Shown here: positions 1 to 64,000 of the stretch, piece after piece
Numbering within the stretch: the stretch's first letter is position 1
How the letters are laid out: each line of letters begins with the position of its first letter
Assembly (NCBI GenBank): GCA_903875465.1
Contig: CAIQWB010000102.1
Coordinates: 12,167 to 76,166, forward strand
DNA: 64,000 nucleotides
Direction: 5' to 3'
Origin: an uncultured Verrucomicrobia subdivision 3 bacterium
GTDB lineage: Bacteria; Verrucomicrobiota; Verrucomicrobiia; Limisphaerales; UBA11358
Notes under the pieces: model-generated
Seen by the model: the letters and a program-made list of their open reading frames with translations, nothing else
The model's database searches: none
What the model was told of the DNA's origin: nothing
Made by a program: the position numbers and the translations under genes

Positions 1-2
1 TG

Positions 3-1103
3 ACCACCCTGTCGCTGGCCTATGCACCTGAATTTGACATTTATCACGAGGCCCCGGCGGAAACGTTCAATGCCCAGCGCATCACCAATGCGATCACCGG
101 GGGTGCCGGGCACTTCACTTTCGGCCTGACCAATGCGTTGGTTTTTGTGGATGGCAGCAGCCAGGCGCCCACTTACCAATTGCCGGCCGGGGCGGCGGAG
201 GATTACAATGTATACGCCATCTCGGCGGCGCGGGAACGGCGGAAACAAATTCAGGACCGTTCGGGCGTGGTGTTGCAGTATGACTTGGACCCGTGCTTTC
301 TCCGGCCGACCGCCACCCTGCTTTATTATGATATGATGACGGACTGGCGGAATGGCGGTTCGGGCACCGGACCGGCCACCCCGGGTTATCTAAATTATGT
401 GGGGCGTGCCGATGTGAATGGCGGCCTGGATGCCGGTTACCGGCTGACCCCGGGTTTGGCCGTCACCCTGGGATACCGCCATGGCCACCAGTATCAGCAA
501 GCGTTACCGCATGCGATTAATACGCTCATGGTGAATGGTCAGCAGGAGCAAAGTTCCAGTGATTATGACCGAATTCTGCTCGGGGTGGAGGGCAACCCGT
601 GGAAAAGGCTGGCGGTGCGGGTGGTGGCGGGGCCGGATTTCCGGGATTACAATGCCGCTGCGCCGGTGGCTAATGACCAGGTGGTGAAGTTTTACGCGGA
701 TGGCTCGTTGAGTTTCGCGATGACCGCCAAACAGAGCATTGCGATCAATGGGAAGCACTGGGAGTGGGTCTCCAGTGTGGGGCGGTTGCCCTGCGCGGAA
801 AATAGCTATGGGCTGGGCTACCATTGGAATGCCACCCGGCAACTGGGCTTCGACTTGGGAGCCCGCTATGGGAACCAGGATTACAACAGCGGTTCCGTTC
901 CCTTGAGCAGCGGTAAATGCTTGCGGAATGATGCCATGGAAACCCTGTCCGCCGGGGTGGGTTATGCGTATAACGCCCATGTGAGTGCGAGCCTGACCTA
1001 CGCCTATAACATGGGGCGCAATCTGGAGGATAACGTCGCCACGGGGGTTTATCGTAAATTTGACCAGCAATTGGTTTCGCTGGGGGTGAAATTCAAGTTC
1101 TGA
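3..1103 (+). CDS. Outer-membrane beta-barrel protein, 5' end truncated by the window edge
   Basis: Frame stays open from nt 3 (TTLSLAYAPEFDIYHE...). Alternating beta-strand pattern rich in Y/G/N. C-terminus ...LVSLGVKFKF ends in the aromatic residue typical of OMPs. Confidence 0.6.
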   Translation, partial: TTLSLAYAPEFDIYHEAPAETFNAQRITNAITGGAGHFTFGLTNALVFVDGSSQAPTYQLPAGAAEDYNVYAISAARERRKQIQDRSGVVLQYDLDPCFLRPTATLLYYDMMTDWRNGGSGTGPATPGYLNYVGRADVNGGLDAGYRLTPGLAVTLGYRHGHQYQQALPHAINTLMVNGQQEQSSSDYDRILLGVEGNPWKRLAVRVVAGPDFRDYNAAAPVANDQVVKFYADGSLSFAMTAKQSIAINGKHWEWVSSVGRLPCAENSYGLGYHWNATRQLGFDLGARYGNQDYNSGSVPLSSGKCLRNDAMETLSAGVGYAYNAHVSASLTYAYNMGRNLEDNVATGVYRKFDQQLVSLGVKFKF

Positions 1104-1280
1104 CGGGGGGGACACAAGGCGCGAGGCGCGGGGCATGGGGCAAGTGCGTAAGAATCAGCTGCCAGGCATCACGCAACGATTAGCGCGAGGGGGTGGTTGG
1201 TGCGGCGCGGGTGGGGGGGAACGGTTTGCCCGATTCCCCACCGCCACCCCGGACCGCCACCAACCCCTGGGCGATGTTAG

Positions 1281-2762
1281 TTATGCTTTCAATTTTCTTT
1301 CCAATATGTCCCCGGCGAGGGCGGGGTTGGCTTTGCCCTTGGAGAGTTTCATGACGTAGCCTTTGAGGGCGTTGAGGGCGGCGGCTTTGCCAGCGCGATA
1401 GTCGGCGACGGGGCCGGGGCTGGCGGCGATGGCTTCGTCGCAGAGTTTTTCGATGGCCCCGGTGTCGCTAACCTGGGCGAGGCCTTTTTCCTGCACGATG
1501 GCGGCGGGGGCCTGGCCGGTGGCGTACATTTCAGCAAAGACTTGTTGCGCGGCGGCGCTGCTGATGGTTTTGGCTTCCACGAGGGCGACGAGTTCCAGCA
1601 GGGCGGCCGGCGGGAATTTAAGGTCCGCCAGGGTAGTCAGTTGCAGGTCGGCGGGTTCGATGCCCAGTTCGGCTTGCTCGGTTTTTTCGCGCTCGTTGGT
1701 TTCGGTGAGCTTGGCGCGGAGGTTGTTGATTACCCAGTTGGCCAGCGCTTTGGGATTGGCTGATTGTTTGGCCAGGGGTTCAAAGTAGTTGCCGAGGGCG
1801 ACGTCGTTTTTAAAGGTTTCGGCATCGGCGGCGGGCAGGGCGTATTCGCGGATGAAGCGCTGTTTGCGGGCCAGGGGCAGCTCAACGACGAGTTTCCGCA
1901 CGTCGGCGAGCCATTCCTCGGTGGGGGCCAGGGGCATCATGTCGGGCTCGGGGAAATAGCGGTAATCGTGCGCGTGTTCCTTGGTGCGCATTTCCTCGGT
2001 GATGCCGGTGGTGTCGTCCCAGCGGCGGGTGGACTGGATGAGCTTGCCGCCTTTTTTTACGACTTCGATCTGGCGGGGGATTTCATATTCCAAGGCGCGG
2101 CGCACCCCGGAGAAGCTGTTCATGTTTTTGATCTCGATCTTGGCCCCCAGCCCGGTGGAGCCCACGGGGCGGACGGAGACATTGACGTCGCAGCGGACCA
2201 TGCCTTTTTCCATGTCGCAATCGCTCACGCCGCCGTAGAGCAGGATGTCCTTGAGGGCATTCAGATATTCATAGGCCATGTCGGCGCTGGTGATGTCGGG
2301 CTCGGACACAATTTCCATGAGCGGCACACCGGCGCGGTTGAAATCCACGCCGCTGTTGCGGTCGAAGTGGAAGCTTTTGCCGACGTCTTCCTCGAGGTGT
2401 GCGCGAGTGATGCGGACGCGGGACAGGCCGCCCTGGAATTCAAATTCCACGAAGCCATTGGCGGTGGAGGGTTTGTCGTACTGGGTGAGCTGGTAGTTTT
2501 TTGGCGCGTCCGGATAGAAATAGTTCTTCCGGTCGAACTTGGCGAACCGGGGGATTTCGCAATTCAGGAGGTAGCCGGTGAGGATGGTTTTGCGCAGGGC
2601 TTCCTCATTGGGCACGGGGAGGACTCCGGGCAGGCCGAGGCAAACGGGGCAGACCTGGGTGTTGGGCGCGGCGCCGTAGGCATTGGCGCAACCGCACCAC
2701 ATTTTCGATTTGGTATTGAGCTGGACGTGCGTTTCCAGGCCGATGACTGCTTCGTATTCCAT
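1281..2762 (-). CDS. gatB: Asp/Glu-tRNA(Asn/Gln) amidotransferase subunit B
   Basis: MEYEAVIGLETHVQLNTKSKMWCGC... is a canonical GatB N-terminus. Start placed at the internal ATG at 2762 (ORF track extends to 2918 through an R/P-rich non-homologous leader). Lies 11 nt downstream of gatA. Confidence 0.93.
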   Translation of the reverse strand: MEYEAVIGLETHVQLNTKSKMWCGCANAYGAAPNTQVCPVCLGLPGVLPVPNEEALRKTILTGYLLNCEIPRFAKFDRKNYFYPDAPKNYQLTQYDKPSTANGFVEFEFQGGLSRVRITRAHLEEDVGKSFHFDRNSGVDFNRAGVPLMEIVSEPDITSADMAYEYLNALKDILLYGGVSDCDMEKGMVRCDVNVSVRPVGSTGLGAKIEIKNMNSFSGVRRALEYEIPRQIEVVKKGGKLIQSTRRWDDTTGITEEMRTKEHAHDYRYFPEPDMMPLAPTEEWLADVRKLVVELPLARKQRFIREYALPAADAETFKNDVALGNYFEPLAKQSANPKALANWVINNLRAKLTETNEREKTEQAELGIEPADLQLTTLADLKFPPAALLELVALVEAKTISSAAAQQVFAEMYATGQAPAAIVQEKGLAQVSDTGAIEKLCDEAIAASPGPVADYRAGKAAALNALKGYVMKLSKGKANPALAGDILERKLKA

Positions 2763-2773
2763 GATAAAATAAG

Positions 2774-4258
2774 TTAGGCGAGGGTGCCGGGTTTTTCGCG
2801 ATGCCAGGGGGTGCTTTGCTCGTAGGCGTGGGCCAGTTTCAGCAGGGTGGCTTCGCCGAAGGGCTGGCCGAGCAGTTGCAAGCCGATGGGCAGCTTGGGG
2901 TTGGTGGTGAAGCCGCACGGCAGGCTGATGCCGCTGATGCCGGCGAGATTGCAGGAAATCGTGAAGATGTCGGACAAATACATTTGCAGGGGATCGCCTG
3001 ATTTTTCGCCGATCTTGAACGCAGCAGTCGGGGTGGTGGGGGTGATAATGGCGTCCACTTGCTTGAAGGCCGCCAGAAAGTCATTGCGGATGAGGGTACG
3101 GACTTTTTGGGCGCGCAAATAATAGGCGTCATAGTACCCACTGCTCAGCACATAGGTGCCGAGGATGATGCGGCGTTTGACTTCCGCGCCGAAGCCCGCG
3201 CCCCGGGTGCGGGTGTAGAGTTCCAAGGGATCCGCGCCGTCCACGCGCTGGCCGTAACGAATGCCGTCGAACCGGGCCAGGTTGGCCGAGGCTTCAGCGG
3301 TGGCCACGATATAATAGGTGGCGACCGCGTAATCGGTATGGGGCAGGGAAATATCCACGATTTCCGCGCCGAGGGCGAGGTACTGCTGGATGGCGGCATC
3401 CACCGAGGCCTTGACCTCCGGGTCCAATCCGCCGATCAGATATTCCTTGGGCACGCCCAGTTTGAGGCCGCGAATATTGCCATCCAGCGCGGCCACGTAG
3501 TCGGGTACGGGGACATCCACACTGGTGGAATCTTTGGGATCAAGCCCGCTGATGACGCCGAGCACGCGGGCGGAATCTTCGATATTTTTGGTGAACGGGC
3601 CGATTTGGTCCAAGGAGGAGGCAAAGGCGGTGAGCCCGTAGCGGGAAACCCGCCCGTAGGTGGGTTTCAAGCCTACGCAACCGCACAGGGCGGCGGGCTG
3701 GCGAATGGAACCGCCGGTATCGGTGCCGAGGGTGGCAATGGCTTCATCGGCGGCCACGGCGGCAGCGGAACCGCCGGAGGAACCGCCGGGAATGCGGGCG
3801 GGGTCCCAGGGATTGCGGGTAATGCCGAAGGCGGAGGTTTCGGTGCTGCTGCCCATGGCGAATTCGTCCATGTTCAACCGGCCAAAAATCACGGCCCCAG
3901 CGGCCCGCATTTTTTCAATGACGGTGGCATCGTAAGGGGAGACGAATTTGCCCAGAATTTTGGACCCGCAATTCAGCGGATGATCCTTCACGGCCAGCAC
4001 ATCCTTGATGGCGATGGGGATGCCGAGGAGGGGTTTTTGCGCGATCGTGACCCCGGCGGCCAGCTCACGGTCGGCAGCATCGGCCTGGGCGAGGGCATCG
4101 GCGGGATTATGGCTGATGAAGGCATGCACGGTGCCGTCCACGCGGGCGATCTGGTCCAGGCAGGCCTGGGTGATTTCGCGGGCGGAAATCTCCCGGCGGG
4201 CGAGCCGGCCGGTGAGTTCGGAGATGCTCAATTGATTGAGCGATAATGCGTTGGGCAT
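2774..4258 (-). CDS. gatA: Glu-tRNA(Gln) amidotransferase subunit A (amidase signature family)
   Basis: Amidase signature [13 protein letters not shown] and full-length GatA-like sequence, sitting between gatC and gatB. Confidence 0.95.
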
Positions 4259-4263
4259 GGGAA

Positions 4264-4551
4264 TTATTCGACGATCTTGGGTACGAGGAACAGTCCGTTG
4301 GCCTGGGCGGGGGCGTTGGCCAGGGCGGCTTCATGGGGAAGGGAAGGGCATACCACGTCCGGGCGCAGGACGTTGACCATGGGCACGGCGTGGGCCGTGG
4401 GTTCCACGCCGGTCACGTCGAGTTCCTTCAATTTTTCAATGTAGCCGAGAATGCCCGCCAGACGGGCGGACATAGTTGCTTCCTCATCGGGGGTGAGCCC
4501 GATGCGCGCGAGGTGCGCGACATATTTCACATCAATATCAGTGGCAGCCAT
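4264..4551 (-). CDS. gatC: Asp/Glu-tRNA amidotransferase subunit C
   Basis: 95 aa; [17 protein letters not shown]...L..IL.YIE.L is GatC-like. Lies 5 nt upstream of gatA. Confidence 0.9.
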
Positions 4552-4695
4552 GCCCCCAGATTAAAGTCCGCGGGGCTGAGTTCAAAGTGTAAAGTTGAGG
4601 AACCCATAAACCCACCGAAGGGGGGAAGCTCCAAATTCCAAGCGCCAAGATCCAATGAAGTTGCAAGCACTCAACTTCAATGGAGGGTCTACCGG

Positions 4696-5835
4696 TCATG
4701 GATTCGCCGGATGGTAGTCGTGCCAGAGCCATTCGAGGGCTTCGGGGAGGGTTTGTTGTTTGACGGCGTGGTCGGTATGGCCGGCGTTGCGGGCGAAGAG
4801 AAATTGGTAATGGTAGCCCTTGGCGGCCAGCACGCTGGCCATATTTTCGTTGGCGACGACCCAGTCGTGCATGTTGTCGCACATGACATTGGGGTTAAAA
4901 AGGTCACGGTCGCCGACTTCGAGCCAGAGGCGAAGGGGTTTGACGGGGCTTTCGAGGATTAAGTGTTGATGGAATTCCCAGGCTCCACCGGGGGTGGCGG
5001 GATTATAGGGCCATTGCTGATTCACAAAGGTGCCGGAATAGGTGAGCACCCGATGGTATAATTCGGGATGGTACCAGGCCATGATCAGGGCGCAGGAACC
5101 GCCGGAGCTGCCGCCCATGGTGGCCCGGGCCCCGGGGTCTTTAGTGAGGGTGACGTGGCATTGCTTTTCCACCAACGGCAGCACTTCAGCTTCGACGAAC
5201 TCGGCATATTTGCCGGACATGGTGTCGTATTCGAGGCCGCGCTCGCTGCCCTGGGCATCGCCACTGCCGTTGCCGATGGAGATGGCCACCATGGCGGGCA
5301 CCCGCTGCTGGGCGATGAGGTTGTCCAAGGCGGTGAACAAGGCGTGATCGGGGCCGTCGGCGCCAACGATAAAGGGGGCAGTGGTGCCAGGGACGTATTG
5401 GGCGGGCACATAAACGGCCACTTTGCGGGTGTAGGGGGCCGGGTGGCTGGTGGTGACGATCAGTTTGCCGGGTTCCCCAGGCAACGTGGTGCCGAAGGTG
5501 CCGGGATCGCGGGCGATACCGGGGTAATATTTGCTGTCGGCCGAACTCATGGTGAAGTGGTAAACCCTCCCCTCCGGCACATTGGTGGATGCGGTCATTT
5601 CCGGGGCGGGCGGGTGCGCGGGGCCCAGGATGAAATTGCCCTCAACAGTGACGGACGGAAGGGTGCCGTCGGGCAAATCGGTGGCCGTGACGTAACCGGG
5701 CGTGTGGGCGTCGCGCGCAGGCGGAGCCGGGCGCGGCGGGCGTGACGGGGCGACCATGGCCGGTTGGGCGATGACCGGGGTGGTTAACACGGTGCCGAGG
5801 AGCGCGGCGAGCAGGGCTGACTTGGCCAGATTCAT
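4696..5835 (-). CDS. Secreted esterase-family alpha/beta hydrolase (putative esterase / enterochelin-esterase-like)
   Basis: Signal peptide MNLAKSALLAALLGTVLTTPVIAQP when started at ATG 5835. Contains MGGSSGGSCALIMAWYHPELY and NAGHTDH, typical of the 'putative esterase' fold. Confidence 0.7.
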   Translation of the reverse strand: MNLAKSALLAALLGTVLTTPVIAQPAMVAPSRPPRPAPPARDAHTPGYVTATDLPDGTLPSVTVEGNFILGPAHPPAPEMTASTNVPEGRVYHFTMSSADSKYYPGIARDPGTFGTTLPGEPGKLIVTTSHPAPYTRKVAVYVPAQYVPGTTAPFIVGADGPDHALFTALDNLIAQQRVPAMVAISIGNGSGDAQGSERGLEYDTMSGKYAEFVEAEVLPLVEKQCHVTLTKDPGARATMGGSSGGSCALIMAWYHPELYHRVLTYSGTFVNQQWPYNPATPGGAWEFHQHLILESPVKPLRLWLEVGDRDLFNPNVMCDNMHDWVVANENMASVLAAKGYHYQFLFARNAGHTDHAVKQQTLPEALEWLWHDYHPANP

Positions 5836-5842
5836 AGTGCAA

Positions 5843-6787
5843 TTATTGCGAGATGACGCGGTAGAATGTGCCGACATTAACCGGGGTTTGGGGCGCGGAA
5901 AAGGATAATCCACCGGTTGTGTTGGTGGCCAGCGGGACAGCGATGGTGGCCCAATCCACGAGATTGCTGCTGCTTTGGACCAGGAAACTGGGGATATCCT
6001 GGGCGGAGAGGACGCTGCCGTCGCCGTCGCTGAAACTTACATGCACTTGATGGGGGGCCGAATCTAAAATGGAAGTTAATAGCTGGGGCACTAATACATG
6101 CAACTGGGCAGTGCGGGTGAACGTCCCCGCATCGGTAGTAATACTGACGAGGTAGGTTCCGGCAGCCCGGCGGTCCAGGGCTGGCAGATAAAGGAAGGAA
6201 TTGGTCTGGTCAGGCAGGCTGGTTGAGTTCTTGAACCATTGATAGCTGACCGAACCGAAGTCGGCGTCAAAGGTGTTGGTGGTTAAGAATAACGCGCTGG
6301 TGCCGGCTTGGGCAGTCAGGTTGGTGACCAAGGTGGCGAGGGTGCACAGGCGGGGAGGAGAGGCAACGGCGATGGGACCGCCCGGACCGGTGGTAATGGT
6401 GCCTCCACCAAGCGTGGCTCCGTCGGTGATCATTATCGTGCCACCGCCGGATGATGATGATATGGGGCCGGATCCCAAAATGATTTGCTGGCCGGCCGAG
6501 AGGCTGATGGTCCAATTGGCACCGGAATGGAGGACGGTGCCGGACTGAACGACAATGTTGCTGCCGGCTTGGGCCGACAGGTGGCCATTGATTCCGGCGG
6601 GGAGTTCGGGCAAGTACAAGTCACCGCCGGAGAAAATAATATTGCCCGTGGCTTGCAGTTCGATGTTGGTTTGCCCGGCGTAGGCCGAGAACGAATTGAT
6701 GACGAGGTCATCGGCCATAACTTGGGCGGGGATGAGCACGAGCAGGGTTAAAAATAAGATGGCCGCCAAAGAACGTCGCCGATTCAT
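5843..6787 (-). CDS. Secreted protein: beta-helix-like N-terminal part, Ig-like domain, C-terminal beta-sandwich ending FYRVISQ
   Basis: Signal peptide MNRRRSLAAILFLTLLVLIPAQVMA. Ig-like signature YQWFKN...AGTYLV. C-terminal motif shared with the two giant proteins in this window. Confidence 0.7.
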   Translation of the reverse strand: MNRRRSLAAILFLTLLVLIPAQVMADDLVINSFSAYAGQTNIELQATGNIIFSGGDLYLPELPAGINGHLSAQAGSNIVVQSGTVLHSGANWTISLSAGQQIILGSGPISSSSGGGTIMITDGATLGGGTITTGPGGPIAVASPPRLCTLATLVTNLTAQAGTSALFLTTNTFDADFGSVSYQWFKNSTSLPDQTNSFLYLPALDRRAAGTYLVSITTDAGTFTRTAQLHVLVPQLLTSILDSAPHQVHVSFSDGDGSVLSAQDIPSFLVQSSSNLVDWATIAVPLATNTTGGLSFSAPQTPVNVGTFYRVISQ

Positions 6788-6976
6788 AGGAAACTATTAA
6801 ATGGTTTTTGCCACTAATGTAAAGCGGCGGACGGTTACGTTATTAGTGCGAGGGAGTGAGCACTTGGGGAAGTTTTATCGGGAACGGCAGGCAAATTTAG
6901 AATCCAAACGTTATAGTAACAGCGGTTTACGTAAAAACCGTTGTGACGGTGGGGGGATTGCGTTTAGAGTGGGGCA

Positions 6977-7837
6977 GTGCAAAAGGGTCTGGCCAAAATA
7001 TTTAAGCATGCGAATGTGGATTTTCTCCGCAGCATTCCCCAGCCAAAGTCGTTTACCGACATTTTGGGCAGGAAGTTATTTCTTTTTTTGCTCAGCCTGC
7101 AGGGGATTGGCGCCTTTGCCTTGATCACACTGGGGGTCATGTTGCGCAAGCGGCGGGTGGCGGTAAAGGTGATGCACCCCCGCATCCGGGAGGAAATCCG
7201 GCGGTCCGGGGTGGCGTTGCTGCCCATGTTTTTTCTGATGGCCATGGGCCTGGGATTTTTGGTGGTGGGCCAGACAGTGGCGGCGCTGGCGAAAGTGGGG
7301 GCGATCAATTATTTGGGTTCCACCATGGTGATCGTGGTGGTGCGGGAATTGGGACCACTGCTGACGGCGATGCTCCTGCTGGCGCGGGTGGGGACTGCCC
7401 ACGTGATTGAACTGGGCACGGCGCGGGCGCTGGGCGAGGTGGAAGTACTGGAGACGCTGGGGATTGATCCGGTGCATTACTTGATCGTGCCGCGGGTGAT
7501 CGGAATGATGGCGGGCATGTTTTCGCTGGCGGTTTACCTGATCATTGGGTCCTTGCTGGCGGGCTATTTATGCGCCTTTATCCAGGATGTGCCGCTGACG
7601 CCGGGGGATTATTTCAAGGAGCTGGCCAGCGCGCTCACCGGACTGGATTTTGTGATGCTGGGCCTGAAGACAGTGATTTTTGGCTTCTGCATTGCCATGG
7701 TGGCTTGTTACCACGGGCTGGCCCAACCGTTGCGACTGGAGGACGTGTCCCGGGTGGCGATTCGGGCGGTAACGCAGGGGGTGGTGGTGTGTGTGCTGGT
7801 TGACCTGGCTTTCATTGTAATTTACACCCTAGCATGA
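6977..7837 (+). CDS. MlaE/YrbE-like ABC transporter permease
   Basis: Multi-TM protein with the MlaE-like stretch REL.PLLTAMLLLARVGTA...ELGTAR..GEVEVLETLGIDP. ATGA overlap with the downstream ATPase gene. Confidence 0.8.
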   Translation: MQKGLAKIFKHANVDFLRSIPQPKSFTDILGRKLFLFLLSLQGIGAFALITLGVMLRKRRVAVKVMHPRIREEIRRSGVALLPMFFLMAMGLGFLVVGQTVAALAKVGAINYLGSTMVIVVVRELGPLLTAMLLLARVGTAHVIELGTARALGEVEVLETLGIDPVHYLIVPRVIGMMAGMFSLAVYLIIGSLLAGYLCAFIQDVPLTPGDYFKELASALTGLDFVMLGLKTVIFGFCIAMVACYHGLAQPLRLEDVSRVAIRAVTQGVVVCVLVDLAFIVIYTLA

Positions 7838-8625
7838 GCACTCCAAACCCAACCCCAACCCTGGACATACTGATGCAGGACGTGCAAGTGGGGTCTTTCC
7901 GGGACATGCACGTGCCGGTGCTGACCGGTGTCAACTGGACGGTCACGCCGGGTGATTTTTGGGTGGTGGCGGGGCTGCCTGGGTCGGGCAAAACGGATTT
8001 GCTGAGGCTGGCGGCTGGGCTGATGCCGCCGCTGGCGGGTAGTTACCGATTGTTTGGTCGCGAAACGCGGGACTATGGGGAGGCGGAAATAGCGGAGCGG
8101 TTGAAGGTGGTTCTGGTGCCGGAGCACGGGCAGATGTTCAGCCAGTTGACCATCGCCGAGAACATTGCCCTGCCGTTGCGGTATCAGCGCAATTTGGACG
8201 CGGAGGAGGCGGTGCGGGAAATCCTCGGTTTGCTGGAATTACTGGATTTGCTGCCATTTGCCGACGCCTCGCCGGCCAGTTTGAGCCGGGACTGGCTCAA
8301 ACGCGCCGCCCTCGCCCGCGCGTTGGTGCTGCGGCCGCGCTTGCTCTTGTGCGACCATCCGCTCAGCGGTCTGGGAACCCGGCACCGCCAGTGGTGGCTG
8401 CGGTTTCTGAACCAGCTGGGACAGGGACATAACTATTTTGACAGGTTGCCGATGACGCTGGTGGTGACGGCGGCGGATTTGGCACCTTGGCAGAACCACG
8501 GCAGCCAGTTTGCACTGCTCCGCGGCGGACAGTTTTTACCGCTGGGAACCTGGGCCGGGGTCATCCAGTCCACCGACCCGACCGTGGGTGAATTACTCGC
8601 ATCCGCGCCAGCGGCAACCTCTTAA
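7834..8625 (+). CDS. MlaF-like ABC ATPase subunit with degenerate catalytic motifs
   Basis: Walker A GLPGSGKT is intact. Signature is LSRDW (not LSGGQ), Walker B is LLLCDHP (D-H, not D-E), and the H-switch position reads VVTAADL. KRAALARAL matches MlaF RRAALARAI. Confidence 0.75.
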   Translation: MSTPNPTPTLDILMQDVQVGSFRDMHVPVLTGVNWTVTPGDFWVVAGLPGSGKTDLLRLAAGLMPPLAGSYRLFGRETRDYGEAEIAERLKVVLVPEHGQMFSQLTIAENIALPLRYQRNLDAEEAVREILGLLELLDLLPFADASPASLSRDWLKRAALARALVLRPRLLLCDHPLSGLGTRHRQWWLRFLNQLGQGHNYFDRLPMTLVVTAADLAPWQNHGSQFALLRGGQFLPLGTWAGVIQSTDPTVGELLASAPAATS

Positions 8626-8639
8626 CCAAAAGAAATGAT

Positions 8640-9935
8640 ATGGCTTTGCAAGATTTAACACCGCAATTACGCACCCAACTGAACCGCACGGAACGGGCGG
8701 TGGGCTGGTTTGTGTTCGTGGCCGTCGCCCTGCTGCTGTTGGGGTTTGGCTGTTATATCTACGAGACCGCTCAGGAACGTGGCTGGTTTGTGATCAAGGC
8801 CAAATTTCACACCTACGTGATCAGCTCCGCCGGGCTGACAGTGGGTGACCCCGTATTCATGATGGGTTTTCGGGTCGGCAACATCACCCAGGTAAAACCC
8901 AAGCCGCCGGGCAACGCGCACAATGTGGAGCTGGAATTTGAGGTGCGCGATGATTATTTCCGGTACATCTGGCAGCGCGGCTCGGTGGTGCTGGTCAATT
9001 CCGCCGGCTTCATCGGCGCCCGGCAACTGGAGGTCACACGCGGCACCAATGGCTATGAAATATGTGTCACCCAGCCGGTGTTTGATAAAACCATCCCGGA
9101 GATCGAAACCGACGTCGCCGAGGAGCCCGGCCACTGGCAGCTCGCCCAGGATGTGTTTGATGCCAGTTCCAATATTGTTTATAAAGCATTTACTGTCCTG
9201 GATGCCACCAATGTGCCATTGATGTCCGGGTTGTACACATTGGTGGGTGGGACCAATCTGGTGCGCGTGGCCGATTTGCCGCCACCCGACAACACACTGT
9301 GCGTTTACAACAACACCATCAACCGCAACCGGATTGTGGCCTCCTGGCACGACCGCCAGCACAAATACATCAATTTCACCCCCGAAAAAGATTCCGCCTG
9401 GTTGCAATCGGTGGAACCAGTTGGGGTGGGCGACCGGCTGGCCCAAGTGGTGACGCAGGTGCAGCAGGCGCTGCCCGGTTTCTTCGCGCTGACCAATCAA
9501 CTGGCCCGCATTCTGGACAATACCGCCAACCTGACGTCCAACCTGAATGCCACCGTGGTGGAGGTGCGCCCGGCCATGACCAATATTGTCCAGTTGACGG
9601 CACTAATGCACCAGCCCGGCGGGGTGGGCACGATGGCGCTGGGGACCAATGGCCCGGCGCAGCTTGCCGAGGCATTGGAAAAGGTTAATCTGCTGCTCGC
9701 CAGCTCAAACACCAACCTGGACGCGCTGGTGGAGGGTCTCTTGCCGACGCTGGAGCATGTTTCGGATATTACCAGCAATCTCAGCGTGCAAGTTCATAAC
9801 AGCCCCACCATGCTGCCCGGCATGGCTAAGACGATCACGGACACGGACGACATGATTCAGGGGCTTAAGCGCCACTGGCTGCTCCGTTCGGCGTTTAAGA
9901 AAAAGCCCGGGGAAACCAACAGCGTGGCGCATTGA
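8640..9935 (+). CDS. MlaD/MCE-domain protein with long C-terminal helical extension
   Basis: N-terminal TM followed by an MCE-like core (GLTVGDPVFMMGFRVGNITQV). Third gene of the EFD arrangement. Confidence 0.75.
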   Translation: MALQDLTPQLRTQLNRTERAVGWFVFVAVALLLLGFGCYIYETAQERGWFVIKAKFHTYVISSAGLTVGDPVFMMGFRVGNITQVKPKPPGNAHNVELEFEVRDDYFRYIWQRGSVVLVNSAGFIGARQLEVTRGTNGYEICVTQPVFDKTIPEIETDVAEEPGHWQLAQDVFDASSNIVYKAFTVLDATNVPLMSGLYTLVGGTNLVRVADLPPPDNTLCVYNNTINRNRIVASWHDRQHKYINFTPEKDSAWLQSVEPVGVGDRLAQVVTQVQQALPGFFALTNQLARILDNTANLTSNLNATVVEVRPAMTNIVQLTALMHQPGGVGTMALGTNGPAQLAEALEKVNLLLASSNTNLDALVEGLLPTLEHVSDITSNLSVQVHNSPTMLPGMAKTITDTDDMIQGLKRHWLLRSAFKKKPGETNSVAH

Positions 9936-9941
9936 AAGCCA

Positions 9942-10895
9942 CTAAATTTTGCCCGAGGTGATCCAGGCGGCAAAGCGCTCGATGCCGCTTTCGATCTTCA
10001 CTTGGGGATCGTAGCCGAGCATTTTGCGGGCCTTGTCGATATTGGCGTAAGTGAGATGCACATCGCCAGGTTGCAGCGGCTGGCGGTCGATAATGGCTTT
10101 TTTGCCCAAGGCCGCTTCGAGCAGCTCGATCATGCGGCTCAGGGTCACCACTTGGGATTCACCGAGGTTGAACACTTCAAACCCCAGTTCCCGCTGGGTG
10201 CAGGCCAGAATGCCGTCCACGGTGTCGGTGACAAAGGTATAATCACGCGCAGCGCTGCCATCGCCAAAGACGGGGATGGGTTTGCCGGCGAGAATGAGTT
10301 TGGCGAATTTATAAATGGCCAGATCGGGTCGCTGGCGGGGGCCGTAAACGGTGAAAAAGCGGAGCATGGCAATATCCATGCCATACAGATGATGCCAGAC
10401 ATGGCCCAAGGATTCGCAGGCCAGTTTGCTGGCCGCGTAAGGAGACACGGGCGTGCTCACCACATCCGCCTCGGAAAACGGCGAGCGGGAGTTCAATCCA
10501 TACACTGAGGAGGAGGAAGCAATGGTGACTTTCTTAACACCGTGGGTGCGGGCGGCTTCAAGGACATTGACAGTGCCTTCCACGTTCACCCGCTGGTAAA
10601 GCGCAGGATCGATCAGGCTGGGACGCACCCCGGCCCGGGCAGCGAGATGGATGACCTGGTCAAAGCGAACGCTGGAGAACAGGTCGTCCAAGGCGGCGCG
10701 ATCCGTGATGTCGCCGTGGCAGAACTCAAAGGGCTTCGCCAGGGCCTGCAGATCACGGAGATTGTTGCGCTTAAATTGCGGGTCGTAAAAATTATTCAGG
10801 TCGTCAAACGCCCAAACCGAATGACCTTGCTGCAACAGGCGCTCGCTAAGATGTGAGCCGATGAAACCGGCACCACCGGTGATCAAAAAATTCAT
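9942..10895 (-). CDS. NAD-dependent nucleotide-sugar epimerase/dehydratase (UDP-glucuronate 4-epimerase-like)
   Basis: MNFLITGGAGFIGSHL Rossmann motif and YAASKLACE (YxxxK) catalytic motif. Confidence 0.88.
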   Translation of the reverse strand: MNFLITGGAGFIGSHLSERLLQQGHSVWAFDDLNNFYDPQFKRNNLRDLQALAKPFEFCHGDITDRAALDDLFSSVRFDQVIHLAARAGVRPSLIDPALYQRVNVEGTVNVLEAARTHGVKKVTIASSSSVYGLNSRSPFSEADVVSTPVSPYAASKLACESLGHVWHHLYGMDIAMLRFFTVYGPRQRPDLAIYKFAKLILAGKPIPVFGDGSAARDYTFVTDTVDGILACTQRELGFEVFNLGESQVVTLSRMIELLEAALGKKAIIDRQPLQPGDVHLTYANIDKARKMLGYDPQVKIESGIERFAAWITSGKI

Positions 10896-10944
10896 GGGGT
10901 CATGGTAGCGATGAGGGAGCGAATTGTCCAGCCGGGGATGCGGT

Positions 10945-11979
10945 TCACATGCCGTTCAGGACATCCACCATGGCCCGCAACCGGCCATAACCCCGGCGAT
11001 TAAAATGGAAGGCGATGCGCGCCAGTTCCAAGTGGTCGCCATCCTCGATTTCCTCCGCGCTGGGCGGCACTACTGCAATCCGGCCTTCGGTCACCAATTC
11101 GGCGAAATCATCATTCAAGGCGGCAATGGCGGATTCGGAGGGTGCGTTTTTGAGGCGGATGACGAGTTGGTCCTGGACGAAGCGGGTGGAATGGTAATTA
11201 CGATGAAAGCGAGTGATGATGCGCACGGCTTCATCGGTGCTGTCCGTGATTTGGTATAAATTCAAGTCCTCGGGCGAGATGAGTTTGTCGCGCAGCAAAT
11301 GTTCGCGCACGTGCTTGTCCCAGGTTTTCCAAAACGTGCCGCCGGGGCGGTCAATTAGCACCAAAGGCATCAACTGGCATTTGCCGGTTTGCATGAGGGT
11401 GATGGTTTCGTATCCCTCATCCATGGTGCCGAACCCGCCGGGAAACAGCGCAATGGCGTCGGAATGCCGGACGAACGTGATTTTGCGGGTGAAAAAGTAT
11501 TTGAAAGTGACCAGCTTGGGGTCTTCGGCGATGATGGGGTTGGCGTTCTGTTCCCAAGGCAGGCGGATATTCGCGCCGAAGCTGTGCTCCAGGCCGGCAC
11601 CCTCGTGGCCGGCCTGCATGATGCCTGGCCCGGCCCCGGTGATGACCATGTAACCCGCCGCCACAATCTTGCGGCCAAATTCCACGGCCTGCTGGTATTC
11701 CAGCTTGTCCGGCTTGGTGCGGGCGGAACCGAAAATGGTGACCTTGCGTTTTTCGTGGTAGGGGGCAAACAGGCGGAAGGCGTAGCGCAATTCGCGGAGG
11801 GCGGTTTGAATCACCTTCACGTCGCCCTTGTCCTGAACGTCGGCCATCAGCTTCAGGGCGTTCTCAATGATGTCAGCGACCTCATTTTCGTTGTAGCCGC
11901 CCCCTTTGAACTGGATTAACTCGCGGATTTTGGCGTCCAGCACTGGATCACTGGAGATTTTTGGCTTCGGTGTTTTCAT
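10945..11979 (-). CDS. LOG-family (TIGR00730-type) nucleotide phosphoribohydrolase, long form
   Basis: GAGPGIMQAGHEGA and PGGFGTMDE motifs. Confidence 0.8.
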   Translation of the reverse strand: MKTPKPKISSDPVLDAKIRELIQFKGGGYNENEVADIIENALKLMADVQDKGDVKVIQTALRELRYAFRLFAPYHEKRKVTIFGSARTKPDKLEYQQAVEFGRKIVAAGYMVITGAGPGIMQAGHEGAGLEHSFGANIRLPWEQNANPIIAEDPKLVTFKYFFTRKITFVRHSDAIALFPGGFGTMDEGYETITLMQTGKCQLMPLVLIDRPGGTFWKTWDKHVREHLLRDKLISPEDLNLYQITDSTDEAVRIITRFHRNYHSTRFVQDQLVIRLKNAPSESAIAALNDDFAELVTEGRIAVVPPSAEEIEDGDHLELARIAFHFNRRGYGRLRAMVDVLNGM

Positions 11980-12089
11980 GGATTACCATTTAACCTTTCA
12001 CCCAGCATAGCGGGCATGGGTATTTATGCAACCGTCATGCGGAGGTTTGGCAAGTCACATTTTCAGCCAGCCATATTCTCACGCTTGCG

Positions 12090-14072
12090 TTATTGCTTCC
12101 CTTTCACCAGGGCCTCCACCACGGAGGAATCCGCCAGCGTGGTGATGTCCCCAATCTGGTCGGTTTGGTTCTCGGCGATTTTACGGAGGATGCGGCGCAT
12201 GATTTTGCCGGAGCGGGTTTTGGGGAGGCCGGGGGCGAATTGGATTTTGTCGGGCACGGCGATGGCGCCGATTTCCTTGCGCACGTGCAGCGCCAGTTCT
12301 TTCTTCAGTTCATCACTCTCGGCAATGCCGTCCTTGAGGGTCACAAAGGCGTACAGAGCCTGGCCTTTGATGTCGTGGGGCATCGGGGCGACCGCCGCTT
12401 CGGCGACTTTGGGGTGGCTGACCAGGGCGCTTTCCACTTCCGCGGTGCCGATGCGGTGGCCGGACACGTTGACGACGTCGTCCACGCGGCCCAGCAACCA
12501 GTGGTCGCGGTCCGCGTCCACGCGGCAACCGTCGCCGGTGAAGTACATGTTTTTGTAGGTGGCAAAGTAGGTGTTGACGAAACGGTCATGATCGCCCCAG
12601 GTGGTGCGCATGATGCCGGGCCAGGGCTTTTTGATGCAGAGTTTGCCGCCCTCGTTGGGATTGCACTCGGTGCCGTCATCGCGCAGGACGACCGGCTCCA
12701 CACCGAAGAAGGGGCGGCCGGCACTGCCGGGTTTCAGGGTGTGCGCCCCCGGGAGGTGGGTGAGGAGATGGCCGCCGGTTTCGGTTTGCCACCAGGTATC
12801 CACAATCGGACAGTGGGAATGGCCGATGACGCGGTAATACCACATCCAGGCCTCGGGGTTGATGGGCTCGCCCACCGTGCCCAGCACCCGCAGGGAACTT
12901 AAATCGTATTTCGCCGGCCATTCGTCGCCCAGCCGGATGAGGGCGCGGATGGCGGTGGGCGCGGTGTAAAAGGAGTTGACCTTGAATTTCTCCACGATTT
13001 TCCAGAAGCGGCCGGCGTCGGGATAGGTTGGCACGCCTTCAAACATCAACGTGGTGCCGCCGTTGCAGAGCGGGCCATAAACCACATAGCTGTGCCCGGT
13101 GACCCAGCCGATGTCGGCGGTGCAGAAGTACACGTCGTTTTCGTGAATATCAAAGACGTATTTCTGGGTGAGGGCGGTCCAGAGCAGGTAACCTGCGGTG
13201 CTGTGGACGACCCCCTTGGGTTTGCCAGTGGAGCCCGAGGTGTAGAGGATGAAGAGGTAATCCTCGGCGTTCATAACGGTGGGGGGGCACATGGGCGAGG
13301 CCACGCACATCAGCTCGTGGTACCATGCGTCCCGGCCGGCCACGACGTTGCAGGGCTCCTGGTTGCGCTTCACCACCACGACTTTTTCGATGCTGGGGGT
13401 GTGTTTGAGCGCCTCATCCGCCAGGGTTTTGAGCGGCAGGCTCTTGCCCGCCCGGAGGGAGACATTCGCGGTAATGAGCAATTTGCAGGCGGAATCGTTG
13501 ATGCGGCCAGCCAGGGAATCCGAGCTGAACCCCCCAAACACCACGGAATGGATGGCCCCGATGCGCGCGCAACCCAGCATGGCCACAGCCGCCTCGGGGA
13601 TCATGGGCATGTAAATGGCCACGCGATCGCCTTTCTGGATGCCCAGGGATTTGAGGACATTGGCAAACTGGCACACTTCGGCGTGCAATTCGGCGTAAGT
13701 TATTCTTTTAACTTCCTCCTCCGGCTCGCCCTGCCAGATAATGGCCACCTGATCCCGGCGCGGGGTAGTCAGGTGCCGGTCCAGACAATTGACGGTGAGA
13801 TTGAGCTGGCCGTCGGCGAACCATTCGGTCTGGATTTTACGGGCGTCGGTATCCCAGTCATAGGCGCGCGCTTGCGTGGGCGGCTTGAACCAGGTCAATG
13901 ATTGCGCCTGTTCCAGCCAGAAGGACTCGGGTTCGTTGATGGAGCGGGCGTAGAGGGCATCGTAGGTGGCTGCATCCAGGAGTGCGTGCTGGATCACCTC
14001 CGGCGACGGGGGGAAGGTGCGGGTTTCCTGGAGCAAAGAATCGGTGGAAATCGTCGGATTGGGCGTGGTCAT
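12090..14072 (-). CDS. acs: Acetyl-CoA synthetase
   Basis: 660 aa. [15 protein letters not shown]-binding motif, TWWQTETGG, and C-terminal [18 protein letters not shown]. Confidence 0.97.
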
Positions 14073-14170
14073 GGCATTAGATTTCTTTCATTTGGGCAAA
14101 ACTAAATGCGCTTGTCAATCGCGCGGAGGTTGACAAAGGCGTTTTTCTGCGCAAGTTTTCCTCCCGTCAA

Positions 14171-16972
14171 ATGGGTAAAGCATTAATTATCGCGGAAAAG
14201 CCGTCGGTCGCCAGCGACATCGCGAAGGCCATCGGCAAGTTTGAGAAACATGATGATCACTTCGAGAATGACCAGTATGTCATCACCTCGGCGGTGGGCC
14301 ATCTGCTGGAACTGTGCATACCGGAGCAGTTTGAGGTGAAGCGGGGCAAGTGGACCTTCGCCAACCTGCCGGTGATTCCGCCGCATTTTGATTTGCGCCC
14401 CATTGAGAAAAGCGAGCCGCGGCTCAAGTCGGTGATGAAGCTCATCAAGCGCAAAGACATCACCTCGCTGGTCAATGCGTGCGACGCCGGGCGCGAAGGG
14501 GAGCTGATTTTTCGTTATATAATCCAGTACGCCAAGTCCGAAAAGCCGATCCAACGGCTCTGGCTCCAGTCGATGACCGCCGCCGCGATTCGGGATGGCT
14601 TTGCCCAGTTGCGCACGGACGCCTCGATGATTCCCCTGGCGGATGCGGCCGTCTGCCGCAGCGAGTCCGACTGGCTGGTGGGCATTAACGGCACGCGGGC
14701 GATGACCGCCTTCAATTCCAAGACTGGCGGATTTCACCTGACCACCGTTGGCCGGGTGCAAACGCCCACGCTGGCCATTTTAGTGGAACGTGAGGAAAAA
14801 ATTAAAAAATTCGTCTCCCGTGATTATTGGGAGGTGCATGGCACTTTTGCCGCCCAGGCCGGGGAATATCCGGGGCGGTGGTTTGATGAAAAATTTGTCC
14901 GGTCGGAGACGGATGAACATCTCCGGGCGGAACGGTTATGGGATCGGGCGCAGGCGCAAGCGCTGCATAACAAATGCCTGGGCAAGCCCGGGATGGTGAC
15001 GGAAGAAAGCAAGCCGACGACCTCGATGTCGCCCTTGCTTTATGATTTGACGAGTTTGCAGCGGGAGGCCAACGGGCGGTTTGGCTTTTCGGCCAAGAAC
15101 ACGCTGGGGCTGGCGCAGGCGTTGTACGAAAAGCACAAGGTGCTGACTTATCCCAGAACGGACTCCCGGGCCTTGCCGGAGGACTACATTGAGACGGTCA
15201 AAAAGACGCTGGGCATGTTGTCGGACACGCATTACAGCGGGTTTGCCGAGCAGATTTTGAAGGCCGGCTGGGTGCGGCCCAACAAGCGCATCTTTAACAA
15301 TGCGAAAATTTCGGACCATTTCGCGATCATTCCCACGCTGGTGTCGCCCAAGCATCTGAGCGAGCCGGAGCAGAAACTATACGATCTGGTCACGAAGCGT
15401 TTCCTGGCGATTTTCTATCCACCGGCGGAATTTTTGGTCACCACCCGCATTACGCGGGTGGAGGGTGAACCTTTCAAGAGCGAGGGCAAGGTCATGGTCA
15501 ACGCCGGGTGGCTGGCGGTTTACGGCAAGGAGGCGGAGTCGGATGACACGCCCAGCCTGGTGCCGGTGAAGCCCAACGAGGTGGTGAAGACGGCGAAAAT
15601 CGAAGTGGCAGCCAGCCAGACCAAGCCGCCGGCGCGGTATTCGGAAGCCACCTTGCTCTCGGCCATGGAAGGGGCCGGGAAATTAATCGAGGACGAGGAA
15701 TTGCGCGAGGCCATGAGCGAAAAAGGGCTCGGCACCCCCGCGACCCGGGCGCAGATCATTGAAGGCCTGATCTGGGAAAAATACGTGCACCGGAACGGGC
15801 GGGAGTTGCAGCCCACAGCGAAGGCTTTTTCGCTGATCACACTGTTGCGCGGACTGGATATTCCCGCCTTATGTTCGCCGGAGTTGACGGGCGATTGGGA
15901 ATTTAAATTGAACCAGATGTCCCGGGGCAAGTTGCGCCGGATGGACTTCATGCAGGAGATTGCCGAAGCCACCCGGGACATGGTGGCCAAGGCCAAGCGC
16001 TATGAGAGTGACACCATCCCCGGGGACTTTGGGACACTGACCGTTCCGTGCCCCAAGTGCGGTGGGGAGATTCACGAGAATTACAAAAAATTCCAGTGCC
16101 AGAAATGTGACTTTTCATTGTGGAAAATTGTGGCCGGCCGGCAATTGGAGATTCCGGAAATCGAGGAATTGCTGACCAAGGGCTCAGTGGGGCCCTTGCA
16201 GGGATTCCGCAGTGCCAAGGGGTTTCCGTTTGCGGCCGTCATCAAGATGGGCGCGGAGTTCAAGCCGGAATTTGATTTCGGCAACGACCAGAACAAGGAA
16301 GGCGAGGCCACCGCGGCGGTGGATTTTACCGGCAAGGAACCGCTCGGCAAATGTCCCAAGTGCGGGGCGCAGGTGTTCGACGCGGGCATGAATTACTTGT
16401 GCGAAAAAGCCACCGGTCTGGACAAAACCTGCATGTTCCGCTCGGGTAAAATCATTTTGCAGCAGACTATTGAGCCGGCGCAGATCACCAAGTTGCTGGC
16501 CACGGGCAAGACCGATTTGCTGCGTAATTTCGTCTCCAAGAAGACCAACCGCAAGTTCGAGGCATTCCTGATCTTGAAGGATGGCGAAACCAAATTTGAG
16601 TTTGCCCCCCGGGAGAAGAAAGGGAAGGGAGCCGCGAAGAATGGCACCCCGGCCGAGCCACTACCCAAGGTGGATTTCACTGGCAAGGTGTCGCTGGGCA
16701 AATGCCCGAAATGCGGCAGTCCGGTGTTTGACACCGAACAGGGTTATATCTGCGAAAAATCGCAACTCGACGCCCGGGCATGCAAATTCAAAATCAACCG
16801 GGAGATTGCGCAACAGGCCATTGAACCCGGCCAGGTACAAAAGCTGCTCAAGGACCGAAAATCTGATTTGCTGGACAAGTTCATCTCGCGTGCGGGCAAG
16901 CCGTTCCCGGCGTACTTGATCATGGATGACAAGGGCAAAATCACCTTTGATTTTCCGCCTCGGGAGGAGTAG
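14171..16972 (+). CDS. topB: DNA topoisomerase III with three C-terminal zinc-ribbon/Topo_C repeats
   Basis: MGKALIIAEKPSVASDIAKAIG is a TopB-type N-terminus with a TOPRIM/type IA core. C-terminus repeats CPKCG...C..C three times. Confidence 0.88.
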   Translation: MGKALIIAEKPSVASDIAKAIGKFEKHDDHFENDQYVITSAVGHLLELCIPEQFEVKRGKWTFANLPVIPPHFDLRPIEKSEPRLKSVMKLIKRKDITSLVNACDAGREGELIFRYIIQYAKSEKPIQRLWLQSMTAAAIRDGFAQLRTDASMIPLADAAVCRSESDWLVGINGTRAMTAFNSKTGGFHLTTVGRVQTPTLAILVEREEKIKKFVSRDYWEVHGTFAAQAGEYPGRWFDEKFVRSETDEHLRAERLWDRAQAQALHNKCLGKPGMVTEESKPTTSMSPLLYDLTSLQREANGRFGFSAKNTLGLAQALYEKHKVLTYPRTDSRALPEDYIETVKKTLGMLSDTHYSGFAEQILKAGWVRPNKRIFNNAKISDHFAIIPTLVSPKHLSEPEQKLYDLVTKRFLAIFYPPAEFLVTTRITRVEGEPFKSEGKVMVNAGWLAVYGKEAESDDTPSLVPVKPNEVVKTAKIEVAASQTKPPARYSEATLLSAMEGAGKLIEDEELREAMSEKGLGTPATRAQIIEGLIWEKYVHRNGRELQPTAKAFSLITLLRGLDIPALCSPELTGDWEFKLNQMSRGKLRRMDFMQEIAEATRDMVAKAKRYESDTIPGDFGTLTVPCPKCGGEIHENYKKFQCQKCDFSLWKIVAGRQLEIPEIEELLTKGSVGPLQGFRSAKGFPFAAVIKMGAEFKPEFDFGNDQNKEGEATAAVDFTGKEPLGKCPKCGAQVFDAGMNYLCEKATGLDKTCMFRSGKIILQQTIEPAQITKLLATGKTDLLRNFVSKKTNRKFEAFLILKDGETKFEFAPREKKGKGAAKNGTPAEPLPKVDFTGKVSLGKCPKCGSPVFDTEQGYICEKSQLDARACKFKINREIAQQAIEPGQVQKLLKDRKSDLLDKFISRAGKPFPAYLIMDDKGKITFDFPPREE

Positions 16973-17758
16973 GTGGAACTCCATTTTAAACAATACGGTC
17001 AGGGCACGCCGCTCCTCATCCTGCATGGGTTGTTTGGCGGCTCGGATAACTGGCACGGCATCGCCACGCGGCTGGCGGACCAGTTTCATGTGGTCGTTCC
17101 GGATTTGCGCAACCATGGGCAGTCGCCCCACAGTGACGAGATAAATTATTCCGTCATGGCGGGCGATGTGGCCGAACTGCTCGCCGCCCAGGGTTGGGCC
17201 TCAGCGAACATTCTTGGGCACTCGATGGGCGGCAAGGTGGCCATGCAGTTGGCGGTGACCCGGCCGGACTTGGTGCAACAATTGATTGTGGCGGATATTT
17301 CGCCCCGCGGTTACACCCCGTTGCACAACGACATCATTGCCGCGCTGACCGCCCTGGATGTGGCCTCCTTTACGTCCCGGATGGAAATTGAGGAGGTTCT
17401 GGCCGGTCCGATTCCCTCCCTGAACTTGCGGCGGTTTCTCCTGAAAAATTTGGGCCGGGCTGCCGATGGCACGTTTGAATGGAAAATCAACCTGCCGGCC
17501 CTGGCCCGGCGCTATCCGCTGTTGCGGGCGGCGGTCACTGGACCGCACCGTTATGCGGGGCCAGTGATGTTTATTCGGGGAGCCAAGTCGGATTATATCC
17601 AGGCAGCCGGGGAGCCGGCGATTAAGGAATTATTTCCGCAGGCCAGCATTGCCACCATCGAAGGGACCGGTCACTGGGTGCAAGCGGAGGCCCCGGAAGA
17701 GTTTACCCGGCTGGTCCGGGAATTTCTCGGGGGCGGGGCACGCGACACTGGCGCTTAA
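16973..17758 (+). CDS. Alpha/beta hydrolase (YbfF-like esterase)
   Basis: GTG start immediately after the topB stop. HGLFG oxyanion region, GHSMGG nucleophile elbow, and C-terminal GHW. Confidence 0.82.
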   Translation: MELHFKQYGQGTPLLILHGLFGGSDNWHGIATRLADQFHVVVPDLRNHGQSPHSDEINYSVMAGDVAELLAAQGWASANILGHSMGGKVAMQLAVTRPDLVQQLIVADISPRGYTPLHNDIIAALTALDVASFTSRMEIEEVLAGPIPSLNLRRFLLKNLGRAADGTFEWKINLPALARRYPLLRAAVTGPHRYAGPVMFIRGAKSDYIQAAGEPAIKELFPQASIATIEGTGHWVQAEAPEEFTRLVREFLGGGARDTGA

Positions 17759-18285
17759 TAGACCACAATCGAGCGCGTGGGCACGCCCGGGATTTTGGAG
17801 CGACCGTCCAGGAATTTCAACTCGATCAGGAAGCGGACTTCCAAAATGTGGGCGCCGAGCTGGTTCATGAGCGCGATGGCGGCGGCGGACGTGCCCCCTG
17901 TGGCCAGCAGATCGTCTACCAACAGCACGCGAGCTCCGGGTTTGATGGCGTCCACGTGCATGGCCACCGTGTTGGTGCCGTATTCGAGATCGTAGCTCTG
18001 TTCGATGGTTTTGAACGGCAGTTTGCCCACTTTCCGCACGGGTACGAAGCCGGCCTTTAATTTGAGCGCGGCCGCGGCGGCGAAGATGAAGCCACGGGCA
18101 TCAATGCCCACAATCGCATCCACCGACCCAGGGGCGTAATTCTCGGTTAAAAGGTCAATGGCCCCCGCAAACAGTCGCGCATCCGCCAGCACAGGGGTGA
18201 TGTCCTTAAACTGAATGCCCGGCTTGGGAAAGTCGGGGACATTACGAATGGCCTGTTCAATTTCCAGGGCGGTGACGGTGGACAT
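17755..18285 (-). CDS. apt: Adenine phosphoribosyltransferase
   Basis: 176 aa. PKPGIQFKDITP and the VLLVDDLLATGGT PRPP-binding motif. Confidence 0.95.
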   Translation of the reverse strand: MSTVTALEIEQAIRNVPDFPKPGIQFKDITPVLADARLFAGAIDLLTENYAPGSVDAIVGIDARGFIFAAAAALKLKAGFVPVRKVGKLPFKTIEQSYDLEYGTNTVAMHVDAIKPGARVLLVDDLLATGGTSAAAIALMNQLGAHILEVRFLIELKFLDGRSKIPGVPTRSIVVY

Positions 18286-18337
18286 AGGAGTCAGTTAAAA
18301 GGAAATAGTTGGTTGATTAATGGTTTAAACCGGCAAC

Positions 18338-19405
18338 TCAAAGCTCTTTTTTATTGGCCTCGAGTTTCTCAATCATTTTGCGCAGCTTGCGCAGGGCGAG
18401 GTTTTGAATCTGGCGGACACGTTCGCGGGTGACGCCGAATTTGGCACCGACGTCTTCAAGGGTGCGTTCGGAGCTGCCATCCAGGCCGAAGCGGTAGCTC
18501 AGGATGGTGGCTTCGCGGGGGGCGAGATGCTTGACCATGTCCTGCAACATGTCGATGACGGTCTTGTCTTCCAGGTTGGTGTAAGGCGAATGGGCGTTTT
18601 CGTCCTCAACCACGTCGGCAAAGAGGTTGGAGTCGTCGTCGCCGATGGGTGCGTCTAGAGAGGTGGGACGCTGCGAGGCCTGGCGCATCTGCGTGACCCG
18701 CGCCACGGTAATGCCCAGTTCGCCGGCGAGTTCCTCGTCGGTGGGTTCGCGGCCGAATTCCTCGGTGAGCTTCATTGAGAGCCGGCGCATCTTGGAAATT
18801 TTATCAACCAGATGCACGGGCAGGCGGATGGTCTTGGACTGGTTGGCGAGGGCGCGTTTGATGGATTGTTTGATCCACCAGGAGCCGTAGGTGGACAGTT
18901 TCCCGCCCTTGGTGGGATCAAAGCGCTCGACGGCTTTCATCAGACCGATATTGCCTTCACTAATCAAATCGAGGAGGGGGAGGCCGATGCCTTCATAATC
19001 GCGGGCAATCTTGACCACGAGGCGGAGATTGGCCTTGATCATCAGTTCGCGGGCCTTTTTATCGCCCTTCTTGATCCGGGCGGCAAGTTCGATTTCCTCC
19101 TCGGGGGTCAATAATTTGACCTGGCCGATTTCGCGGAGGTACAGCTTGATGGCGGTATCGCCATCATAGCGGCTGGATTCGCGGCGGATGAAGGTGGTGG
19201 TATCGCCTTCGACCGGCTTTTCGGGCAAGGGCGTTTCGGGGTCGGGCGGAAAGCCGACAATGGGAACAGGCTTGGCAACGTCGGCTGGGGCAACCGGAAC
19301 AGCCGGCAGCGCGGGGGCGGCGTCCGCTTCAAATTCCACAGATTGGGAAAGTTTGACTGATCGCCGTTTAATGATTTGGGTATCGCTTTGTTTTTTCGCC
19401 GCCAT
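18338..19405 (-). CDS. rpoD: Primary RNA polymerase sigma-70 factor
   Basis: Regions 2-4 are intact (NLRLVVKIA, DLISEGNIGLMKAVERFD, TIRLPVH, TLEDVGAKFGVTRERVRQI). Start set at ATG 19405 (MAAKKQSD...) rather than 19468. Confidence 0.93.
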   Translation of the reverse strand: MAAKKQSDTQIIKRRSVKLSQSVEFEADAAPALPAVPVAPADVAKPVPIVGFPPDPETPLPEKPVEGDTTTFIRRESSRYDGDTAIKLYLREIGQVKLLTPEEEIELAARIKKGDKKARELMIKANLRLVVKIARDYEGIGLPLLDLISEGNIGLMKAVERFDPTKGGKLSTYGSWWIKQSIKRALANQSKTIRLPVHLVDKISKMRRLSMKLTEEFGREPTDEELAGELGITVARVTQMRQASQRPTSLDAPIGDDDSNLFADVVEDENAHSPYTNLEDKTVIDMLQDMVKHLAPREATILSYRFGLDGSSERTLEDVGAKFGVTRERVRQIQNLALRKLRKMIEKLEANKKEL

Positions 19406-19533
19406 AGCTACTGCCAGCATTAAGGGAGCGGCCCAGCGCGGCAAGCAAATTTGTACAATTATGGGCAAAATCGGGGTTGGTGGAAATTCCAGGTTTTTTT
19501 CGGGGATTTGAGGAACTGCGGGAAACTTGAAGA

Positions 19534-19581
19534 TGGTTGTTTGGTTAATCCGTTAATTGGTTATTTGGTTAAATGGTTAAA
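19534..19581. repeat. Six tandem 8-bp units: TGGTTGTT TGGTTAAT CCGTTAAT TGGTTATT TGGTTAAA TGGTTAAA
   Basis: Read directly from the sequence. Lies about 130-175 bp upstream of the rpoD start on the opposite strand. Confidence 0.8.
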
Positions 19582-20098
19582 ATATTGTCAATCAAAAGGT
19601 TGCGGAAAATTTATAGCCGTTTGAGGCCGGTTGGGCGGCGCGGACACCCGGTTTGGGGGCGGTTATGTCAAAGAGCAGCGCCGGCGATGGTGCGCGGCGG
19701 TCTGGCGGCCTCGTGGCCAGGCCAGGAGGGGTGCGACCCGAAAGTCTTTTCTACTCATAAATATAGCATAAAAATGCGGGCGGTCAATTGGGAATTTAAA
19801 GCGGGGAAAGTTTTAACCGTGGAGGGGCGCACTGGCGCGGCCACTTGATGGGGAGAAGGGAACGTATAAAGCAGCAGGAAAAACCAAGCGCCGGGGAACG
19901 GTTTAGCCAAATAATTTGAACCTTGGACAAACGGCGGGGGATTGATATATGAATGGATATCAACGCGAGGATTGGCGAAGCCTGGCTGGGTAAAGGCTCC
20001 GGGATCCAGCGGGAACCGGGGAAAGCCGGGAACAAAGTCAACGGGGGCGCGGTTACCGCCAAGCCAACCGAGGCGCAACACATTAAATCAACGCAAGC

Positions 20099-23000
20099 AT
20101 GCAGCCACATTATTTAAAAAATTGGCGGGCAACCAAAATGGCCGTTGCGGGTGCGGGCTGGCTATGGTGCCTGATACTGGCGGGGGGGTGGCCGGTTTCC
20201 GCCCTCGGAACGGCTTATTATGTGGCCCAGAACAGTGCGAATCCCGCGCCGCCGTACACGGATTGGAGCACGGCGGCCACGAATATTCAGGATGCCATCA
20301 ATGTGGCCACCAATGGCGACCAGATTTGGGTGACGAACGGGGTTTATGGCTATGGGGGGCTGGCCATGGCGGGGACGCTGAGCAACCGGGTGGCCCTGAA
20401 CAAGCCGCTGACGGTGCAGAGCGTCAATGGACCCTGGGTGACGATTATTCAAGGGCCGGGGACAACCAACGGTCCCACGGCCATGCGGTGCGCCTGGCTG
20501 ACCAACGGGGCGGCGCTGAAGGGATTTACATTGCAGGGGGGTGCAACGGCTTTGAGCGGTTCACCCAATACCCAGGGTGGCGGGGTCTGGTGTGCCTCCG
20601 CCAGTGCGATCGTGGCGAATTGCGTCATTGTTTCGAATACTTGCCTCAACACAGGGGGCGGGGCGTATCAAGGGACCTTGCAGAATTGCTGGATCTCCGG
20701 CAATAGCTCGGTGCAAGGCGCGGGTGGGGCGGCTTCGACCGTATTGAATAATTGCACGGTGGTTTATAACGGAGGGGTAGGCGTGACCACGGCTATTTGC
20801 ACCAATTGCATCATCTATTACAGCGGCAGTTCCGACCACCAGGTGGGGGGTGCTTTTGCTTATTGTTGCACCACCGTTTCACCGGGCGGGGTGGGTAATA
20901 TCACGACCGCGCCTCAGTTGTTTGCGGATGGGGTGCATCTGCAGACGGGTTCGCCCTGCATCGGCACGGGCACCAATGTAGCGACCGGCACGGATATTTT
21001 TGGCCATGCCTGGAACAATCCCCCGTCCATGGGTTGCACCGAATGGACCCCGGCACCGGTGGCAGCCCAACCCGTTTTGCAATTTTTAAGTTATGGCTTG
21101 GGGGCCAACCTGCATGCGGCGGCAATTGGCCAGGGGGCCTTGAGCTTTTTCTGGAGCTTTAATGGCGTGCCCATCGCGGACAACGGTCATTACACCAATT
21201 CCGCAACTGCAACGCTGCGCATCAATAATTTTGGGCCGGACGACGCCGGGGTTTACCAAGTGGTGGTGAGCAATGCGGTTGGGCTGGCCACCAGCCAGAC
21301 GACCCAGTTGGTGGTGCATGTGGTCAATGCGGCGGGCGGCAATCCGGTGGCACCGTACAGCACCTGGGCGACGGCCGCCACCAACATTCAGGATGCCATC
21401 AACGCGGCGGGCAATGGGGATCAAATTCTCGTCACCAACGGGATTTATGCGGCCGGGGGGCTGGCGATGGCGGGAACCTTGACCAATCGGGTGGCTTTGT
21501 ACGTGCCGGTCATGGTGGAGAGTGTCAATGGGCCGGGGGTGACGATCATTCAAGGGGCGGGGGCGACCAACGGGCCCAGTGCGGTGCGGTGTGCCTGGCT
21601 GACGAATGGGGCGGCGCTGATGGGGTTCACGTTGCAAGGCGGGGCGACGCAAACCACCGGCACCACCAGCGACCTGCAAAGTGGCGGCGGGGTTTGGTGT
21701 GCCTCGACCAAAGCCTGGGTGGCCAATTGCATTATCATTTCCAATACGGCCGCCTACTATGGGGGCGGGTTTTACCAAGGGTGGTTGCTAAACAGCCTGG
21801 TAACTCATAATACGGACACGCTCAACCAAGGCGGGGGGGCGGCTTATGCGAATTTGAACAATTGCACGGTCATCAGCAACACGGCTTACGGCATTTACCA
21901 AGTGAATGCCACCAATAGCATTGTTTATTTCAACACCCCCTCGGATCACTCGGGCGGAACCACGGCTTATGATTGCACGACCTTGCCGACGGGGGGTAAT
22001 AACAATCTAAGCGCCGCGCCACAGTTGTTCATGGATGCCACTCACCTGGCGGCCGGTTCGCCATGCATCGCCGCGGGCCTCAACCCGGGGTCGGGGACGG
22101 ATCTTTTTGGTCAGCCGTGGTCAAATCCGCCCGCCATCGGTTGTGCCGAGTGGCAACCCGCGCCAACGGTTGCCCAGCCCCAAATTAAACTTAATGGCAA
22201 TCTGGCGGGTTTTAACGTGGTACTGGCGAGCTTGAATGGTCAACCGCCCTTTTCCCTGACCTGGCTGGATAACGGCGTGCCCGTGCAGAACAATGGGCAT
22301 TTTAGCCTGGCCCAGACCACCAATTTGACGGTCACCGGGGTGACGCTGGCCGACGCTGGAGCTTATCAGGTGGTGGTTAGCAATGCGTTTGGGGTGGTGA
22401 CGAGTGCCGTGGCGCCTTTGGTGATTCATGCCGTGGATGCCGCGGGGACGTCGCCGAGCGCGCCGTATGCCACCTGGGACACGGCGGCGACCAGCATTCA
22501 GGACGCGATCAATGTGGCGGGGGCGGGGGACATTGTGCTGGTGACGAATGGGGTCTATGCGACGGGCGGTCTGGCGGTGGCGGGCAATTTGACGAACCGG
22601 GTGGCCCTGACACTGCCGGTGACGGTGGTCAGTGTGAATGGTTATGCCGCGACCATCATTCAAGGCGCCTGGGATCCGGTGACGACCAACGGCCCGGCAG
22701 CGGTGCGTTGCGCGTATGTGGCGGATGGGGCGCGGTTGACGGGTTTTACCTTGTGCAACGGGGCCACGCGAGCCACGGGCGACAGTGGCGCGGGGGGACC
22801 GCTGGAGAGCGGGGGCGGGGTGTTGTGTCATTCGACCAACGGCGTGGTGGCCAATTGTTACCTGACCAATAATTTCGCGGTCTACGGCGGCGGCGTGGCG
22901 AATGGCACCCTGAACAATTCCCTGGTGCTTTTAAATCAGGCGACGAGTTTGGGCGGGGGGGCGTATTATGCCACCTTGAACAACTGCACGGTGGTCAATA

Positions 23001-23851
23001 ATGTCGTGAAGACGCCCACGGCGGTGACCAGTGGCCATGGGGCAGGAACTTATTATGGCGTGGTGAATAACAGCATTGTGATGGGCAATGTTGACAAAAA
23101 CCTGGTTTTGGTCGGCAACCAATTGGTGGGAAACAACTTCGATCCGGCCTCGCCGGCTTATGCCAATTCTTGCACTTCACCGCTGCCCGCCTATAACGGA
23201 AATATCAATGTGACGCCGCTGTTTCTCGATGCCTTGCACCTGGCCACCAATTCACCCTGCCGGGCGGTGGGGAACGCCGGGTATGCCAGTGGCACCGATT
23301 TGGACGGCCAGCCTTGGGCTAATCCGCCGACCATGGGTTGCTCGGAGGTGGTGGTGTCCAACCTGGTCGGGCCTTTGACGGTGAGCATGTATGCCTATCA
23401 AACCAATGTGCTGGTCAACCGGGCGGCCTCCTATGGATTGACTTACACGGGGCACGCCACCACCACCAAATTTTCGTATGGGGATGGCCAGACCCTGGCC
23501 AATGTCGCGCTATCAGCAGGGCATGTCTATTCCACGGCCGGCACTTACACGGTCACTTACACAGTATACAATAATGATAATCCGGCGGGAGTCAGCATCA
23601 GCACGCAACTGACGGTGCTGCCGCTGCCGCCAGCGCAATTGGCGGGGGCGGTGGTGCTGACCAATGGGTTTCAATTTCAGTTTCCCGGGGTGGCGGGGTT
23701 GAATTATACGATTCAGTACTCGACGAACCTGGTCCCGCCGGTCACGTGGAAGACCTTGACGACGGTTCCTTTTAGCAGCAGTGGTTTGCAGATTATCACG
23801 GATCCGGCGGCGGCGACGGGGACGCGTTTTTACCGGGTGCTGGAGCAGTGA
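20099..23851 (+). CDS. Large secreted protein: three tandem modules of about 370 aa (right-handed beta-helix plus Ig-like domain) and a C-terminal domain ending FYRVLEQ
   Basis: Signal-like MAVAGAGWLWCLILAGGWPVSALG (alternative start at 20138). The anchor PYTDWSTAATNIQDAINVA...NRVAL...VTIIQG...VRCAWLTNGAAL.GFTLQGG recurs three times. Confidence 0.85.
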   Translation: MQPHYLKNWRATKMAVAGAGWLWCLILAGGWPVSALGTAYYVAQNSANPAPPYTDWSTAATNIQDAINVATNGDQIWVTNGVYGYGGLAMAGTLSNRVALNKPLTVQSVNGPWVTIIQGPGTTNGPTAMRCAWLTNGAALKGFTLQGGATALSGSPNTQGGGVWCASASAIVANCVIVSNTCLNTGGGAYQGTLQNCWISGNSSVQGAGGAASTVLNNCTVVYNGGVGVTTAICTNCIIYYSGSSDHQVGGAFAYCCTTVSPGGVGNITTAPQLFADGVHLQTGSPCIGTGTNVATGTDIFGHAWNNPPSMGCTEWTPAPVAAQPVLQFLSYGLGANLHAAAIGQGALSFFWSFNGVPIADNGHYTNSATATLRINNFGPDDAGVYQVVVSNAVGLATSQTTQLVVHVVNAAGGNPVAPYSTWATAATNIQDAINAAGNGDQILVTNGIYAAGGLAMAGTLTNRVALYVPVMVESVNGPGVTIIQGAGATNGPSAVRCAWLTNGAALMGFTLQGGATQTTGTTSDLQSGGGVWCASTKAWVANCIIISNTAAYYGGGFYQGWLLNSLVTHNTDTLNQGGGAAYANLNNCTVISNTAYGIYQVNATNSIVYFNTPSDHSGGTTAYDCTTLPTGGNNNLSAAPQLFMDATHLAAGSPCIAAGLNPGSGTDLFGQPWSNPPAIGCAEWQPAPTVAQPQIKLNGNLAGFNVVLASLNGQPPFSLTWLDNGVPVQNNGHFSLAQTTNLTVTGVTLADAGAYQVVVSNAFGVVTSAVAPLVIHAVDAAGTSPSAPYATWDTAATSIQDAINVAGAGDIVLVTNGVYATGGLAVAGNLTNRVALTLPVTVVSVNGYAATIIQGAWDPVTTNGPAAVRCAYVADGARLTGFTLCNGATRATGDSGAGGPLESGGGVLCHSTNGVVANCYLTNNFAVYGGGVANGTLNNSLVLLNQATSLGGGAYYATLNNCTVVNNVVKTPTAVTSGHGAGTYYGVVNNSIVMGNVDKNLVLVGNQLVGNNFDPASPAYANSCTSPLPAYNGNINVTPLFLDALHLATNSPCRAVGNAGYASGTDLDGQPWANPPTMGCSEVVVSNLVGPLTVSMYAYQTNVLVNRAASYGLTYTGHATTTKFSYGDGQTLANVALSAGHVYSTAGTYTVTYTVYNNDNPAGVSISTQLTVLPLPPAQLAGAVVLTNGFQFQFPGVAGLNYTIQYSTNLVPPVTWKTLTTVPFSSSGLQIITDPAAATGTRFYRVLEQ
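20210..23350 (+). repeat. Three intragenic tandem modules with a period of about 1100-1110 bp
   Basis: Anchors gccgtacacg... at 20251, caccgtacag... at 21351 and cgccgtatgc... at 22461, each followed by a conserved ...attcaggatgcc... stretch. Boundaries are approximate. Confidence 0.75.
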
Positions 23852-24114
23852 GGGGAACCTCAATACACCCATCACCAAGCACCAACATCCAGAGAAACTT
23901 CAAAAGCCAATAATCAAACTTCAGGGGGCCGGGGTGTTAGTGGAGGGTTGATGGTTGGTCCACCATTGGTCCCATTGGCCGGGCTGGTCCGCGGGGAAAT
24001 TCTGGCCGGTGAGGGCTTGGAGGGTTTGGGCAGCCCCGAGAGACGGAAGCACCTGGCGGGAGAGCCCGGTTTTCATATGTCCACTTATAGGAGCGCGGCG
24101 GGGAAAGGCCAGCT

Positions 24115-27100
24115 TTAATTGACCAGTTGCAGGCGGTAGTAGCGCTGGGGGGAACCGCCAAAGTTGTTGGTCAGGGTCAGGGCTCCGCCGGTGCCGGTAA
24201 CGGGATTGCCCAGCGGCGTCCAGGCGGGGGCGGTCAAATCATCCTTGTATTGGAGCTGGTAGATTTGTCCGGCCACACCGGGCCAGTTCAGGAAGAGGTT
24301 GGTGCCGCTGGTTTGGATCGTGAGGGGCACGGCTTGCGGCACGCTGGCCGAGAAACTGAAGTTATCCAAGCCCAACCCCTGGGCTTTGCCCGACGAATCC
24401 GGCATCTGCCACACCAGCCACAATGCCGCTCCCGGCGGCCAGTTGGTGATGGCTTGGTTTAGCACCGTGAGGTTGGTCTGGTTCAGTGTCGCGGTGCCAT
24501 CCACGGGCACACCGCCAACGGCGGTTCCCACCGTGGGGAGGTTCACGTTCAAAGCTGGCACAAATGCCGTCGCTCCCAGAGGGAAGGTGGCGGTCGCGGT
24601 GGGATCGACGAAATAATAGCATTGCAAGGTTTTGGGCACATTGGATTGCCGCCACACTTCGCCAGTGAATTGCACATTGATCCGGTTCAAACTCAGGCCG
24701 GTCCCATTGATGAACCGCACCCCAAAGGATGTCCCCCCCGTAGTGCTCGTGGCCAGCAAACCCAGCGCCCGGTTGTCGCTGCCGGGCAGGCCGAAACTGA
24801 TCTGACCGCCCGTGGTCTGGTCGCCATCCGTGGCCCCAAACCGGGACAGCAAAGCACTCCGGCCATACCAACCGGCGAGGCTGGCAAGGCCCAGGCCGCC
24901 ATTGCCGCCGCTGGCCAGGGCCGGATAGGCAAAGTCGTACGGATCAGCCAGGGAATACGTCACGCTGCCAATGGTCACCGGGTTCGCGGTATTCACTGAC
25001 GTCGCACCGGGATTCGGCAGTGAATCAAAGGTTTGGGTGTAAACCAAACCCGGCTGCGCGTAATAAACATAAGAGGGAGGCGGGGTGCTGCTGGCATTGT
25101 TGGAGGCTCCAGGCGTGGCGGCGAACAATTCCTCGCGCACAAAGCTTTGCCCGTCCGGCACGGAACCGTAGGCGTCATTGGGACCGATATTGTGGTAATT
25201 CACATAATCCAGCACTTCAATCCGTCCGTTGGTAGCGAGCCGGGTCAAGGCCAGGGAACCAGTGGCGCCTGGCAAGGCAAAGCTCGTGTGCAGTTCATTC
25301 GTCGTGGACAGGTTGGTGAGTCCATCCGCGAAGATGACTTTGAACTGACCGGCACCGATCACGGCGTTGCCGGGGAAAGCCCATTGCAAAAGGTTGGTGT
25401 AATTATTGGCCAGATACAGGCTGTTCAGCGAAAGGGTATTGGTGCCGGGATTGAACAATTCGAGCCAGGCGGTGTGCTGGCCGGCGTGGTTGGTGACGCC
25501 GGTCAGGTTATTAGGTTGAATTTCATTGATCCAGAGCGATGGGAACAGGGTGAGGGAGGTCGCCACGCTGTTCGACACATCAGGGGTCGCCGCCGCCAAG
25601 CTAGATGTTAGCGGCGCGGGGTTGACCGTGGCCACCGTCCCGGAGCCAGACAGGCGCAGCGTTAAGGGACCGCCATTCGTGCTCGGCAAGTACCAATAGC
25701 TGAGGGTGTAGGTGCCATTGGGTGTGGCTGCGGGGCTCATGATTTGCCAGATGGCACTGCTCTGCGTGGTGCCGGGACTGCTGGCAATCACGTGCAAACT
25801 CGCTTTACCTCCGTGCCTGACCGCCGTGCTCAACACGGAACCGGAAAGATTGGGTGAAACCGTCCAGGGACCGGGAAACCCGGATTCAAAATCCCCGTCG
25901 GACAAGAGGTTCGCGCCCACTCCCGCCACACTGCCGGCAACAAATTGCACGTCATCCACATACACGTCCCCGGCGGACTGCAAATAAATGTAAAACAAAG
26001 AGGACGACGCCGTGCCTGTCACCGTCACATAGGTCCACTGGGGCAGGCTGTTCGCACCGGGGAGCACGGTAGTCCAGTTACCCGCGCGCCAATTGTCCTG
26101 GAGCGGGTCGATGAGTTGCAATGAGGCTCCGGCTGCGGTGGCGGTGGCCGGCCAGGGAGCTGCGCTGTCGTATTGCACGGCGCTCACCATGAGATTACTG
26201 GTGCTGCTGCCACCAGGGCGCACCAGGGAAAGCAATTGCGGCGGTTGCAAGGTGCCGCTGAAGAGATCGAACACTGGATTGGTGGCCCCGTAAGCCGCGG
26301 CAAAGGCGGGGCCATTGGCTGCAAGAACCAGGAAATTTGTCGGGGCCAGGAGTGAGCCATTGGGGAAGGTGTAGTTTAACCCGCCAATTTGCCAGCCGGA
26401 CAGGTCGAATGTCGTGTTGGTTGAGTTGTTGTATAGTTCGACATATTGGGCGTTGCCGACCGATGGGGCGTACATGATTTCGTTGATCACCACCTGTCCC
26501 GCAGGCGAGGCATTGGTGCCGCTGTATACGACATTTACATTGCCAATATCACCCGCGATGGGCTGATTGTTTTTATCGATCCCAGCCACATTGATCTGGT
26601 TGGTGCCCACTTTGAGCGGCACCGTGGCCTGCCAGGCAGTCAGGGAGGTCCAGGTGAGGGGGTAGGCCGCGCCATTGATCCAAACAGCAGACACGTTTAC
26701 GGGAGCCACGCCGGTCACATATGCCACATTATTGCCAAGGATAACACCGGGATTCACCGAGAAACGGGAGGCATTGACAGCCGCCAGTTGGGCCGCAATG
26801 CTGGTTTGAGCCTGGGACAGCCAGGGCAGGATATTGGCCGCAGGATCCTCCACGCTCAGACCATTGGCCGTGAACGCATTAAATTTGGCCGTCACCAGGG
26901 GCCGGCTCGCGGCGGGGTTCAGTGGTCCATTGACCAGTTCCTGCAAGGCGCGCCAGTACATGCGTAAGAAGGTGGGATTGCTGTAGATGGCCGACATGTT
27001 GGGATCCTGGTAATTCAGCGCGAATAAGTTTTGTCCCGGCCCCCAAGAGCCGCTGTTCCCCAGGACAATGTTAAAATCCCACATGATCAGGGAATACTTG

Positions 27101-30100
27101 GTGCCCAAGGCACCGATGTAACCATAGAGGTTCTGCGCGTTTTGGGCCCCGAAGGAGTCCCAATTGCCCGCCGCATGATTGGCGGCGAATACGCGCATCC
27201 AGTTTTCCATGTCGGCGATATTTTCCAAGTTGGCCACATAGCCGGGGGAGGTGGAGGAGTTGGCGGCATCAATCAGCGAAAAGACATTGGTAAAGTCGCT
27301 GGCGGAGCCGGGGGTGCGGCGGATTTCAAAATTGTAGCGATAGCGGGCGGGCTTTTTTAATCCCCCCGTCGTCGTATAAGGCAGGAGATTGCACCAGGCA
27401 TTGTTGTTAAAGGCCATGGTGGCCCCCGCGGGGAAAGGGGCCATTTCAAACCATGGCTGCATTTTATACAAGTAGCCACCGGTGTCATTCGGCCAGTGTT
27501 CTTTGACGACGTCACTGCCGGGAACCTGGGTGTCTTCCATCAAAATGCCGCGCCGGCTGCCATTTACATATACCGCCACGTAGCGCTTGTTGAGCCACGG
27601 CACCCCCAGGGCCCGCAGGAAGGTGGTGGCCAATTGCTCGCGCTGGATGCTGGTGTCGTCCCCGGGACCATTGCCAGGCTGGTGGATTTTATTAAAATCG
27701 GTTGCGCCCAGGAACTTGTCATCATCATTAAATATCCACTTGTAATGGCACAGATTGCCCACGGGGGAGTCAAACTCCTGATGGTAAGGGCTGCCGGCAA
27801 ACCGTCCCTGCATGTTGTAAATCACGCGGTTGCCGTTCACAAAGGTACCGTCATGGGCTTCGTTGCTCAAGTCGGACAGGCTGGCCCAGCGCGTGATATT
27901 GGTTTGGGTGAGCCACAAATGATACGCCCCAAAGCTGCCGCCGGGATTGATATCCCCGAAGACTATCGCACACTCGCGCACGGGTTCATTATTTAAGGAG
28001 CGCACCGTTGGAAACCGGGTGACCGCTCCACGACTGTCCGTGGCGGCCAGGTAAAAAGCCACGACCTGGCCGGCCGCCTGCCCGGGAATCGTGGCACTAA
28101 AGGTCCCGTCATGGGCGATGGCGTCCCCCCTCGTGGCGTTGTCGTTCATGGCCAATGTCGTATAATTCGCGGCTGGATCCAGCCGGTAATAAAGCCAGAG
28201 ATTTTGAATCCCATCCGGGTCATTCACGGTGGCAGTCACCACCACTGGTTGCCCGGCGGCGGGCAGGGGTGGATTATGCGTCACATTATAAATTGCCGGA
28301 CCGGCGTTGGTGATATAGGTGCTGTTCGCCTGACCCGGGCTCCCCAGATTATTCGGCACAGGCAGGGTTCCCGTGGCTTCCAGCCAGTTGCCATTCAAAC
28401 GCAACAATGGTTCCTGCCAGCCGTGGAGCCAGCGCGCCGCAAAACTCAATGTCACTGTTTGCCCCGCCGTCAGGTTATTGGTTAGCAAGGCGACCTGGCA
28501 GGAATTATTCCCGGTCCAGAGCCGGTCACTGTTGCGGATGTGGAGGGCATAGGTGCTGAGATACCCCGGGCTCTCCAGACTGGAACGCACCATGCAACCT
28601 TGGAGCGACCAGTTGTTCAGGCCTTGTCCGCCGTCAAATGTGGCATTGGCCACGTAATTGGTTCCGTTATAAAGCACCTGGACGTTATCCACCAGGCATT
28701 CGCCCGAATCGAGCAGGCCGATCTGGGCATAATCAATGGCGGGATCATAATTGGCCCCATTATCCAGCATTCCGGTATACGTGAAGTTGGTCCACACTGA
28801 CTTGGCGGTGTCATCGCTATCGGCCCAGTTATTGGCGAGCCGGTGATTCGCATGCGGGTCAATTAATTCCAGACTGCTGCCGCCGCCACTGGCCCACTGG
28901 CCCCATCGCCCGCCGGTTTCATAGGTGACTTGATCCTCCGCCACCAGGATGGTGGTGTTGGTGAACCAGGTTTGGGGCATGCTTAGTTGCACCAGCTCAC
29001 CATTGTGTGACAGCTTGCCACTGTAGTTGCCCACGGTATTGCCACTGTTTAAATTGCTATATTTGGCATATAAATTGGTCGCGTTCCGGGCCACCACGAG
29101 GTAGCGATTCGGTGCCAGGCTCACACTGGGAAACGTAAAGGTTACTCCCGACGTGAATTGCCAGCCCTGCAGGTTGATCGTGTTCGTGCCCTGGTTGTAG
29201 AGTTCGATGTATTGATCGTCATCATTGCCGCTGATCGGATCATACATGAGTTCATTGATGACGATGCCGCCAATTAAAATAGGGCTATTGTTGGTCCCGG
29301 GCGTGTTGGTGGTGAAGGCGTAGAAATCATTCGCGCCGTCCGGCCAGCGGCCGTAGGAAATCCCGTCCGCTTGGGCCCCAAACTGCACGGCATCCAAAAC
29401 CCGGGTGCCGTCGGGCTTGAGGAAATACAGCGTTGCACCCGCGCCGTTGAGCGTGAACCCCAATTGGGCCTGCGTGAAGGCCACAAACCCCGCCGGGCCC
29501 ACCAGGGTGCCGGTGGGCATTACAAATTTGTTGGTCGTCGGATCATCTGTCAAAATGCAACCGGCCAGGTTCACGGGATTGGTGCTGTGATTGTAAAGCT
29601 CGATGAACTGGGGCACGGCCGGGTTTTCCGAGTGCGGCAGGATTTCGTTGATAACCACCGCGCGGAGCGGGCTGGGGGTGTAGGGATCCAGTTGACCCGG
29701 CGAGCCGCCCGTGCTGTCACTGAGGTCCCACGCGCGCGGGTCGCCCTCGCCGTAGGTGGGGTTGCCAAGCACCAAGGAATGGCCAGTGCCCCCGGTAGCC
29801 ACCGGCCAGGGATAAACATCCGTGTAAGGCACGGTAAGCAAAACATTCGTGCGCTCGTCCAGTAACTCCAGCGTTTCGGCGTGTTTGAGACTTCCAATGT
29901 AGGGCCCCATAACATTAGTGATGCCATACACGCTGCTAATGTCAGCCGGTGCGGCCGCCAGCACGAGGTAACTGCCGCCGGGAATCGTGGTTCCCGCAGG
30001 AATCCGGTAATTCATGTCCGCGCACGTGATTTGGTAATTGCCGATGTCCTGAAACCAGGGGTTGGAATTGTAAATTTCCAGAAACTCCAGATTTTTTCCA

Positions 30101-32526
30101 TCCGCCCGGGCCGCGGGCTTCCACATGATTTCTGAGAACGCGATCGGAGTCTTCCGGCTGGTTGGTCCCATGGCATCATGGGGATTAACCGGGGTGGCCA
30201 GCAGCGCGCCCACCGCCGTGGTGGAATAATTCACAAACTGGGCGGTGGTGGTCTGACTTGGATTGTGGCTGGCCGTGGCCAAGCCGAGATAGATTTGCGC
30301 GGGCAGGCTGATGGTCAGTGTTCCCAGCTGGGTCCAGTTAGTGCCGTCGTAACCACCGTAACCCGTAAAGACATTTCCCGTGCGATTGAGCCGCAGCCAG
30401 GTGCGCGGGTAATTGACTGGGAAATTGCCGGTGGTAACGGCCGTGCCGTTGGTGGTGGCGCGGCCGGCAAAGCAGGCCCCGTTCATACCAGGGGTGGCCA
30501 GGGCGGCGGCAAAAGGGCTGCCCACGGCCAGGCTGGCCCGGGCCATTAATCCCGCCTGCGCCCACAAGTCAGACAGGGCCAAGCCCGCCAGGCAGACGGA
30601 AACATCGAAATTACCGGTGCGCAACTGGTTTTGATAATTGAACTGGTCGCTGGCACCGCCAATGTTATTGCCAGAACTGGTGACCGTGAGGCCGTTGGTG
30701 GCATAAACCACGGTGGAAGTGAGGGCTGCGGCGCCAATGTCCTGGGAGACAAACGGCGCGGCGGTAAAAGCCGCCTGGGTGTTGGTGGCGATTAAGTTGG
30801 GGGTGCTGGACCGGTCGTGAATATTATTGATGACAAGCACATAATTGCTGCCATAAACGAACGGAGCGGTGGCCAGCGTAACGGTGGCTTTGTCGGTCAA
30901 AACTCCGCTGTAAATGGCCAGCCCGTTGGTGAAAGCGTAATTACCCGCATTGCCAGAAACGGCCGCCACGGGCTTGGAGTAGAGGATGACCACGTTGGAG
31001 ATTCCCACATTATAAATGCCCGTGACGGTGGGGGGCACGGTGTCGGCGAGCACGGTGAGGTTGACCGGGGCGCTGGTCAGCGAGCCGGCGGGATTGGTGA
31101 TTACACAGGTGAAGCTCTGACCATTGTTAAGCGCCAGGCTGGCATTCGTGAGGGTGTAAACTGGCAGCGTGGCCCCGGTCAGCCGGAGGCCGGTGTTGTA
31201 CCACTGATAGCTTGCCGGCCCCTGGTTGGTCACGAGCAGCGAGAAGGTGGCACTTTGATTTTCCACCACGGTAAGATTGGTGGTTTGGGCATAAATACCC
31301 GGCGTGGTATTCACCCCGGTGCAGGGAATAAGCTGGGTGCCCGCCGGGCTGACGGCGGCCATGGGTTGTTCATAAATTCCATTAGGCAGTTGCCAGCGCA
31401 CCGCGAGATTTTCCCCACCGCCACCCTGCTGCATCCGTGCCTCCAGATAGTAACGGCAGCCGCCTTGCAAATAGATGGCGGGGGATTGCTGGCTCGCGAA
31501 CCAGGACCAGCTTTCCGACGACGTATAGGAGTCGACCCCGGCAATGGACACCATGCCGGCCGGGGATTCATTCGTGCTCAGGTATAGTTGCGACACATCA
31601 TCGCTGGCGATCCAAAAGGTGTAGAGCCCATTGGTGGGCGGCACGACAAACGTGCGCACCCGCTGGCCAAAGTTATTCAAGGGCACATTGATCTCGGTCT
31701 CGAAATTATTGAAAACATGGGTATAGGCGGCGGCCGGCGTGGCTGGCCAGCTGGGGTTGTAGGTGGTGTTGGTAAGGACGGCCAGCGTGTTGCCCACGCT
31801 GGCATTGAGGTTGGTCCACAGTTCCCGGTAAACGCCAAAGGTGGACGCGGCGAGGCTCACATTCGTAAACGTGGAGGTGTTCAGCGCCGTATTGTTATGC
31901 GCCGTCACCGCCAGTCCGGCCAGGACCACCCCATTCAATTCGATAGTGGTCGTGCTCCCGACCTGGGTCCAATTAGTTCCATCCACGCTGTAATAACCGC
32001 TGTATTGATCACTGGACCTGACCAGCCGAAGCCACACCGGCGGGTTTATCCCGTACACTTGCGCATTGGCCGAAGTGCCGCCGGTGGTGGTGCGGGCCTG
32101 GAAGTTCACCCCTTGGCCAGCCGTGGCATTCATCATGACATTGGCCGACCCGGCGCTGGTGTCATTGCGGAACATCACGCCCGCCCTGGACCAGCCGGAG
32201 CCTGGATCGGTATTTTGCACCCCGGTGACCAAGGCGGTGATGGAGCCATCCGCCGGGAAGTTTTGGCTGGCGAAGTTGCACTGGTCGGCGATATCCCAAA
32301 TATCTGCGCCGCCGCCGGCAACAGTCCAACTCCCGTTGGTAGCGGTGGCCGAGCCGGCAAGGGCGGGTGAACCAATATCCGTGTCGCTCCAACCGGGCGG
32401 CAATCCTGCTTGGGCCGATGACAGGGGGGCCAGCAGCAGAAGGAGCGCAAGCTGGGGAAGCGGGATAAATCGACGGGCAGCAAGGTGCTTGATCACAAGC
32501 GTGCAGCGCAGCAGCAATGGGTTCAT
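24115..32526 (-). CDS. Giant (about 2800 aa) secreted multidomain protein: two lectin/DUF1349-like domains, a PA14-like domain, an Ig-like domain, five lamin-tail (LTD) domains, a CotH kinase-like domain, and a C-terminal domain ending YYRLQLVN
   Basis: Signal peptide at ATG 32526 (MNPLLLRC...LLLLAPLSSAQA). Five LTD signatures (V)INEI.Y....(Y/F)(I/V)ELYN. CotH-like stretch FNKIHQPGNG...LGVPWLNKRYVAVYVNG...YLYKMQPW. PA14-like stretch GLYTFWIASDDVSQLYL. Confidence 0.88.
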   Translation of the reverse strand: MNPLLLRCTLVIKHLAARRFIPLPQLALLLLLAPLSSAQAGLPPGWSDTDIGSPALAGSATATNGSWTVAGGGADIWDIADQCNFASQNFPADGSITALVTGVQNTDPGSGWSRAGVMFRNDTSAGSANVMMNATAGQGVNFQARTTTGGTSANAQVYGINPPVWLRLVRSSDQYSGYYSVDGTNWTQVGSTTTIELNGVVLAGLAVTAHNNTALNTSTFTNVSLAASTFGVYRELWTNLNASVGNTLAVLTNTTYNPSWPATPAAAYTHVFNNFETEINVPLNNFGQRVRTFVVPPTNGLYTFWIASDDVSQLYLSTNESPAGMVSIAGVDSYTSSESWSWFASQQSPAIYLQGGCRYYLEARMQQGGGGENLAVRWQLPNGIYEQPMAAVSPAGTQLIPCTGVNTTPGIYAQTTNLTVVENQSATFSLLVTNQGPASYQWYNTGLRLTGATLPVYTLTNASLALNNGQSFTCVITNPAGSLTSAPVNLTVLADTVPPTVTGIYNVGISNVVILYSKPVAAVSGNAGNYAFTNGLAIYSGVLTDKATVTLATAPFVYGSNYVLVINNIHDRSSTPNLIATNTQAAFTAAPFVSQDIGAAALTSTVVYATNGLTVTSSGNNIGGASDQFNYQNQLRTGNFDVSVCLAGLALSDLWAQAGLMARASLAVGSPFAAALATPGMNGACFAGRATTNGTAVTTGNFPVNYPRTWLRLNRTGNVFTGYGGYDGTNWTQLGTLTISLPAQIYLGLATASHNPSQTTTAQFVNYSTTAVGALLATPVNPHDAMGPTSRKTPIAFSEIMWKPAARADGKNLEFLEIYNSNPWFQDIGNYQITCADMNYRIPAGTTIPGGSYLVLAAAPADISSVYGITNVMGPYIGSLKHAETLELLDERTNVLLTVPYTDVYPWPVATGGTGHSLVLGNPTYGEGDPRAWDLSDSTGGSPGQLDPYTPSPLRAVVINEILPHSENPAVPQFIELYNHSTNPVNLAGCILTDDPTTNKFVMPTGTLVGPAGFVAFTQAQLGFTLNGAGATLYFLKPDGTRVLDAVQFGAQADGISYGRWPDGANDFYAFTTNTPGTNNSPILIGGIVINELMYDPISGNDDDQYIELYNQGTNTINLQGWQFTSGVTFTFPSVSLAPNRYLVVARNATNLYAKYSNLNSGNTVGNYSGKLSHNGELVQLSMPQTWFTNTTILVAEDQVTYETGGRWGQWASGGGSSLELIDPHANHRLANNWADSDDTAKSVWTNFTYTGMLDNGANYDPAIDYAQIGLLDSGECLVDNVQVLYNGTNYVANATFDGGQGLNNWSLQGCMVRSSLESPGYLSTYALHIRNSDRLWTGNNSCQVALLTNNLTAGQTVTLSFAARWLHGWQEPLLRLNGNWLEATGTLPVPNNLGSPGQANSTYITNAGPAIYNVTHNPPLPAAGQPVVVTATVNDPDGIQNLWLYYRLDPAANYTTLAMNDNATRGDAIAHDGTFSATIPGQAAGQVVAFYLAATDSRGAVTRFPTVRSLNNEPVRECAIVFGDINPGGSFGAYHLWLTQTNITRWASLSDLSNEAHDGTFVNGNRVIYNMQGRFAGSPYHQEFDSPVGNLCHYKWIFNDDDKFLGATDFNKIHQPGNGPGDDTSIQREQLATTFLRALGVPWLNKRYVAVYVNGSRRGILMEDTQVPGSDVVKEHWPNDTGGYLYKMQPWFEMAPFPAGATMAFNNNAWCNLLPYTTTGGLKKPARYRYNFEIRRTPGSASDFTNVFSLIDAANSSTSPGYVANLENIADMENWMRVFAANHAAGNWDSFGAQNAQNLYGYIGALGTKYSLIMWDFNIVLGNSGSWGPGQNLFALNYQDPNMSAIYSNPTFLRMYWRALQELVNGPLNPAASRPLVTAKFNAFTANGLSVEDPAANILPWLSQAQTSIAAQLAAVNASRFSVNPGVILGNNVAYVTGVAPVNVSAVWINGAAYPLTWTSLTAWQATVPLKVGTNQINVAGIDKNNQPIAGDIGNVNVVYSGTNASPAGQVVINEIMYAPSVGNAQYVELYNNSTNTTFDLSGWQIGGLNYTFPNGSLLAPTNFLVLAANGPAFAAAYGATNPVFDLFSGTLQPPQLLSLVRPGGSSTSNLMVSAVQYDSAAPWPATATAAGASLQLIDPLQDNWRAGNWTTVLPGANSLPQWTYVTVTGTASSSLFYIYLQSAGDVYVDDVQFVAGSVAGVGANLLSDGDFESGFPGPWTVSPNLSGSVLSTAVRHGGKASLHVIASSPGTTQSSAIWQIMSPAATPNGTYTLSYWYLPSTNGGPLTLRLSGSGTVATVNPAPLTSSLAAATPDVSNSVATSLTLFPSLWINEIQPNNLTGVTNHAGQHTAWLELFNPGTNTLSLNSLYLANNYTNLLQWAFPGNAVIGAGQFKVIFADGLTNLSTTNELHTSFALPGATGSLALTRLATNGRIEVLDYVNYHNIGPNDAYGSVPDGQSFVREELFAATPGASNNASSTPPPSYVYYAQPGLVYTQTFDSLPNPGATSVNTANPVTIGSVTYSLADPYDFAYPALASGGNGGLGLASLAGWYGRSALLSRFGATDGDQTTGGQISFGLPGSDNRALGLLATSTTGGTSFGVRFINGTGLSLNRINVQFTGEVWRQSNVPKTLQCYYFVDPTATATFPLGATAFVPALNVNLPTVGTAVGGVPVDGTATLNQTNLTVLNQAITNWPPGAALWLVWQMPDSSGKAQGLGLDNFSFSASVPQAVPLTIQTSGTNLFLNWPGVAGQIYQLQYKDDLTAPAWTPLGNPVTGTGGALTLTNNFGGSPQRYYRLQLVN

Positions 32527-32843
32527 TAGAAGCGATCCTAAAGCAGCACGGCTGTTTTGTAAACTTTCCAAGTCATTGATGGAATAAACACAAGGCAAAA
32601 TGGAGATCATCAAATTATGGATTGAAACCCCGGTTGAATGCTGAGCAAACCCGAGCAACGACGGTGTGAAATAAAACAGCAGGGGCCAAGGGCCGGGACT
32701 TTCATTCCCGGTGACTGACTGGCTAAAACCCCGGGTAAAACCGGATGGAACATCGCAAAAAATGCGCGGGCATTGACAATCCGCGCGCGGAATTCTTCGT
32801 TGACGCACCCTGATTCCTGAGTACTATGAGGGCATTGACTTAA

Positions 32844-33941
<1,098 letters not shown>

Positions 33942-33960
33942 GTTTTAGTTTTGCGTCAAA

Positions 33961-33988
33961 GGCGATCCGGCAACGGATCGCCTTTTTT
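33961..33988 (+). terminator. Rho-independent terminator after gap, also 3 nt beyond the convergent msrA stop
   Basis: Perfect 9-bp stem ggcgatccg / cggatcgcc, loop gcaa, followed by T6. Confidence 0.85.
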
Positions 33989-33990
33989 CG

Positions 33991-34545
33991 TTATTCCGGG
34001 GTCTGCGGGGCCGGGGAAATCAGGTGCTGTTTCTCCAGCTTGCGCAGTTTGGGCGTGATCATTACCTGGCAATAGGGGGCATGGGCATTGGCCTCGTAAT
34101 ATTCCTGGTGGTATTCCTCCGCCGGATAAAATGTCGTTGCCGGGACGATCTCGGTGACGATGGGTTGGGGGAAACTGGCGGCGGCCCTGGCTTTGGATTG
34201 TTCGGCCAGTAATTGTTGCTCCGGGGTATGAACCAGAATGATGGAGCGATACTGCGTGCCGGCGTCCGCTCCCTGGCGGTTCAGGGTGGTCGGGTCATGG
34301 GCCTGCCAGAAGACTTCCAGCAATTGGGCATAGGATACTTGGGACGGATCAAAGGTCACCCGGGCGACCTCGGCGTGGCCAGTGGTGCCCGAGCAAATCT
34401 CGTGGTAAGTGGGATTTTGCGTATGCCCGGCCGTGTAACCGCTGACCACCGAGCGCACTCCGGGCAGCCGCCGAAAGACGGCCTCAATGCACCAAAAACA
34501 GCCGCCGCCAAAATCAGCGGTTTCGATGGATAGAGGAGTATTCAT
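33991..34545 (-). CDS. msrA: Peptide methionine (S)-sulfoxide reductase
   Basis: The GGGCFWC active-site motif with a full-length MsrA-like sequence. Confidence 0.95.
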   Translation of the reverse strand: MNTPLSIETADFGGGCFWCIEAVFRRLPGVRSVVSGYTAGHTQNPTYHEICSGTTGHAEVARVTFDPSQVSYAQLLEVFWQAHDPTTLNRQGADAGTQYRSIILVHTPEQQLLAEQSKARAAASFPQPIVTEIVPATTFYPAEEYHQEYYEANAHAPYCQVMITPKLRKLEKQHLISPAPQTPE

Positions 34546-34557
34546 GGGGTGGACTAT

Positions 34558-34845
34558 TTAATCGGTCTCCGGCACATCCAGTTGCTGGCCCGGGGGCAAG
34601 CCGGCATATTTTTCCAAGTGCTCGGGCCGCAGCGGTTCGGAAATTTTTTGTTCTTCGTTAAACCATTTGCCCAGGTCGATCAACCGGCAGCGGCGGGAGC
34701 AAAATGGACCGTAGTCGCCAGCGAACCAGTCGCCGGTGGTTTTGCACACGGGGCACTTGATCGCCGTGGGGACTTTATTTGGTTTCGCGGGCAAGTTGTT
34801 TGAGGTCGTCGAGCACGGCTTGGGAGTCGGCAAATGGGACGCCAT
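34558..34845 (-). CDS. yacG: DNA gyrase inhibitor YacG (zinc finger); true start probably downstream of 34845
   Basis: CPVCKTTGDW...GPFCSRRCRLIDLGKWFNEE matches the YacG zinc-ribbon. The long ORF overlaps the upstream gene by 70 nt; an in-frame TTG at 34794 is a possible start. Confidence 0.8.
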   Translation of the reverse strand: MASHLPTPKPCSTTSNNLPAKPNKVPTAIKCPVCKTTGDWFAGDYGPFCSRRCRLIDLGKWFNEEQKISEPLRPEHLEKYAGLPPGQQLDVPETD

Positions 34846-35341
34846 TGCTGGCCAGGATTTGTTCGAGGCTTTCGGAGATCATGCCCAATTGGGCCGGGGT
34901 GAGGTGCGACCCATTGGCTGCGGCGTGCAAGTATTGGGCGAATTTTTGAAAATGGCTCTTTAAGGCGGGCTTGCCATGGACCGCGGTGGCGAGATCCCCG
35001 ATCAGTTTGGCCACGGTTTCGGCGGAGGCTTTGGTGCCACCGGCGGCGGCGGCCAAGTGATTGGTCAGGGCCGCCGGGGGGGTGGAGTTGGTGGACAGAT
35101 AATTTAAATCTGCCCGCAGACTGGCAATGTTTTGCAAGGTGGCCGCCAGGGCAGGGTCCATCGGCTGCGCCGGCTGGGGGCGGGCCATGCCAGCCTGGGC
35201 CTGGGCATCCGGGTCCGCATTGGCGGCGGCTTCGGTTTTATTGACGGCCTTATGGGCCAGATTAATCGCCGCATTGTAATTTTGCGCCGACGAGGCCAGT
35301 GCCAGACTTATCACCCCGCTCAAAGCAACCCAGGTTTTCAT
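34775..35341 (-). CDS. Secreted alanine-rich helical hypothetical protein
   Basis: Signal peptide MKTWVALSGVISLALASSAQ. No motif I recognise. Confidence 0.55.
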   Translation of the reverse strand: MKTWVALSGVISLALASSAQNYNAAINLAHKAVNKTEAAANADPDAQAQAGMARPQPAQPMDPALAATLQNIASLRADLNYLSTNSTPPAALTNHLAAAAGGTKASAETVAKLIGDLATAVHGKPALKSHFQKFAQYLHAAANGSHLTPAQLGMISESLEQILASNGVPFADSQAVLDDLKQLARETK

Positions 35342-35349
35342 AACGCCAT

Positions 35350-37815
35350 TTAGTTTTTACTGACGGTGGCTCCTTGGGACAGCAAGGAAATGTAATCCTG
35401 CAAAATCCTGCCCGTTTCCAGCAACAGCGGATCCAAGTCAGGCAGGTTTTTGACTTTTATGGTCTGGGTCGTCAGGCTGCCGTGGTTGGTGCTGTCCCGG
35501 GGAATCGCATTGGTAATCAAGGCGGAGTAGAAGGTGTTGGTCGGGTTGATTTTGACCAAATTGTTGGTGCCAAAGAAGGACAGGAAAGAAGGCGCGAAGT
35601 CATAGCGAACGATCGCCTGCCGGGAGGTGTTGGTGGTGCTGACTTCATTGGTTTCGGTGAGGCCAGGGAAATACACTGGGGAGGGCAGACCGGGTTTATC
35701 GGCATCCGCCAGACTGATGGCGTAAACTTTCATCGCGGCCGGGGGGCGGTGATTGCGCTCATCATCGCGCACTTTTTGCCGGGCTTCGTTGGACTGGCGC
35801 TCCTTGATGGCCTCATGTTCATTCAACGTGATGCTTTTATCCGCCTGCATTTTTTTGAACTGGTCAATGTCCTGCTGGAGGTAGATGAAATCCTGGTTGG
35901 TGGCAATGCGGGCAGCGGAGAGTTTGCCCAATTCAGGGACGTAGGCCTGCACCATATTGAACTTGGTGTAATTGGCGCTGGCGATGGTGTCCCAAGGCAG
36001 CGGATGCTCCAGGGTGGCTTCACTTTCGATGTCGGTCCGGTGATCGAGGGGGTCAGGCAAGACGATGTCGGACATCACGCCCTTGAACTGGGTGGAGGCA
36101 CCATTGACCCGGTAGAACTTGCGGATGGTGACTTTGACTTCGCCGGGATCGTTAGTGGCGGTCGGGGTGGCGGGCCAGACGAAGGGGCGCAATTGGTTCA
36201 GGCTCTGCACGGTGCCTTTGCCGAAGCTGGAGGAGTCGCCAACAATCAGCGCCCGGTCATAGTCCTGCAGGGCGGCGGCGGCAATTTCCGAGGCCGAGGC
36301 GCTGTAACGATTGATCATGACCACGAGCGGGCCACTATAGGCAATATTGGTATCGGTGTCGGCATCCACGTTGATGGGGCCTTCGGGGGCACGGGCCTGC
36401 ACCACGGGACCATCTTTGATAAACAGGCCGGTCAACTTCACGGCTTCCTCCAGCGAACCGCCGGGGTTGTTGCGCAAATCCAAGATAATGCCATCGACTT
36501 TCTCTGCCTTGAGTTTGTTGACTAATTTCGCCACATCCACGGAGGTGTACTTGGGCAGTGAGCGGCCGTAACTGTCCCCAACCGGGGCATAGAAGGACGG
36601 CAAATCAATCACGCCAAGGCGGTTGGTGCCGCCTTTGCCATCGGGAGTGATCAGGAGTTTGGCCTTGGCGGCCTGGTCCTCAAGCTTGATCTCATCCCGC
36701 ACGAGGGAGATGACGCGCCGCGCCGCCCGGTCTTCGAACGGGCTGATGGTCAGGCGCACCTCGGTGGCTTTGGGGCCACGGATGAGCTGGACCACCTTGC
36801 CAAGCTCCATGTCCACCACATTTACTGGTGGGCCATCCGCCTGGGCCACAGCCAGAATCCGGTCTTTTTCCTTAATTTTTTTGCTTTTATCGGCCGGGCC
36901 GCCCACCACCAGCTTGCTGATGGAGCAATAGCCATCGTCTTCCATGAGTTGCGCGCCAATCCCGAAGAGCGACAGGTTCATGGTGATGGAAAACTCCTGG
37001 GCGTGTTCCGGGTTGAAATAATCGGAATGGGGATCATAGGCATGGGTGAGGCCATTCAAGTAGGCCTGCAAAATATCCGTGCTGTCCCAGTTGGTGAAAA
37101 TGTGCAGGTTCGCCTGGTAGTGCTTGATCAGGTTGGTTGAAATTTCCAAGTAATCTTTCTTGGTCAATTCGGTCAGCACGCTGCTGTTGGTTGGCGAAAT
37201 TTCCCGGCTTAATTTGTCCTGCAAATACTCAAATTTGAGGCGCTGATCCCACAATTGTTCGGCTTCGGCGAGATCTTTGGGATAGGGCGCATGGCGGCGG
37301 TCGATGGCAATGCGGTCGTGGGTGTTAAATTTGAAGTGGCCGGCCTGCACTTTGTCAAGGACGTAGGCATCATGTTCCTGGAGGCGTTCCAGAAAGCGCT
37401 TGTAGATGACAAAAGCGGGGGTCAAATCCGCCGCGCCCTGGCCACCCGTGGTAAATTTGTCCAAGTTGGTACGGTACACGGACAGTTCAGCGAGATCGGA
37501 TTGCAGGAAATCCTCGTGCCGGGGATCCAAGGAATCTAGGTAGCCGTCAAAAAATTTCTGGGAGATGTCGGCGTCGAGGGGGCGCTGGGTGTAGTGGAAT
37601 TGTTCCAGCAACCGGGCGGTGACGTAGGCGATGCGCGGATCATTGGGGCCCGGGGAGAGGTTGCGGGTGGACGTGCCCACCGGTACCGTAATGCTGACGG
37701 GTGGCCCGGCTTTTTGGCCGGTGGCACAGCTCACGATAACGAAAAAGCCCAGCAACACCACCGGGGTGGCCAGAAAAAAGGTCTTGGTTTTCAGGTAACG
37801 CATGATAATTGGCAC
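35350..37815 (-). CDS. Tail-specific / C-terminal processing protease (S41 family, Prc-like)
   Basis: PDZ-like segment GIGAQL...GGPA and S41 catalytic region NRYSASASEIAAAALQDY...GKGTVQ. Alternative start at 37803. Confidence 0.88.
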   Translation of the reverse strand: MPIIMRYLKTKTFFLATPVVLLGFFVIVSCATGQKAGPPVSITVPVGTSTRNLSPGPNDPRIAYVTARLLEQFHYTQRPLDADISQKFFDGYLDSLDPRHEDFLQSDLAELSVYRTNLDKFTTGGQGAADLTPAFVIYKRFLERLQEHDAYVLDKVQAGHFKFNTHDRIAIDRRHAPYPKDLAEAEQLWDQRLKFEYLQDKLSREISPTNSSVLTELTKKDYLEISTNLIKHYQANLHIFTNWDSTDILQAYLNGLTHAYDPHSDYFNPEHAQEFSITMNLSLFGIGAQLMEDDGYCSISKLVVGGPADKSKKIKEKDRILAVAQADGPPVNVVDMELGKVVQLIRGPKATEVRLTISPFEDRAARRVISLVRDEIKLEDQAAKAKLLITPDGKGGTNRLGVIDLPSFYAPVGDSYGRSLPKYTSVDVAKLVNKLKAEKVDGIILDLRNNPGGSLEEAVKLTGLFIKDGPVVQARAPEGPINVDADTDTNIAYSGPLVVMINRYSASASEIAAAALQDYDRALIVGDSSSFGKGTVQSLNQLRPFVWPATPTATNDPGEVKVTIRKFYRVNGASTQFKGVMSDIVLPDPLDHRTDIESEATLEHPLPWDTIASANYTKFNMVQAYVPELGKLSAARIATNQDFIYLQQDIDQFKKMQADKSITLNEHEAIKERQSNEARQKVRDDERNHRPPAAMKVYAISLADADKPGLPSPVYFPGLTETNEVSTTNTSRQAIVRYDFAPSFLSFFGTNNLVKINPTNTFYSALITNAIPRDSTNHGSLTTQTIKVKNLPDLDPLLLETGRILQDYISLLSQGATVSKN

Positions 37816-37903
37816 AACTTCGACCCATTATAGAACGATTTGTTCAGTAAAGGAAACAATTTACGGTTTTCGGCCAGAAATGCAGTGGTAATTTGCCAGC
37901 AAA

Positions 37904-37923
37904 GGCACGATTTAGTGCGATTG
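37904..37923. repeat. Two 10-bp units (GGCACGATTT AGTGCGATTG) related to the array at 38150
   Basis: Read directly. About 90-110 bp upstream of the protease start codon. Confidence 0.6.
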
Positions 37924-38149
37924 ACCTGGATTTACCCGGGAATCAACCCCTCCGTCGGGCCGGAACCAACCGGACGCACGGCGAGGTGGGTTCAGCTTGG
38001 CTGGAACCGGTACGTGGGGGGAGGCATGCTCAGGGGCCACCCGCCGCTCCCGGCGCATTTTTTACTTTGATTCTTGGGAATATCCGGGGTTAACGCGGCT
38101 TGCCGGCCAGTTGCCTGGTACTTTGGCGGTTTAGCGGGAGGCCTTGAAA

Positions 38150-38179
38150 GGCACGATTTGGCACGATTGGGCACGATTG
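38150..38179. repeat. Three tandem 10-bp units: GGCACGATTT GGCACGATTG GGCACGATTG, followed by a G run
   Basis: Read directly. Lies in an ORF-poor stretch. Confidence 0.8.
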
Positions 38180-38579
38180 GGGGGGGATTATTGTGCCTGG
38201 CGGGCGCCCATCCTCCGTTGTGCGGGGCAGGGGGTGTCCCAATCCAATCATTTTTGGAGCGATGTCAAAGAGCGAGGCCGAAGGTGCCAGAGCAACCTGG
38301 GCGATGGGCGCATCCACACTCGGGTATCCGCAGTGGCGCGAGAATGTGACCCGATACCCGGACCGGCGCGGATGGGGGGGGCGGCAATTGCATCCACGTC
38401 ACCACTACTCGGATGATGTTAAATTGGGTGGCGCAGGATGTCAAGTGGTTGATTGCGCTGCGGGACCAAGACCGTGAGGCTGGTGGGATGGTTTTGTTAC
38501 GTTTAACGGGTGGGTCCAGCAACGGGTTATAACGCCGTTTCGGTGATTTCACACCCTTGATCATTTGGCGGAAATGGCA

Positions 38580-38927
38580 TCACATTCGAAGATCAGGCCT
38601 AAAAATATCGAATATGGCACTTATGGCCTGAAAGGCGAGGATAACCACGGCAAAAACGCCCAGCCAAAAGGTGAGAAATTTAAGAACGTCAGACCCGGTT
38701 TCTTGACGATGCAAATACAGGGCGCAAACCACCCAAATCAGCGGCAGGGCAAATCCAAAACCGCCATGCTCGTACCACCAGACTTGGGAAGGCGGTATAG
38801 CTAGTGGCGGCTGGGACAGGGAACTCCATTTATGGTAAATGCCGCCCACCAGAATGCTGGTGATCACCACGCCAACTTGCATGAGGGCAACCCGGACGAT
38901 GTTTTGGATGGTCCACATGGTTATCAA
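38580..38927 (-). CDS. Small hypothetical membrane protein (about 3 TM) in a low-GC islet
   Basis: Hydrophobic segments VALMQVGVVITSILVGGI, FALPLIWVVCALYL and FWLGVFAVVILAFQAISAIF. Composition is non-native for this window. Confidence 0.4.
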   Translation of the reverse strand: MITMWTIQNIVRVALMQVGVVITSILVGGIYHKWSSLSQPPLAIPPSQVWWYEHGGFGFALPLIWVVCALYLHRQETGSDVLKFLTFWLGVFAVVILAFQAISAIFDIFRPDLRM

Positions 38928-39034
38928 CCCCGCCTAATCTCCAAGGTTGCCGCGCGCGGTGTGAACCGCGCCAGAGAAACTGAACGGGCCAAAGACGCTT
39001 TTTCCGTCAACTTGTTTAAATGACTGGTTCATCT

Positions 39035-39346
39035 TCAAGAGTCTGGTCTCTGGTGTCCGCACTTCAATTCAATACCAGCCATGTGGACAGAAATTGAACT
39101 CATATTTCGTGACGGAAATACAGTCAAACCCTCGTCAGTAATACAAAACTCAAAATTTGCATCAAAAGTGACAACATCGGCTCGCAACTCGAGCGAATCT
39201 CGGGGCTTTAACCAATAATCCATCGCCTCTGGTTCTATGAAAACCAACTGTTTCTTTTGAGTACGATTCTCGATGGTTGTGCTTCGTGTCATCAATGGGT
39301 GAAGTCGCCCTAGGTGATAATCAGGCACGGATGGGTGGTTAATCAC
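39035..39346 (-). CDS. Small hypothetical soluble protein in a low-GC islet
   Basis: 103-aa ORF with ordinary amino-acid composition, unlike the surrounding GC-shadow ORFs. No motif recognised. Confidence 0.4.
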   Translation of the reverse strand: MINHPSVPDYHLGRLHPLMTRSTTIENRTQKKQLVFIEPEAMDYWLKPRDSLELRADVVTFDANFEFCITDEGLTVFPSRNMSSISVHMAGIELKCGHQRPDS

Positions 39347-39787
39347 GGTTCATGAACTCTGATATATTCGTTTATCTCCGGCCGGTCCAGGGTAATTTGG
39401 CTGAAATGAGGGTGAGTTTATAGTGCGGGAAAATGAACCTCCCAAACGGTAGGGTGGGGGTTTTATCCCCAATCCCACGCTGCGCCGGTGCGACCAACTG
39501 TGGGCGGTCATCCGTTTCAGATGGTGGGGCGGCTGGGGATTTTGGGGCGCGACAGACGGTTACCTATGGCCGATACCCAAGCCACGCAGGGAATTATTGG
39601 ATGCGGATGGCCCAAAGCAAATGGCCTGGGCTGGCATGGGGCGGGCCGTTGGCGCTGGCCGGGCGAAGTTCGTCCCGGCCATACAGGGCGGTGGTCCTTT
39701 GGCGGCAGGGTTCCCGGGGTGTCATTCCTGGCGATAACCTGATTTTCCGTCTCGAAAAACCGGGCTGGACTGACTAATTTAGGCCGC

Positions 39788-40672
39788 ATGGCTGGCACGC
39801 TGAATCACGAGTTGCTGAATTCCCTGGATTTGCAGGTGCTCTCCGTGCAGCGCACGGAGGCGGGGCGCTGGTGGAATTACCGACATGTGATCAGTCCATT
39901 TTCCCGGTTGTGGCTGATTCTGGAGGGAGAGGCGGTGGTGCGGCATCATGGTCGGGAGTTTTCCTTGCAGCCGGGGCAGTTGCATCTGGTGCCGGCGTTT
40001 GCAGTGCATGATTGTGCCTGTGCGCAGGGCTTTAACCATTATCATCTGCATTTTGCGGCGCGGCTGCCCACGGGGATTGACTTGTTTTCCTTGCTGGACT
40101 GCGAGTATCAGGTGGTGGCGCCGGTTGCGGGGCTGAATTTGTTCCAGCGGTTGGAGGCGATTTATCCGGAACGCAAGCTGCCGTGCTTTGATCCAGGACG
40201 GGCGGAATACAAGCGGTTCCCGGTGTTGAATACACAGGAAGAGCCCACGGCCGGGGTGCTGGCGGGTTTTGAGGCGCGGGGGGTGCTGACCTTGCTGGTG
40301 GCGGAATTTTTGAAATCGGCCCGGCATCATGAGGGTCTGCACGCGCGGGTGAGCCGGCAGTTTTTGGCCGTGCAGGAGTACATTCAGGTGCATATGCGCC
40401 AAACCATCCGGCTGGCAGACCTGGCCCGGGTGGTCAAGTTGCATCCGACCTATTTTTCGGATCAATTCCAGCGGGTGGTGGGGGTGCGGCCACTCGATTA
40501 TTTGGTTCGGCGGCGCGTCGAACGAGCCCAATACCTGCTGCTCACCACGCAGGATTCGGTGAAGGCGATTGCGGATGCGGTGGGCATTGCGGATCCCGCA
40601 TATTTCAGCCGGGTGTTTACGCGGTTGTGCGGGGCGAGTCCCACGGCCTACCGGTCGGCGCATTCGGCCTAG
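39788..40672 (+). CDS. AraC-family transcriptional regulator (cupin N-domain plus HTH)
   Basis: C-terminal IADAVGIADPAYFSRVFTRLCGASPTAYR is an AraC HTH signature. Confidence 0.88.
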   Translation: MAGTLNHELLNSLDLQVLSVQRTEAGRWWNYRHVISPFSRLWLILEGEAVVRHHGREFSLQPGQLHLVPAFAVHDCACAQGFNHYHLHFAARLPTGIDLFSLLDCEYQVVAPVAGLNLFQRLEAIYPERKLPCFDPGRAEYKRFPVLNTQEEPTAGVLAGFEARGVLTLLVAEFLKSARHHEGLHARVSRQFLAVQEYIQVHMRQTIRLADLARVVKLHPTYFSDQFQRVVGVRPLDYLVRRRVERAQYLLLTTQDSVKAIADAVGIADPAYFSRVFTRLCGASPTAYRSAHSA

Positions 40673-40810
40673 GGGCGATGCGAGAAGGGGGGGACTGGCG
40701 GCGGGAACCTGTGATAAGTCCAAGCTTTTCCTGTTCGCGTCCATGCGAATTGGCTTACGGTTTGCCGTGCCTTTGTCATTATGGGAATACAATAACCAAT
40801 TATTTAATTC

Positions 40811-42598
40811 ATGCAAACCTTATCGCTCTTTAACGGCACGCTGCCGAAAGTTGGCATTCGTCCCACGATTGATGGCCGGCTCGGCGGCGTGCGCGAATCG
40901 CTGGAAACCCAAACCATGGATCTGGCCAAGTCGGCGGCGGCGTTTATTTCGGCGTCGTTACGGTATCCCAACGGCCAGCCGGTGGAGTGTGTGATTGCCG
41001 ACACGTGCATCGGCGGGGTGGCCGAGGCGGCGGCGTGTGCGGAGAAGTTTGCCCGCGAAGGGGTAGGGGTCGCGCTGACAGTCACGCCGTGCTGGTGCTA
41101 TGGGTCCGAGACCATGGACATGAATCCGGCGGTGCCGAAGGCCGTCTGGGGTTTCAATGGCACGGAACGGCCCGGGGCGGTGTACCTGGCGGCGGTATTG
41201 GCGGGGCACACCCAGAAGGGGCTGCCGGCGTTTAGCATTTACGGGCGCGAGGTGCAGGATGGGGGCGACAAGAGCATTCCGGCGGATGTGCAGGGCAAGT
41301 TGTTGCAATTTGTCCGGGCGGGTCTGGCCACGGCGCTGATGCGGGGCAAATCGTATTTGGGCATGGGCGGCGTTTCGATGGGCATTGCCGGGTCGATTGT
41401 GGACCAGCCGTTCTTTGAGGATTATCTGGGCATGCGGGTGGAAACCATTGACATGACGGAGTTTCTGCGGCGCATGGACAAGGGGATTTTTGATCCGGTG
41501 GAATATGCCAAGGCCCTGGCCTGGGTGAAAAAGAACTGTCCCGAGGGCAAGGATTACAATTCGCCCACCACCAAACGGGCGCGCACCCAACTGGACAGCG
41601 AATGGGAAAAATCGGTGAAAATGGCGCTGATCGCCCGCGATTTAATGGTGGGCAATCCCCGGCTGGCGGAACTGGGTTTTGGCGAGGAGGCGCAAGGGCA
41701 CAACGCCATTGTTTCCGGTTTCCAGGGTCAGCGGCAATGGACGGATTACCAGCCGAACGGGGATTTTCTGGAAGCAATCCTCAACACCTCGTTCGACTGG
41801 AACGGCATCCGGGCACCGTACATTGTGGCCACGGAAAATGATTGTTTGAATGGCGCTTCCATGTTGCTGGGGTATTTGCTCACGAACACAGCCCAGATTT
41901 TTGCCGATGTGCGGACTTACTGGAGTCCCGAAGCGGTCCAGCGGGTGGCGAAGCACAAGCTGACCGGAGTGGCGGCGAATGGGCTTTTGCATTTGATCAA
42001 TTCTGGTCCGGCGACCCTGGATGGCACGGGCCAGCAATCCCACAAGGGCAAACCCGTGATGAAGCCCTTCTGGGAAATCAGCGAGGCGGAGGTTAAGAAA
42101 TGCCTCGGGGCGACCACCTGGCATCCGTCCATCACCGAATATTTCCCTGGCGGTGGCTGGTCCACGCGGTTCCTGACCAAGGGCGGCATGCCGGTGACCA
42201 TGTGCCGGCTCAATCTGGTCAAGGGCTTGGGACCGGCCCTGCAAATCGCCGAAGGGTATACGGTCGATTTGCCGGCCAAGGTGCATGATGCGCTGGATCA
42301 ACGGACGAATCCCACCTGGCCCACCACGTGGTTTGCGCCCATTTTGACGGGGACCGGGGCGTTCCGGGACGTTTACAGCGTGATGAACAACTGGGGAGCC
42401 AATCACGGATCCATCAGCCACGGACATATCGGGGCGGACCTGATTACCTTGGCGGCGATGCTGCGGATTCCGGTGTACATGCACAACGTGGGGGCGGAAC
42501 GGGTGTTCCGGCCCAGTGCCTGGGCGGCTTTTGGCACGGCGGATTTGGAAGGGGCGGATTACCGCGCCTGTGCAAATTTCGGGCCCTTGTATGCCTAA
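40811..42598 (+). CDS. fucI: L-fucose isomerase
   Basis: [22 protein letters not shown]...[14 protein letters not shown] closely parallels E. coli FucI. 595 aa. Confidence 0.95.
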
Positions 42599-42605
42599 CC
42601 GACTG

Positions 42606-42640
42606 ACAACGCCCGGCCGGGTGACCGGGCGTTGTTTTTG
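42606..42640 (+). terminator. Rho-independent terminator after fucI
   Basis: Stem acaacgcccgg / ccgggcgttgt (11 bp), 8-nt loop, then a T run. Confidence 0.8.
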
Positions 42641-42786
42641 GCTGCGGGCTGGGATTCATGCTTAGATTCGCACCCGGCAGCGAACGGCACAATTCAGTCT
42701 GTAATCAGTGGGCACCTGGCTAAAATAATGGCAGGGCAAGCCGGGGAGTTTTTAGCACAGCCTTGGGTTGGCCATGGCTGGTACAA

Positions 42787-42970
42787 ATCAGGTTTAACCC
42801 GAACTCCGAAATTAAGACGCCCGGTCTGCATCCATCTATTGGGCATAAACGGTTTGGAAAAATCTTACCAGACCGCTGCGGGTATGCGGTGATTTTTCCA
42901 AAGCGTTTCTGCTCCAATATCTTGACGCATCCCGGGCGTTTTAATTTCGGAGTTCGGGTTTAAGCCTGAT
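42787..42970. repeat. 184-bp rod-like nested inverted repeat (MITE-like element or long structured RNA)
   Basis: Outer arms 42787-42824 vs 42931-42970 align over about 38 bp with one mismatch, one indel and one transition. A perfect inner 12-bp pair is tttggaaaaatc (42853-42864) / gatttttccaaa (42891-42902). An innermost pair is accgc/gcggt. Confidence 0.75.
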
Positions 42971-43652
42971 TGGAACTGATCGGCAAATTCTCACAAATGT
43001 GACCGGGCGCGATTGCGGCCAGCCAGGTGGTCAAAAATTGAACTAATTCGGCTTTGTGAGCGCATTCTTGCCGGGGGAGGTTGGGCCGACAAAACGCAAA
43101 GCCGGGGCCGTAGGCCTGGCCATTCAGGACACACGCATTGGTTTGGCATTCCCGCATTTGGCGTTCGGCTTTCGCCAGCGCCTCCGCCGGGGTGCCAGCC
43201 AATTCATATTTCCAGCCGACGAGGAGGCTTTGGGGGAAAAGGGCCCGCATTTTAGTGATCACCTTGGTCGCGGGTTCGAGGTGGATAGTCAGCGCCCCGG
43301 AACGGCTGGCAATTTTGGGCGAATCACAGGCGCGACCTTGCACATCGGTCACGCGACTGACTTTATAATCACATAGTGCGGCGACGTGAAAAGCCGCTCC
43401 GATATTCTCTGTGGCGCTGGCCTGCTCGAGCAAATGCAGCAGGTCGTCATTTGTGTCAAACAAGGTCAAACGACATGGTTCGGCGGGGCCGGGATGGGTG
43501 GCACCGCTGCCTTTGAGGCAAATCACTTCAAAACCCGCACGGGCCAGTTGGTTGCTTAAAGCAACCCCAAGCTCGCCTGTGGAGAAATTGGTCAGCCGCC
43601 GCACTTGATCGATCGGTTCAAAACTGGGTCCGCAGGTGACAATGACTTTCAT
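42960..43652 (-). CDS. Stand-alone CoaB-like protein (phosphopantothenate-cysteine ligase family)
   Basis: MKVIVTCGPSFEPID.VRRLTNFSTGELG resembles the CoaB ITN.SSG..G motif; also has the PKIAS segment. Its last 11 nt, including the stop codon, lie inside the inverted-repeat element. Confidence 0.62.
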   Translation of the reverse strand: MKVIVTCGPSFEPIDQVRRLTNFSTGELGVALSNQLARAGFEVICLKGSGATHPGPAEPCRLTLFDTNDDLLHLLEQASATENIGAAFHVAALCDYKVSRVTDVQGRACDSPKIASRSGALTIHLEPATKVITKMRALFPQSLLVGWKYELAGTPAEALAKAERQMRECQTNACVLNGQAYGPGFAFCRPNLPRQECAHKAELVQFLTTWLAAIAPGHICENLPISSNQA

Positions 43653-43749
43653 AAATGTTTAAAGCCAGCCACGAGTTTGATCTGGCAAAGATTTACTGGT
43701 AGCGAGCCGGGCCGCCCCGTGAACGGTTGGGAATGGTTAACACGGCTTT

Positions 43750-44520
43750 TCATGCGCCCAAAAATTTCTGCCGTGCCGAGGCGGACAAGGCATGCAAATC
43801 GAGGATGGTCAGAAAATCGATCGTCTTAAAATCTTGGTCCAAGGCGGGCGGACCGCAAATTTTTGCCCCCAGACTCAAGTAGGCCCGGAGCAGTTTGGGG
43901 ATTTTAACGGGTTCCGGCGTGAGTTCGTGCAGGGGACACTCACAGGCTGGCAAAGGGCTGACACGCCATGGTGGCGGAGCCAGATGATGGCGGCATAAAT
44001 CGGCATAGGCGGACGCGCCCACCGCCGGTGCTTGCGAGGTGAGTGAGCTGCAACCAAACAGGTAGCGGGCGCCGTGCTGCCGGGCATATTCCGCAATGCC
44101 TTTCCAGAGCAGGCCGAGCACCACCAGGTTGCGATGTTGGGGATGCACACAGGCACGGCCCAATTCAATCAATTCGGCCCGCAACGGTTCGAAGAGCTCC
44201 AAGGCAAATTCCTGTGCACAGTAATAGCCCAGGTGCGCGGCGGCATTCGGGCCGGTTTGCAGGCGGTAGGTACCCACGATGCTGGCAGTGGGCAGATGTT
44301 CAACGACGAGATGCTGGCAAACGGCGTCAAACGGATCTTCATCCCGGCCGGTCGCGTAGGATTGGGCCAGCCCTTCATTGAGTTCCACATTAAAGACCTG
44401 AAACCGCAATCTTTGGGCAGCCCCAACATCCCCGGCATTTTGGGCCAGCCGGATGGCATATTGGGCCGGGGAACTGACCGAGACGCGAAGGATGGCACGA
44501 TCGGTTTTCATGGCGGTCAA
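43750..44520 (-). CDS. OlsB-like GNAT N-acyltransferase (ornithine-lipid / 'hemolysin-like' acyltransferase family)
   Basis: AQRLRFQVFNVELNEGL...YRLQ... pattern typical of the Acetyltransf_5/OlsB family, as I recall it. Confidence 0.6.
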   Translation of the reverse strand: MTAMKTDRAILRVSVSSPAQYAIRLAQNAGDVGAAQRLRFQVFNVELNEGLAQSYATGRDEDPFDAVCQHLVVEHLPTASIVGTYRLQTGPNAAAHLGYYCAQEFALELFEPLRAELIELGRACVHPQHRNLVVLGLLWKGIAEYARQHGARYLFGCSSLTSQAPAVGASAYADLCRHHLAPPPWRVSPLPACECPLHELTPEPVKIPKLLRAYLSLGAKICGPPALDQDFKTIDFLTILDLHALSASARQKFLGA

Positions 44521-44609
44521 ATTATCAACTCCATAATTGGATTTAGCGATGGCAAAGTCATTTTAGCAGGCAATCTCGTCGCCGGATGCAGGCAAATCTG
44601 GTAGCGGCA

Positions 44610-44915
44610 TCATTTCTGGTTCGAGCGGAGTTGCTGCCGGATGCGCGCGCGGGCTGCCTCGGAAAGCTGCGGGGGCAAGGTTGCCACCAATTTATCCGGA
44701 TGTGCCTGGGCGGCATGGCGAAGAAAGATGATGTGCTGCCCATAGCGGCGGCACCATTGGCAAAGCAGAATGTGACAGCGCAGCCCCAACCACCGGCGAA
44801 ACGATAATTTGTGCTCCAAGGCCGCGGATTGCAGGCGGACGGCCGTTTTGCAATTCGGCGATAGCTCCAGCAGGCCCCGCAGCAGGGATTTTGCGATCTT
44901 CATCAACCAATTCAT
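44610..44915 (-). CDS. Small soluble zinc anti-sigma-like protein (zf-HC2, HxxxCxxC), paralog B
   Basis: 101 aa. SPNC...RCHILLCQWCRRY (H-x3-C-x2-C plus an upstream Cys). Alignable with the adjacent 102-aa paralog. Confidence 0.62.
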   Translation of the reverse strand: MNWLMKIAKSLLRGLLELSPNCKTAVRLQSAALEHKLSFRRWLGLRCHILLCQWCRRYGQHIIFLRHAAQAHPDKLVATLPPQLSEAARARIRQQLRSNQK

Positions 44916-44995
44916 GGTTTTTATTCACCCAACAACTCAAATACTTGCGCCACATTTTGGTCATGGCGAGCAGCAGCAAGTTTTCCGCGTTATGG

Positions 44996-45025
44996 TTGGT
45001 CGGAAAGTCGAAAGAATCCTTACAA
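44996..45025 (-). promoter_or_regulatory. ECF-type promoter candidate (copy B): TTGTAAGGA-N14-CGACCAA
   Basis: Minus-strand reading: AATAAATTGTAAGGA ttctttcgactttc CGACCAA. It overlaps the stop codon of anti-sigma paralog A and points at paralog B. Confidence 0.55.
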
Positions 45026-45328
45026 TTTATTACCCGCCACCATTTTCAGGTTTTTCAGGATGCGCTTTCGGGCGTCAATCGAAAGGCTGGGCAGCGTTTT
45101 AACCTGCTGGTCGACCTGGCGTCCGGCTTGCTGGAGAAACCTTAATTGTCCGGCATAGCGTTCACACCATACGCAGATGAGAAAATGCAAGCGCATGCGC
45201 AAGCGCGTGGACAGGGTCAGAGGTTGATCCAGCGACCGGGAGCTCAGGCGGGACATTTCGGCACAATTGGGGGTGTGGTTCCAGATCCACACAATTGCCT
45301 GCATTTTCAGTTTGGTGAAAGGATTCAT
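45020..45328 (-). CDS. Small soluble zinc anti-sigma-like protein (zf-HC2, HxxxCxxC), paralog A
   Basis: Start at ATG 45328 gives an ATGA overlap with the sigma-gene stop (translational coupling). Contains TPNC...LHFLICVWCERY. Confidence 0.65.
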   Translation of the reverse strand: MNPFTKLKMQAIVWIWNHTPNCAEMSRLSSRSLDQPLTLSTRLRMRLHFLICVWCERYAGQLRFLQQAGRQVDQQVKTLPSLSIDARKRILKNLKMVAGNKL

Positions 45329-46086
45329 TCGGCGATTCCCGGTTTGCCAAACCAATTGGTCTCCAGGCAACGACGCAGCGCCATGCGCGCCCGGTGGAGC
45401 ATTACCCAGAGATTGCTTTCCGAGATGTTTAGCAACGAGCAAATGTCCTTGCTGGCCACGCCGTCCACCTCGCGGAGGTTGAAAACGGCGGCAACATTCT
45501 TGGGGAGATTATTTGAGCAATCCTGGAAGGTTTTCCAAAACATTTCACTGTCCAGACTCGCCCCGGGACTGGCCCAATCCTGGGGGCCAAGCTCGTGAAT
45601 CCAGCCATCCTTGAAGAGGCCATCGGGAACGAACCGCTCGCCTTCCTCGTCCGAGTAGAATTCCAAGTCGGTGAACGGTGTTTCGCGGCTGGACTGGCGG
45701 TAATAGTCGTAAATCTTGTTTTTCAAAATCCCCACCAACCAGCTTTTCTCGGCGGCACGGCCGGCAAAACTCCTGCCCCCCTTGAGCGCGGCCAGGAAGG
45801 TTTCCTGCACCGCATCTTCCGCCCGGGCTTGGTCGCGCAAGCGGAGCAGCGCATATTTGAACAGGTAATCGCCATGCAAATCCACCCACTGTTCCGGATC
45901 GGAAAGCTGGCCGGTCGGCGGCGGATTTTCCGCCGGGAGCGGTGGTTGCGGTTGGTTTGGACGGTCAGTCGGCACGGGCTTAGTATCCGCCTTCAGCCAA
46001 AAAAATGCAATTCCCGAGCTGCGGCCGGGAAACCCGCGGGCGAAATAGTTTGTAAGGATTCGTTTTGGTCCACGACTCACCCCCAT
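45325..46086 (-). CDS. ECF-type RNA polymerase sigma factor; N-terminus uncertain
   Basis: Region 2 (DAVQETFLAALKG..., WLVGILKNKIYDYYR) and region 4 (ICSLLNISESNLWVMLHRARMALRRCLE). The first ~70 codons are Pro-rich and overlap promoter copy C, so an in-frame GTG at 45975 is a plausible real start. Confidence 0.85.
   Translation of the reverse strand: MGVSRGPKRILTNYFARGFPGRSSGIAFFWLKADTKPVPTDRPNQPQPPLPAENPPPTGQLSDPEQWVDLHGDYLFKYALLRLRDQARAEDAVQETFLAALKGGRSFAGRAAEKSWLVGILKNKIYDYYRQSSRETPFTDLEFYSDEEGERFVPDGLFKDGWIHELGPQDWASPGASLDSEMFWKTFQDCSNNLPKNVAAVFNLREVDGVASKDICSLLNISESNLWVMLHRARMALRRCLETNWFGKPGIAE
46050..46079 (+). promoter_or_regulatory. ECF-type promoter candidate (copy C): TTGTAAGGA-N14-CGACTCA
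   Basis: AATAGTTTGTAAGGA ttcgttttggtcca CGACTCA. Points toward the FMN-reductase genes. An ATG lies 6 nt after the CGACTC hexamer. Confidence 0.5.
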
Positions 46087-46308
46087 GCAAGCAAAGTGCC
46101 AAACGCAATTTCCCCCGTCCGGGCCAGCCGATGATCAGGGTGGTGCGGCGGCAAAAAGTTCCGTGGCAGAAGGCGCTTTCAAGGCTGCCAGCCACCCGCA
46201 GATCCTTGAATTTTCCCGGCTGGCCCGACTTCCGGCGGCCACGCCTGGCTGGCGATTTTCATCCTTCAACCCTTAACCCTCACCGCCAAATTATTAAATA
46301 AAACTATT

Positions 46309-46899
46309 ATGATCGTCATTATCAGTGGAACCAATCGAAACGGCAGCAACACCCGCAAAGTGGCTGCCCATGTGGAAAAAGCTTATGGCACGCTCGGTGT
46401 GCCCGCCCAAATCATCGATCTCGCCCAATTGCCGCCGGAGATATATTTACCGTCTGCCTATGATAAAACCCCGGCCGCTTTCCAGCCTTTCATCGATAAG
46501 ATTCTCGCGGCCGATGGATTGGTGGTCGTCACGCCCGAATATAACGGAGGTATTCCCGGCGCCCTGAAGTATTTTATCGACATGCTGCCGTTTCCGGACA
46601 GTTTTGACCAGCGGCCGGTTTGTTTTGTGGGCCTGGCGGCGGGGCTCTGGGGGGCCATGCGGCCGACCGAGCAGTTGCAGCAGATTTTTGCCTACCGCCA
46701 CGGACTGGTCTTTCCGGAGCGCGTTTTTCTGCCCGGGGTCAACAACCTGCTGGACTCTACGGGCCGGTTGCAGCCGGTCATCGAAAGAAATCTGCTGCAG
46801 CAGGCCACGAAATTCGCTCGATTTGTGGAAAAGCTCCGGGAGAAAAAATTTGCCCGGGCAACGGAAGCGCCGGCAAGCGTGAGTTTGCCCACGGCCTAA
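46309..46899 (+). CDS. NAD(P)H-dependent FMN reductase family oxidoreductase (paralog 1)
   Basis: MIVIISGTNRNGSNTRKVA...VVVTPEYNGGIPGALKYFID is an FMN_red fold signature. Confidence 0.82.
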   Translation: MIVIISGTNRNGSNTRKVAAHVEKAYGTLGVPAQIIDLAQLPPEIYLPSAYDKTPAAFQPFIDKILAADGLVVVTPEYNGGIPGALKYFIDMLPFPDSFDQRPVCFVGLAAGLWGAMRPTEQLQQIFAYRHGLVFPERVFLPGVNNLLDSTGRLQPVIERNLLQQATKFARFVEKLREKKFARATEAPASVSLPTA

Positions 46900-46903
46900 A
46901 TCC

Positions 46904-47455
46904 TTGGCACCCATGATTCTGATTATTAGTGGCACCAACCGGCCCGGCAGCAATACCCGCAAGGTGGTAGCCCAGTTGGAAGCCATTTATTCCGCTCTGA
47001 GTGTGCCGGTCCAGGTGCTGGATCTGGCGCAATTGCCCCCGAGCATTATTCTGCCTTCCGTTTATGCGCAGAAGCCCATCGAATTCCAATCATTCAGCGA
47101 CGCGGTGCGCGCGGCGGAGGGACTGGTGGTGGTGACGCCGGAATACAACGGGAGCTTTCCCGGCATATTAAAGTACTTTATGGACCTGCTGCCGTTTCCG
47201 GAAAGTTTTGAGCACCGCCCGGTTTGTTTTGTGGGGCTGGCCGCCGGCATGTGGGGTGCCCTGCGCGCGGTGGAGCAACTGCAGGCCATCTTTGGCTATC
47301 GCAACGCCCATATCTTTCCGGAGCGGGTGTTTATTCCGGGCGTTGCCAAAATGGTGGATGCGGCAGGGCGATTCGCGAATACGGACATGGAACAGCGCTT
47401 GGAAAAACAGGCGGCCGGGTTTGTGGATTTTGTAAAAAAACTCAAGGCTAAATAA
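46904..47455 (+). CDS. NAD(P)H-dependent FMN reductase family oxidoreductase (paralog 2)
   Basis: MILIISGTNRPGSNTRKVV...VVVTPEYNGSFPGILKYFMD. Tandem paralog of the previous gene. Confidence 0.82.
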   Translation: MAPMILIISGTNRPGSNTRKVVAQLEAIYSALSVPVQVLDLAQLPPSIILPSVYAQKPIEFQSFSDAVRAAEGLVVVTPEYNGSFPGILKYFMDLLPFPESFEHRPVCFVGLAAGMWGALRAVEQLQAIFGYRNAHIFPERVFIPGVAKMVDAAGRFANTDMEQRLEKQAAGFVDFVKKLKAK

Positions 47456-47456
47456 A

Positions 47457-47486
47457 TTGTAAGGAATCCTTCACCTCCTCGACCAA
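47457..47486 (+). promoter_or_regulatory. ECF-type promoter candidate (copy A): TTGTAAGGA-N14-CGACCAA
   Basis: AATAAATTGTAAGGA atccttcacctcct CGACCAA. ATG 47495 lies 9 nt after the CGACCA hexamer. Confidence 0.55.
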
Positions 47487-48064
47487 TGCTGGATATGAAC
47501 ATTAAATCAACCAACCGTTTCATCGTCCGCGTGGCTTTATTTTTGGCGATCGCCACCGCCGCCTTTCATTTGCCGGCGGCCGAGCCGCCAAAGGTGGGTG
47601 CCCCCACGCCGGACTTCACGCTTAACACCATGGATGCGAAGTCTGTAACGTTGAGTGCGGAGTACGCCAAACTGCCCGTGGTATTGATCGTTTTGCGCGG
47701 GTGGCCGGGGTACCAGTGTCCATTTTGCACCAGGCAAGTGCACGCGTTTGTGGAACGGGCCAAGGATTTTGCGGGCAAGGCTCGTGTCCTCATGGTTTAT
47801 CCCGGCCCGTCAGAAAATCTGCAAAGCCACGCCGGGGAATTCCTGAAGGGTAAAGGGTGGTCGGAAGATTTCACCTTCGTCACCGACCCCGATTTTACTT
47901 TCACTAAAAGCTTCGGCTTGCGGTGGCAGGCTCCCGGCGAGACGGCTTATCCGTCCACTTTTGTGATTGATACCAAGGGGATTGTGCAGTTCGAAAAAAT
48001 CACCAAAGGCCATGGTGGTCGCACGACTCCGGAAGAAATCCTGGCGGCTCTGGCCAAGCTCTAA
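47486..48064 (+). CDS. Secreted thioredoxin-fold redoxin / peroxiredoxin-like protein (CPFC)
   Basis: WPGYQCPFCTRQ CxxC motif. Signal peptide MNIKSTNRFIVRVALFLAIATAAF if started at ATG 47495, which fits promoter copy A better than 47486. Confidence 0.78.
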   Translation: MLDMNIKSTNRFIVRVALFLAIATAAFHLPAAEPPKVGAPTPDFTLNTMDAKSVTLSAEYAKLPVVLIVLRGWPGYQCPFCTRQVHAFVERAKDFAGKARVLMVYPGPSENLQSHAGEFLKGKGWSEDFTFVTDPDFTFTKSFGLRWQAPGETAYPSTFVIDTKGIVQFEKITKGHGGRTTPEEILAALAKL

Positions 48065-48315
48065 TGGCCACGGTCTTGCTATTGCTCGGCGGATATCTCC
48101 TCTTGGGGATGTTGTTTGCCGTTCCCTTTGCTTTCATAGGGGCGCAAAGAATTGACCCCCACGCGGCGGGGGCAGGCTGGGGTTTTCGCCTCCTCCTCAT
48201 TCCGGGTGCGGTGGCATTTTGGCCCTGGCTGTTGCATCGGTGGCGCACGGGCGTGCATGAGCCTCCGGTTGAGCGTACGGCTCACCGTGAGGCTGCGCGG
48301 AAAGGCCGGCCATGA
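48064..48315 (+). CDS. Small two-TM hypothetical membrane protein
   Basis: TAATG overlap with the upstream gene and ATGA overlap with the downstream gene. Hydrophobic helices LLLLGGYLLLGMLFAVPFAFI and FRLLLIPGAVAFWPWLL. Confidence 0.55.
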   Translation: MATVLLLLGGYLLLGMLFAVPFAFIGAQRIDPHAAGAGWGFRLLLIPGAVAFWPWLLHRWRTGVHEPPVERTAHREAARKGRP

Positions 48316-48803
48316 TCCAACCATTGCGCCAGCTCCATCGTCGCGCGACTCTGATACTGGGCATTTTTGTGCCCGCGGCGTTTGCCACCGGCCTCATTTT
48401 GCGCACGCCCGCGCCCACTATGCCCGGGTTTTCTCCGGGACTTGGCCTGGCACCTCAAGCCATGACGAGCACGGGTTGGTGCCGCACGAATCTGTTTCCG
48501 AAAGGTGCGATAACCGTGCGACTGTTCCGGGAGAACCCGCCACTTTCGCGGGCGGTCGTCAGTTTTTCAGCGGATCCTGATTTTCGGCAACCCGATTTGC
48601 TGGTTTATTGGCTGCCGGGAAGCCCCATGGTGGCGGACGCACTGCCGGATAGTGCCACTTTATTGGGCGAGTTTGCGGCGCCGGCATTGCCCCTCCCAAC
48701 TGAAGCCTCCGCCCGCCCGGGGGTGTTTGTCCTATACAGTCTGGCGGATAACAAGATAGTGAATATCTCCCGGCCGGCCCTTATCGGCGAGCTCAACCCC
48801 TGA
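48312..48803 (+). CDS. Hypothetical membrane-anchored protein
   Basis: N-terminal TM ATLILGIFVPAAFATGLIL. Translationally coupled within the operon. Confidence 0.55.
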   Translation: MIQPLRQLHRRATLILGIFVPAAFATGLILRTPAPTMPGFSPGLGLAPQAMTSTGWCRTNLFPKGAITVRLFRENPPLSRAVVSFSADPDFRQPDLLVYWLPGSPMVADALPDSATLLGEFAAPALPLPTEASARPGVFVLYSLADNKIVNISRPALIGELNP

Positions 48804-48817
48804 CCATTATTTAATTC

Positions 48818-49855
48818 ATGTCCCTCCAATACCAGGCGGTCCAATGGAACCGGCAAAAGCGCCTGTACGATGCCGTGCTGGTGGGTGGGGTGGCGTTATA
48901 CCTCTTGGGTTTTGGCGCGGTGACGGAATTCCTATTCCCCAACATCACCGAGGAAATTTTGCTGATGCGGGCGTTTGGCTCGGCCGCCTTTATTTTGCTT
49001 CACATTATTCTGTGCATCGGTCCGCTGGGTCGCCTAAACGCGGGCTTTTTGCCCCTGCTGTACAATCGGCGTCATGCGGGGGTGACGTTATTTCTGCTGG
49101 CATTGATCCATGCGGTGATGGTGGTTACGACATACCATGCCGGCGGGGACACGAATCCGATTGCCAGTATCTGGGTGTCCAGTCCGTTGACTCATTCAGT
49201 GGCGGGGGTGCCTTTCCAGGCGTTCGGCTTTTTGGCATTGGTGATTTTGTTTTTGATGGCGGCAACCAGCCATGATTTCTGGCTGGCCAATTTGAGCGCG
49301 CCGGTTTGGAAATCGCTGCACATGCTGGTTTATGCCGCCTATGCGCTGCTGGTCTTGCATGTCACCTTTGGGGTGCTGCAAGCGGAAACCAGCCTGGTTT
49401 ATGCAGTGACGATGGCGGCTGGCCTGGTCACGGTGCTGGGGTTGCACGGCTTGGCCGCGAGCAAGGAAGCGCGGTTGGATCGAAAAATAAACGCCCCGGA
49501 TACTGACGGTTGGGTGGAGGCCGGTGCAGTGGCGGATATTCCCGATAACCGCGCGCGCATTGTGTGTGTGGCTGGCGAGCGGGTGGCTATTTTTAAGTAT
49601 GCGGGGAAAATCTCCGCCGTTTCAAATGTTTGTCAGCACCAGAATGGGCCGCTGGGGGAGGGTAAAATAGTGGCGGGCTGTATCACCTGTCCCTGGCATG
49701 GCTATCAGTATTTGCCGGAGACGGGGGCTTCGCCGCCACCCTTTGTGGAGCGCGTTCCCACCTTTCAAGTGCGCTTGAAAAACGGCCGGGTATGGGTAAA
49801 TCCCCAGCCAAATCCTGCCGGGACCAGGGCGGAACCGGCGGTGATTGAGCTATGA
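48818..49855 (+). CDS. Fusion of a ferric-reductase-like (YedZ/MsrQ-type, His-rich) transmembrane domain with a C-terminal Rieske [2Fe-2S] domain
   Basis: Six TM segments with conserved His (LLHIILC, LIHAV, SHDFW, LHMLVY, LHVTFG). Rieske motifs CQHQNGPL ... CPWHGYQY. Confidence 0.78.
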   Translation: MSLQYQAVQWNRQKRLYDAVLVGGVALYLLGFGAVTEFLFPNITEEILLMRAFGSAAFILLHIILCIGPLGRLNAGFLPLLYNRRHAGVTLFLLALIHAVMVVTTYHAGGDTNPIASIWVSSPLTHSVAGVPFQAFGFLALVILFLMAATSHDFWLANLSAPVWKSLHMLVYAAYALLVLHVTFGVLQAETSLVYAVTMAAGLVTVLGLHGLAASKEARLDRKINAPDTDGWVEAGAVADIPDNRARIVCVAGERVAIFKYAGKISAVSNVCQHQNGPLGEGKIVAGCITCPWHGYQYLPETGASPPPFVERVPTFQVRLKNGRVWVNPQPNPAGTRAEPAVIEL

Positions 49856-50619
49856 GTGATGATTTTTACATTGGCTGGGAAGCCCGGCCAGGAGCGGGCC
49901 CGGCCCGGCGGTTGCGGACCCTCGTGGTGCTGTTGCTGGTGGTGGGGCTTGGGCTGGCCGTGGCACTGGCCACCCAGCAACACACCATTGGGACCAGTGT
50001 GTTTGAATGGGGCAACCTGAAGCCATTTAGCGGGCGCTTGGAACTCCAACCCTATCCGCATCTCTTGGTGCCTCGACCGGGTGCCACCAACTCCCAGCCG
50101 GGGTTTTCCACTTATTATCTCGTCGCCCCCTTCAAACATGGACTTGACCGGGAGAAGTTTGGCGCCCTGGAAGGACAGATGGTGACCTTGCAAGGCACCT
50201 TGATTTATCGTGGCGATCAAACCATGGTTGAGGCCGTGCCGGATTCCATCCACGCGGTGGCGAGTCCAGCTTCCCTGCCGACGGGCGCGGCGACGGTGCG
50301 TCTGGGGCGGCAAACCCTCGTGGGTGAGATTGTGGACAGCAAATGTTATTTTGGGGTGATGAATCCCGGCCAACTGCTGCCGCACCGGGCCTGCGCGATC
50401 AATTGCATCAGCGGAGGTATTCCGCCGGTCTTGCTGGTGCGCCCAAAAAATGGTCCGGCCATTTATTTGTTGCTGGTGTCCGCCTTGGGAAAACCCGTGA
50501 ACCAGCAGGTGCTGGACTTCGTGGCCGAACCGGTGGAAATTACTGGTGAGGTTGAATGGCAGGACGGCCTGCTCATTTTGCGGGCTGATCCGCAGACTTA
50601 CCGGCGGGTGGGGCGATGA
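49852..50619 (+). CDS. Hypothetical membrane-anchored protein with a C-x15-C-x3-C motif
   Basis: ATGA-coupled to the Rieske gene. TM LRTLVVLLLVVGLGLAVALA, and Cys motif SKCYFGVMNPGQLLPHRACAINCISGGIPP. Confidence 0.65.
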   Translation: MSDDFYIGWEARPGAGPARRLRTLVVLLLVVGLGLAVALATQQHTIGTSVFEWGNLKPFSGRLELQPYPHLLVPRPGATNSQPGFSTYYLVAPFKHGLDREKFGALEGQMVTLQGTLIYRGDQTMVEAVPDSIHAVASPASLPTGAATVRLGRQTLVGEIVDSKCYFGVMNPGQLLPHRACAINCISGGIPPVLLVRPKNGPAIYLLLVSALGKPVNQQVLDFVAEPVEITGEVEWQDGLLILRADPQTYRRVGR

Positions 50620-50659
50620 GGAGATTTTTGCCCGGGAGAACTATATCACCAATCAACCC

Positions 50660-51583
50660 GTGAACCGACAGCCCTTGAACTTTTTGCGTGGTTACCGATC
50701 CTCCCCATTTTCCGGGTGGGTGGCGGGCGCCGTAGCGTTGGGCCTGCTCATCGCGCTGCCCGCGTTTGCCGGCATGTTCGCTCAATTTGACAATCCTGAA
50801 CGGCTCGGGGCGATGGTGCATGTCACCACGACCAATGGCTTCACCCTTCGCTGGGCGGAAAAACGTTCCGCTACCAACACCGGGCTGGACTTGGTCTTTA
50901 TCCACGGATCACCGGGCGGGGCCGGGGTTTGGGCGTCGCAATTTAAGGCCCCTTATCCGGGTGCTAGCCTCTATGCTTACGACCGCCCAGGCTTTGGTCT
51001 TTCCCTGCCGGTGGGGAACCAGCCGCATTTGCGAGGGCAGGTGGACGCTTTGATGGTGTTGCTGGCCCGTGCCACCACCAACCGAGTTTTACTGGTGGGG
51101 CATAGTTATGGTTCCCCCATTGCCCTGCTGGCCGCCTTGGAGCATCCGGACCAAATCGGGGGCGTGTTGCTGATCGGGGGGGATGTGGATCCGGCGCAGG
51201 AAAACCCGTGGTTCGTGCAATATTTTTTTGGCTGGCGCGCCACCTCCTGGCTGTTGCCACGCGCGTTGCGCCAATGCAACCGTGAGATGCTCTCCGCGCG
51301 CGCGGACCTGGTCCAAATGCAAACCCAATTTGCCCGGCTGGCCGTGCCGGTGGTGATGTTGCATGGCGACCATGATCCGCTGGTGCCCGTGGAAAATGTG
51401 GCCTGGTTCGAACAACAGCTCGCCGCTCTGGGCAAAGCGAACCTCTTCGCCAAAATCATCCTGCCCGGGGTGAATCATTTTATCCCGTGGGAACATCCTG
51501 GTGAAGTCGAGCGGGGCATCCGTCTACTCATCAATATGGCTGCTGGTCCAGGTGGAGCCTCCGATACCCAGATCCGGCCTTAA
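50660..51583 (+). CDS. Secreted alpha/beta hydrolase
   Basis: GTG start at 50660 gives a signal-like N-terminus (NRQPLNFLRGY...GLLIALPAFAG) and removes the overlap with the upstream gene. HGSPGG and GHSYGS nucleophile elbow. Confidence 0.75.
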   Translation: MNRQPLNFLRGYRSSPFSGWVAGAVALGLLIALPAFAGMFAQFDNPERLGAMVHVTTTNGFTLRWAEKRSATNTGLDLVFIHGSPGGAGVWASQFKAPYPGASLYAYDRPGFGLSLPVGNQPHLRGQVDALMVLLARATTNRVLLVGHSYGSPIALLAALEHPDQIGGVLLIGGDVDPAQENPWFVQYFFGWRATSWLLPRALRQCNREMLSARADLVQMQTQFARLAVPVVMLHGDHDPLVPVENVAWFEQQLAALGKANLFAKIILPGVNHFIPWEHPGEVERGIRLLINMAAGPGGASDTQIRP

Positions 51584-51606
51584 AAATTTTTAATTTTCGA
51601 ATTCGA

Positions 51607-51636
51607 TTGTAAGTTTTGCCGCGCGTGGCCGACGAA
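51607..51636 (+). promoter_or_regulatory. ECF-type promoter candidate (copy E, weaker): TTGTAAGTT-N14-CGACGAA
   Basis: ttcgaTTGTAAGTT ttgccgcgcgtggc CGACGAA, 35 nt upstream of the DUF2934 ATG. Confidence 0.45.
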
Positions 51637-51670
51637 TCATTGTAATCCACTAATAATACAATTGCCAAAA

Positions 51671-51871
51671 ATGAAAAAAACCAGGAAAAAAAATCCGCCC
51701 GCTGAAATCAAGCTTCCACCGCCGGTAGTGTTTGACTATGAACTGGAAATCAATCGCCGGGCCTATGAATTATGGGAAGCGGCGGGCGGCGGGCATGGTG
51801 ACGACCTGCGTCACTGGCTGGTCGCTGAGCGTGAATTTCAGGCGCGCCGCCAGTCCGACAAGGCGCAGTAA
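51671..51871 (+). CDS. DUF2934-type small protein
   Basis: INRRAYELWEAAGGGHGDDLRHWLVAEREF matches the DUF2934 pattern (R.AYELWE..G...G.D...W..AE). Confidence 0.7.
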   Translation: MKKTRKKNPPAEIKLPPPVVFDYELEINRRAYELWEAAGGGHGDDLRHWLVAEREFQARRQSDKAQ

Positions 51872-51895
51872 GCCAGTCGTCACTTGCGGCTAATC

Positions 51896-51927
51896 CAACG
51901 CCGGGCGCCGTCCGGCGTTGTTTGTTT
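51896..51927 (+). terminator. Rho-independent terminator
   Basis: Stem caacgccgg / ccggcgttg, loop gcgccgt, then tttgttt. Confidence 0.75.
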
Positions 51928-52128
51928 CCAGCAGAGGTTTTCAACCGCAAACCATTTCCCTGCGGCATAACCACCCAATTACCTCGGACGACGACGACCG
52001 GTTTCCACCCGAAGGGGCAGATTTCCCGCTTGCGTTTGGGCAACCACCAGCAAATCCCCATGGGAAACCGGAATGGAGACCTTTCTGCGGGCCAAACCAA
52101 CCCAATAAGTCAAAAATATTGAAATAAG

Positions 52129-52158
52129 GTGTAAGGAATGATGTTTAATTAAGACCAA
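52129..52158 (+). promoter_or_regulatory. ECF-type promoter candidate (copy D): GTGTAAGGA-N14-AGACCAA
   Basis: AATAAGGTGTAAGGA atgatgtttaatta AGACCAA. ATG 52166 lies 8 nt after the AGACCA hexamer. Confidence 0.5.
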
Positions 52159-52165
52159 CCATTGT

Positions 52166-52618
52166 ATGAAAAAACTATCATTGATTCTGCTTGTGCTGGG
52201 CCTGGCGCTGCCAGTTTTTGCCCAAACCAAAACCCTCCTCAACCTGGACCGTGACGGTCTGGCCATCCAAGGCTATGACCCGGTGGCCTTTTTTACCGAC
52301 CAAAAGCCGGTCAAAGGCGACGCGAAATATGTGTTCAAGCATGAAGGGGCCGTCTACTTTTTTGCATCCAAAGAGCACCGGGACCTTTTCAAGACGAACC
52401 CGGCCAAGTATGAACCGGTGTTTGGCGGGTATTGTGCTTATGGCGTTTCGCGCAACAAGCTGGTGGAAATTGACGTGGATGCCTTCCAAATTGTGGATGA
52501 CAAATTGCTGCTGCAATACAGCAAATCCATCCGTGAGGATTTCAATAAAGATGCCAAAGCCAATCTGGCCAAAGCGGATGCCAACTGGCCGGCGCTGGTT
52601 GCCAAGAAAGGCAAATAA
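52166..52618 (+). CDS. Secreted YHS-domain protein (GGYCAYG type)
   Basis: Signal peptide MKKLSLILLVLGLALPVFA. GYDPVAFF...YFFASKEHRDLF..NP.KY.P.FGGYCAYG. Confidence 0.72.
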   Translation: MKKLSLILLVLGLALPVFAQTKTLLNLDRDGLAIQGYDPVAFFTDQKPVKGDAKYVFKHEGAVYFFASKEHRDLFKTNPAKYEPVFGGYCAYGVSRNKLVEIDVDAFQIVDDKLLLQYSKSIREDFNKDAKANLAKADANWPALVAKKGK

Positions 52619-52657
52619 CCTGAGCCAAACGCGAACGCTCACAAACCAATTTATTTT

Positions 52658-53062
52658 ATGGAAAACTTTTCCAAGACCCAGATGATCGTCAGCTGGATAT
52701 GCCGGCTCACGGCGGCGGTGATTTTATTGCAAACCTTGTTTTTTAAATTTACCGGGGCGCCGGAGTCCATCTACATTTTCACCAAGGTTGGCATGGAGCC
52801 TTGGGGGCGGTACGGCTCAGGAGTGGTGGAGTTGGTGGCGGCCATGTTGTTGATGGTGCGCTGTAAAGCCTGGCTGGGGGCTTTGCTCGCGCTGGGCACG
52901 ATGTGCGGGGCGATTTTTTTTCACCTGACGATTCTCGGTATCAGTGTCCAAAACGATGGCGGATTGCTGTTTGCCCTGGCGATCGTGACTTCGGTATGCT
53001 GTGGCATCACGCTCTATCTGCACCGGCGGCAGATTCCGTACGTTTCACGATTAATCAACTAA
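52658..53062 (+). CDS. DoxX-family membrane protein
   Basis: 134 aa, four TM. The R.TAAVILLQTLFFKFTG start is typical of DoxX. Confidence 0.65.
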   Translation: MENFSKTQMIVSWICRLTAAVILLQTLFFKFTGAPESIYIFTKVGMEPWGRYGSGVVELVAAMLLMVRCKAWLGALLALGTMCGAIFFHLTILGISVQNDGGLLFALAIVTSVCCGITLYLHRRQIPYVSRLIN

Positions 53063-53069
53063 CAAAGCA

Positions 53070-53618
53070 ATGAATCCAAATGATGCTGGCGAAAGCCGGG
53101 AATTAATCAATGCAGTCATGGAAACGCTGCGCCAGGGCGAATTTCTGCTGCAGGAAATGGATAATGCTGCTTATACCTGCAAGCTGGCGGTGGCCTTTGA
53201 CGCTTCCATCGGCGGGCATATCCGGCATTGCCTGGATCATTTTCGCACCCTCCTGCAGGCGGCCCCGGCGGGTGATTTAAATTATGATCAACGCCAGCGC
53301 GGCACCGCGGTGGAAACAGATCGACTGGCGGCGCTCCAGGAAACGCGGGATTTAATCGCAAGTTATGCCAAGCTCGATCCACTCTGCACGGCGCGGTCCT
53401 TGCTGGTGACCTGCAAAACCAGCTATTCAGCCGGTGGCTCGCAAGTTTCCCCCTCCACGGTGGGCCGTGAGATCATGTATGCCGTCGCGCACGCGGTCCA
53501 TCACTACGCGTTGATCGGGGTCATGGGTGGCGTCATGGGCTTGCGGTTGCCCGCGGGCTTCGGCATCGCCCCATCCACCCTCAAACACCAGGCCGAAGCG
53601 GCGCGAATCGCCGCCTGA
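53070..53618 (+). CDS. DinB-superfamily (DinB_2-like) metal-dependent protein
   Basis: Spaced His residues in helices (GGHIRHCLDHF ... AVAHAVHHYALIG), as in the DinB four-helix-bundle His triad. Confidence 0.55.
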   Translation: MNPNDAGESRELINAVMETLRQGEFLLQEMDNAAYTCKLAVAFDASIGGHIRHCLDHFRTLLQAAPAGDLNYDQRQRGTAVETDRLAALQETRDLIASYAKLDPLCTARSLLVTCKTSYSAGGSQVSPSTVGREIMYAVAHAVHHYALIGVMGGVMGLRLPAGFGIAPSTLKHQAEAARIAA

Positions 53619-53623
53619 CGGTC

Positions 53624-55276
53624 ATGACCGGAGCCCTGCCATTGGCCCCCGAAACCCTTGCAGGATGGCTGCCGTTTTGGCAGGCCGCCGGATTTTTTTG
53701 TGCGACCTTTGTGCTGGAGGATGCGGCGGCAGTCGGTGCCGGTTTGCTGCTGGCCAGTGGCTCCATTGCCTGGCCTGCCGCTTTTTCCGCCTGTTTTCTG
53801 GGCATTTGGCTGGGGGATGTGGGGCTTTACGCGCTCGCCCGCTTTGCGGGGCGAACGTGGTTTGAAAATTCGCGGTTGAAAAAGTATTCCGGCAAAGTTG
53901 CCCGCAGTGAGAATTGGTTTCGCGAGCGCGGGACGATGATATTAATCGTTAGCCGGGCGGTGCCCGGGGCAAGGCTGCCCACCTATCTGGCCGCAGGTTT
54001 TTTGCGGGTGCCCGCCGTTGCTTTTTTGTTGATCACTGCGGCTGCCGCGCTGGTATGGACGCTGGCCGTGTTATTCCTGACGCAAATGTTCGGCACGCGT
54101 CTGTTGCATTGGTTCAGCCATTACAAATCGGTCAGCTTTTGGGTGTTGGGCAGCGCCGTTGGATTGCTGGTTGGTTTGCGAATATTGCGCCGGGTGCTGT
54201 CCGATTTGGACCGCCGCCGGTTGGGCACCCGCTTTGTCCGCTGGACGCGCTGGGAATTTTGGCCCATGTGGCTGTTCTATCCTCCCGTGGCTCTTTATTA
54301 CCTCTGGCTCGCCCTCAAATATCGTGGGGCCATGCTGCCGACCGCAGCCAATCCCGGAATCTTCTCAGGGGGCATGGTGGGGGAATCCAAAATGAAAACT
54401 TTGCAAGATCTCATGCACTCAAGCGGCGAGTTCACGGCGGAAGCGGAGCTGCTCGCCGGCGATTCCCCCAAAGGCCGGCTGATTTCATTGCGTGCGATTT
54501 GTGAGCGCCGAAATATTTCCTATCCTTTCATCCTCAAACCGGATCTGGGACAACGCGGTGCCGGCATCAAACTGATTCGGAATGAAGCCCAGGCCGTGGC
54601 GTATTTGCAGGAAACCCAAGCGCAGTTAATGGTGCAGCGGTTTGCCGCCGGCCCGCACGAAGTGGGGATTTTTTATTATCGTTTCCCCGGGGAAACTCAC
54701 GGCCGTATTTTTGCCATCACCGAAAAAGTTTTTCCCTTCGTCACCGGCGATGGCAAAGCCACGGTGGCGGAACTTATCTGGCGGGATGACCGTGCCCGCT
54801 TTATGGCGGAAACCTATTTGCAACGCGCGGGTTCACGGCAACACCATGTGCTGGCCGCGGGGGAAACGCAACCGCTCGGCCTGGCGGGCAACCACGCCCA
54901 AGGCTGTATCTTTCGTGACGGTATGAGACTGAACACGCCCGCACTGGAACAGCGCATTGATGAAATCTCCAAAAAGGTGAGCGGCTTCTACATTGGTCGT
55001 TATGACATCCGGTTTGGGAGTGAGGCAGACTTGCGCCAGGGCACCCATTTTCAAATTATCGAATTAAATGGCGCGGCGGCTGAAGCCACCAGCATTTACG
55101 ATGCGCGCAACACTTTGTGGTCCGCGTATCGCACCTTGTTTCGGCAGTGGGATTTGGTGTTTGCCATTGGGGCGGCCAACCGGCGGCGCGGCTGTGCGCC
55201 CATGACCATGCGGGATGGCTGGCGCGCCTGGCGCCATTATGCCGCGCTCGCCGCCACGTATCCGGCCGCCGACTAG
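53624..55276 (+). CDS. Fusion of a DedA/VTT-type membrane domain with a C-terminal ATP-grasp ligase domain
   Basis: N-terminus FVLEDAAAVGAGLL...WLGDVGLYALARFAGR (DedA-like) plus several TM. C-terminus YPFILKPDLGQRGAGIKLI...MVQRF...EVGIFYYR...IELNGAAAE (ATP-grasp-like). Confidence 0.62.
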   Translation: MTGALPLAPETLAGWLPFWQAAGFFCATFVLEDAAAVGAGLLLASGSIAWPAAFSACFLGIWLGDVGLYALARFAGRTWFENSRLKKYSGKVARSENWFRERGTMILIVSRAVPGARLPTYLAAGFLRVPAVAFLLITAAAALVWTLAVLFLTQMFGTRLLHWFSHYKSVSFWVLGSAVGLLVGLRILRRVLSDLDRRRLGTRFVRWTRWEFWPMWLFYPPVALYYLWLALKYRGAMLPTAANPGIFSGGMVGESKMKTLQDLMHSSGEFTAEAELLAGDSPKGRLISLRAICERRNISYPFILKPDLGQRGAGIKLIRNEAQAVAYLQETQAQLMVQRFAAGPHEVGIFYYRFPGETHGRIFAITEKVFPFVTGDGKATVAELIWRDDRARFMAETYLQRAGSRQHHVLAAGETQPLGLAGNHAQGCIFRDGMRLNTPALEQRIDEISKKVSGFYIGRYDIRFGSEADLRQGTHFQIIELNGAAAEATSIYDARNTLWSAYRTLFRQWDLVFAIGAANRRRGCAPMTMRDGWRAWRHYAALAATYPAAD

Positions 55277-55290
55277 ACCACAACCAGACC

Positions 55291-56022
55291 ATGTGCACCG
55301 TTACTTTTTCCCCGCGGCGGCGCGGCTACGCGCTGGCCATGAATCGCGATGAAAAACTTTCCCGTGCAACTGGTTTGCCACCCATTCGGCATTTCATTCA
55401 AGGGCGAAATGTGCTCGCGCCCTCCGAGCCGGGCGGCGGAACGTGGATCTCGGTGAATGACTCGGGAGCCGCTTTTGCCTTGATCAATTGGTACGCCATC
55501 GCCGCCCAGGTGGAAATTGGCCCAGTCAGCCGGGGGAAGGTGGTTTTTGCCGTGAGTGCAGTCGCCACCGGTGAAGCGGCAGCCAGTGCTTTGGCACAAA
55601 TGCCGCTCCACTCGGTGAATCCCTTTCGTCTTATCGGTGCTTTTCCGGCGGCCCAAGAAATCCGGGAGTGGCGCTGGGATTTAAAAAAGTTGGTGCAGGC
55701 GGCGCATCCGTGGCGCTTGCAGCAATGGATTTCATCCGGTTTCGATGAACCCACGGCCCAACTGATGCGGGGCCAAGTTTTTCAAGCCGCGAGCGCACAA
55801 AAATCTGTTGGCTCACTGGCGTGGTTGCGCCGCCTGCACCGCTCCCACACCCCGATTGCCGGGCCATTTTCGACCTGTATGCACCGCGTGGATGCCGCCA
55901 CGGTAAGCTATTCCGAAGTGCGCGTGAGCAGCGATGCTGCCAAGATGAATTATTTCGCCGGTGCGCCCTGTCAATGTGCGGGTGGTGTGCCTGATAAAGC
56001 CATGGTAATGTTGTCAAAATAA
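55291..56022 (+). CDS. NRDE-family (TANGO2-like) protein with N-terminal Cys (Ntn-hydrolase-like)
   Basis: MCTVTFSPRRRGYALAMNRDEK carries Cys2 and a literal NRDE motif. Start at ATG 55291, not the long ORF start at 55117. Confidence 0.8.
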   Translation: MCTVTFSPRRRGYALAMNRDEKLSRATGLPPIRHFIQGRNVLAPSEPGGGTWISVNDSGAAFALINWYAIAAQVEIGPVSRGKVVFAVSAVATGEAAASALAQMPLHSVNPFRLIGAFPAAQEIREWRWDLKKLVQAAHPWRLQQWISSGFDEPTAQLMRGQVFQAASAQKSVGSLAWLRRLHRSHTPIAGPFSTCMHRVDAATVSYSEVRVSSDAAKMNYFAGAPCQCAGGVPDKAMVMLSK

Positions 56023-56359
56023 AGACGTCCATCAGTGCGCCGCAGAAAATTGCCCTGGCCCCGCCCCGCATGAAAACGGCACGCCAATCCAGTCGACTAC
56101 ATTTGGGGCCGCCTTGAGAGCCAGGAAATCGCCAACTGGATCGCGACCCAGGCTTGGAAACAGGGCCTGGAAGCCGCCGCCGCCCTGCGGCGGATGCGCT
56201 GTCGCAAGCGCATCATTGCCGCCGCTTAAACCAAATTGAATTGGGGTCTTGATGTCCCCCGATCATGCTGGTCCAACCGGTTGGGCACATTCTCAATTAA
56301 ACCGATATAATCCCTGCCGTTTTGATTTTGAATGCCTACACTTGGAAATTTGGAGGCAT

Positions 56360-56385
56360 AAAAAAGCCCGGTCTTGCGACCGGGC
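56360..56385 (-). terminator. Rho-independent terminator downstream of tRNA-fMet
   Basis: Minus-strand reading: gcccggtc gcaa gaccgggc followed by T6. Confidence 0.8.
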
Positions 56386-56393
56386 GTTGAAAT

Positions 56394-56470
<77 letters not shown>

Positions 56471-56754
56471 ATCAAGGAACACAAACTAACCTGCCCCATG
56501 CCAAAGCGCAAGAAGTTTCGACAGAAGTTTCGGCAGATATTCAAAGGTACCCGGTAATGACCCATAAATCCGCTGGCTGCTGCCCTCCATAAAATCCAAA
56601 GCCTGGCAAAGCGCGGATGCTGTTCATCACTATTGCCGCCTGCCCCGTGCGCCTCGCAATTTGAGTTCTCCTCTGCGGCGCAGGTAATTCGCAAGGCTGG
56701 GCTTGAACTGGCATTTTTCTCCACTAGACTCCGCTAGATTGACTTGCGAATTCT

Positions 56755-58767
56755 GTGCCCGGCCTGAACGATAAAATAACACCCGCACTCGTCTCCCTTG
56801 GGGGGGCGATGGTGGTGGTGTTTATCGGTTTCTTTTTGTTATTTACCTCCTGGGGGGATGCTTGGGTAACTGCCAGTTACGACAACCTGTTCCGTTTTGG
56901 CACACCGGCCGTGACAAATCAGGTGACTCTCATCCGGATGGATCAAGCCGCCTTCACAAAATATGGCCAAACGCGCGGGCAGCCCTGGGACCGGTCCTGG
57001 CATGCCCGGCTATTGAACCGTTTGGCGGATGATGATTGCCCGCTGGTGGTGTTTGATTCCTTTTTTCAAAACCAGCAGGATCCGCAAACCGATAACCAAC
57101 TGGCTGTGGCGATGCGCCGTTTGCGCCACATTGTCCTCTTGGCGAACCAATCGCAATTGGAACAGTCCAAATTTGTGGCCGATTCACCGGAGCTTCCCAC
57201 GGAGCCGTTTTTAAGTGCCGCACATGGGAATTGGGGGGTGGGGTGGGTGGATGCGAATGCCGATCTGGATGGGGTGGAGCGTCGGCACTGGCCATTTCCA
57301 TCCCCTGGGCCATATGCGAGTCTGCCGTTGAAGGCGGCGGAACTGGCCGGCGCGCACTTAAGGAACGAACCGCAGGAGCGCTGGGTGCGCTACTATGGTC
57401 AACATGGCTCTTGGGAAACGATGAGCTATGGGGAGGCCTTTTCTGTGCCGGCAAACTATTTCCGCAACCGGGTCGTGTTTATCGGCACGGATCCTGAAAA
57501 TAAACTGCCGGCCCGGGGCACTGGCTTAAATACTGACAAATTTGACACGCCTTACACGGGATGGACCGGGGAATCTTCCGGTGGCGTCGAAATCCAGATG
57601 GCCGAGTTTTTAAATCTCTGGAATAATCAATCACTGATTCAACCGCCGGTCGGGGTGGAAATCCTGATTTTTACATTGGCTGGCGCTGGCTTGGGCGGGG
57701 GGCTTTGCCGTTTGCGGCCGCGTAATGCGTCCTTGGTGGCAGCGGGCCTTTTTCTGGTAATTTCGGGAGCCGCCATCACCCTCAGTTATTACACGAATTA
57801 CTGGTTTCCCTGGTTAATTGTGGCGGGCGGGCAAATTCCTGGCGGACTGGGCTGGGCGCTGATCACTCGCCCACGCCGGAAAACCGCCTTGGCCCGGCTG
57901 CCCGCTGGAGCCTCGGTCCCGGAGACTCCCGGCTATGATTTGGTCCACCCACCCATTGGCGAAGGTTCCTATGGCAAAGTATGGCTGGCCCTGAACTCCG
58001 CCGGCAAGTGGGTGGCTTTGAAGGTGATTTATCAGGCCAAATTTCAGGACGACCCCATACCCTACGATCGCGAATTCAGTGGCGTGCAACAATACCGTGC
58101 CATTGCCCATCAGCATCCCGGTTTGCTCCAGGTGGAATTTGTCAGTGAAAAAGCCCCGGATTACTTTTACTACGTCATGGAACTGGCCGACTCCCTGGCG
58201 GCAGGTTGGGAAGCGAACCCAGCGAATTACAAACCTTGTGATTTGGTCACCGTGCGGGCCAGTTTAAAGGGGCGTCGGTTGCCCGTTCGGGATTGTGTCA
58301 AACTGGGCATTACCTTGTGCCAGGCAATGGAATTCCTTCATCAAAAAGGATTTATCCACCGGGATATCAAACCGCAAAACATTGTTTTTGTGAACGGGGT
58401 GCCAAAATTCGCCGATTTGGGCCTGGTTACCGGCATTCGCCCCCTGGATCAGGGGGGAACCTTGGTGGGAACCATGGGTTATATGCCGCCCCTGCCGGAG
58501 CGGCCAGGCACCGTGGCGGCGGATATTTATGCCTTGGGCATGGTGCTTTATGTGGCCAGCACCGGTGGCCTGCCATCGCACTTTCCCGAGGTGGACACGA
58601 CCATGGTGAAGGCCGAAAAACCACCCGATTTTTTCCCGCTAAACCACGTCTTTCTGAAAGCCTGCCAGCCAGTCGCTGCTGATCGCTTTGCCACCGCCGC
58701 CCAGATGGGGGAGGCCCTCGCCAAGGCGTTGGCAACCATGGAGCATTTCGGTCAAATGCCCCAATAA
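56755..58767 (+). CDS. CHASE2-domain sensor fused to a Ser/Thr protein kinase
   Basis: N-terminal TM, a periplasmic region of about 300 aa, three clustered TMs (the CHASE2 layout), then kinase motifs GEGSYGKVW, ALKVI, HRDIKPQNIV, DLG and GTMGYMPP. GTG start. Confidence 0.82.
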   Translation: MPGLNDKITPALVSLGGAMVVVFIGFFLLFTSWGDAWVTASYDNLFRFGTPAVTNQVTLIRMDQAAFTKYGQTRGQPWDRSWHARLLNRLADDDCPLVVFDSFFQNQQDPQTDNQLAVAMRRLRHIVLLANQSQLEQSKFVADSPELPTEPFLSAAHGNWGVGWVDANADLDGVERRHWPFPSPGPYASLPLKAAELAGAHLRNEPQERWVRYYGQHGSWETMSYGEAFSVPANYFRNRVVFIGTDPENKLPARGTGLNTDKFDTPYTGWTGESSGGVEIQMAEFLNLWNNQSLIQPPVGVEILIFTLAGAGLGGGLCRLRPRNASLVAAGLFLVISGAAITLSYYTNYWFPWLIVAGGQIPGGLGWALITRPRRKTALARLPAGASVPETPGYDLVHPPIGEGSYGKVWLALNSAGKWVALKVIYQAKFQDDPIPYDREFSGVQQYRAIAHQHPGLLQVEFVSEKAPDYFYYVMELADSLAAGWEANPANYKPCDLVTVRASLKGRRLPVRDCVKLGITLCQAMEFLHQKGFIHRDIKPQNIVFVNGVPKFADLGLVTGIRPLDQGGTLVGTMGYMPPLPERPGTVAADIYALGMVLYVASTGGLPSHFPEVDTTMVKAEKPPDFFPLNHVFLKACQPVAADRFATAAQMGEALAKALATMEHFGQMPQ

Positions 58768-58829
58768 TTGGGTGTTTTTGCACAAGCGTCCCCTCCTGTT
58801 CCGTTATTTAACCAAAAATATTTAATTTT

Positions 58830-58855
58830 TGAAAGAACCCCAAATTTGCCACGTA
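58830..58855 (+). promoter_or_regulatory. ECF-type promoter candidate: TGAAAG-N16-CGTA
   Basis: tttttGAAAGaaccccaaatttgccaCGTAtaag, 120 nt upstream of the small secreted protein gene. The 15-mer tttttgaaagaaccc recurs at 63986-64000. Confidence 0.45.
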
Positions 58856-58973
58856 TAAGAGTAGAGTTGCGCCAAACTGCAAGTCCGCCGACCGACTCAA
58901 AATTCTTGGTGAGTCCGGTTCGTTTTTTGGCAATGAGCGTAACTGAGATTTTTAAATTGAAGTATTATAAGCT

Positions 58974-59408
58974 ATGAAATTAATGACTAAATTGAATTGT
59001 ACCCGCCTTGGTCTGGCCCTGGCCATTACCGGGCTTGGGGTTGGTGCGGCCGTGGCCTCGGTGCCGGTCTTTGAAACCCTCTCCCTGACGGTTATCTCGG
59101 GCGGGCAGGGATCCGCTTGTCCCGGACGCTTTTACTCCTACACCAGCATGACCAACAGCGCTGGCAGCATTTGGATTACCCCTCCGGCCGGCACGACCAA
59201 CGGCATTTTGACGGATATCTCGGGGTATCCCGCGCCTTACGCCTCCGTAGCCACCGTCATGCGCAAGAGCGATATGATGACGTGGTGTGCCGGTAACTAT
59301 GTGGATTTTCCGGTGACCAGCGGGGAGAAATTTCAATTAAAGGTGTTTGTTGTCGCCGGCCAGCCGACCAATGGCCTGCCTGCGACATTGCAGATTCAGT
59401 GGCAATAA
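58974..59408 (+). CDS. Small secreted hypothetical protein
   Basis: Signal-like LGLALAITGLGVGAAVASVP followed by beta-rich sequence. No motif recognised. Confidence 0.5.
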   Translation: MKLMTKLNCTRLGLALAITGLGVGAAVASVPVFETLSLTVISGGQGSACPGRFYSYTSMTNSAGSIWITPPAGTTNGILTDISGYPAPYASVATVMRKSDMMTWCAGNYVDFPVTSGEKFQLKVFVVAGQPTNGLPATLQIQWQ

Positions 59409-59415
59409 GCTGTAT

Positions 59416-62400
59416 TTAGAAGCTGATGAGCAGCCGTGCCAGAAAGGTGCGGCTTCTCGCCATTTCATTGTACAGGTTTAAAGGTTCCAGTCGGTAATTT
59501 TGATCCGTGAGGTTGAGCACGCCCACGGAAAATTCCATTTTGCGATGGCAGAACCGGTAGCCGGCATAAGCGTTTAACTGCCAGAAATCATCCCCCGGCT
59601 CGGCCAGGGCAAATCCGGCATTGCTTTGGTGATACCATGCGCTTTCCAGAATGGTAAACACCCCGGATGGGTGGTTCCAATTGGCATTTAATTTGACCGT
59701 TTGTAGTACGCTTTCCAGGGTTTGATGCTGGCGAAAAGGGGCCTTGTCATAGCCCGGGGGAATTTGCGGGTAGCTTGCATTCAGCCTGGCTTGGGAGATG
59801 CTATATTTGGCCCCCAACACCCATTGTTCGCCCAATAATTGATCGACGCGCACGGCGGCCGTGCGTTCATGATAATCCAGCTTTTGTTGAAAGCCCAAGG
59901 GGTAAGTGGCGTAATCCAGCGGGGAGTCATACAAGGAAACAAAAGCCCCTTGCACATCAGAAAGTTTGGAATACAAATCTGCTGCTGATAATATCAGATA
60001 GGTTCCAGTGGGGAATTTTTCCTCCCAGGAAACATTAATCGCGTCAATGCAGGATCCGCTGGTATCCCCGGCCACCGAGGCGGGGATCAACCCTTGAAAC
60101 GCCTGGTTGAAACCCGCCACTTCCGTTGGTTCCAGCTGCGTATTTTGGGCGCCCGCAAATCCGGACAGCGAACGGGTATATCCCACCCGCATGGCCGTGC
60201 CGGCGGTTGGCGTCCAGACAAGTCCTGCTTTGGGGGAAATCTGGGCTTTGGTGCGGTCCGCTTGCACAAACGGCGCCGTGGTTGGATCCGCCGGTAGATG
60301 CAGTAAATCGTAACTGAATCCGGCGGTAAATGACAGGGGATCCACGATTTGCCAAGTGTGATATCCGTAGAGGGAGACATGATGATAGTCCAGGGTGAAA
60401 TCTTGATTCGTCACCAATGGCGCCGCAGGGAAATAGAAGGTGGCTAAACCGCTGTCATTCAGTTCCAGATTTTGATAGCGAACGCTGCCCCAATCGTAGC
60501 GGGAGCCCAAAATGGTGGTATGACTTTCCTGCTCCCACAGTTGTTGGAATTCAATGGAATATTTCTCGGTTTGAATTCTGGCGTTTAAGTTATTGCCCGG
60601 AAAAAAGACGTTGTTTGTGGTGTAAGCATCGCCCCGAATCTGGCCGATATATTGTCCGGCATTACTGGCATCAGCCAGACTGTCGGAAACCTGGCGGGAG
60701 GCCAAGAAAAGCGTCTGCACGCCCGGGCTCCAGTCATGGTGGTAACCCAGAAATAAATTGGGTTCCTGGGTTTCAGTGGTGCGATTGGCGGGGGATGCCG
60801 CTGATGGATGGTAATACTGGTTTACATCGCCGGAATCCACTTTGGCCAGTTGAATACTTCCGAACAGACTGTCATGCGGGGTCAGCTGCCCCTTGAGATT
60901 AATGTCAAACTCGCGCTGCTCAAAATCCTGATTCGCACGCTGCCCCGGGTCAAACTGGTAGGAAGTGCCGAAATCGAAAGCAAATTTGTCCGATGTATAA
61001 AATTCATCGGCATTCTCGGTCCACGCCCCCCGGCTCAGGTAGGTGGTGTCCGACACCGCCCCAAAACGGCTGTGGTCAAATAATTGAGCGTGTGGTTGTT
61101 CCGCCAGGGTGGCGGAAAGCCAGCCCGCCCCGGTGGGGGCCAGCAGGTTGGCGATCCAAAATTCGTCACCCGCCGGGGCGTCATAGCGCAGGTTGCTCCA
61201 CTCGGGCGCCCGCAACTGTTCATAACTGCCTGCCAGAAACAAATGGGCTGAATAATTGCCGTAATCCGAACTCACTGCCCGCCCGGCCTCATTAAGGCTG
61301 GTGTCATACATCCCGGCATCCTGGTAAATGCTGGCGAGATTGGCACTGCGCAGGGCACTGTCCTGGTCCAGCAACAATTGGGAGCGATAAACACTGCGGT
61401 TGTTGTTCAAGGCTTGGGATTTTTCCAAGTCCCGGATGGCCTGGTTAATCTGATTATTTTGCTGGTTGAGCAGCGCGGAATACAACCAGGGCGTGGGGTC
61501 GTTCGGGTCCAGGCGCCGGGCCTGGGCCAGTTCTTTGGCCGCGCGGGCATCATCACCAGTGGCCGTGTAAGCCTTGCCTAAATAGCTGCGCAACTCCGAC
61601 CGCTGGGGTTCCAGCGCTGCTGCCACCAACAGATCCTCCTTGCCCCCAGCGGGGTCGCCCAGGCGAATCCGGGCGAGACCGCGTCCCAGCCACGCATTGC
61701 CCAGCGCGGCATCCGCGCCAATGGCCCGGTCAAACCAGCTCCGTGCCGCCTCTGGTTGGTTTTGCTCGGCCAACACAAAACCCTTCAAAGCGAGGGCCTG
61801 GGCATTGGCGGGGGCCAGGGCCAGACTCCGATTCAACGCGTCCAGGGCGGCCGCATTTTGCCCAAAACTGAATTCCAACTCCGCCACCCGTTCCCAGCCA
61901 AAGCCAAATTGGGGTGCGTTTTTAACGGCGGTTTGCGCCAGTTTCAGGGCTTGGGCCAGGGAAATCTTGCGGTTTGCCTGGGCTTGTTCCCAATACGAAC
62001 TGGCCAGGTATTCGGAATTGAGCCCCGGTCCGTCCAGTCGGGCCAAAGGCTGGCCCTTGACGGCGGCGATCAACTGGCGCACGGCCCCCGCCAGGCGGTT
62101 GATACGTTCGGAATCCCCGGGGAGTGCTTCCAGTGCCGTTACGGCACCGGCCACTTCGCCGACCGACAGCAGCAACGCCGCCCGGTAGACCCGCACCGCA
62201 TCGGTGCGGGGCGCATTGGTCGGAAACTGCGCCAGGGCAGTTTGCAAATCCCCGGCGCGATAAGCCATCAGGGATTCCCCAAGCAAATGCGTTTCTTCCG
62301 GCGTCAGGGGCAGTTCATCCGGGTCAATCACCGCCGGATAATAAAAGCACCATTGCAACAAATTATTGGCCACAAACCCCGCCGTGCGCACCGGTGCCTG

Positions 62401-62958
62401 ACCCAAATCCACCCCCGCCTCCTGGGCGTTCGTCAAAAGCAAGGTGGCCTGATCATTACCCAGGCGCACCTGACCATCAATGACCGACACCGTAGTGCGG
62501 TCATGATCATCCACCGCCATCACAAATTCAGTTCCCACCACGCCGGCCATCGCGCCGCGCGTAATTATCCGGATGCGTCCGGGTTGGTCCCGATGAAAAA
62601 AGGATGTGATGCCCCGAAGCAATTGCAAACCGGCATCCTCATCGGCCGTGCGGGGGGGCAAGATCTCCAACTCGGTCGAGGCACCAAAGGTGAGAATGGT
62701 TTGATCCGACCAGCGCACCACCACCCGGCTGTTGGTCTCGGTGTGAATTCGATCCCGCGGGTTTATTATTTGCCGGACCTTCGCGGGTATCCACGCCGTG
62801 CCATTCGCCGGCAGCACCGCCACCGACCCCTGAACCACCACAATTTGAATGGCCGGGGCGGGGACAGCGGCTGGCTGCGCCCGCAAAATCGCCCCGCTCT
62901 CCGCGACTTTGACCCAGATCGCCACTGCCAGCGCAAATTTAATCCAGCTTGTGTTCAA
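59416..62958 (-). CDS. Secreted FecR-domain / TPR-repeat / C-terminal outer-membrane beta-barrel fusion protein
   Basis: Signal peptide. FecR-like segment (RIHTETNSRVVVRWSDQTILTFGASTELEIL). Multiple TPRs at about aa 330-540. A C-terminal region of about 600 aa with alternating beta pattern ends ...VGVLNLTDQNYRLEP...FLARLLISF (terminal F). Confidence 0.75.
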   Translation of the reverse strand: MNTSWIKFALAVAIWVKVAESGAILRAQPAAVPAPAIQIVVVQGSVAVLPANGTAWIPAKVRQIINPRDRIHTETNSRVVVRWSDQTILTFGASTELEILPPRTADEDAGLQLLRGITSFFHRDQPGRIRIITRGAMAGVVGTEFVMAVDDHDRTTVSVIDGQVRLGNDQATLLLTNAQEAGVDLGQAPVRTAGFVANNLLQWCFYYPAVIDPDELPLTPEETHLLGESLMAYRAGDLQTALAQFPTNAPRTDAVRVYRAALLLSVGEVAGAVTALEALPGDSERINRLAGAVRQLIAAVKGQPLARLDGPGLNSEYLASSYWEQAQANRKISLAQALKLAQTAVKNAPQFGFGWERVAELEFSFGQNAAALDALNRSLALAPANAQALALKGFVLAEQNQPEAARSWFDRAIGADAALGNAWLGRGLARIRLGDPAGGKEDLLVAAALEPQRSELRSYLGKAYTATGDDARAAKELAQARRLDPNDPTPWLYSALLNQQNNQINQAIRDLEKSQALNNNRSVYRSQLLLDQDSALRSANLASIYQDAGMYDTSLNEAGRAVSSDYGNYSAHLFLAGSYEQLRAPEWSNLRYDAPAGDEFWIANLLAPTGAGWLSATLAEQPHAQLFDHSRFGAVSDTTYLSRGAWTENADEFYTSDKFAFDFGTSYQFDPGQRANQDFEQREFDINLKGQLTPHDSLFGSIQLAKVDSGDVNQYYHPSAASPANRTTETQEPNLFLGYHHDWSPGVQTLFLASRQVSDSLADASNAGQYIGQIRGDAYTTNNVFFPGNNLNARIQTEKYSIEFQQLWEQESHTTILGSRYDWGSVRYQNLELNDSGLATFYFPAAPLVTNQDFTLDYHHVSLYGYHTWQIVDPLSFTAGFSYDLLHLPADPTTAPFVQADRTKAQISPKAGLVWTPTAGTAMRVGYTRSLSGFAGAQNTQLEPTEVAGFNQAFQGLIPASVAGDTSGSCIDAINVSWEEKFPTGTYLILSAADLYSKLSDVQGAFVSLYDSPLDYATYPLGFQQKLDYHERTAAVRVDQLLGEQWVLGAKYSISQARLNASYPQIPPGYDKAPFRQHQTLESVLQTVKLNANWNHPSGVFTILESAWYHQSNAGFALAEPGDDFWQLNAYAGYRFCHRKMEFSVGVLNLTDQNYRLEPLNLYNEMARSRTFLARLLISF

Positions 62959-63145
62959 GTGTTGTTACCCAACCGCCGGGCGGGTTCGCCCCTTAGTTTG
63001 TCTCATGCATGATTAAACAAAATCTGCCGGTCGTCACGCCATTTTACCATGGCCTGGCCGGGTTTGTTGAACTCGCCCGAATTAGTTGCTGAAATACTTG
63101 AAATTGTCATTGCCAAAGGAAGCGCAAAACCTCATTACTTTTCCC

Positions 63146-63775
63146 ATGGGTGACCTGAGGGATGAATTAATTCCCACGCGAGCCTCCCTGATTCAACGCC
63201 TGAAGAACTGGGAGGATCAGGCAAGCTGGCAGGAATTTTTTGAAACTTACTGGCATCTCATTTATGGTGTGGCGGTAAAACGTGGTCTTTCCAAATCGGA
63301 GGCGCAGGATGTGGTCCAGGAAACCATGATCTCCGTCGCCAGGCACATGCCTGCCTTCAAGTACGATGCCTCCCGCGGTTCCTTCAAGACCTGGCTGCTC
63401 AACATGACCCGCTGGCGCATTGCTGATCAAGTCCGCAAGCGCATGCCGATGGAGCCGCCGCCGCAGTCAGGGGATGGATCTTCGCCCGAGGATTTTGACA
63501 GCGGTGGGCCTGCTAATGGCATTCCCCCCGATTTGGAACTGATCTGGGATACGGAATGGGAGCGAAATCTCCTGGAAGTGGCCATCGGCAAAGCCCGCCG
63601 TCGGCTGGATCCCCAACAATATCAACTCTTCGATTTTTACGTCAACAAAGCCTGGGAGCCGGACCGCGTGGCCAAAACTTTTGGGGTTTCGGTAAACCAA
63701 GTATATCTGGCCAAACACCGGGTGACCGAGCTCATCATTCATGAAGTGGAACGGTTGAAAAATGAGCTGATCTGA
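63146..63775 (+). CDS. ECF sigma factor (Planctomycete/Verrucomicrobial type) with no adjacent anti-sigma gene
   Basis: LIQRLKNWEDQASWQEFFETYWHLIYGVAVKRGLS..AQDVVQETM (region 2) and VSVNQVYLAKHRVTELI (region 4). The ORF track start at 63086 is also possible. Confidence 0.85.
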   Translation: MGDLRDELIPTRASLIQRLKNWEDQASWQEFFETYWHLIYGVAVKRGLSKSEAQDVVQETMISVARHMPAFKYDASRGSFKTWLLNMTRWRIADQVRKRMPMEPPPQSGDGSSPEDFDSGGPANGIPPDLELIWDTEWERNLLEVAIGKARRRLDPQQYQLFDFYVNKAWEPDRVAKTFGVSVNQVYLAKHRVTELIIHEVERLKNELI

Positions 63776-63985
63776 CGTGTTTATGCCCCTTACTGCCCAT
63801 TTCGGGCCGCCGGCGGTACCCGCGCGGATCTAGAACCCTTTGGCGAATCGTTAGTTCCATTCGCCTCCTCTTGCCTGGCCAAATACGCGTAATTTGGCTC
63901 CTGATACCAGACTTCCCCCCCACCTCCCCAATTGGCTGGGATGATTTCCTATCCGCCTGCTCCGCGAATGAAAGAAATTTAATCA

Positions 63986-64000
63986 TTTTTGAAAGAACCC
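63986..64000 (+). promoter_or_regulatory. Second, window-truncated copy of the tttttgaaagaaccc motif
   Basis: Identical 15-mer preceded by atttaat, as at 58819. The -10 part lies beyond the window. Confidence 0.35.

Follow-up and report, generated by a model that had tools for sequence, protein, structure and literature searches.

An ECF sigma gene followed by two tandem ZAS paralogs in an uncultured Verrucomicrobium: a probable oxidative-stress switch with a divided anti-sigma role

An ECF sigma factor and its anti-sigma factor form a textbook one-to-one switch, and synthetic circuits make wide use of such pairs as orthogonal parts. The locus analysed here raises the question of what a second anti-sigma gene would do beside the first one: an ECF sigma gene is followed by two paralogous genes of predicted soluble ZAS anti-sigma factors, the second of which stands behind a promoter motif that the sigma factor itself would recognise. 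The locus lies in a stretch of 64,000 nucleotides (hereafter the window) from a lake-water Verrucomicrobium, whose sequence occurs in DNA metagenome runs only. The features are collected in Table 1.

Table 1. Predicted features of the sigma locus and its surroundings (positions in the window).
Feature	Position	Strand	Basis
OlsB-like N-acyltransferase (ornithine-lipid synthesis)	43750..44520	-	Pfam Acetyltransf_5; NCBIfam OlsB models under cut-offs
Paralog B, predicted soluble ZAS anti-sigma, 101 aa, downstream of P2	44610..44915	-	homology to A; ligands
Predicted promoter P2, TTGTAAGGATTC-N11-CGAC, in the A-B gap	44999..45025	-	29.6 bits
Paralog A, predicted soluble ZAS anti-sigma, 102 aa	45020..45328	-	ATGA overlap with sigma; NF052368; ligands
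ECF sigma, TIGR02943 type, probably ECF13 (now ECF293)	45325..45975	-	Pfam r2, r4_2; TIGR02943; ortholog starts
Putative promoter of the sigma-A operon, not of ECF type: TTGCAT (46010-46005), 17 nt, GATACT (45987-45982), 6 nt, GTG	45982..46010	-	by eye
Predicted promoter P1, same motif, directed away from sigma, towards the FMN reductase genes	46050..46076	+	30.5 bits
Two tandem NADPH-dependent FMN reductases	46309..46899, 46904..47455	+	Pfam FMN_red, E 2e-34, 1.5e-31
Predicted promoter P3, TTGTAAGGAATC-N11-CGAC, directly 5' of the Redoxin gene	47457..47483	+	29.6 bits
Likely P3 operon: secreted Redoxin/AhpC-TSA protein, two small proteins, MsrQ-like Ferric_reduct-Rieske fusion	47486..49855	+	Pfam

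The genes of sigma and of the two paralogs, A and B, are all encoded on the minus strand. The longest sigma ORF (45325..46086) reaches ATG 46086, contains the Pfam domains Sigma70_r2 and r4_2 and scores 189 bits on NCBIfam TIGR02943 (cut-off 162). Its true start is probably GTG 45975, giving a protein of 216 aa rather than 253, since orthologous loci are called from the equivalent GTG and since the longer ORF covers the divergent promoter box P1. The N-terminal LSDPE(Q/R)WV is kept among the sigma orthologs. ECF18 (RpoT) was considered as the group of TIGR02943 and discarded, since in the literature ECF18 is the toluene-linked RpoT. The promoter match and the soluble ZAS partner make ECF13/ECF293 the more probable group.

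The stop codon of sigma and the start codon of A are united in an ATGA at 45328-45325. This overlap suggests that both genes are co-transcribed and that A is translationally coupled to sigma, and hence made in step with it. B follows after exactly 104 nt. The preliminary description had reported this arrangement, together with a common spacing of Cys and His residues and the lack of a transmembrane segment in either paralog, and it proved correct in all these respects. A and B share 36% identity (E 2e-16), and each carries C22, H48, C52 and C55, i.e. C-x25-H-x3-C-x2-C; Kyte-Doolittle means over 19 residues reach at most 0.93 in A and 0.56 in B, neither of which has a membrane segment. Furthermore, the A-B gap contains neither a terminator nor a structured RNA (z -0.36), so that read-through is a probable second source of B, and no Rfam family was found within 43500-48500.

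The four putative zinc ligands, whose conservation the preliminary description had proposed to check, vary neither among 34 relatives, which represent several phyla, nor in alignment A1. They are also invariant among all B-type orthologs, which were drawn from the loci because a word-indexed homolog search with B gave just 3 proteins. By hhalign, C22/H48/C52/C55 are in register with C11/H37/C41/C44 of RsrA (E 0.019). The spacing also fits the ZAS (class I) anti-sigma domain of RsrA, ChrR, RshA and MseR, in which H-x3-C-x2-C is preceded by a Cys or His ligand situated 23-26 residues ahead of the His. Kinship with known anti-sigma families, as expected from the preliminary description, was recovered in part. 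The NCBIfam model NF052368 'anti-sigma factor family' (cut-off 50) matches 29/29 family members and is passed by A (51.8 bits) and, among B-type proteins, by that of locus L007 (63.4 bits), B itself being just below with 46.2 bits; Pfam zf-HC2 stays under its cut-off of 22.2 for A (13.2 bits) and has no match in B. At E 0.001 or better, the whole family amounts to 4255 cluster representatives, almost all of which are labelled 'hypothetical'. The AF2 models of both paralogs are all-helical, with a similar helix arrangement and helices beginning at C22 and C52/C55 (pLDDT 78 and 75, pTM 0.48 and 0.44). A Foldseek search of the AF2 model (pTM 0.48) against the PDB gave nothing significant, and no anti-sigma chain was among the matches of a PDB sequence search. 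Purifying selection acts on both A and B, dN/dS being 0.24 for each.

It had also been claimed that a motif copy lies in the A-B gap, with the stop codon of A inside its box, and that B thereby stands behind a sigma-type promoter. Our analysis supports both points. The motif TTGTAAGGAWTC-N11-CGAC has three exact copies in the window, where 0.14-0.6 would be expected by chance. With a weight matrix trained solely on other genomes, these copies reach 29.6-30.5 bits, as against 21.9 for the best remaining site across the 64 kb. In P2, the TAA stop of A (45022-45020) is embedded in the -35 box TTGTAAGG (45025-45018), and P2 is the sole conserved block of the A-B gap across four genomes. P1 has a counterpart at the equivalent position of L003, L004, L005 and L084. 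Moreover, the homologous loci (161 kb) and the window together contain 41 exact motif sites, for 0.06 expected, and the motif is strongly enriched beside homologous sigma genes from several phyla. The consensus of these 41 sites is tTGTAAGG(A/T)(T/A)T, 12 nt, CGACnAA, and the motif is often found 8-13 nt upstream of a start codon. In sequence and spacing, it agrees with the promoter deduced for Neisseria sigmaE (-35 GTMAGBWTT, 12-13 nt, -10 CGTCTAAH; PMC2893595), with CGAC instead of CGTC in the -10 element.

Upstream of the window's sigma gene, no own-type promoter was found on the sigma strand, the best weight-matrix score being -6.9 bits. A putative promoter of another type, TTGCAT-N17-GATACT, was recognised by eye; the pattern and its spacing are identical in L003, L004, L008 and L021, and it scores under the threshold of a sigma-70 scan. 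Since GATACT is only 6 nt from the GTG, the use of this promoter would imply a leaderless sigma-A mRNA. In the window, where no own-type promoter precedes sigma, the feedback loop would be net negative. In L001, L010, L085 and L086, the motif does precede the sigma gene, which indicates that such a net-negative loop is not universal.

The genes around the three promoters appear to be devoted mainly to redox repair. The two FMN reductase genes are likely targets of P1. The genes from the Redoxin to the MsrQ-like protein likely form one P3-driven operon, and their order is repeated in the contigs P0002 and P0047. The true start of the Redoxin is probably ATG 47495, since an ortholog is called at 189 aa, equal to that start. 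Beside the MsrQ-like protein, the Redoxin and the FMN reductases, the window carries no MsrA/B or MsrP; relatives have divergent MsrAB and motif-driven MsrP/MsrQ. The OlsB-like gene is probably co-transcribed with B, the 89-nt B-olsB gap of the window being devoid of the motif.

Several layouts of these genes occur in related genomes, and sigma/anti-sigma adjacency is kept in all related loci. The order sigma-A-motif-B of the window is also that of L003, L004, L005, L084, L085 and L086; with the contig P0123, whose order matches at the level of the genes, the sigma-A-B layout is found in at least seven further Verrucomicrobial contigs. Five other loci (L007, L008, L009, L010 and L021) have the order sigma-motif-B without A, B being monocistronic in L008. 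In L006, the B-type gene is the last of a motif-driven MsrP/MsrQ operon. The box lies upstream of every sigma-adjacent B-type gene examined (12 loci with DNA). A second paralog is also found in the sigma-dependent operon of Pyrinomonadaceae/Acidobacteriota loci (L014, L015, L016 and L019), where it arose independently.

We propose that this locus probably encodes a cytoplasmic switch for oxidative stress, of the ECF13/ECF293 type, in which the anti-sigma role is divided between two ZAS paralogs. A promoter of a type other than the sigma's own would direct the joint production of sigma and A, and the zinc-bound anti-sigma domain of A would keep sigma inactive. Once the Cys ligands of A are oxidised or modified, sigma would be set free and would then guide RNA polymerase to the three motif-bearing promoters. 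P1 would drive the two FMN reductases, P3 the periplasmic Redoxin and the MsrQ-like protein, and P2 B together with the OlsB-like gene. Fresh, reduced B would take sigma back and turn the response off, the net-negative loop making it self-limiting and pulse-like. A fuller version of this scheme, which we advance only tentatively, has two tiers: A would be a resident sensor produced along with sigma, and B, induced by sigma and unlike A in its redox properties, a 'reset' anti-sigma, the two giving a self-limiting pulse. This circuit would have arisen at least twice (Verrucomicrobiota, Acidobacteriota) in a very large and largely unannotated family of soluble anti-sigmas of about 100 aa, and in Verrucomicrobia it would also link the response with ornithine-lipid synthesis. 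Oxidants failed to induce sigmaE in N. meningitidis (PMC2893595), which counts against the circuit.

B may also be viewed as an incidental duplicate, P2 being an ancestral sigma-dependent olsB promoter and B a gene copy that came to lie between this promoter and olsB, as a redundant back-up without special feedback role. In L001, which lacks B, the motif is directly 5' of olsB, so that P2 may have begun as an olsB promoter; L004 and L085 also have a motif immediately 5' of olsB, a second one, between B and olsB, and the A-B gap has no terminator. However, in L005, L008, L010, L021 and L084, the motif is followed by a B-type gene with no olsB after it, including the monocistronic B of L008. Furthermore, A and B form old, distinct and equally constrained clades, and the design arose a second time in Acidobacteriota, all of which makes an incidental origin unlikely. 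Another view is that A and B are two sensors that answer different signals or thresholds, sigma being fully free only if both are inactivated; B would then contribute to an AND gate or a second threshold rather than to shut-off. The N-terminal helix is indeed sharply unlike between both clades (W-x-W-x-H-T-P-N-C, nearly invariant, in the A type and L-S-P-x-C in the B type), and an additional Cys is present at position 47 of the window's B. However, this Cys47 is missing from the orthologs, and the kept place of B behind a sigma-dependent promoter is more simply explained by feedback; we consider a two-sensor arrangement improbable.

The other alternatives are much less probable still. B might act elsewhere, either on another sigma factor or as an antagonist that binds A: a second ECF sigma gene lies shortly downstream in L005 and L084, and B is slightly under the NF052368 cut-off. 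Nevertheless, that second sigma has its own 82-aa zf-HC2 protein, the window contains no further sigma or ZAS homolog, and B is the sole anti-sigma-like gene adjoining this sigma in the five related genomes without A. As B also retains the C-terminal LSxEARxRI helix that is common to the entire family, a different target is very unlikely. The chance is slighter again that the box is a repressor site or a chance repeat, with sigma, A and B always transcribed from one upstream promoter. Its CGAC, where Neisseria has CGTC, would fit such a reading, but the excess of exact sites over expectation and their agreement with the promoter deduced in Neisseria argue against it. In addition, the box is always oriented towards a gene, at a fixed and short distance from the start codon, and it precedes the sigma gene itself in four loci. 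We retain, as the most probable reading, the switch with two anti-sigma paralogs, the second of which would be induced by the sigma factor.

The closest known systems are sigmaE (NMB2144)-MseR (NMB2145) from Neisseria meningitidis and RpoE2-HrsE from Haemophilus influenzae, which belong to ECF group 13, merged into ECF293 (PMC2893595, PMC7907618, PMC7826278, PMC8999054). As in the window, a small cytoplasmic ZAS directly follows sigma, with the Cys-x25-His-x3-Cys-x2-Cys spacing, and the promoters are of a common type (GTMAGBWTT, 12-13 nt, CG(T/A)C-AA). The regulon predicted for the window is likewise related to oxidative protein damage: msrAB belongs to it in these systems, whereas it would comprise Redoxin, FMN reductases and an MsrQ-like protein in the window, and msrAB and msrP in relatives. 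However, these systems have a single anti-sigma of about 67-75 aa, whereas the window encodes two paralogs of about 100 aa with an extra N-terminal helix. Their sigma operon is autoregulated, whereas no autoregulation was seen for the window's sigma gene. The presence of a second anti-sigma behind its own sigma-type promoter and the Verrucomicrobial host also distinguish the window.

The feedback logic resembles that of sigH-rshA from Corynebacterium glutamicum (ECF12), which has housekeeping promoters and a SigH-dependent promoter that drives rshA alone, for which a quick shut-down was proposed (PMC3489674). In both cases, an own-type promoter (the predicted P2 here) directly precedes an anti-sigma gene, the non-own-type promoter of the window's sigma being a pattern recognised by eye. 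A single anti-sigma gene fulfils both roles in C. glutamicum, whereas two diverged paralogs would share them here; the ECF group and the motif also differ. The preliminary description had presented the feedback as departing from the textbook arrangement. This holds for the split into two paralogs, but not for the logic itself, already documented for rshA (PMC3489674). SigR-RsrA from Streptomyces coelicolor (ECF12) also has a soluble ZAS of about 100 aa with ligands in register, and its shut-off relies on fresh or re-reduced anti-sigma. However, the sequence similarity is weak, SigR is positively autoregulated along with rsrA, and only one anti-sigma is present. The alphaproteobacterial general stress response of Methylobacterium and Sinorhizobium does employ multiple anti-sigma paralogs (NepR) per ECF system, but NepR is not a ZAS, it acts through partner switching by PhyR, and its paralogs are mostly dispersed instead of being in tandem (PMC4814048). 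Each element of the proposed circuit thus has a studied precedent, and the locus is not a new kind of system; what would be new is the division of the feedback logic between two paralogs.

These data also annotate a large anti-sigma family that is missed by Pfam, and they supply a motif by which regulons can be predicted in uncultured Verrucomicrobiota, Acidobacteriota and other groups. The genes found behind this motif suggest that this sigma factor controls ornithine-lipid synthesis as well as MsrPQ-type repair. The conserved layout of one sigma factor with two anti-sigma paralogs, one that would be co-made and another that would be induced, can be viewed as a testable case of adaptation or pulse shaping of a redox response without positive autoregulation.

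The ECF sigma gene of the window (Sigma70_r2 and Sigma70_r4_2 domains) is followed, as the preliminary description had claimed, by two tandem paralogs, A and B, predicted to be of the zinc-binding anti-sigma (ZAS) class (36% identity, E 2e-16), all three genes being on the minus strand. Its account of the layout also held: the start of A overlaps the sigma stop, A and B are separated by exactly 104 nt, and a sigma-type motif (P2) lies between them with the stop of A inside its -35 box. Both proteins carry C22, H48, C52 and C55, i.e. C-x25-H-x3-C-x2-C, the spacing of RsrA and MseR. Both are very basic (pI ~11) and, as described, lack a membrane-spanning hydrophobic stretch (19-residue Kyte-Doolittle means peak at 0.93 in A and at 0.56 in B). 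No further homologs of sigma, A or B were found within the window. AF2 models (pLDDT of 78 for A and 75 for B, with low pTM) are all-helical. Helices 1 and 2 span residues 3-18 and 22-34 in each protein; A then has two further helices, at 39-51 and 53-78, where B has one merged helix (39-71). No anti-sigma structure was matched by Foldseek or in a sequence search of the PDB.

Features of the window and of one related locus (L003)
Feature	Position	Strand	Remarks
OlsB-like ornithine-lipid N-acyltransferase gene	43750-44520	-	3' of anti-sigma genes
Paralog B	44610..44915	-	101 aa
P2 motif copy	45025-44999	-	A-B gap; TAA stop of A within TTGTAAGG
Paralog A	45020..45328	-	102 aa; ATGA overlap with sigma stop, 45328-45325
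Sigma gene, most likely extent	45325..45975	-	216 aa
Sigma ORF, longest	45325..46086	-	253 aa
Putative housekeeping-type sigma promoter	45976-46010; L003 ~525-567	- (window)	pattern read by eye
Terminator-like hairpin	46011-46031	-	TTCCCGGCCGCAGCTCGGGAA then TTGCATTTTT
P1 motif copy	46050-46076	+	faces away from sigma gene, toward two FMN reductase genes
P1 leader (230 nt)	46077-46308	+	between P1 and first FMN reductase gene
Leader ORF	46085..46276	+	63 aa; start 8 nt past -10
P3 motif copy	47457-47483	+	immediately 5' of secreted Redoxin/AhpC-TSA gene
MsrQ-like fusion gene	48818-49855	+	Ferric_reduct membrane domain fused to Rieske domain
Weaker matrix match	51606-51637	+	21.9 bits; 5' of DUF2934 ORF
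DUF2934 ORF	51662..51871
Weaker matrix match	52128-52159	+	17.1 bits; 7 nt 5' of YHS-domain gene
Secreted YHS-domain gene	52166..52618		followed by DoxX and DinB_2-like genes

HMM alignment, as proposed in the preliminary description, gave a mixed picture: with NF052368 (NCBIfam 'anti-sigma factor family protein', antisigmaE by model name; cut-off 50 bits), A scores 51.8 bits and B, slightly under, 46.2. This model gives 63.4 bits for the B-type protein of a related locus (L007) and matches all 29 members of the A-type family alignment. Pfam zf-HC2 is marginal for A (13 bits), does not match B and is weak in 8 of the 29 relatives. Weak Pvc16_N matches in 21 of these 29 (best E 5e-6; 14.2 bits for A of the window against a cut-off of 27) probably reflect chance helix likeness. 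The family profile aligns weakly with RsrA (E 0.019; sequence checked against PDB 5FRF), yet in exact register, H18/C22/H48/C52/C55 facing H7/C11/H37/C41/C44. The four predicted zinc ligands, whose lack of conservation in orthologs had been put forward as refuting, are retained throughout the relatives, as is a C-terminal LSxEARxRI helix. Clustered at 50% identity, this large family comprises 4255 representatives at E <=0.001 (954 at <=1e-10), nearly all unannotated.

The sigma ORF scores 189 bits with NCBIfam TIGR02943 (cut-off 162). Since the profile match starts at residue 73, the start annotated in orthologous loci is a GTG equivalent to V38 and the N-terminal extra covers a promoter box on the opposite strand, the true gene is most likely the shorter one. 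Its probable placement in ECF293 is based on TIGR02943, partner type and promoter match, not on ECF Hub models. Neisseria sigmaE/MseR and Haemophilus RpoE2/HrsE have been assigned to ECF group 13, have small cytoplasmic ZAS anti-sigmas and mainly target msrAB (PMC2893595 and the Haemophilus literature); ECF13 has since been merged into ECF293, and the model listed for that group in a review is N. meningitidis RpoE, whose anti-sigma is soluble.

In the window, TTGTAAGGAWTC-N11-CGAC occurs in three exact copies, compared with 0.14-0.6 expected by chance. Furthermore, TGTAAGG-N15-CGAC has 41 exact sites in the window and 22 sigma-homolog loci from Verrucomicrobiota, Acidobacteriota, Zixibacteria, Planctomycetota and others (161 kb; 0.06 in shuffles), with the consensus tTGTAAGG(A/T)(T/A)T ... 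CGACnAA. A weight matrix trained on non-window loci only gives the three copies 29.6-30.5 bits and the next best window sites 21.9 and 17.1. Both its sequence and its spacing fit the Neisseria sigmaE promoter as deduced in earlier work (-35 GTMAGBWTT, -10 CGTCTAAH, 12-13 nt apart; PMC2893595), and the motif is best viewed as the predicted promoter class that this sigma family specifically reads. In the A-B gap, P2 is the sole conserved block among the four genomes compared, and neither a terminator-like hairpin nor unusual RNA structure was found. The claim that B stands behind the sigma factor's own promoter is backed by motif enrichment, the Neisseria match and conserved layouts.

No sigma-type motif was found 5' of the sigma gene on its own strand in the window (best matrix score -6.9 bits). 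A pattern common to the window, L003, L004, L008 and L021 (TT(T)GCAT, then after 16-17 nt a hexamer resembling GATACT, CATACT or AAACTT, with the start codon 6 nt further on), found by eye and scoring under the sigma-70 scan threshold, resembles a housekeeping-type promoter, from which the sigma mRNA would be leaderless. Several sigma-type promoters likewise lie just 8-13 nt from start codons. The hairpin directly 5' of, and overlapping, this putative promoter may be due to chance. An ECF-type motif precedes the sigma gene in L001, L010, L085 and L086 but not in the window; autoregulation therefore seems variable within the group.

The organism is a subdivision 3 (Limisphaerales) Verrucomicrobium from lake water, and the sequencing runs bearing the locus are DNA metagenomes only. 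The order sigma, overlapping A, motif, B is found in the window, L003, L004, L005, L084, L085 and L086, the TAA of A being that of the -35 box in five of these seven (window, L004, L005, L084, L085); the P0123 contig shows sigma, A, B by gene order alone. Other relatives have the motif and a B-type gene only (L007, L008, L009, L010, L021), monocistronic in L008 with the -10 12 nt from the ATG, or an A-type gene only (L001, L011, the P0086 locus). In L006, the motif leads an operon of a small ORF, an MsrP-like gene, an MsrQ-like reductase fusion and a final B-type gene. A neighbour-joining tree separates A and B clades within Verrucomicrobia and, independently of these, a second pair of clades in Pyrinomonadaceae/Acidobacteriota. 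The order in the latter is sigma, first anti-sigma gene (AS1), motif and second anti-sigma gene (AS2) in L014, with an S8 protease gene between motif and AS2 in L015, L016 and L019. Comparing the window with L003 gives a dN/dS of 0.24 for each anti-sigma paralog and of 0.11 for sigma. Taken together, layouts, tree, conserved ligands and dN/dS point to B as a maintained gene, to a B-type protein apparently able to act as sole anti-sigma beside this sigma, and to a second anti-sigma gene behind a predicted sigma-dependent promoter as a recurrent design.

Three observations concern individual loci. The second anti-sigma gene overlaps the stop of the subtilase gene (Peptidase_S8 and CBM_48; L015 5031-6795, L016 3614-5373, L019 4958-6687) within a predicted sigma-dependent operon; Pyrinomonadaceae may thus have a form of the circuit that is linked to a protease. 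Immediately 3' of B and convergent to it, L005 (5359-5607, minus strand) and L084 (4746-5609, minus strand) carry another ECF sigma gene, which comes with a classical zf-HC2 protein of its own (82 aa). L011 (CALQJI020000008.1, 'MAG: Klebsiella pneumoniae') and L006 (DATMRF010000134.1, 'Candidatus Acidoferrum sp.') share the layout and have sigmas 67-74% identical to the Verrucomicrobial one; these contigs are probably mis-binned or mislabelled.

The main rival reading is that P2 is an ancestral olsB promoter into which B was incidentally and redundantly inserted. L001 does have the motif before olsB without B, but B-type genes lie behind the motif without a downstream olsB in L005, L008, L010, L021 and L084, and we consider this explanation unlikely. 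The marked divergence of the N-terminal helix between the two clades of paralogs, A and B, makes it conceivable, at similarly low probability, that A and B are two sensors or set a second threshold.

Concerning targets, olsB follows the anti-sigma genes and frequently has its own motif copy (L001 5752-5778, L004 5372-5397, L085 4733-4758); hence, this sigma seems to have ornithine-lipid synthesis as a conserved target among Verrucomicrobia. No report connecting olsB with an ECF sigma was found in the literature searched. In L001, the anti-sigma gene is separated from the predicted olsB promoter by a stretch that contains a 103-nt unit repeated 4.1 times (97% identity; 5319-5739). The DUF2934 and YHS-domain loci are possible further regulon members; the motif also precedes a YHS gene in L086. 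The P1 leader has no Rfam match, and an ORF of equal length in L003 shares just MQAK.Q with the leader ORF. L006 (5114-7814) encodes an MsrP-like molybdoenzyme, then an MsrQ-like domain fused to a FAD/NAD/2Fe-2S reductase; as electron supplies for periplasmic repair, this arrangement and the fusion of the window would be unusual in being self-contained.

Within the reach of sequence comparison, the evidence supports a probable ECF13/ECF293-type redox switch whose ZAS anti-sigma is duplicated, the second copy being predicted to lie under the sigma's own promoter. Sigma and A would be co-produced and A would sequester sigma until an oxidant hits the Cys ligands. We infer this signal from neighbouring genes (FMN reductases, periplasmic Redoxin and MsrQ-like protein in the window, MsrAB and MsrP in relatives) and from the Neisseria and Haemophilus work. 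Freed sigma would read P1, P3 and P2, the last yielding B and the OlsB-like protein, and new B would re-capture sigma. In Corynebacterium glutamicum, housekeeping promoters serve sigH-rshA, and rshA has in addition a SigH-dependent promoter to itself, for which a shut-down role was proposed (PMC3489674). The logic is the same with one anti-sigma gene, whereas in the window the two roles would be shared out between two diverged paralogs. No description of a sigma with such split ZAS paralogs was found in the literature searched; the layout appears new, whereas the redox switch itself is of a known kind. From the comparison of loci, this duplicated-ZAS layout appears conserved in a Verrucomicrobial clade, with an independent origin in Acidobacteriota.

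Follow-up and report, generated by a model that had tools for sequence, protein, structure and literature searches.

Five fixed-spacing sites as candidate promoters of a Neisseria sigma-E-type ECF sigma factor in a Verrucomicrobial redox gene cluster

The window, which is the whole 64-kb stretch of DNA analysed here, contains a gene for an ECF sigma factor among about 13 kb of redox genes, and five copies of a two-box motif are found in the same region. The question raised by this locus is whether the five copies serve the adjacent sigma factor as promoters, as was proposed in an earlier sequence-only reading. On the basis of co-occurrence, conservation footprints, and a published consensus with a mapped start, it is very probable that they do, and that they tie five transcription units with ~19 genes into one regulon.

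The motif and the units behind it

A pattern search of the 64-kb window for TGTAAG-N16-[CA]GAC gives five matches, at 44999-45024 (-), 46051-46076 (+), 47458-47483 (+), 51608-51633 (+), and 52130-52155 (+), compared to 0.06 expected and a maximum of one in 100 shuffles. The five bipartite sites quoted in the sequence-only reading were thus recovered exactly, in both sequence and position. All of them have G at position 6 of the -35 box, a 16-nt spacer, and CGAC or AGAC as the second box, and the spacers are unrelated in sequence and fixed in length. Without the requirement for a second box, there are 15 copies of TGTAAG in the window, one third of which have the second box at the fixed distance. 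The sites lie outside coding sequence or overlap a stop codon only, and each has the same direction as the next gene (5/5); both properties had been claimed beforehand. In addition, a weight matrix was trained on orthologous loci from other genomes only, with the window left out. With this matrix the five sites reach 23-34 bits, D and E being ~10 bits below the other three. The matrix finds no other site of at least 7 bits on either strand of the 64 kb, so the further copies that the by-eye scan had allowed for are not present in the window. The candidate promoters and the genes around them are as follows.

42960..43652 (-), CoaB-like ligase (C-terminal domain of DFP)
43750..44511 (-), OlsB-like N-acyltransferase (GNAT, Acetyltransf_5)
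44996..45031 (-), candidate promoter B, AATAAATTGTAAGGA-N14-CGACCAA, 31.5 bits
46044..46079 (+), candidate promoter C, divergent from the sigma gene, 33.8 bits
46309..46899 (+), NAD(P)H-dependent FMN reductase 1
46913..47455 (+), NAD(P)H-dependent FMN reductase 2
47451..47486 (+), candidate promoter A, beginning at the TAA of FMN reductase 2, 34.1 bits
47486..48064 (+), secreted redoxin, AhpC/TSA type
48064..48315 (+), 83-aa protein, no family match, kept 3' of the redoxin gene in locus L005
48312..48803 (+), 163-aa protein, no family match, conserved in L005
48818..49855 (+), membrane protein, ferric-reductase (MsrQ-like) domain fused to a Rieske [2Fe-2S] domain
49852..50619 (+), 255-aa protein, no family match
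50660..51583 (+), alpha/beta hydrolase
51601..51636 (+), candidate promoter E, weakest -35 box (TGTAAGTT), 24.5 bits
51671..51871 (+), DUF2934 protein, 66 aa
51896..51930 (+), intrinsic-terminator-like hairpin, 11 pairs (8 G-C), then TTTGTTT
52123..52158 (+), candidate promoter D, -10 variant AGAC, 23.2 bits
52166..52618 (+), secreted YHS-domain (seleno)protein family member, NF041384 145 bits (cut-off 70)
52658..53062 (+), DoxX membrane protein
53070..53618 (+), DinB-like protein, weak match
53624..55276 (+), VTT/DedA-domain membrane protein, 550 aa, middle region weakly ATP-grasp-like
55291..56022 (+), TANGO2-family protein (Pfam)

Promoter B, the -35 box of which shares bases with the stop codon (TAA) of anti-sigma A, is followed by the genes for anti-sigma B, the OlsB-like protein, and the CoaB-like protein; the same order of anti-sigma B and OlsB-like gene is seen in L005, L008, and L010. 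Behind promoter C are the two FMN reductase genes, with a leader of ~230 nt, and behind promoter A the six genes from redoxin to hydrolase, where ATG 47495 is the likely redoxin start on the promoter-A transcript. The unit behind promoter E consists of the DUF2934 gene only and is separated by the terminator-like hairpin from that behind promoter D, which comprises the YHS, DoxX, DinB-like, VTT, and TANGO2 genes. Two labels of the sequence-only reading are modified here: its 'ATP-grasp' gene encodes the VTT/DedA protein, in which only the middle region weakly resembles ATP-grasp, and its 'NRDE' gene matches the TANGO2 family in Pfam, the two names presumably denoting one family. The flanks of the sites look A+T-rich.

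The sigma factor, its anti-sigma partners, and its own promoter

45325..45975 (-), ECF sigma factor gene, TIGR02943 family, 216 aa from GTG 45975
45020..45328 (-), anti-sigma A, 102 aa, soluble
44610..44915 (-), anti-sigma B, 101 aa, behind promoter B
45982..46010 (-), housekeeping-type promoter of the sigma gene: TTGCAT, 17 nt, GATACT, 6 nt to GTG

The sigma factor scores 189.4 bits against TIGR02943 (cut-off 162.2), for which gonococcal Ecf (sigma-E) itself scores 284 bits, and the two proteins share 44% identity over 177 aa (E 9e-43), with a tblastn match as well. Its translation most likely starts at GTG 45975 rather than at ATG 46086, the boundary given for the gene earlier; the longer open reading frame is probably a gene-calling artefact, since the N-terminal extensions of homologues are unconserved. 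With the start at GTG 45975, site C becomes fully intergenic.

The ATG of anti-sigma A overlaps the sigma stop codon (ATGA), and the protein passes NF052368 with 51.8 bits (cut-off 50), which supports the proposed coupling of the sigma factor to a zinc anti-sigma. Its zinc-site residues are C22-x25-H48-x3-C52-x2-C55. Anti-sigma B is 36% identical to it (E 2e-16), has the same Cys/His spacing, and falls slightly under the NF052368 cut-off with 46.2 bits; the gonococcal anti-sigma reaches 76.9 bits. The H-x3-C-x2-C zinc motif can be read in the translations of both (45020-45328 and 44610-44915). We assign these two small partners to the family of MseR-type zinc anti-sigmas.

No matrix match of at least 7 bits was found upstream of the sigma gene. 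A sigma gene without its own motif is unusual among ECF systems, and the usual argument from autoregulation is thereby lost in the window. The gene has a housekeeping-type promoter layout, which is kept in L005, L006, L009, and L022 and in 13 of 30 close orthologues, and the sigma mRNA is predicted to be leaderless because GATACT lies only 6 nt from the GTG. An autoregulatory site does occur at the sigma gene in 9 of the 30 close orthologues and also in L003, L008, and L011.

Conservation of the sites and alternative readings

Exact motif matches at loci of sigma orthologues (Verrucomicrobiota, Acidobacteriota, and others) number 46 and 78, and none are found in 990 kb of control loci around unrelated ECF sigmas. 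In the genome loci, 46 exact matches in 336 kb are opposed to 0 in 840 kb, and the metagenome loci replicate this with 97 matrix matches in 289 kb versus one in 150 kb of controls. Bases outside the search pattern are also kept, namely the G after TGTAAG (42/46) and the two As after CGAC-N (35/46 and 41/46). Upstream of anti-sigma B, the only invariant positions in nine orthologous regions are TGTAAGG and CGAC.AA, and ahead of the YHS gene and the redoxin gene conservation is likewise confined to these boxes. Promoter B has positional orthologues in eight other genomes, and a divergent site is present at the position of promoter C in 22 of 30 close orthologous loci. Orthologous sites precede the redoxin gene (promoter A) in L005, the YHS gene (promoter D) in L006 and L008, and, more weakly, the DUF2934 gene (promoter E) in L005. 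The targets in orthologous loci are oxidative-repair genes, including MsrA/MsrB (4), redoxin (5), and DUF1223 (5), together with thioredoxin-like proteins and MbnB/HvfB; msrAB stands behind the motif in L003, L022, L005, and L006, and MbnB/HvfC in L003. The window contains neither msrAB nor DUF692/DUF2063 genes, and DoxX is the only Neisseria-type target behind one of its sites.

It could be argued that the motif is a real ECF-type promoter read by a sigma factor encoded elsewhere, for example a paralogue, given that the usual autoregulatory link is absent in the window and that the visible part of the genome amounts to 64 kb. This is unlikely, however, because the motif tracks the orthologues of this sigma factor across phyla and is absent from the 990 kb examined near unrelated ECF sigmas, because the sigma gene itself bears it in the orthologues named above, and because the homologous Neisseria sigma has been shown experimentally to use such promoters. 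The sites might also be operators of a DNA-binding repressor or activator, as fixed-spacing two-box sites are typical for some transcription factors, but this is less likely still. The two boxes are unlike one another, with neither dyad nor direct-repeat symmetry between them, the sites are always oriented towards the gene, and only the sigma/anti-sigma pair, with no other regulator gene, co-occurs with them. Moreover, the sites match, in sequence and in geometry, a Neisseria promoter whose start has been mapped. In 21 of 61 sites, an ATG is found 8-13 nt 3' of the second box (p = 8e-8), a distance that suits a -10 element and could not accommodate a separate downstream promoter. Chance matches or functionless remnants of repeated or mobile sequence, for which nothing beyond the A+T-rich look of the flanks could be adduced, are refuted by the excess over expectation, the fixed length of unrelated spacers, the co-occurrence with sigma orthologues in genome and metagenome loci, and the retention of sites at orthologous positions despite diverged flanks.

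Relation to known ECF systems and a proposed mechanism

Recognition by the adjacent sigma factor is also consistent with what is known of its relatives. The Neisseria sigma-E promoter consensus is GTMAGBWTT, 12-13 nt, CGTCTAAH, and the msrAB start was mapped experimentally to a conserved A that lies six nt 3' of the -10 motif (PMC2893595). The window sites conform to it, reading GTAAGGAWT, 12 nt, CGACCAA; the consensus of the family was taken from 46 sites, and the gonococcal operon promoter, TGTCAG-N16-CGTCTAAC, has the identical spacing. Both promoters share a GTAAGG-type -35 box, 12 nt after the 9-mer, and CG(T/A)C-N-AA, the one systematic difference being CGTC in Neisseria and CGAC in the window at -10. 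The consensus that had been regarded as different is thus one already published for the TIGR02943 family. Furthermore, Neisseria Ecf (NMB2144 / NGO1944) passes TIGR02943 as does the window sigma, and MseR resembles anti-sigma A in being a small, soluble NF052368 protein with H-x3-C-x2-C encoded directly after the sigma factor. A DoxX-family gene is a regulon member in Neisseria and stands behind a site in the window, and msrAB and HvfA/DUF692/DUF2063 genes, targets in Neisseria, are putative targets of orthologues of the window sigma as well. However, the Neisseria regulon is tiny, comprising its own six-gene operon and msrAB, compared to five promoters and ~19 genes in the window; its sigma factor is autoregulated, whereas that of the window lies behind a housekeeping-type promoter; and it has a single anti-sigma of ~59 aa rather than two paralogues of ~100 aa, one of which the regulon itself includes. 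According to Hopman et al., peroxide gave no induction in meningococci.

Haemophilus influenzae RpoE2 is the closest relative of Neisseria sigma-E; with its small zinc anti-sigma HrsE, it targets msrAB and a neighbouring gene and is induced by hypochlorite (PMC7907618). It activates its own promoter very weakly, which resembles the absent autoregulation in the window (PMC7907618). The likeness is drawn from the published description, and the Haemophilus regulon is small, with one 67-aa anti-sigma. Sigmas of the TIGR02943 type have been termed 'ECF group 13' (PMC7907618), and ECF13 was merged into ECF293 (PMC7826278).

Two other systems were compared. The likeness to SigR-RsrA and SigH-RshA noted in the sequence-only reading holds for the soluble H-x3-C-x2-C zinc anti-sigma, which Streptomyces and Mycobacterium combine with a thiol/oxidative-stress regulon, but not for the sigma factor, which scores 43.5 bits against TIGR02947 (SigH_actino, cut-off 251.55) and matches SigH chains in the PDB only weakly; membership in the SigH/SigR family (ECF12) was rejected. 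SigR is autoregulated, unlike the window sigma, and the SigR/SigH promoter, GGAAT-N18-GTT, is unlike the window motif. The closest system is the TIGR02943 family of Neisseria sigma-E/MseR and Haemophilus RpoE2/HrsE. In ECF16 systems, the anti-sigma is a multi-pass membrane protein (NrsF/DUF1109) and not a small zinc protein. SigF-NrsF of Caulobacter and BcrS-AbcS of Brucella have a look-alike promoter and respond to hypochlorite or metal stress with methionine-sulfoxide-repair targets. The ECF16 promoter, (T/C)GTAAC-N17-CGAA (PMC8315932), differs from the window sites in the sixth base of the -35 box, in spacer length, and in the -10 box. With G at position 6, N16, CGAC or AGAC, and zinc-motif anti-sigmas of 101-102 aa, the window does not fit an ECF16 assignment.

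In the mechanism that we propose, the sigma factor would be made from its conserved housekeeping-type promoter and, in the unstressed cell, sequestered by anti-sigma A, the zinc protein translated together with it. Oxidation of the Cys/His zinc site of anti-sigma A, for instance by hypochlorite, peroxide, or thiol oxidants, may free the sigma factor, region 4 of which would bind the -35 box TGTAAGG(A/T)(A/T)T and region 2 the -10 box CGAC-N-AA, 16 nt 3' of TGTAAG. Transcription is expected to start ~9 nt after CGAC, and several transcripts appear to be leaderless. The five sites would then jointly turn on the redox and repair genes of the five units, and the induced anti-sigma B could re-capture the sigma factor and end the response.

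The regulatory gene within the regulon would be the second anti-sigma paralogue, while the sigma gene itself lacks the motif. On account of the TIGR02943 sigma factor, the MseR-type anti-sigmas, and the boxes and spacing of Neisseria sigma-E promoters, the locus does not represent a new promoter class; it can be considered the oxidative-stress system of sigma-E/MseR (Haemophilus RpoE2/HrsE) in an enlarged Verrucomicrobial form.

Five promoter-like sites and the genes behind them

A search of the 64-kb window for TGTAAG-N16-[CA]GAC returned five matches against 0.06 expected, and shuffled sequences gave a maximum of one; TGTAAG without the second box occurs 15 times in the window. Pattern search and sequence reading showed that the five sites (A to E) had been reported with exact positions and sequences by the sequence-only reading, which had proposed a SigR-RsrA-like ECF regulon with the promoter TTGTAAG-N16-CGAC. 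All five lie between genes or touch a stop codon alone, and all are oriented toward the next gene; the TAA of the upstream anti-sigma gene falls inside site B, and that of the second FMN reductase gene forms the first bases of site A. Four of the five share the extended signature AAATA-N3-TGTAAGGA(A/T)T ... CGAC(C/T)(A/C)A. A weight matrix trained solely on loci from other genomes scored sites A to E at 23-34 bits, and no other match on the two strands of the window reached 7 bits, so that the additional copies considered possible in the earlier reading are not present there at this threshold. The gene content had also been described correctly, as both Pfam and NCBIfam agree with it, and the closest genomes belong to the Verrucomicrobiota (Verrucomicrobiia, subdivision 3, Limisphaerales).

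Genes behind sites A to E (units A to E) and their neighbours
42960-44511, minus strand: OlsB-like acyltransferase and CoaB-like ligase (unit B, with anti-sigma B)
44610-44915, minus strand: anti-sigma B, small paralogue of anti-sigma A
45020-45328, minus strand: anti-sigma A
45325-45975, minus strand: ECF sigma factor
from 46309, plus strand: two FMN reductases (unit C), then a secreted redoxin (first in unit A)
after the redoxin, plus strand: two small proteins without a family, a ferric-reductase/MsrQ-like membrane domain fused to a Rieske domain, an unknown protein and a hydrolase (unit A)
plus strand: DUF2934 protein, then a strong terminator-like hairpin (unit E)
52166-52618, plus strand: first gene of unit D, 'YHS domain-containing (seleno)protein' family NF041384 (145 bits)
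after the YHS gene, plus strand: DoxX, DinB-like, 550-aa VTT/DedA and TANGO2-family proteins (unit D)
56397-56470, minus strand: tRNA gene with a strong terminator hairpin (56366-56385, minus strand), 3' of unit D at the end of the regulon cluster
56755-58767: CHASE2 Ser/Thr kinase gene, beyond the tRNA gene

The two small paralogues carry C-x25-H-x3-C-x2-C and are 36% identical to each other. The genes for the stand-alone CoaB-like ligase and the OlsB-like N-acyltransferase appear to share a transcript with the inducible anti-sigma, and an OlsB-like acyltransferase also lies 3' of anti-sigma B in three other loci (L005, L008, and L010), sometimes with a motif copy of its own. This pair could conceivably contribute to the synthesis of a protectant, either thiol-containing or lipid-linked. 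The two cytoplasmic FMN reductases, the MsrQ-like/Rieske fusion, and the secreted redoxin are encoded in consecutive sigma-dependent units (46309-49855, plus strand). Together they suggest that electrons from NAD(P)H in the cytoplasm are carried to the periplasm: the regulon may pass them from the FMN reductases through the Rieske/MsrQ-like protein to the secreted redoxin, which would use them in repair there. The putative route resembles Fre-MsrQ-MsrP of E. coli.

Co-occurrence of the motif with sigma orthologues

The motif was counted in loci of other genomes and metagenomes encoding homologues of the sigma factor. It has 46 exact matches in 336 kb from 23 genome-derived orthologue loci (sigma identity 40-80%; Verrucomicrobiota, Acidobacteriota, Kapaibacteria, Zixibacteria, Planctomycetota, and Pseudomonadota), compared to none in 840 kb from 56 control loci with unrelated ECF sigmas from the same scan. 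The result was replicated on metagenome contigs outside the training set, with 97 matrix matches, 78 of them exact, over 289 kb from orthologue loci and one matrix match (none exact) in 150 kb of controls. Positions left free in the search pattern are also kept: G follows TGTAAG in 42 of the 46 sites and is itself followed by (A/T)TT, the two A residues after CGAC-N are found in 35 and 41 of them, respectively, and an A-rich stretch lies immediately upstream of the motif. For every site of the window, counterparts at the corresponding position exist in other genomes. Upstream of anti-sigma B, TGTAAGG and CGAC.AA are the sole invariants among nine regions, the spacer and flanks having diverged, and the regions upstream of the YHS and redoxin genes show a like pattern. 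The motif is thus conserved near orthologous operons in related genomes, a test that had been proposed with the original finding. An origin of the sites by chance or from a repeat element is excluded by their excess in the window, by the orthologue and control counts, and by positional conservation with diverged flanks.

It could be argued that the motif is read by another sigma factor than the adjacent one. This is unlikely, because the motif co-occurs with the sigma orthologues and autoregulated relatives exist. It is also unlikely that the motif is the operator of a transcription factor, since the boxes have no symmetry, their orientation is strict, and the start codons are so near that no second promoter would fit in between. 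A promoter of the adjacent sigma is the reading followed below.

Targets in the orthologous loci were counted by family alone, with a maximum of three ORFs taken behind each site, because the ORF caller was crude and some of its calls were wrong. The most frequent are the sigma itself (9), DUF1223 (5), redoxin/AhpC-TSA (5), MsrA plus MsrB (4), aquaporin-type MIP (3), OlsB-like GNAT (3), thioredoxin-like (3), MbnB/HvfB (2), and VTT (2) proteins. In L005, L006, and L008, the motif again precedes counterparts of window units A, B, D, and E. A different gene set is found in the metagenomic locus L003, whose sigma is 75% identical: it comprises msrAB, DUF1223, and an HvfA/DUF692/DUF2063/DoxX cluster, and it has three copies of TGTAAGG-N15-CGAC, of which one precedes msrAB, one precedes the sigma gene, and one follows the anti-sigma gene. 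The targets are consistent with a response that repairs oxidative or hypochlorite damage. Two proteobacterial homologues with 34-35% identity (L026 and L028) have no site by the matrix, which therefore falls short of the whole family.

Relation to the Neisseria and Haemophilus systems

The window sigma passes the TIGR02943 model (189 bits, cut-off 162), as does gonococcal Ecf (284 bits), and the two proteins are 44% identical over 177 residues (E 9e-43). The gonococcal anti-sigma and window anti-sigma A both pass NF052368, and anti-sigma B is slightly under its cut-off. The gonococcal locus order (DoxX/HvfX, HvfA, DUF692, DUF2063, sigma, and small anti-sigma) is that of the described Neisseria sigma-E operon. 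In the PDB, no relative was found for the anti-sigma and only distant ones for the sigma. To our knowledge, work on the TIGR02943-type family has been confined to Neisseria and Haemophilus, in which the regulon is a handful of genes. Two cases look like labelling errors in databases: two complete Neisseria gonorrhoeae chromosomes (2.17 Mb) filed as plasmids (L085, NZ_CP119142.1), a misfiled chromosome being the source of the gonococcal locus compared above, and a bin titled Klebsiella pneumoniae with a Verrucomicrobial-type sigma locus (L012, 67% identity).

The published Neisseria sigma-E promoter consists of a -35 element GTMAGBWTT, a spacer of 12-13 nt, and a -10 element CGTCTAAH (Hopman et al., PMC2893595). 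Window site A reads GTAAGGAAT, 12 nt, CGACCAAT, and the gonococcal operon promoter reads TGTCAG-N16-CGTCTAAC. A comparison of site A with the consensus and the gonococcal promoter shows that boxes and spacing are alike in the window and Neisseria, with one systematic change, CGAC for CGTC. The promoter consensus, described in the sequence-only reading as different, does differ from that of SigR, but it had already been published for the TIGR02943-type family (PMC2893595). Haemophilus RpoE2/HrsE, described as the closest relative of Neisseria sigma-E, responds to hypochlorite, controls msrAB, and scarcely activates its own promoter (PMC7907618). ECF16 promoters, (T/C)GTAAC-N17-CGAA (PMC8315932), look similar, but they differ from the window sites in all three elements, and the ECF16 anti-sigma is of another kind. 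TIGR02943-type sigmas have been named 'group 13' (PMC7907618), and ECF13 was merged into ECF293 (PMC7826278), by which indirect literature chain the window sigma would be expected to fall into ECF293. The system adds a new and expanded member to a regulatory family already known and is not a new promoter class. Motif-sigma co-occurrence, conservation, the family match, and the published promoter bear out the original finding as real and its interpretation as essentially right. Another group, ECF18 (RpoT-like), was a further lead for the sigma and was set aside.

Predicted leaderless transcripts, predicted anti-sigma feedback, and the proposed circuit

Of 61 sites, 21 are followed by an ATG at a distance of 8-13 nt from CGAC (9% expected, p = 8e-8), and in 16 of these 21 the ATG opens an ORF of at least 90 codons. 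The mapped msrAB start in Neisseria is a conserved A six nt past the -10 motif, and the start site lies 9 nt after CGTC (PMC2893595); by this distance, the leaders of unit A (ATG 47495) and unit D (ATG 52166) would be 0-3 nt long. Behind promoter C, about 230 nt (46085-46308, plus strand) precede the first FMN reductase gene and hold a 63-codon ORF (46085-46276) that opens at the predicted transcription start. This leader has no Rfam family match and no significant fold (z = -1.67), and its ORF is absent from the equivalent place in relatives, in which the promoter is directly followed by msrAB, by an FMN reductase gene, or by the gene of a membrane protein.

Neither relaxed patterns nor the matrix at 7 bits or more gave a motif-like site upstream of the sigma gene. 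A housekeeping-type promoter is present instead at 45982-46010 (minus strand), with TTGCAT, 17 nt, GATACT, and 6 nt to the probable start codon GTG 45975. The position of this promoter implies that the 253-aa ORF from ATG 46086 is too long and that the sigma mRNA, too, looks leaderless. Homologues do not share sequence in their N-terminal extensions, and the start of several of them corresponds to GTG 45975. The promoter layout is kept in L005, L006, L009, and L022 and in 13 of 30 close orthologues; a motif copy lies upstream of sigma in 9 of the 30, and one has both. An attenuator (hairpin and T-run, 46011-46031, minus strand) was rejected because its T-run is the -35 box and spacer of the promoter conserved in the four relatives.

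The most conserved feature is a motif copy just after the sigma gene or the sigma/anti-sigma A pair, found in 27 of 31 close orthologues. A sigma-dependent promoter for an anti-sigma seems to recur across the family, by three routes: gene duplication, with the motif driving anti-sigma B (window, L005, L006, and L012); a promoter between sigma and its sole anti-sigma (L008, L009, and L022); and a motif in the sigma region-4 coding sequence (eight distant orthologues).

Motif inside the sigma gene
L018 10469, L019 1288, L021 2197, L023 10490, L024 2007, and L025 1153, plus strand; also L134 and L136

The sigmas of these eight loci are 42-48% identical, and the motif lies in region-4 helix codons (e.g., I-C-K-E-L-Q-I-T-A-T-N), facing the downstream anti-sigma gene. 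It scores 25-37 bits in the six genome-derived loci, none of which has a motif copy upstream of sigma. It could be an internal promoter from which only the anti-sigma is expressed, or it could merely result from what the region encodes. In L016 and L017 (Pyrinomonadaceae), the motif precedes a subtilase (Peptidase_S8) gene followed by a small anti-sigma-like protein, so that extra anti-sigma-like copies seem to recur beyond Verrucomicrobiota.

A motif-driven anti-sigma predicts negative feedback through the induced anti-sigma. In the proposed circuit, a leaderless mRNA from the housekeeping-type promoter would supply sigma and anti-sigma A constitutively, and the second zinc anti-sigma paralogue would be the sole regulator within the regulon. 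The loop would then have negative feedback only and two anti-sigmas, and an oxidant signal would give a self-limiting pulse. We infer the inducing signal from the Neisseria and Haemophilus work and the zinc motif; it is a prediction, as are the start sites and the feedback role of anti-sigma B. That the wiring as a whole, with its constitutive sigma, inducible second anti-sigma, pulse, and electron route, is unlike textbook ECF systems is a tentative proposal, which we consider rather doubtful.

In this uncultured lineage of Verrucomicrobia, the family's promoter signature delimits a compact regulon of some 19 genes; sigma orthologues in Verrucomicrobiota, Acidobacteriota, and several other phyla have it nearby as well. 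The tested weight matrix is a regulon prediction tool for any genome. Poorly understood candidates for oxidative-stress or hypochlorite defence are the YHS (seleno)protein, DoxX, DinB-like, VTT, TANGO2, DUF2934, and DUF1223 proteins and the Rieske/MsrQ-like fusion. A sigma without autoregulation, an inducible second anti-sigma, and putative leaderless transcripts would together represent a modest but testable variation of the ECF circuit.

Follow-up and report, generated by a model that had tools for sequence, protein, structure and literature searches.

A conserved four-gene membrane module with features of an outward electron conduit in Verrucomicrobiota and other phyla

In a 64,000-nucleotide stretch of DNA from an uncultured Verrucomicrobial bacterium (hereafter called the window), we analysed a compact run of six genes, g1–g6 (Table 1), and found that the evolutionary unit is the middle four genes, g2-g3-g4-g5, and not all six. 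We consider it somewhat probable that g2–g5 encode a four-subunit inner-membrane complex, which conducts electrons from NAD(P)H to the periplasm and is induced by stress in this lineage.

Table 1. Features of the g1–g6 region and its surroundings, in window coordinates.
Feature	Position	Strand	Details
OlsB-like N-acyltransferase (Acetyltransf_5)	43750-44520	-	Pfam 1e-27
Small soluble anti-sigma-like protein	44610-44915	-	101 aa; NF052368
Small soluble anti-sigma-like protein	45020-45328	-	102 aa; NF052368
TGTAAG-N16-CGAC motif	45024-44999	-	in anti-sigma gene region
Divergent ECF sigma factor	45325-46086	-	Sigma70_r2 and r4_2
TGTAAG-N16-CGAC motif	46051-46076	+	upstream of FMN reductase pair
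Two tandem NAD(P)H-dependent FMN reductase paralogues	46309-46899, 46904/46913-47455	+	Pfam FMN_red 2e-34, 1.5e-31
TGTAAG-N16-CGAC promoter-like motif ("motif copy A")	47458-47483	+	before g1
g1	47486-48064	+	192 aa
g2	48064-48315	+	83 aa
g3	48312-48803	+	163 aa
g4	48818-49855	+	345 aa
g5	49852-50619	+	255 aa
g6	50660-51583	+	GTG start, 307 aa
TGTAAG-N16-CGAC motif	51608-51633	+	upstream of DUF2934 gene (51662-51871)
Terminator-like hairpin	51896-51920	+	11 pairs (8 G-C); region's strongest
TGTAAG-N16-CGAC motif	52130-52155	+	upstream of YHS-DoxX-182aa-VTT-TANGO2 unit
YHS-DoxX-182aa-VTT-TANGO2 module	52166-56022	+	Pfam, NCBIfam
Secreted YHS (seleno)protein-family gene	52166-52618	+	Pfam/NCBIfam
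DoxX	52658-53062	+	Pfam/NCBIfam
182-aa weakly DinB-like gene	53070-53618	+	Pfam/NCBIfam
DedA/VTT + ATP-grasp-like gene	53624-55276	+	Pfam/NCBIfam
TANGO2-like	about 55280-56022	+	Pfam/NCBIfam

An earlier note had described g1–g6 as one tightly coupled operon, and its six open reading frames, their junctions and their domain assignments were all confirmed from the sequence. Read directly, the g1/g2 junction is TAATG (48062-48066), the g2/g3 and g4/g5 junctions are both ATGA (48312-48315 and 49852-49855), and 14 nt (48804-48817) lie between g3 and g4. The g5/g6 gap is 40 nt (50620-50659), provided that g6 starts at GTG 50660; this start and the length of g6 match public gene calls on identical contigs. 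The close packing is non-random, because related loci in many phyla show it too: the 4-nt g2/g3 overlap is seen again in 46 of 55 loci, and the spacing is 30 nt or less between g3 and g4 in 56 of 60 and between g4 and g5 in 54 of 74. The g1–g6 and DUF2934 transcripts likely end at the hairpin downstream.

The four core genes travel together. Each of g2, g3 and g4 is found upstream of g5 in 66 of the 69 informative loci, and the overlapping start and stop codons within g2–g5 are conserved across loci, which span more than ten bacterial phyla (Verrucomicrobiota, Planctomycetota, Acidobacteriota, Gemmatimonadota, Bacteroidota, Myxococcota and others). In contrast, g1 is present in only 6 of 82 loci and g6 in 12. 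The proposed conservation of gene order thus holds for g2–g5 and fails for g1 and g6, and a single stoichiometric unit of all six genes is not supported. Moreover, natural FRD-Rieske-g5 fusions (P0279, P0286 and P0295) tie g4 to g5, and g2 and g3 share one ORF at two loci (L014 and L029). The g4–g5 fusions are metagenome gene calls, with none among the 82 genome loci; since the g4/g5 overlap is ATGA, single-base assembly errors could account for some of them.

The g4 protein is predicted to consist of a six-TM ferric-reductase-type di-haem domain (Pfam Ferric_reduct, residues 54-179, 46.4 bits against a cut-off of 28) and a C-terminal, low-potential-type Rieske [2Fe-2S] domain (Pfam Rieske, residues 232-304, 56 bits against 20.3). 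Among 75 g4 homologues, the Rieske C-x-H…C-x2-H ligands (C272, H274, C291 and H294) and the TM3/TM5 histidines (H86, H98, H168 and H181) are at least 90% conserved. The family is under strong constraint, since the best 120 of its more than 8000 homologues are 73-100% identical. Among solved structures, the Rieske part is closest to the dioxygenase ferredoxins (2qpz, 3e-10; CarAc). These soluble proteins receive their electrons from NAD(P)H flavoprotein reductases and represent the nearest type; the extra disulfide cysteines of the high-potential Rieske proteins are absent from g4. The charge distribution, by the positive-inside rule, suggests an N-in/C-in topology with the Rieske domain in the cytoplasm and places the C-terminal domain of g5 outside; the Rieske-TM-OB order of the fusions agrees with both.

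The FRD-Rieske architecture corresponds to the uncharacterised model M4 in a survey of the FRD family, whose characterised members (NOX, FRE, STEAP and MsrQ) all send electrons outward (PMC3591440). The conserved ligands, the predicted cytoplasmic Rieske domain and the FRD-Rieske-g5 fusions support the trans-membrane electron conduit first suggested in the earlier note; the spacing of the TM3 histidines, 12 residues in g4 as compared to 14 in NOX2, counts against it. The accompanying comparison with MsrQ/MsrP or DsbD serves as a working analogy, but Pfam and NCBIfam domain searches found no MsrP or DsbD/CcdA homologue, and the MsrQ equivalog scores g4 at 32.5 against a cut-off of 130.

The three partners of g4 had been put forward as proteins with no recognizable motif, and indeed neither g2, g3 nor g5 matches a family above cut-off in Pfam or NCBIfam, or any sequence in the PDB. 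The g5 protein is predicted to be N-terminally anchored and periplasmic, with two tandem OB-folds. Its family comprises 1905 clusters at 50% identity, and the columns K164-C165…M170…H178-x2-C181-x3-C185 are invariant among 60 diverse members (38-60% identity). A Foldseek search with the AF2 model of g5 (pLDDT 93) returned only generic two-OB SSB-like folds (TM 0.2-0.28). We propose that g5 is the electron acceptor or catalytic subunit; metal ions, thiol proteins and lipid head groups are candidates for its terminal substrate. The g2 protein is a two-TM hairpin with a basic tail, predicted to be cytoplasmic, in which 17 residues are at least 90% conserved, among them D31, W53, P54, R59 and H74. 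In g3, a conserved N-terminal motif, M-I-x-P-L-R-x2-H-R, predicted to be cytoplasmic, is followed by one TM helix and a predicted periplasmic Ig/FnIII-like beta-sandwich; PDLLVYW and LYSLA are further conserved motifs. The AF2 model of g3, of moderate confidence (pLDDT 78), contains a helix at 3-29 and then about seven strands, and retrieved only generic Ig/FnIII folds with Foldseek (E of at least 0.1).

The flanking genes are accessory. The g1 protein is a secreted thioredoxin-fold redoxin (Pfam Redoxin/AhpC-TSA) with a C-P-F-C motif, and its matches in NCBIfam are weak and sub-threshold (for example, SelL-related proteins and peroxiredoxins). Its true start is probably ATG 47495, because the promoter-like -10 element extends to 47483 and this ATG lies 37 nt from the motif, a spacing that fits the nearly constant 29-37 nt found upstream of the YHS gene. 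At the L001 and L002 loci, where g4 (P0022) is 78% identical to that of the window, the module begins at g2 without the redoxin. Because only g2–g5 are conserved together, g1 is a lineage-specific accessory and not a defining component. The g6 protein, an anchored or secreted alpha/beta hydrolase (Pfam Abhydrolase_1/6), occurs as a stand-alone gene only in particular lineages; in other phyla the hydrolase forms the N-terminal part of an abhydrolase-VTT-ATP-grasp-like fusion (for example, L082, 11621-14299), and g6 is therefore part of another module. The two FMN reductase paralogues, 70% identical in nucleotides over 300 nt, end only 30 nt upstream of g1 on the same strand and are candidate cytoplasmic electron donors. 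At the L055 locus, a Rieske+FMN_red fusion directly follows g5. Only 4-6 of the 82 loci have FMN_red genes beside the module, so that in most cases the donor is a different protein or has its gene elsewhere.

All five exact copies of TGTAAG-N16-CGAC in the window lie within the cluster. The long form, AAATAAnnTGTAAGGAAT, is present in 4 copies where 0.01 would be expected, which establishes that the copy reported ahead of the operon is real. In relatives, the motif precedes g2, g1, FMN_red, YHS, DoxX and OlsB-like genes (100 matches against about 4 expected), and it resembles an ECF-type promoter. The ECF sigma gene adjoins the module in 14 of 21 full-length Verrucomicrobial loci. The two small proteins encoded beside it score 51.1 and 46.2 bits with the NF052368 anti-sigma family (cut-off 50), and both carry the C…H-x3-C-x2-C zinc-anti-sigma motif, resembling RsrA and MseR. 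Because of the motif copies, the operon can be placed, for this Verrucomicrobial lineage, in the putative regulon controlled by the divergent ECF sigma factor together with the zinc-anti-sigma-like proteins; this membership points to induction by stress. In relatives, where the regulon also includes DUF1223, the same motif stands ahead of genes for a TlpA-like thioredoxin and an MsrB lipoprotein, which lends indirect support to the periplasmic repair role supposed earlier. Comparable systems are the HOCl-induced RpoE2/HrsE of H. influenzae and SigE/MseR of Neisseria, which control periplasmic MsrAB and a DoxX operon (PMC7907618). The ECF sigma factor and the thioredoxin-like partners are largely limited to Verrucomicrobiota.

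What, then, does the conduit reduce? It is possible, if doubtful, that g4 is a ferric or cupric reductase like FRE or STEAP, with g5 as a metallochaperone passing reduced Cu or Fe onward, for example to the YHS protein. The invariant Cys, Met, His and C-x3-C of g5 are a typical soft-metal ligand set; the site recalls the C-x3-C plus His of the Sco proteins, and the fold recalls CusF, which binds Cu on an OB-fold. Haems also deliver electrons singly, which favours a metal over a disulfide as the acceptor, and Fe(III) and Cu(II) are among the substrates that FRD-family enzymes reduce (PMC3591440). A YHS-family protein is encoded in 18 of 21 full-length Verrucomicrobial loci, but in only 3 of 21 outside this phylum. 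Moreover, the "YHS (seleno)protein" family found here, with its single invariant Cys, looks redox-catalytic rather than metal-trafficking, no profile similarity links it to g5, and the conserved neighbours include no Cu/Fe transporters, P-type ATPases, multicopper oxidases or oxidase-assembly genes. Such a metal reductase would be a refinement of the conduit model that names a specific terminal substrate. Outside Verrucomicrobiota, the genes seen most often beside the module are OlsB/OlsA-like acyltransferase, weakly DinB-like, TANGO2-like and abhydrolase-DedA-ATP-grasp-like genes, which point to a lipid-linked role outside the conduit reading, and the second module of the window shares a locus with g2–g5 in 20-35 of 82 loci across phyla. 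The conduit might accordingly serve these proteins as the redox partner of an aminolipid or envelope-lipid pathway, by reducing or modifying an outer-leaflet lipid head group or by supplying electrons for a lipid-modifying step. We regard this as unlikely. The OlsB-like gene directly follows g5 on the same strand in 12 of 21 full-length non-Verrucomicrobial loci (VTT/ATP-grasp-like genes occur in 10 and DinB-like genes in 9), an OlsA-like PF01553 acyltransferase gene comes after it in 19 loci, the same genes bear the ECF promoter motif in Verrucomicrobiota, and g6, inserted right after g5, is a split-off domain of this module. However, the association covers only about half of the loci, and at L043 and L062 g5 retains its OlsB/DinB-like neighbours without g2–g4, so that the linkage may concern g5 alone or co-regulation. 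The OlsB-like protein scores 146-149 bits with the OlsB equivalogs, well below their cut-offs of 320-350, making even the lipid product putative, and we know of no aminolipid modification that requires a periplasmic electron supply.

The architecture favoured in the earlier note, in which all six products form one stoichiometric complex, hydrolase included, and the conduit reduces the CxxC redoxin in a DsbD-like manner for peroxidase or repair activity, seems improbable. The TAATG coupling of g1 to g2, the short gaps, the shared motif before g1, and the periplasmic thioredoxin-like proteins and MsrB in the regulon of relatives are in its favour, but the rarity of g1 and g6, the modules that start at g2, the fusion of g6 to another protein elsewhere and the absence of DsbD/CcdA and MsrP homologues argue against it, and one-electron haem donors are poorly suited to direct two-electron disulfide reduction. 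Least credible of all is the reverse flow, with electrons taken by g5 from a periplasmic substrate and handed via the haems to the Rieske domain in the cytoplasm, or a NOX-like g4 that makes superoxide or H2O2. The direction of flow in g4 is itself a prediction, and bacterial NOX-type FRD enzymes exist (PMC5676040); nevertheless, the outward flow in the characterised FRD proteins and the low-potential ferredoxin type of the Rieske domain oppose inward transfer, while a NOX-like role leaves the invariant g5 site and the g5–g4 fusion unexplained, and an oxidative-stress regulon would defeat its purpose by producing reactive oxygen species.

Under the outward conduit that we prefer, a cytoplasmic flavoprotein, here probably one of the two upstream NAD(P)H:FMN reductases, would reduce the ferredoxin-type Rieske cluster at the C-terminus of g4. 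The electron would then cross the membrane via two b-type haems, for which the paired histidines of TM3 and TM5 would serve as ligands, and would finally reach the periplasmic centre in the second OB-fold of g5 (C165, M170, H178, C181 and C185). The g2 hairpin and the anchored, Ig-like g3, each with a conserved cytoplasmic motif, may act as structural or docking subunits. As part of the ECF regulon, the module would respond to oxidative or thiol stress and be expressed alongside secreted thiol proteins, namely the g1 redoxin, the YHS Cys/Sec-family protein and DoxX. In g2, g3 and g5, three undescribed families partner a membrane haem/iron-sulfur protein, and the job of the module would be to provide reducing power for the envelope.

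Direct reading of the window sequence bore out the six plus-strand reading frames that an earlier note had described as one tightly coupled redox operon, together with all five junctions between them: g1 (redoxin), g2 (83-aa two-TM protein), g3 (163-aa anchored protein), g4 (ferric-reductase-TM/Rieske fusion), g5 (255-aa anchored protein), and g6 (alpha/beta hydrolase). Publicly available gene calls for identical contigs agree on these genes, the 307-aa hydrolase included. The proposal that the six genes form one unit does not survive the comparison with related loci. When the window's proteins were searched against all ORFs of 82 such loci, g5 was matched in all 82, g4 in 77, g2 in 68, and g3 in 60, whereas g6 was matched in 12, g1 in six, and the FMN reductase (FMN_red) in four to six. 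With family HMMs, g2, g3, and g4 were each found in 66 of the 69 loci with enough upstream DNA. The translational coupling is conserved across the loci, as well as the gene content: the 4-nt g2/g3 overlap is kept in 46 of 55 loci, and a gap of at most 30 nt separates g3 from g4 in 56 of 60 and g4 from g5 in 54 of 74. Natural FRD (ferric reductase domain)-Rieske-g5 fusions of 563, 603, and 631 aa occur in the representative library, and a single reading frame holds g2 and g3 in two loci (L014 and L029). In two further loci (L001 and L002), the module begins at g2, with neither redoxin nor FMN reductases, and the g4 protein (P0022) is 78% identical to that of the window. Therefore, the evolutionary unit is g2-g3-g4-g5, and not the six genes. 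Two loci (L043 and L062) have g5 with OlsB-like and DinB-like neighbours and no g2-g4 upstream, a gene of another kind preceding g5 in L043; in these two, g2-g4 may be encoded at another site, or g5 may have a different partner.

The families are large. The g4 family has more than 8000 homologues, and the g5 family has 2123 in a word-indexed search and 1905 clusters at 50% identity in an exhaustive one. Scanning a g5 profile over one genome per GTDB species confirmed at least 587 stretches, the best 80 of which belong to Verrucomicrobiota, Kiritimatiellia, Lentisphaerota, Planctomycetota, Acidobacteriota, Gemmatimonadota, Bacteroidota/Rhodothermia, Calditrichota, KSB1, Myxococcota, and Krumholzibacteriota.

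The Pfam and NCBIfam searches agreed with the domains that had been assigned to g1 (AhpC-TSA/Redoxin fold), g4 (Ferric_reduct plus Rieske), and g6 (alpha/beta hydrolase). The PF01794 match of g4 (46.4 bits against a cut-off of 28, residues 54-179) places it in the FRD superfamily. The histidine pairs H86/H98 in TM3 and H168/H181 in TM5, spaced by 12 and 13 residues, are at least 90% conserved among 75 g4 homologues and are the predicted ligands of two b haems. Since Lys and Arg cluster in the N-terminus, loops 2 and 4, and the linker after TM6, the positive-inside rule predicts for the six hydrophobic segments an N-in/C-in topology that leaves the Rieske domain in the cytoplasm, the arrangement of all FRD proteins. 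The Rieske domain itself (PF00355, 56 bits against a cut-off of 20.3) has the ligands C272, H274, C291, and H294 (C-x-H … C-x2-H), which are likewise at least 90% conserved in the 75 homologues, and its nearest relatives are soluble ferredoxins that serve ring-hydroxylating dioxygenases. Its loops, C-Q-H-Q-N-G-P-L and C-P-W-H-G-Y, hold no extra cysteine for a bc1/b6f-type disulfide, and the absence of these high-potential cysteines marks it as a low-potential electron-input domain. Neither FAD_binding_8 nor NAD_binding_6 (Pfam) matched g4, the C-terminal domain of which is the Rieske domain.

The other three subunits, in which the earlier note could name no motif, gave nothing above threshold in Pfam or NCBIfam and no sequence relatives in the PDB, profiles included. 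Thus, three of the four subunits come from families absent from these databases. The remaining traces were treated as noise: g2 against DUF6338 (E 0.04), g5 against DUF5818 (E of at least 0.003, in four of 60 g5 members), and a superoxide reductase fragment (E 0.99). In the confident AF2 model of g5 (pLDDT 93), two tandem OB-folds come after a TM helix at the N-terminus. Across 60 members at 38-60% identity, g5 has the invariant block G-E-I-V-D-S-K-C-Y-L-G-V-M-N-P-G-x2-K-x-H-R-A-C-A-x-R-C-I-S-G-G-I-P-P, in which K164, C165, M170, H178, C181, and C185 show no variation. In the model, H178, C181, and C185 lie on one face of helix 176-187, and C165 and M170 in the short helix before it. This Cys/His/Met site looks like a metal or redox centre, the candidates being Cu, Fe, Zn, Fe-S, haem via Met/His, and a thiol/disulfide. 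The TRASH/YHS metal-binding motif is C-x19-22-C-x3-C; g5 has C-x15-C-x3-C and no Pfam YHS match, and was rejected as such a domain. An hhalign comparison with the co-located YHS family gave a probability of 0.4%, a weak test because that family lacks the TRASH cysteines. No g5 match truncated at a cysteine position, as selenocysteine would produce, was found among the loci, with a scan pattern that itself demanded C165. The cytoplasmic N-terminus of g3 (M-I-x-P-L-R-x2-H-R) is strongly conserved and leads into a single TM helix and, in a prediction built on database homologues, an Ig/FnIII-like sandwich (pLDDT 78). In g2, two TM segments form a hairpin, the tail is basic, and H74 is conserved. 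The fold searches matched only generic OB proteins of the SSB or LysRS N-domain type for g5 (Foldseek, TM-scores 0.2-0.28) and only Ig/FnIII-like proteins for g3 (E of at least 0.1), matches too generic for any functional inference.

At the 5′ end, g1 has a thioredoxin-like C-P-F-C active site. Its AhpC-TSA/Redoxin fold match is clear in Pfam, while none of the named peroxiredoxin, Tpx, and BCP models of NCBIfam scored above 22 bits (cut-offs of 123 or more). The annotated start, ATG 47486, is just 3 nt past a promoter-like −10 element; the ATG at 47495 (M-N-I-K-S-T-N-R-F…) has the spacing seen at the other motif copies and still leaves a normal signal peptide. The preceding NAD(P)H-dependent FMN reductase gene is tandemly duplicated, with 70% nucleotide identity over 300 nt.

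At the 3′ end, a second module comprises genes for a secreted YHS-family protein, DoxX, a 182-aa protein with weak DinB_2 similarity, a DedA/VTT plus ATP-grasp-like protein, and a TANGO2-like protein. The YHS-family protein scores 145 bits against a cut-off of 70 with the NCBIfam “YHS domain-containing (seleno)protein” model and has one invariant Cys, in F-G-G-Y-C-A-Y-G. An OlsB-like N-acyltransferase gene lies upstream on the other strand; its product is an Acetyltransf_5 member that reaches 146-149 bits with the OlsB equivalogs, the cut-offs of which are 320-350. The second-module and OlsB-like genes are co-located with g2-g5 in 20-35 of the 82 loci. Outside Verrucomicrobiota, they typically follow on one strand in the order g2-g3-g4-g5-OlsB-like-(OlsA-like)-DinB-like-TANGO2-like-[abhydrolase-VTT-ATP-grasp-like], and the last member is a fusion of about 860-950 aa (893 aa in L082; also in L070, L046, and L080). 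In the window, the parts of this fusion are split into g6 and a 550-aa gene, with four other genes between them. The hydrolase g6 is the split-off N-terminal domain of the fusion and therefore belongs with the second module. Verrucomicrobial loci also have recurrent neighbours encoding an FGE-sulfatase-domain protein, a GMC oxidoreductase (19 loci), a short-chain dehydrogenase (15), and a glyoxalase-fold protein (13), and in a Myxococcota MAG a Rieske plus thiamine-pyrophosphate enzyme fusion lies upstream of the module. A pair of similar G+C-rich hairpin/terminator-like sequences, sharing 78% identity over 41 nt, flanks the entire 42.6-56.4 kb cluster. Just past it, a CHASE2 sensor domain and a Ser/Thr protein kinase are fused in one gene; a 2897-aa ORF is found elsewhere in the window.

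Features of the cluster and of related loci (coordinates of the window unless a locus is named)
Feature	Position	Strand	Remark
2897-aa ORF	24115-32808	-	
Hairpin/terminator-like sequence	42608-42648		flanks cluster
OlsB-like gene	43750-44520	-	
Anti-sigma-like gene	44610-44915	-	
Promoter-like motif	44999-45024	-	in front of second anti-sigma-like gene and OlsB-like gene
Anti-sigma-like gene	45020-45328	-	
ECF sigma gene	45325-46086	-	
Promoter-like motif	46051-46076	+	in front of FMN reductase pair
FMN reductase duplication	46309-46608, 46913-47212		
Promoter-like motif	47458-47483	+	in front of g1
g1/g2 junction	48062-48066	+	TAATG
g2/g3 junction	48312-48315	+	ATGA
g3/g4 junction	48804-48817	+	14-nt gap
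g4/g5 junction	49852-49855	+	ATGA
g5/g6 junction	50620-50659	+	40-nt gap; g6 from GTG 50660
g6	50660-51583	+	
Promoter-like motif	51608-51633	+	in front of DUF2934 gene
Terminator-like hairpin	51896-51920		strong
Promoter-like motif	52130-52155	+	in front of YHS unit
YHS-family gene	52166-52618	+	
550-aa gene	53624-55276	+	
Hairpin/terminator-like sequence	56363-56403		flanks cluster
CHASE2-kinase gene	56755-58767	+	
L007 MsrB (SelR)	10215-10805	-	divergent motif copies
L007 TlpA-like thioredoxin	10887-11414	+	divergent motif copies
L007 DUF1223	11481-12290	+	after TlpA-like gene
L082 abhydrolase-VTT-ATP-grasp-like fusion	11621-14299		
L055 Rieske + FMN_red fusion	8788-10272		Lentisphaerae MAG
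L080 Rieske + thiamine-pyrophosphate enzyme	1127-3133		Myxococcota MAG
L043 g5	7980-8747		
L001 recurrent neighbour	2757-3941	-	
L037 recurrent neighbour	2210-4018		
L028 recurrent neighbour	4382-5092		
L014 recurrent neighbour	9176-10363		

The repeat that had been noticed in front of g1, “motif copy A”, is real: AAATAAnnTGTAAGGAAT occurs in four copies against 0.01 expected. Its core, TGTAAG-N16-(C/A)GAC, a form that we take to be that of an ECF-sigma promoter, has five exact copies in the window, every one inside the cluster; across the 82 loci, the motif has 100 matches against about four expected. A scan for sigma-70 promoters revealed no enrichment (six against 5.9 expected). In verrucomicrobial relatives, the motif lies 32-78 nt before most g2 starts and 29-37 nt before the YHS start, and the latter near-constant distance suggests very short or absent leaders. 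The hairpin behind the DUF2934 gene probably ends the g1-g6/DUF2934 transcripts. The divergent ECF sigma gene encodes Sigma70 r2 and r4_2 domains (Pfam) and shares a 4-nt overlap with the first of two genes for paralogous soluble proteins of about 100 aa with C…H-x3-C-x2-C; one paralogue scores 51.1 and the other 46.2 bits with the anti-sigma model NF052368 (cut-off 50). These domains, the H-x3-C-x2-C motif, and the repeated bipartite promoter together predict an ECF sigma/zinc anti-sigma (ZAS) pair. In relatives, the same motif precedes genes for a lipoprotein MsrB (its signal peptide ending in F-V-S-C), a secreted TlpA-like W-C-P-P-C thioredoxin, and DUF1223, arranged in L006, L008, L011, and L029 much as in L007. 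The window lacks all three and has the DUF2934 gene in their slot.

This regulation resembles that of RpoE2/HrsE (Haemophilus influenzae), SigE/MseR (Neisseria), and SigR/RsrA (Streptomyces), which also pair an ECF sigma with small H-x3-C-x2-C anti-sigma-like proteins. In the HOCl-responsive RpoE2/HrsE and in SigE/MseR, a small cytoplasmic anti-sigma controls periplasmic MsrAB, along with a DoxX operon (PMC7907618), and periplasmic Msr (in relatives only), DoxX-like, and thiol proteins recur in the present regulon. In contrast to all three systems, the window has two anti-sigma-like paralogues, and none of the three systems is known to have been described with g2-g5, YHS, VTT/ATP-grasp-like, TANGO2-like, or OlsB-like members.

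How would the g2-g5 module work? Set beside the directly observed conservation, coupling, fusions, ligand invariance, and promoter motif, an outward electron conduit is the reading with the best support, for which we infer the topology, cofactors, flow direction, donor, and inducing signal. Electrons would pass from NAD(P)H through a flavoprotein to the Rieske cluster of g4, and then through its two b haems to the g5 centre. An FMN reductase is suggested as the donor, because a Rieske plus FMN_red fusion directly follows g5 in a Lentisphaerae MAG (L055) and the window's two FMN_red genes have the same promoter motif; such a donor is not generally encoded alongside the module. The six-gene complex proposed in the earlier note, in which the redoxin g1 accepts the electrons, is disfavoured by the distribution of g1 and g6 among the loci. 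Of the two main rivals, one regards g2-g5 as a metal reductase and the other links them to lipids, the OlsB-like and second-module genes being neighbours in a part of the loci. The fullest form of the conduit reading remains tentative and somewhat doubtful: that g2-g5, a Rieske-haem b fusion with three families absent from current databases, represent a widespread, hitherto unrecognised conduit class found in over 10 phyla and upwards of 580 species-level genomes, with a new type of periplasmic Cys3-His-Met redox or metal centre on the double-OB-fold g5, and serve as a haem/Fe-S alternative to DsbD/CcdA that powers envelope chemistry and is functionally coupled to a putative aminolipid pathway (the OlsB/OlsA-like, DedA-ATP-grasp-like, and TANGO2-like proteins).

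The earlier analogy to MsrQ/MsrP or DsbD holds for the manner of working, which is like that of MsrPQ/FRD systems, and fails for membership in MsrPQ or DsbD. As in MsrPQ (YedYZ), an FRD-family membrane haem protein would serve a dedicated periplasmic partner encoded alongside, with a flavin reductase as the cytoplasmic donor (Fre for MsrQ, FMN_red proposed for g4) and oxidant (HOCl) stress as the setting. However, the partner is the double-OB-fold Cys/His/Met protein g5 rather than the molybdoenzyme MsrP, and no MsrP-like molybdopterin enzyme is encoded among the genes at 39.8-58.8 kb or the conserved neighbours. Moreover, g2 and g3 are additional conserved small subunits, and g4 brings a fused Rieske domain of its own and retains the full set of four haem histidines, the first of which (in TM3) is replaced by Arg in YedZ-type proteins (PMC3591440). 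The MsrQ equivalog NF003831 gave g4 32.5 bits against a cut-off of 130. With NOX, FRE, bacterial long bFRE, and STEAP, g4 shares the six-TM di-haem core with TM3/TM5 histidine pairs, the C-terminally fused cytoplasmic electron-input domain, and, presumably, outward transfer; its input domain is a Rieske [2Fe-2S] ferredoxin instead of the FAD/NADPH dehydrogenase of the NOX/FRE long forms, and its electrons appear to be accepted by a protein subunit and not by free O2 or a metal chelate. The best sequence relatives of the g4 C-terminus are the NDO ferredoxin, CarAc, BphF, and HcaC, which have the same ligand motif, no high-potential disulfide, and, as is proposed for g4, NAD(P)H flavoprotein reductases as reductants. 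Unlike these soluble shuttles, the g4 Rieske domain is held at the membrane by its fusion to the di-haem domain, in a cluster without an oxygenase component. The pathway from DsbD/CcdA through a TlpA-like thioredoxin to a periplasmic Msr likewise brings cytoplasmic reducing power to periplasmic thiol/repair proteins, and, in relatives of the cluster, a TlpA-like thioredoxin and a lipoprotein MsrB share the regulation of the module. Nevertheless, no cluster gene matched the DsbD/CcdA membrane domain in Pfam or NCBIfam, thioredoxin-like partners are not universal neighbours of g2-g5, and haem/Fe-S one-electron carriers are proposed here instead of a thiol-disulfide cascade. On sequence grounds, we class the module as FRD-based transmembrane electron transfer outside MsrPQ, the NOX/FRE long forms, and DsbD. 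Literature searches on the FRD-Rieske fusion, the TANGO2/DinB/DedA/ATP-grasp/OlsB combination, the YHS selenoprotein with DoxX, and ECF/DoxX/Rieske found no description of it. The sole mention was of the bare FRD-Rieske architecture, model M4 of Zhang et al. 2013, listed there as uncharacterised (PMC3591440).

The system is widespread, strongly constrained, and now well delimited and testable, and its conserved ECF promoter offers an experimental handle on when it is used. Three large unannotated protein families, among which g5 alone accounts for about 1900 clusters at 50% identity, gain a concrete, testable context. The recurrent linkage with OlsB/OlsA-like, DedA, and TANGO2-like genes hints at an as yet unexplored connection between envelope redox and aminolipid metabolism. 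To our knowledge, few bacterial routes carry reducing power across the inner membrane into the ATP- and NAD(P)H-free periplasm, namely DsbD/CcdA, MsrQ, and quinol- or cytochrome-linked enzymes. The module would add one more, abundant in Verrucomicrobiota, Acidobacteriota, Planctomycetota, and Gemmatimonadota, phyla of soil and freshwater that are ecologically dominant yet little studied.
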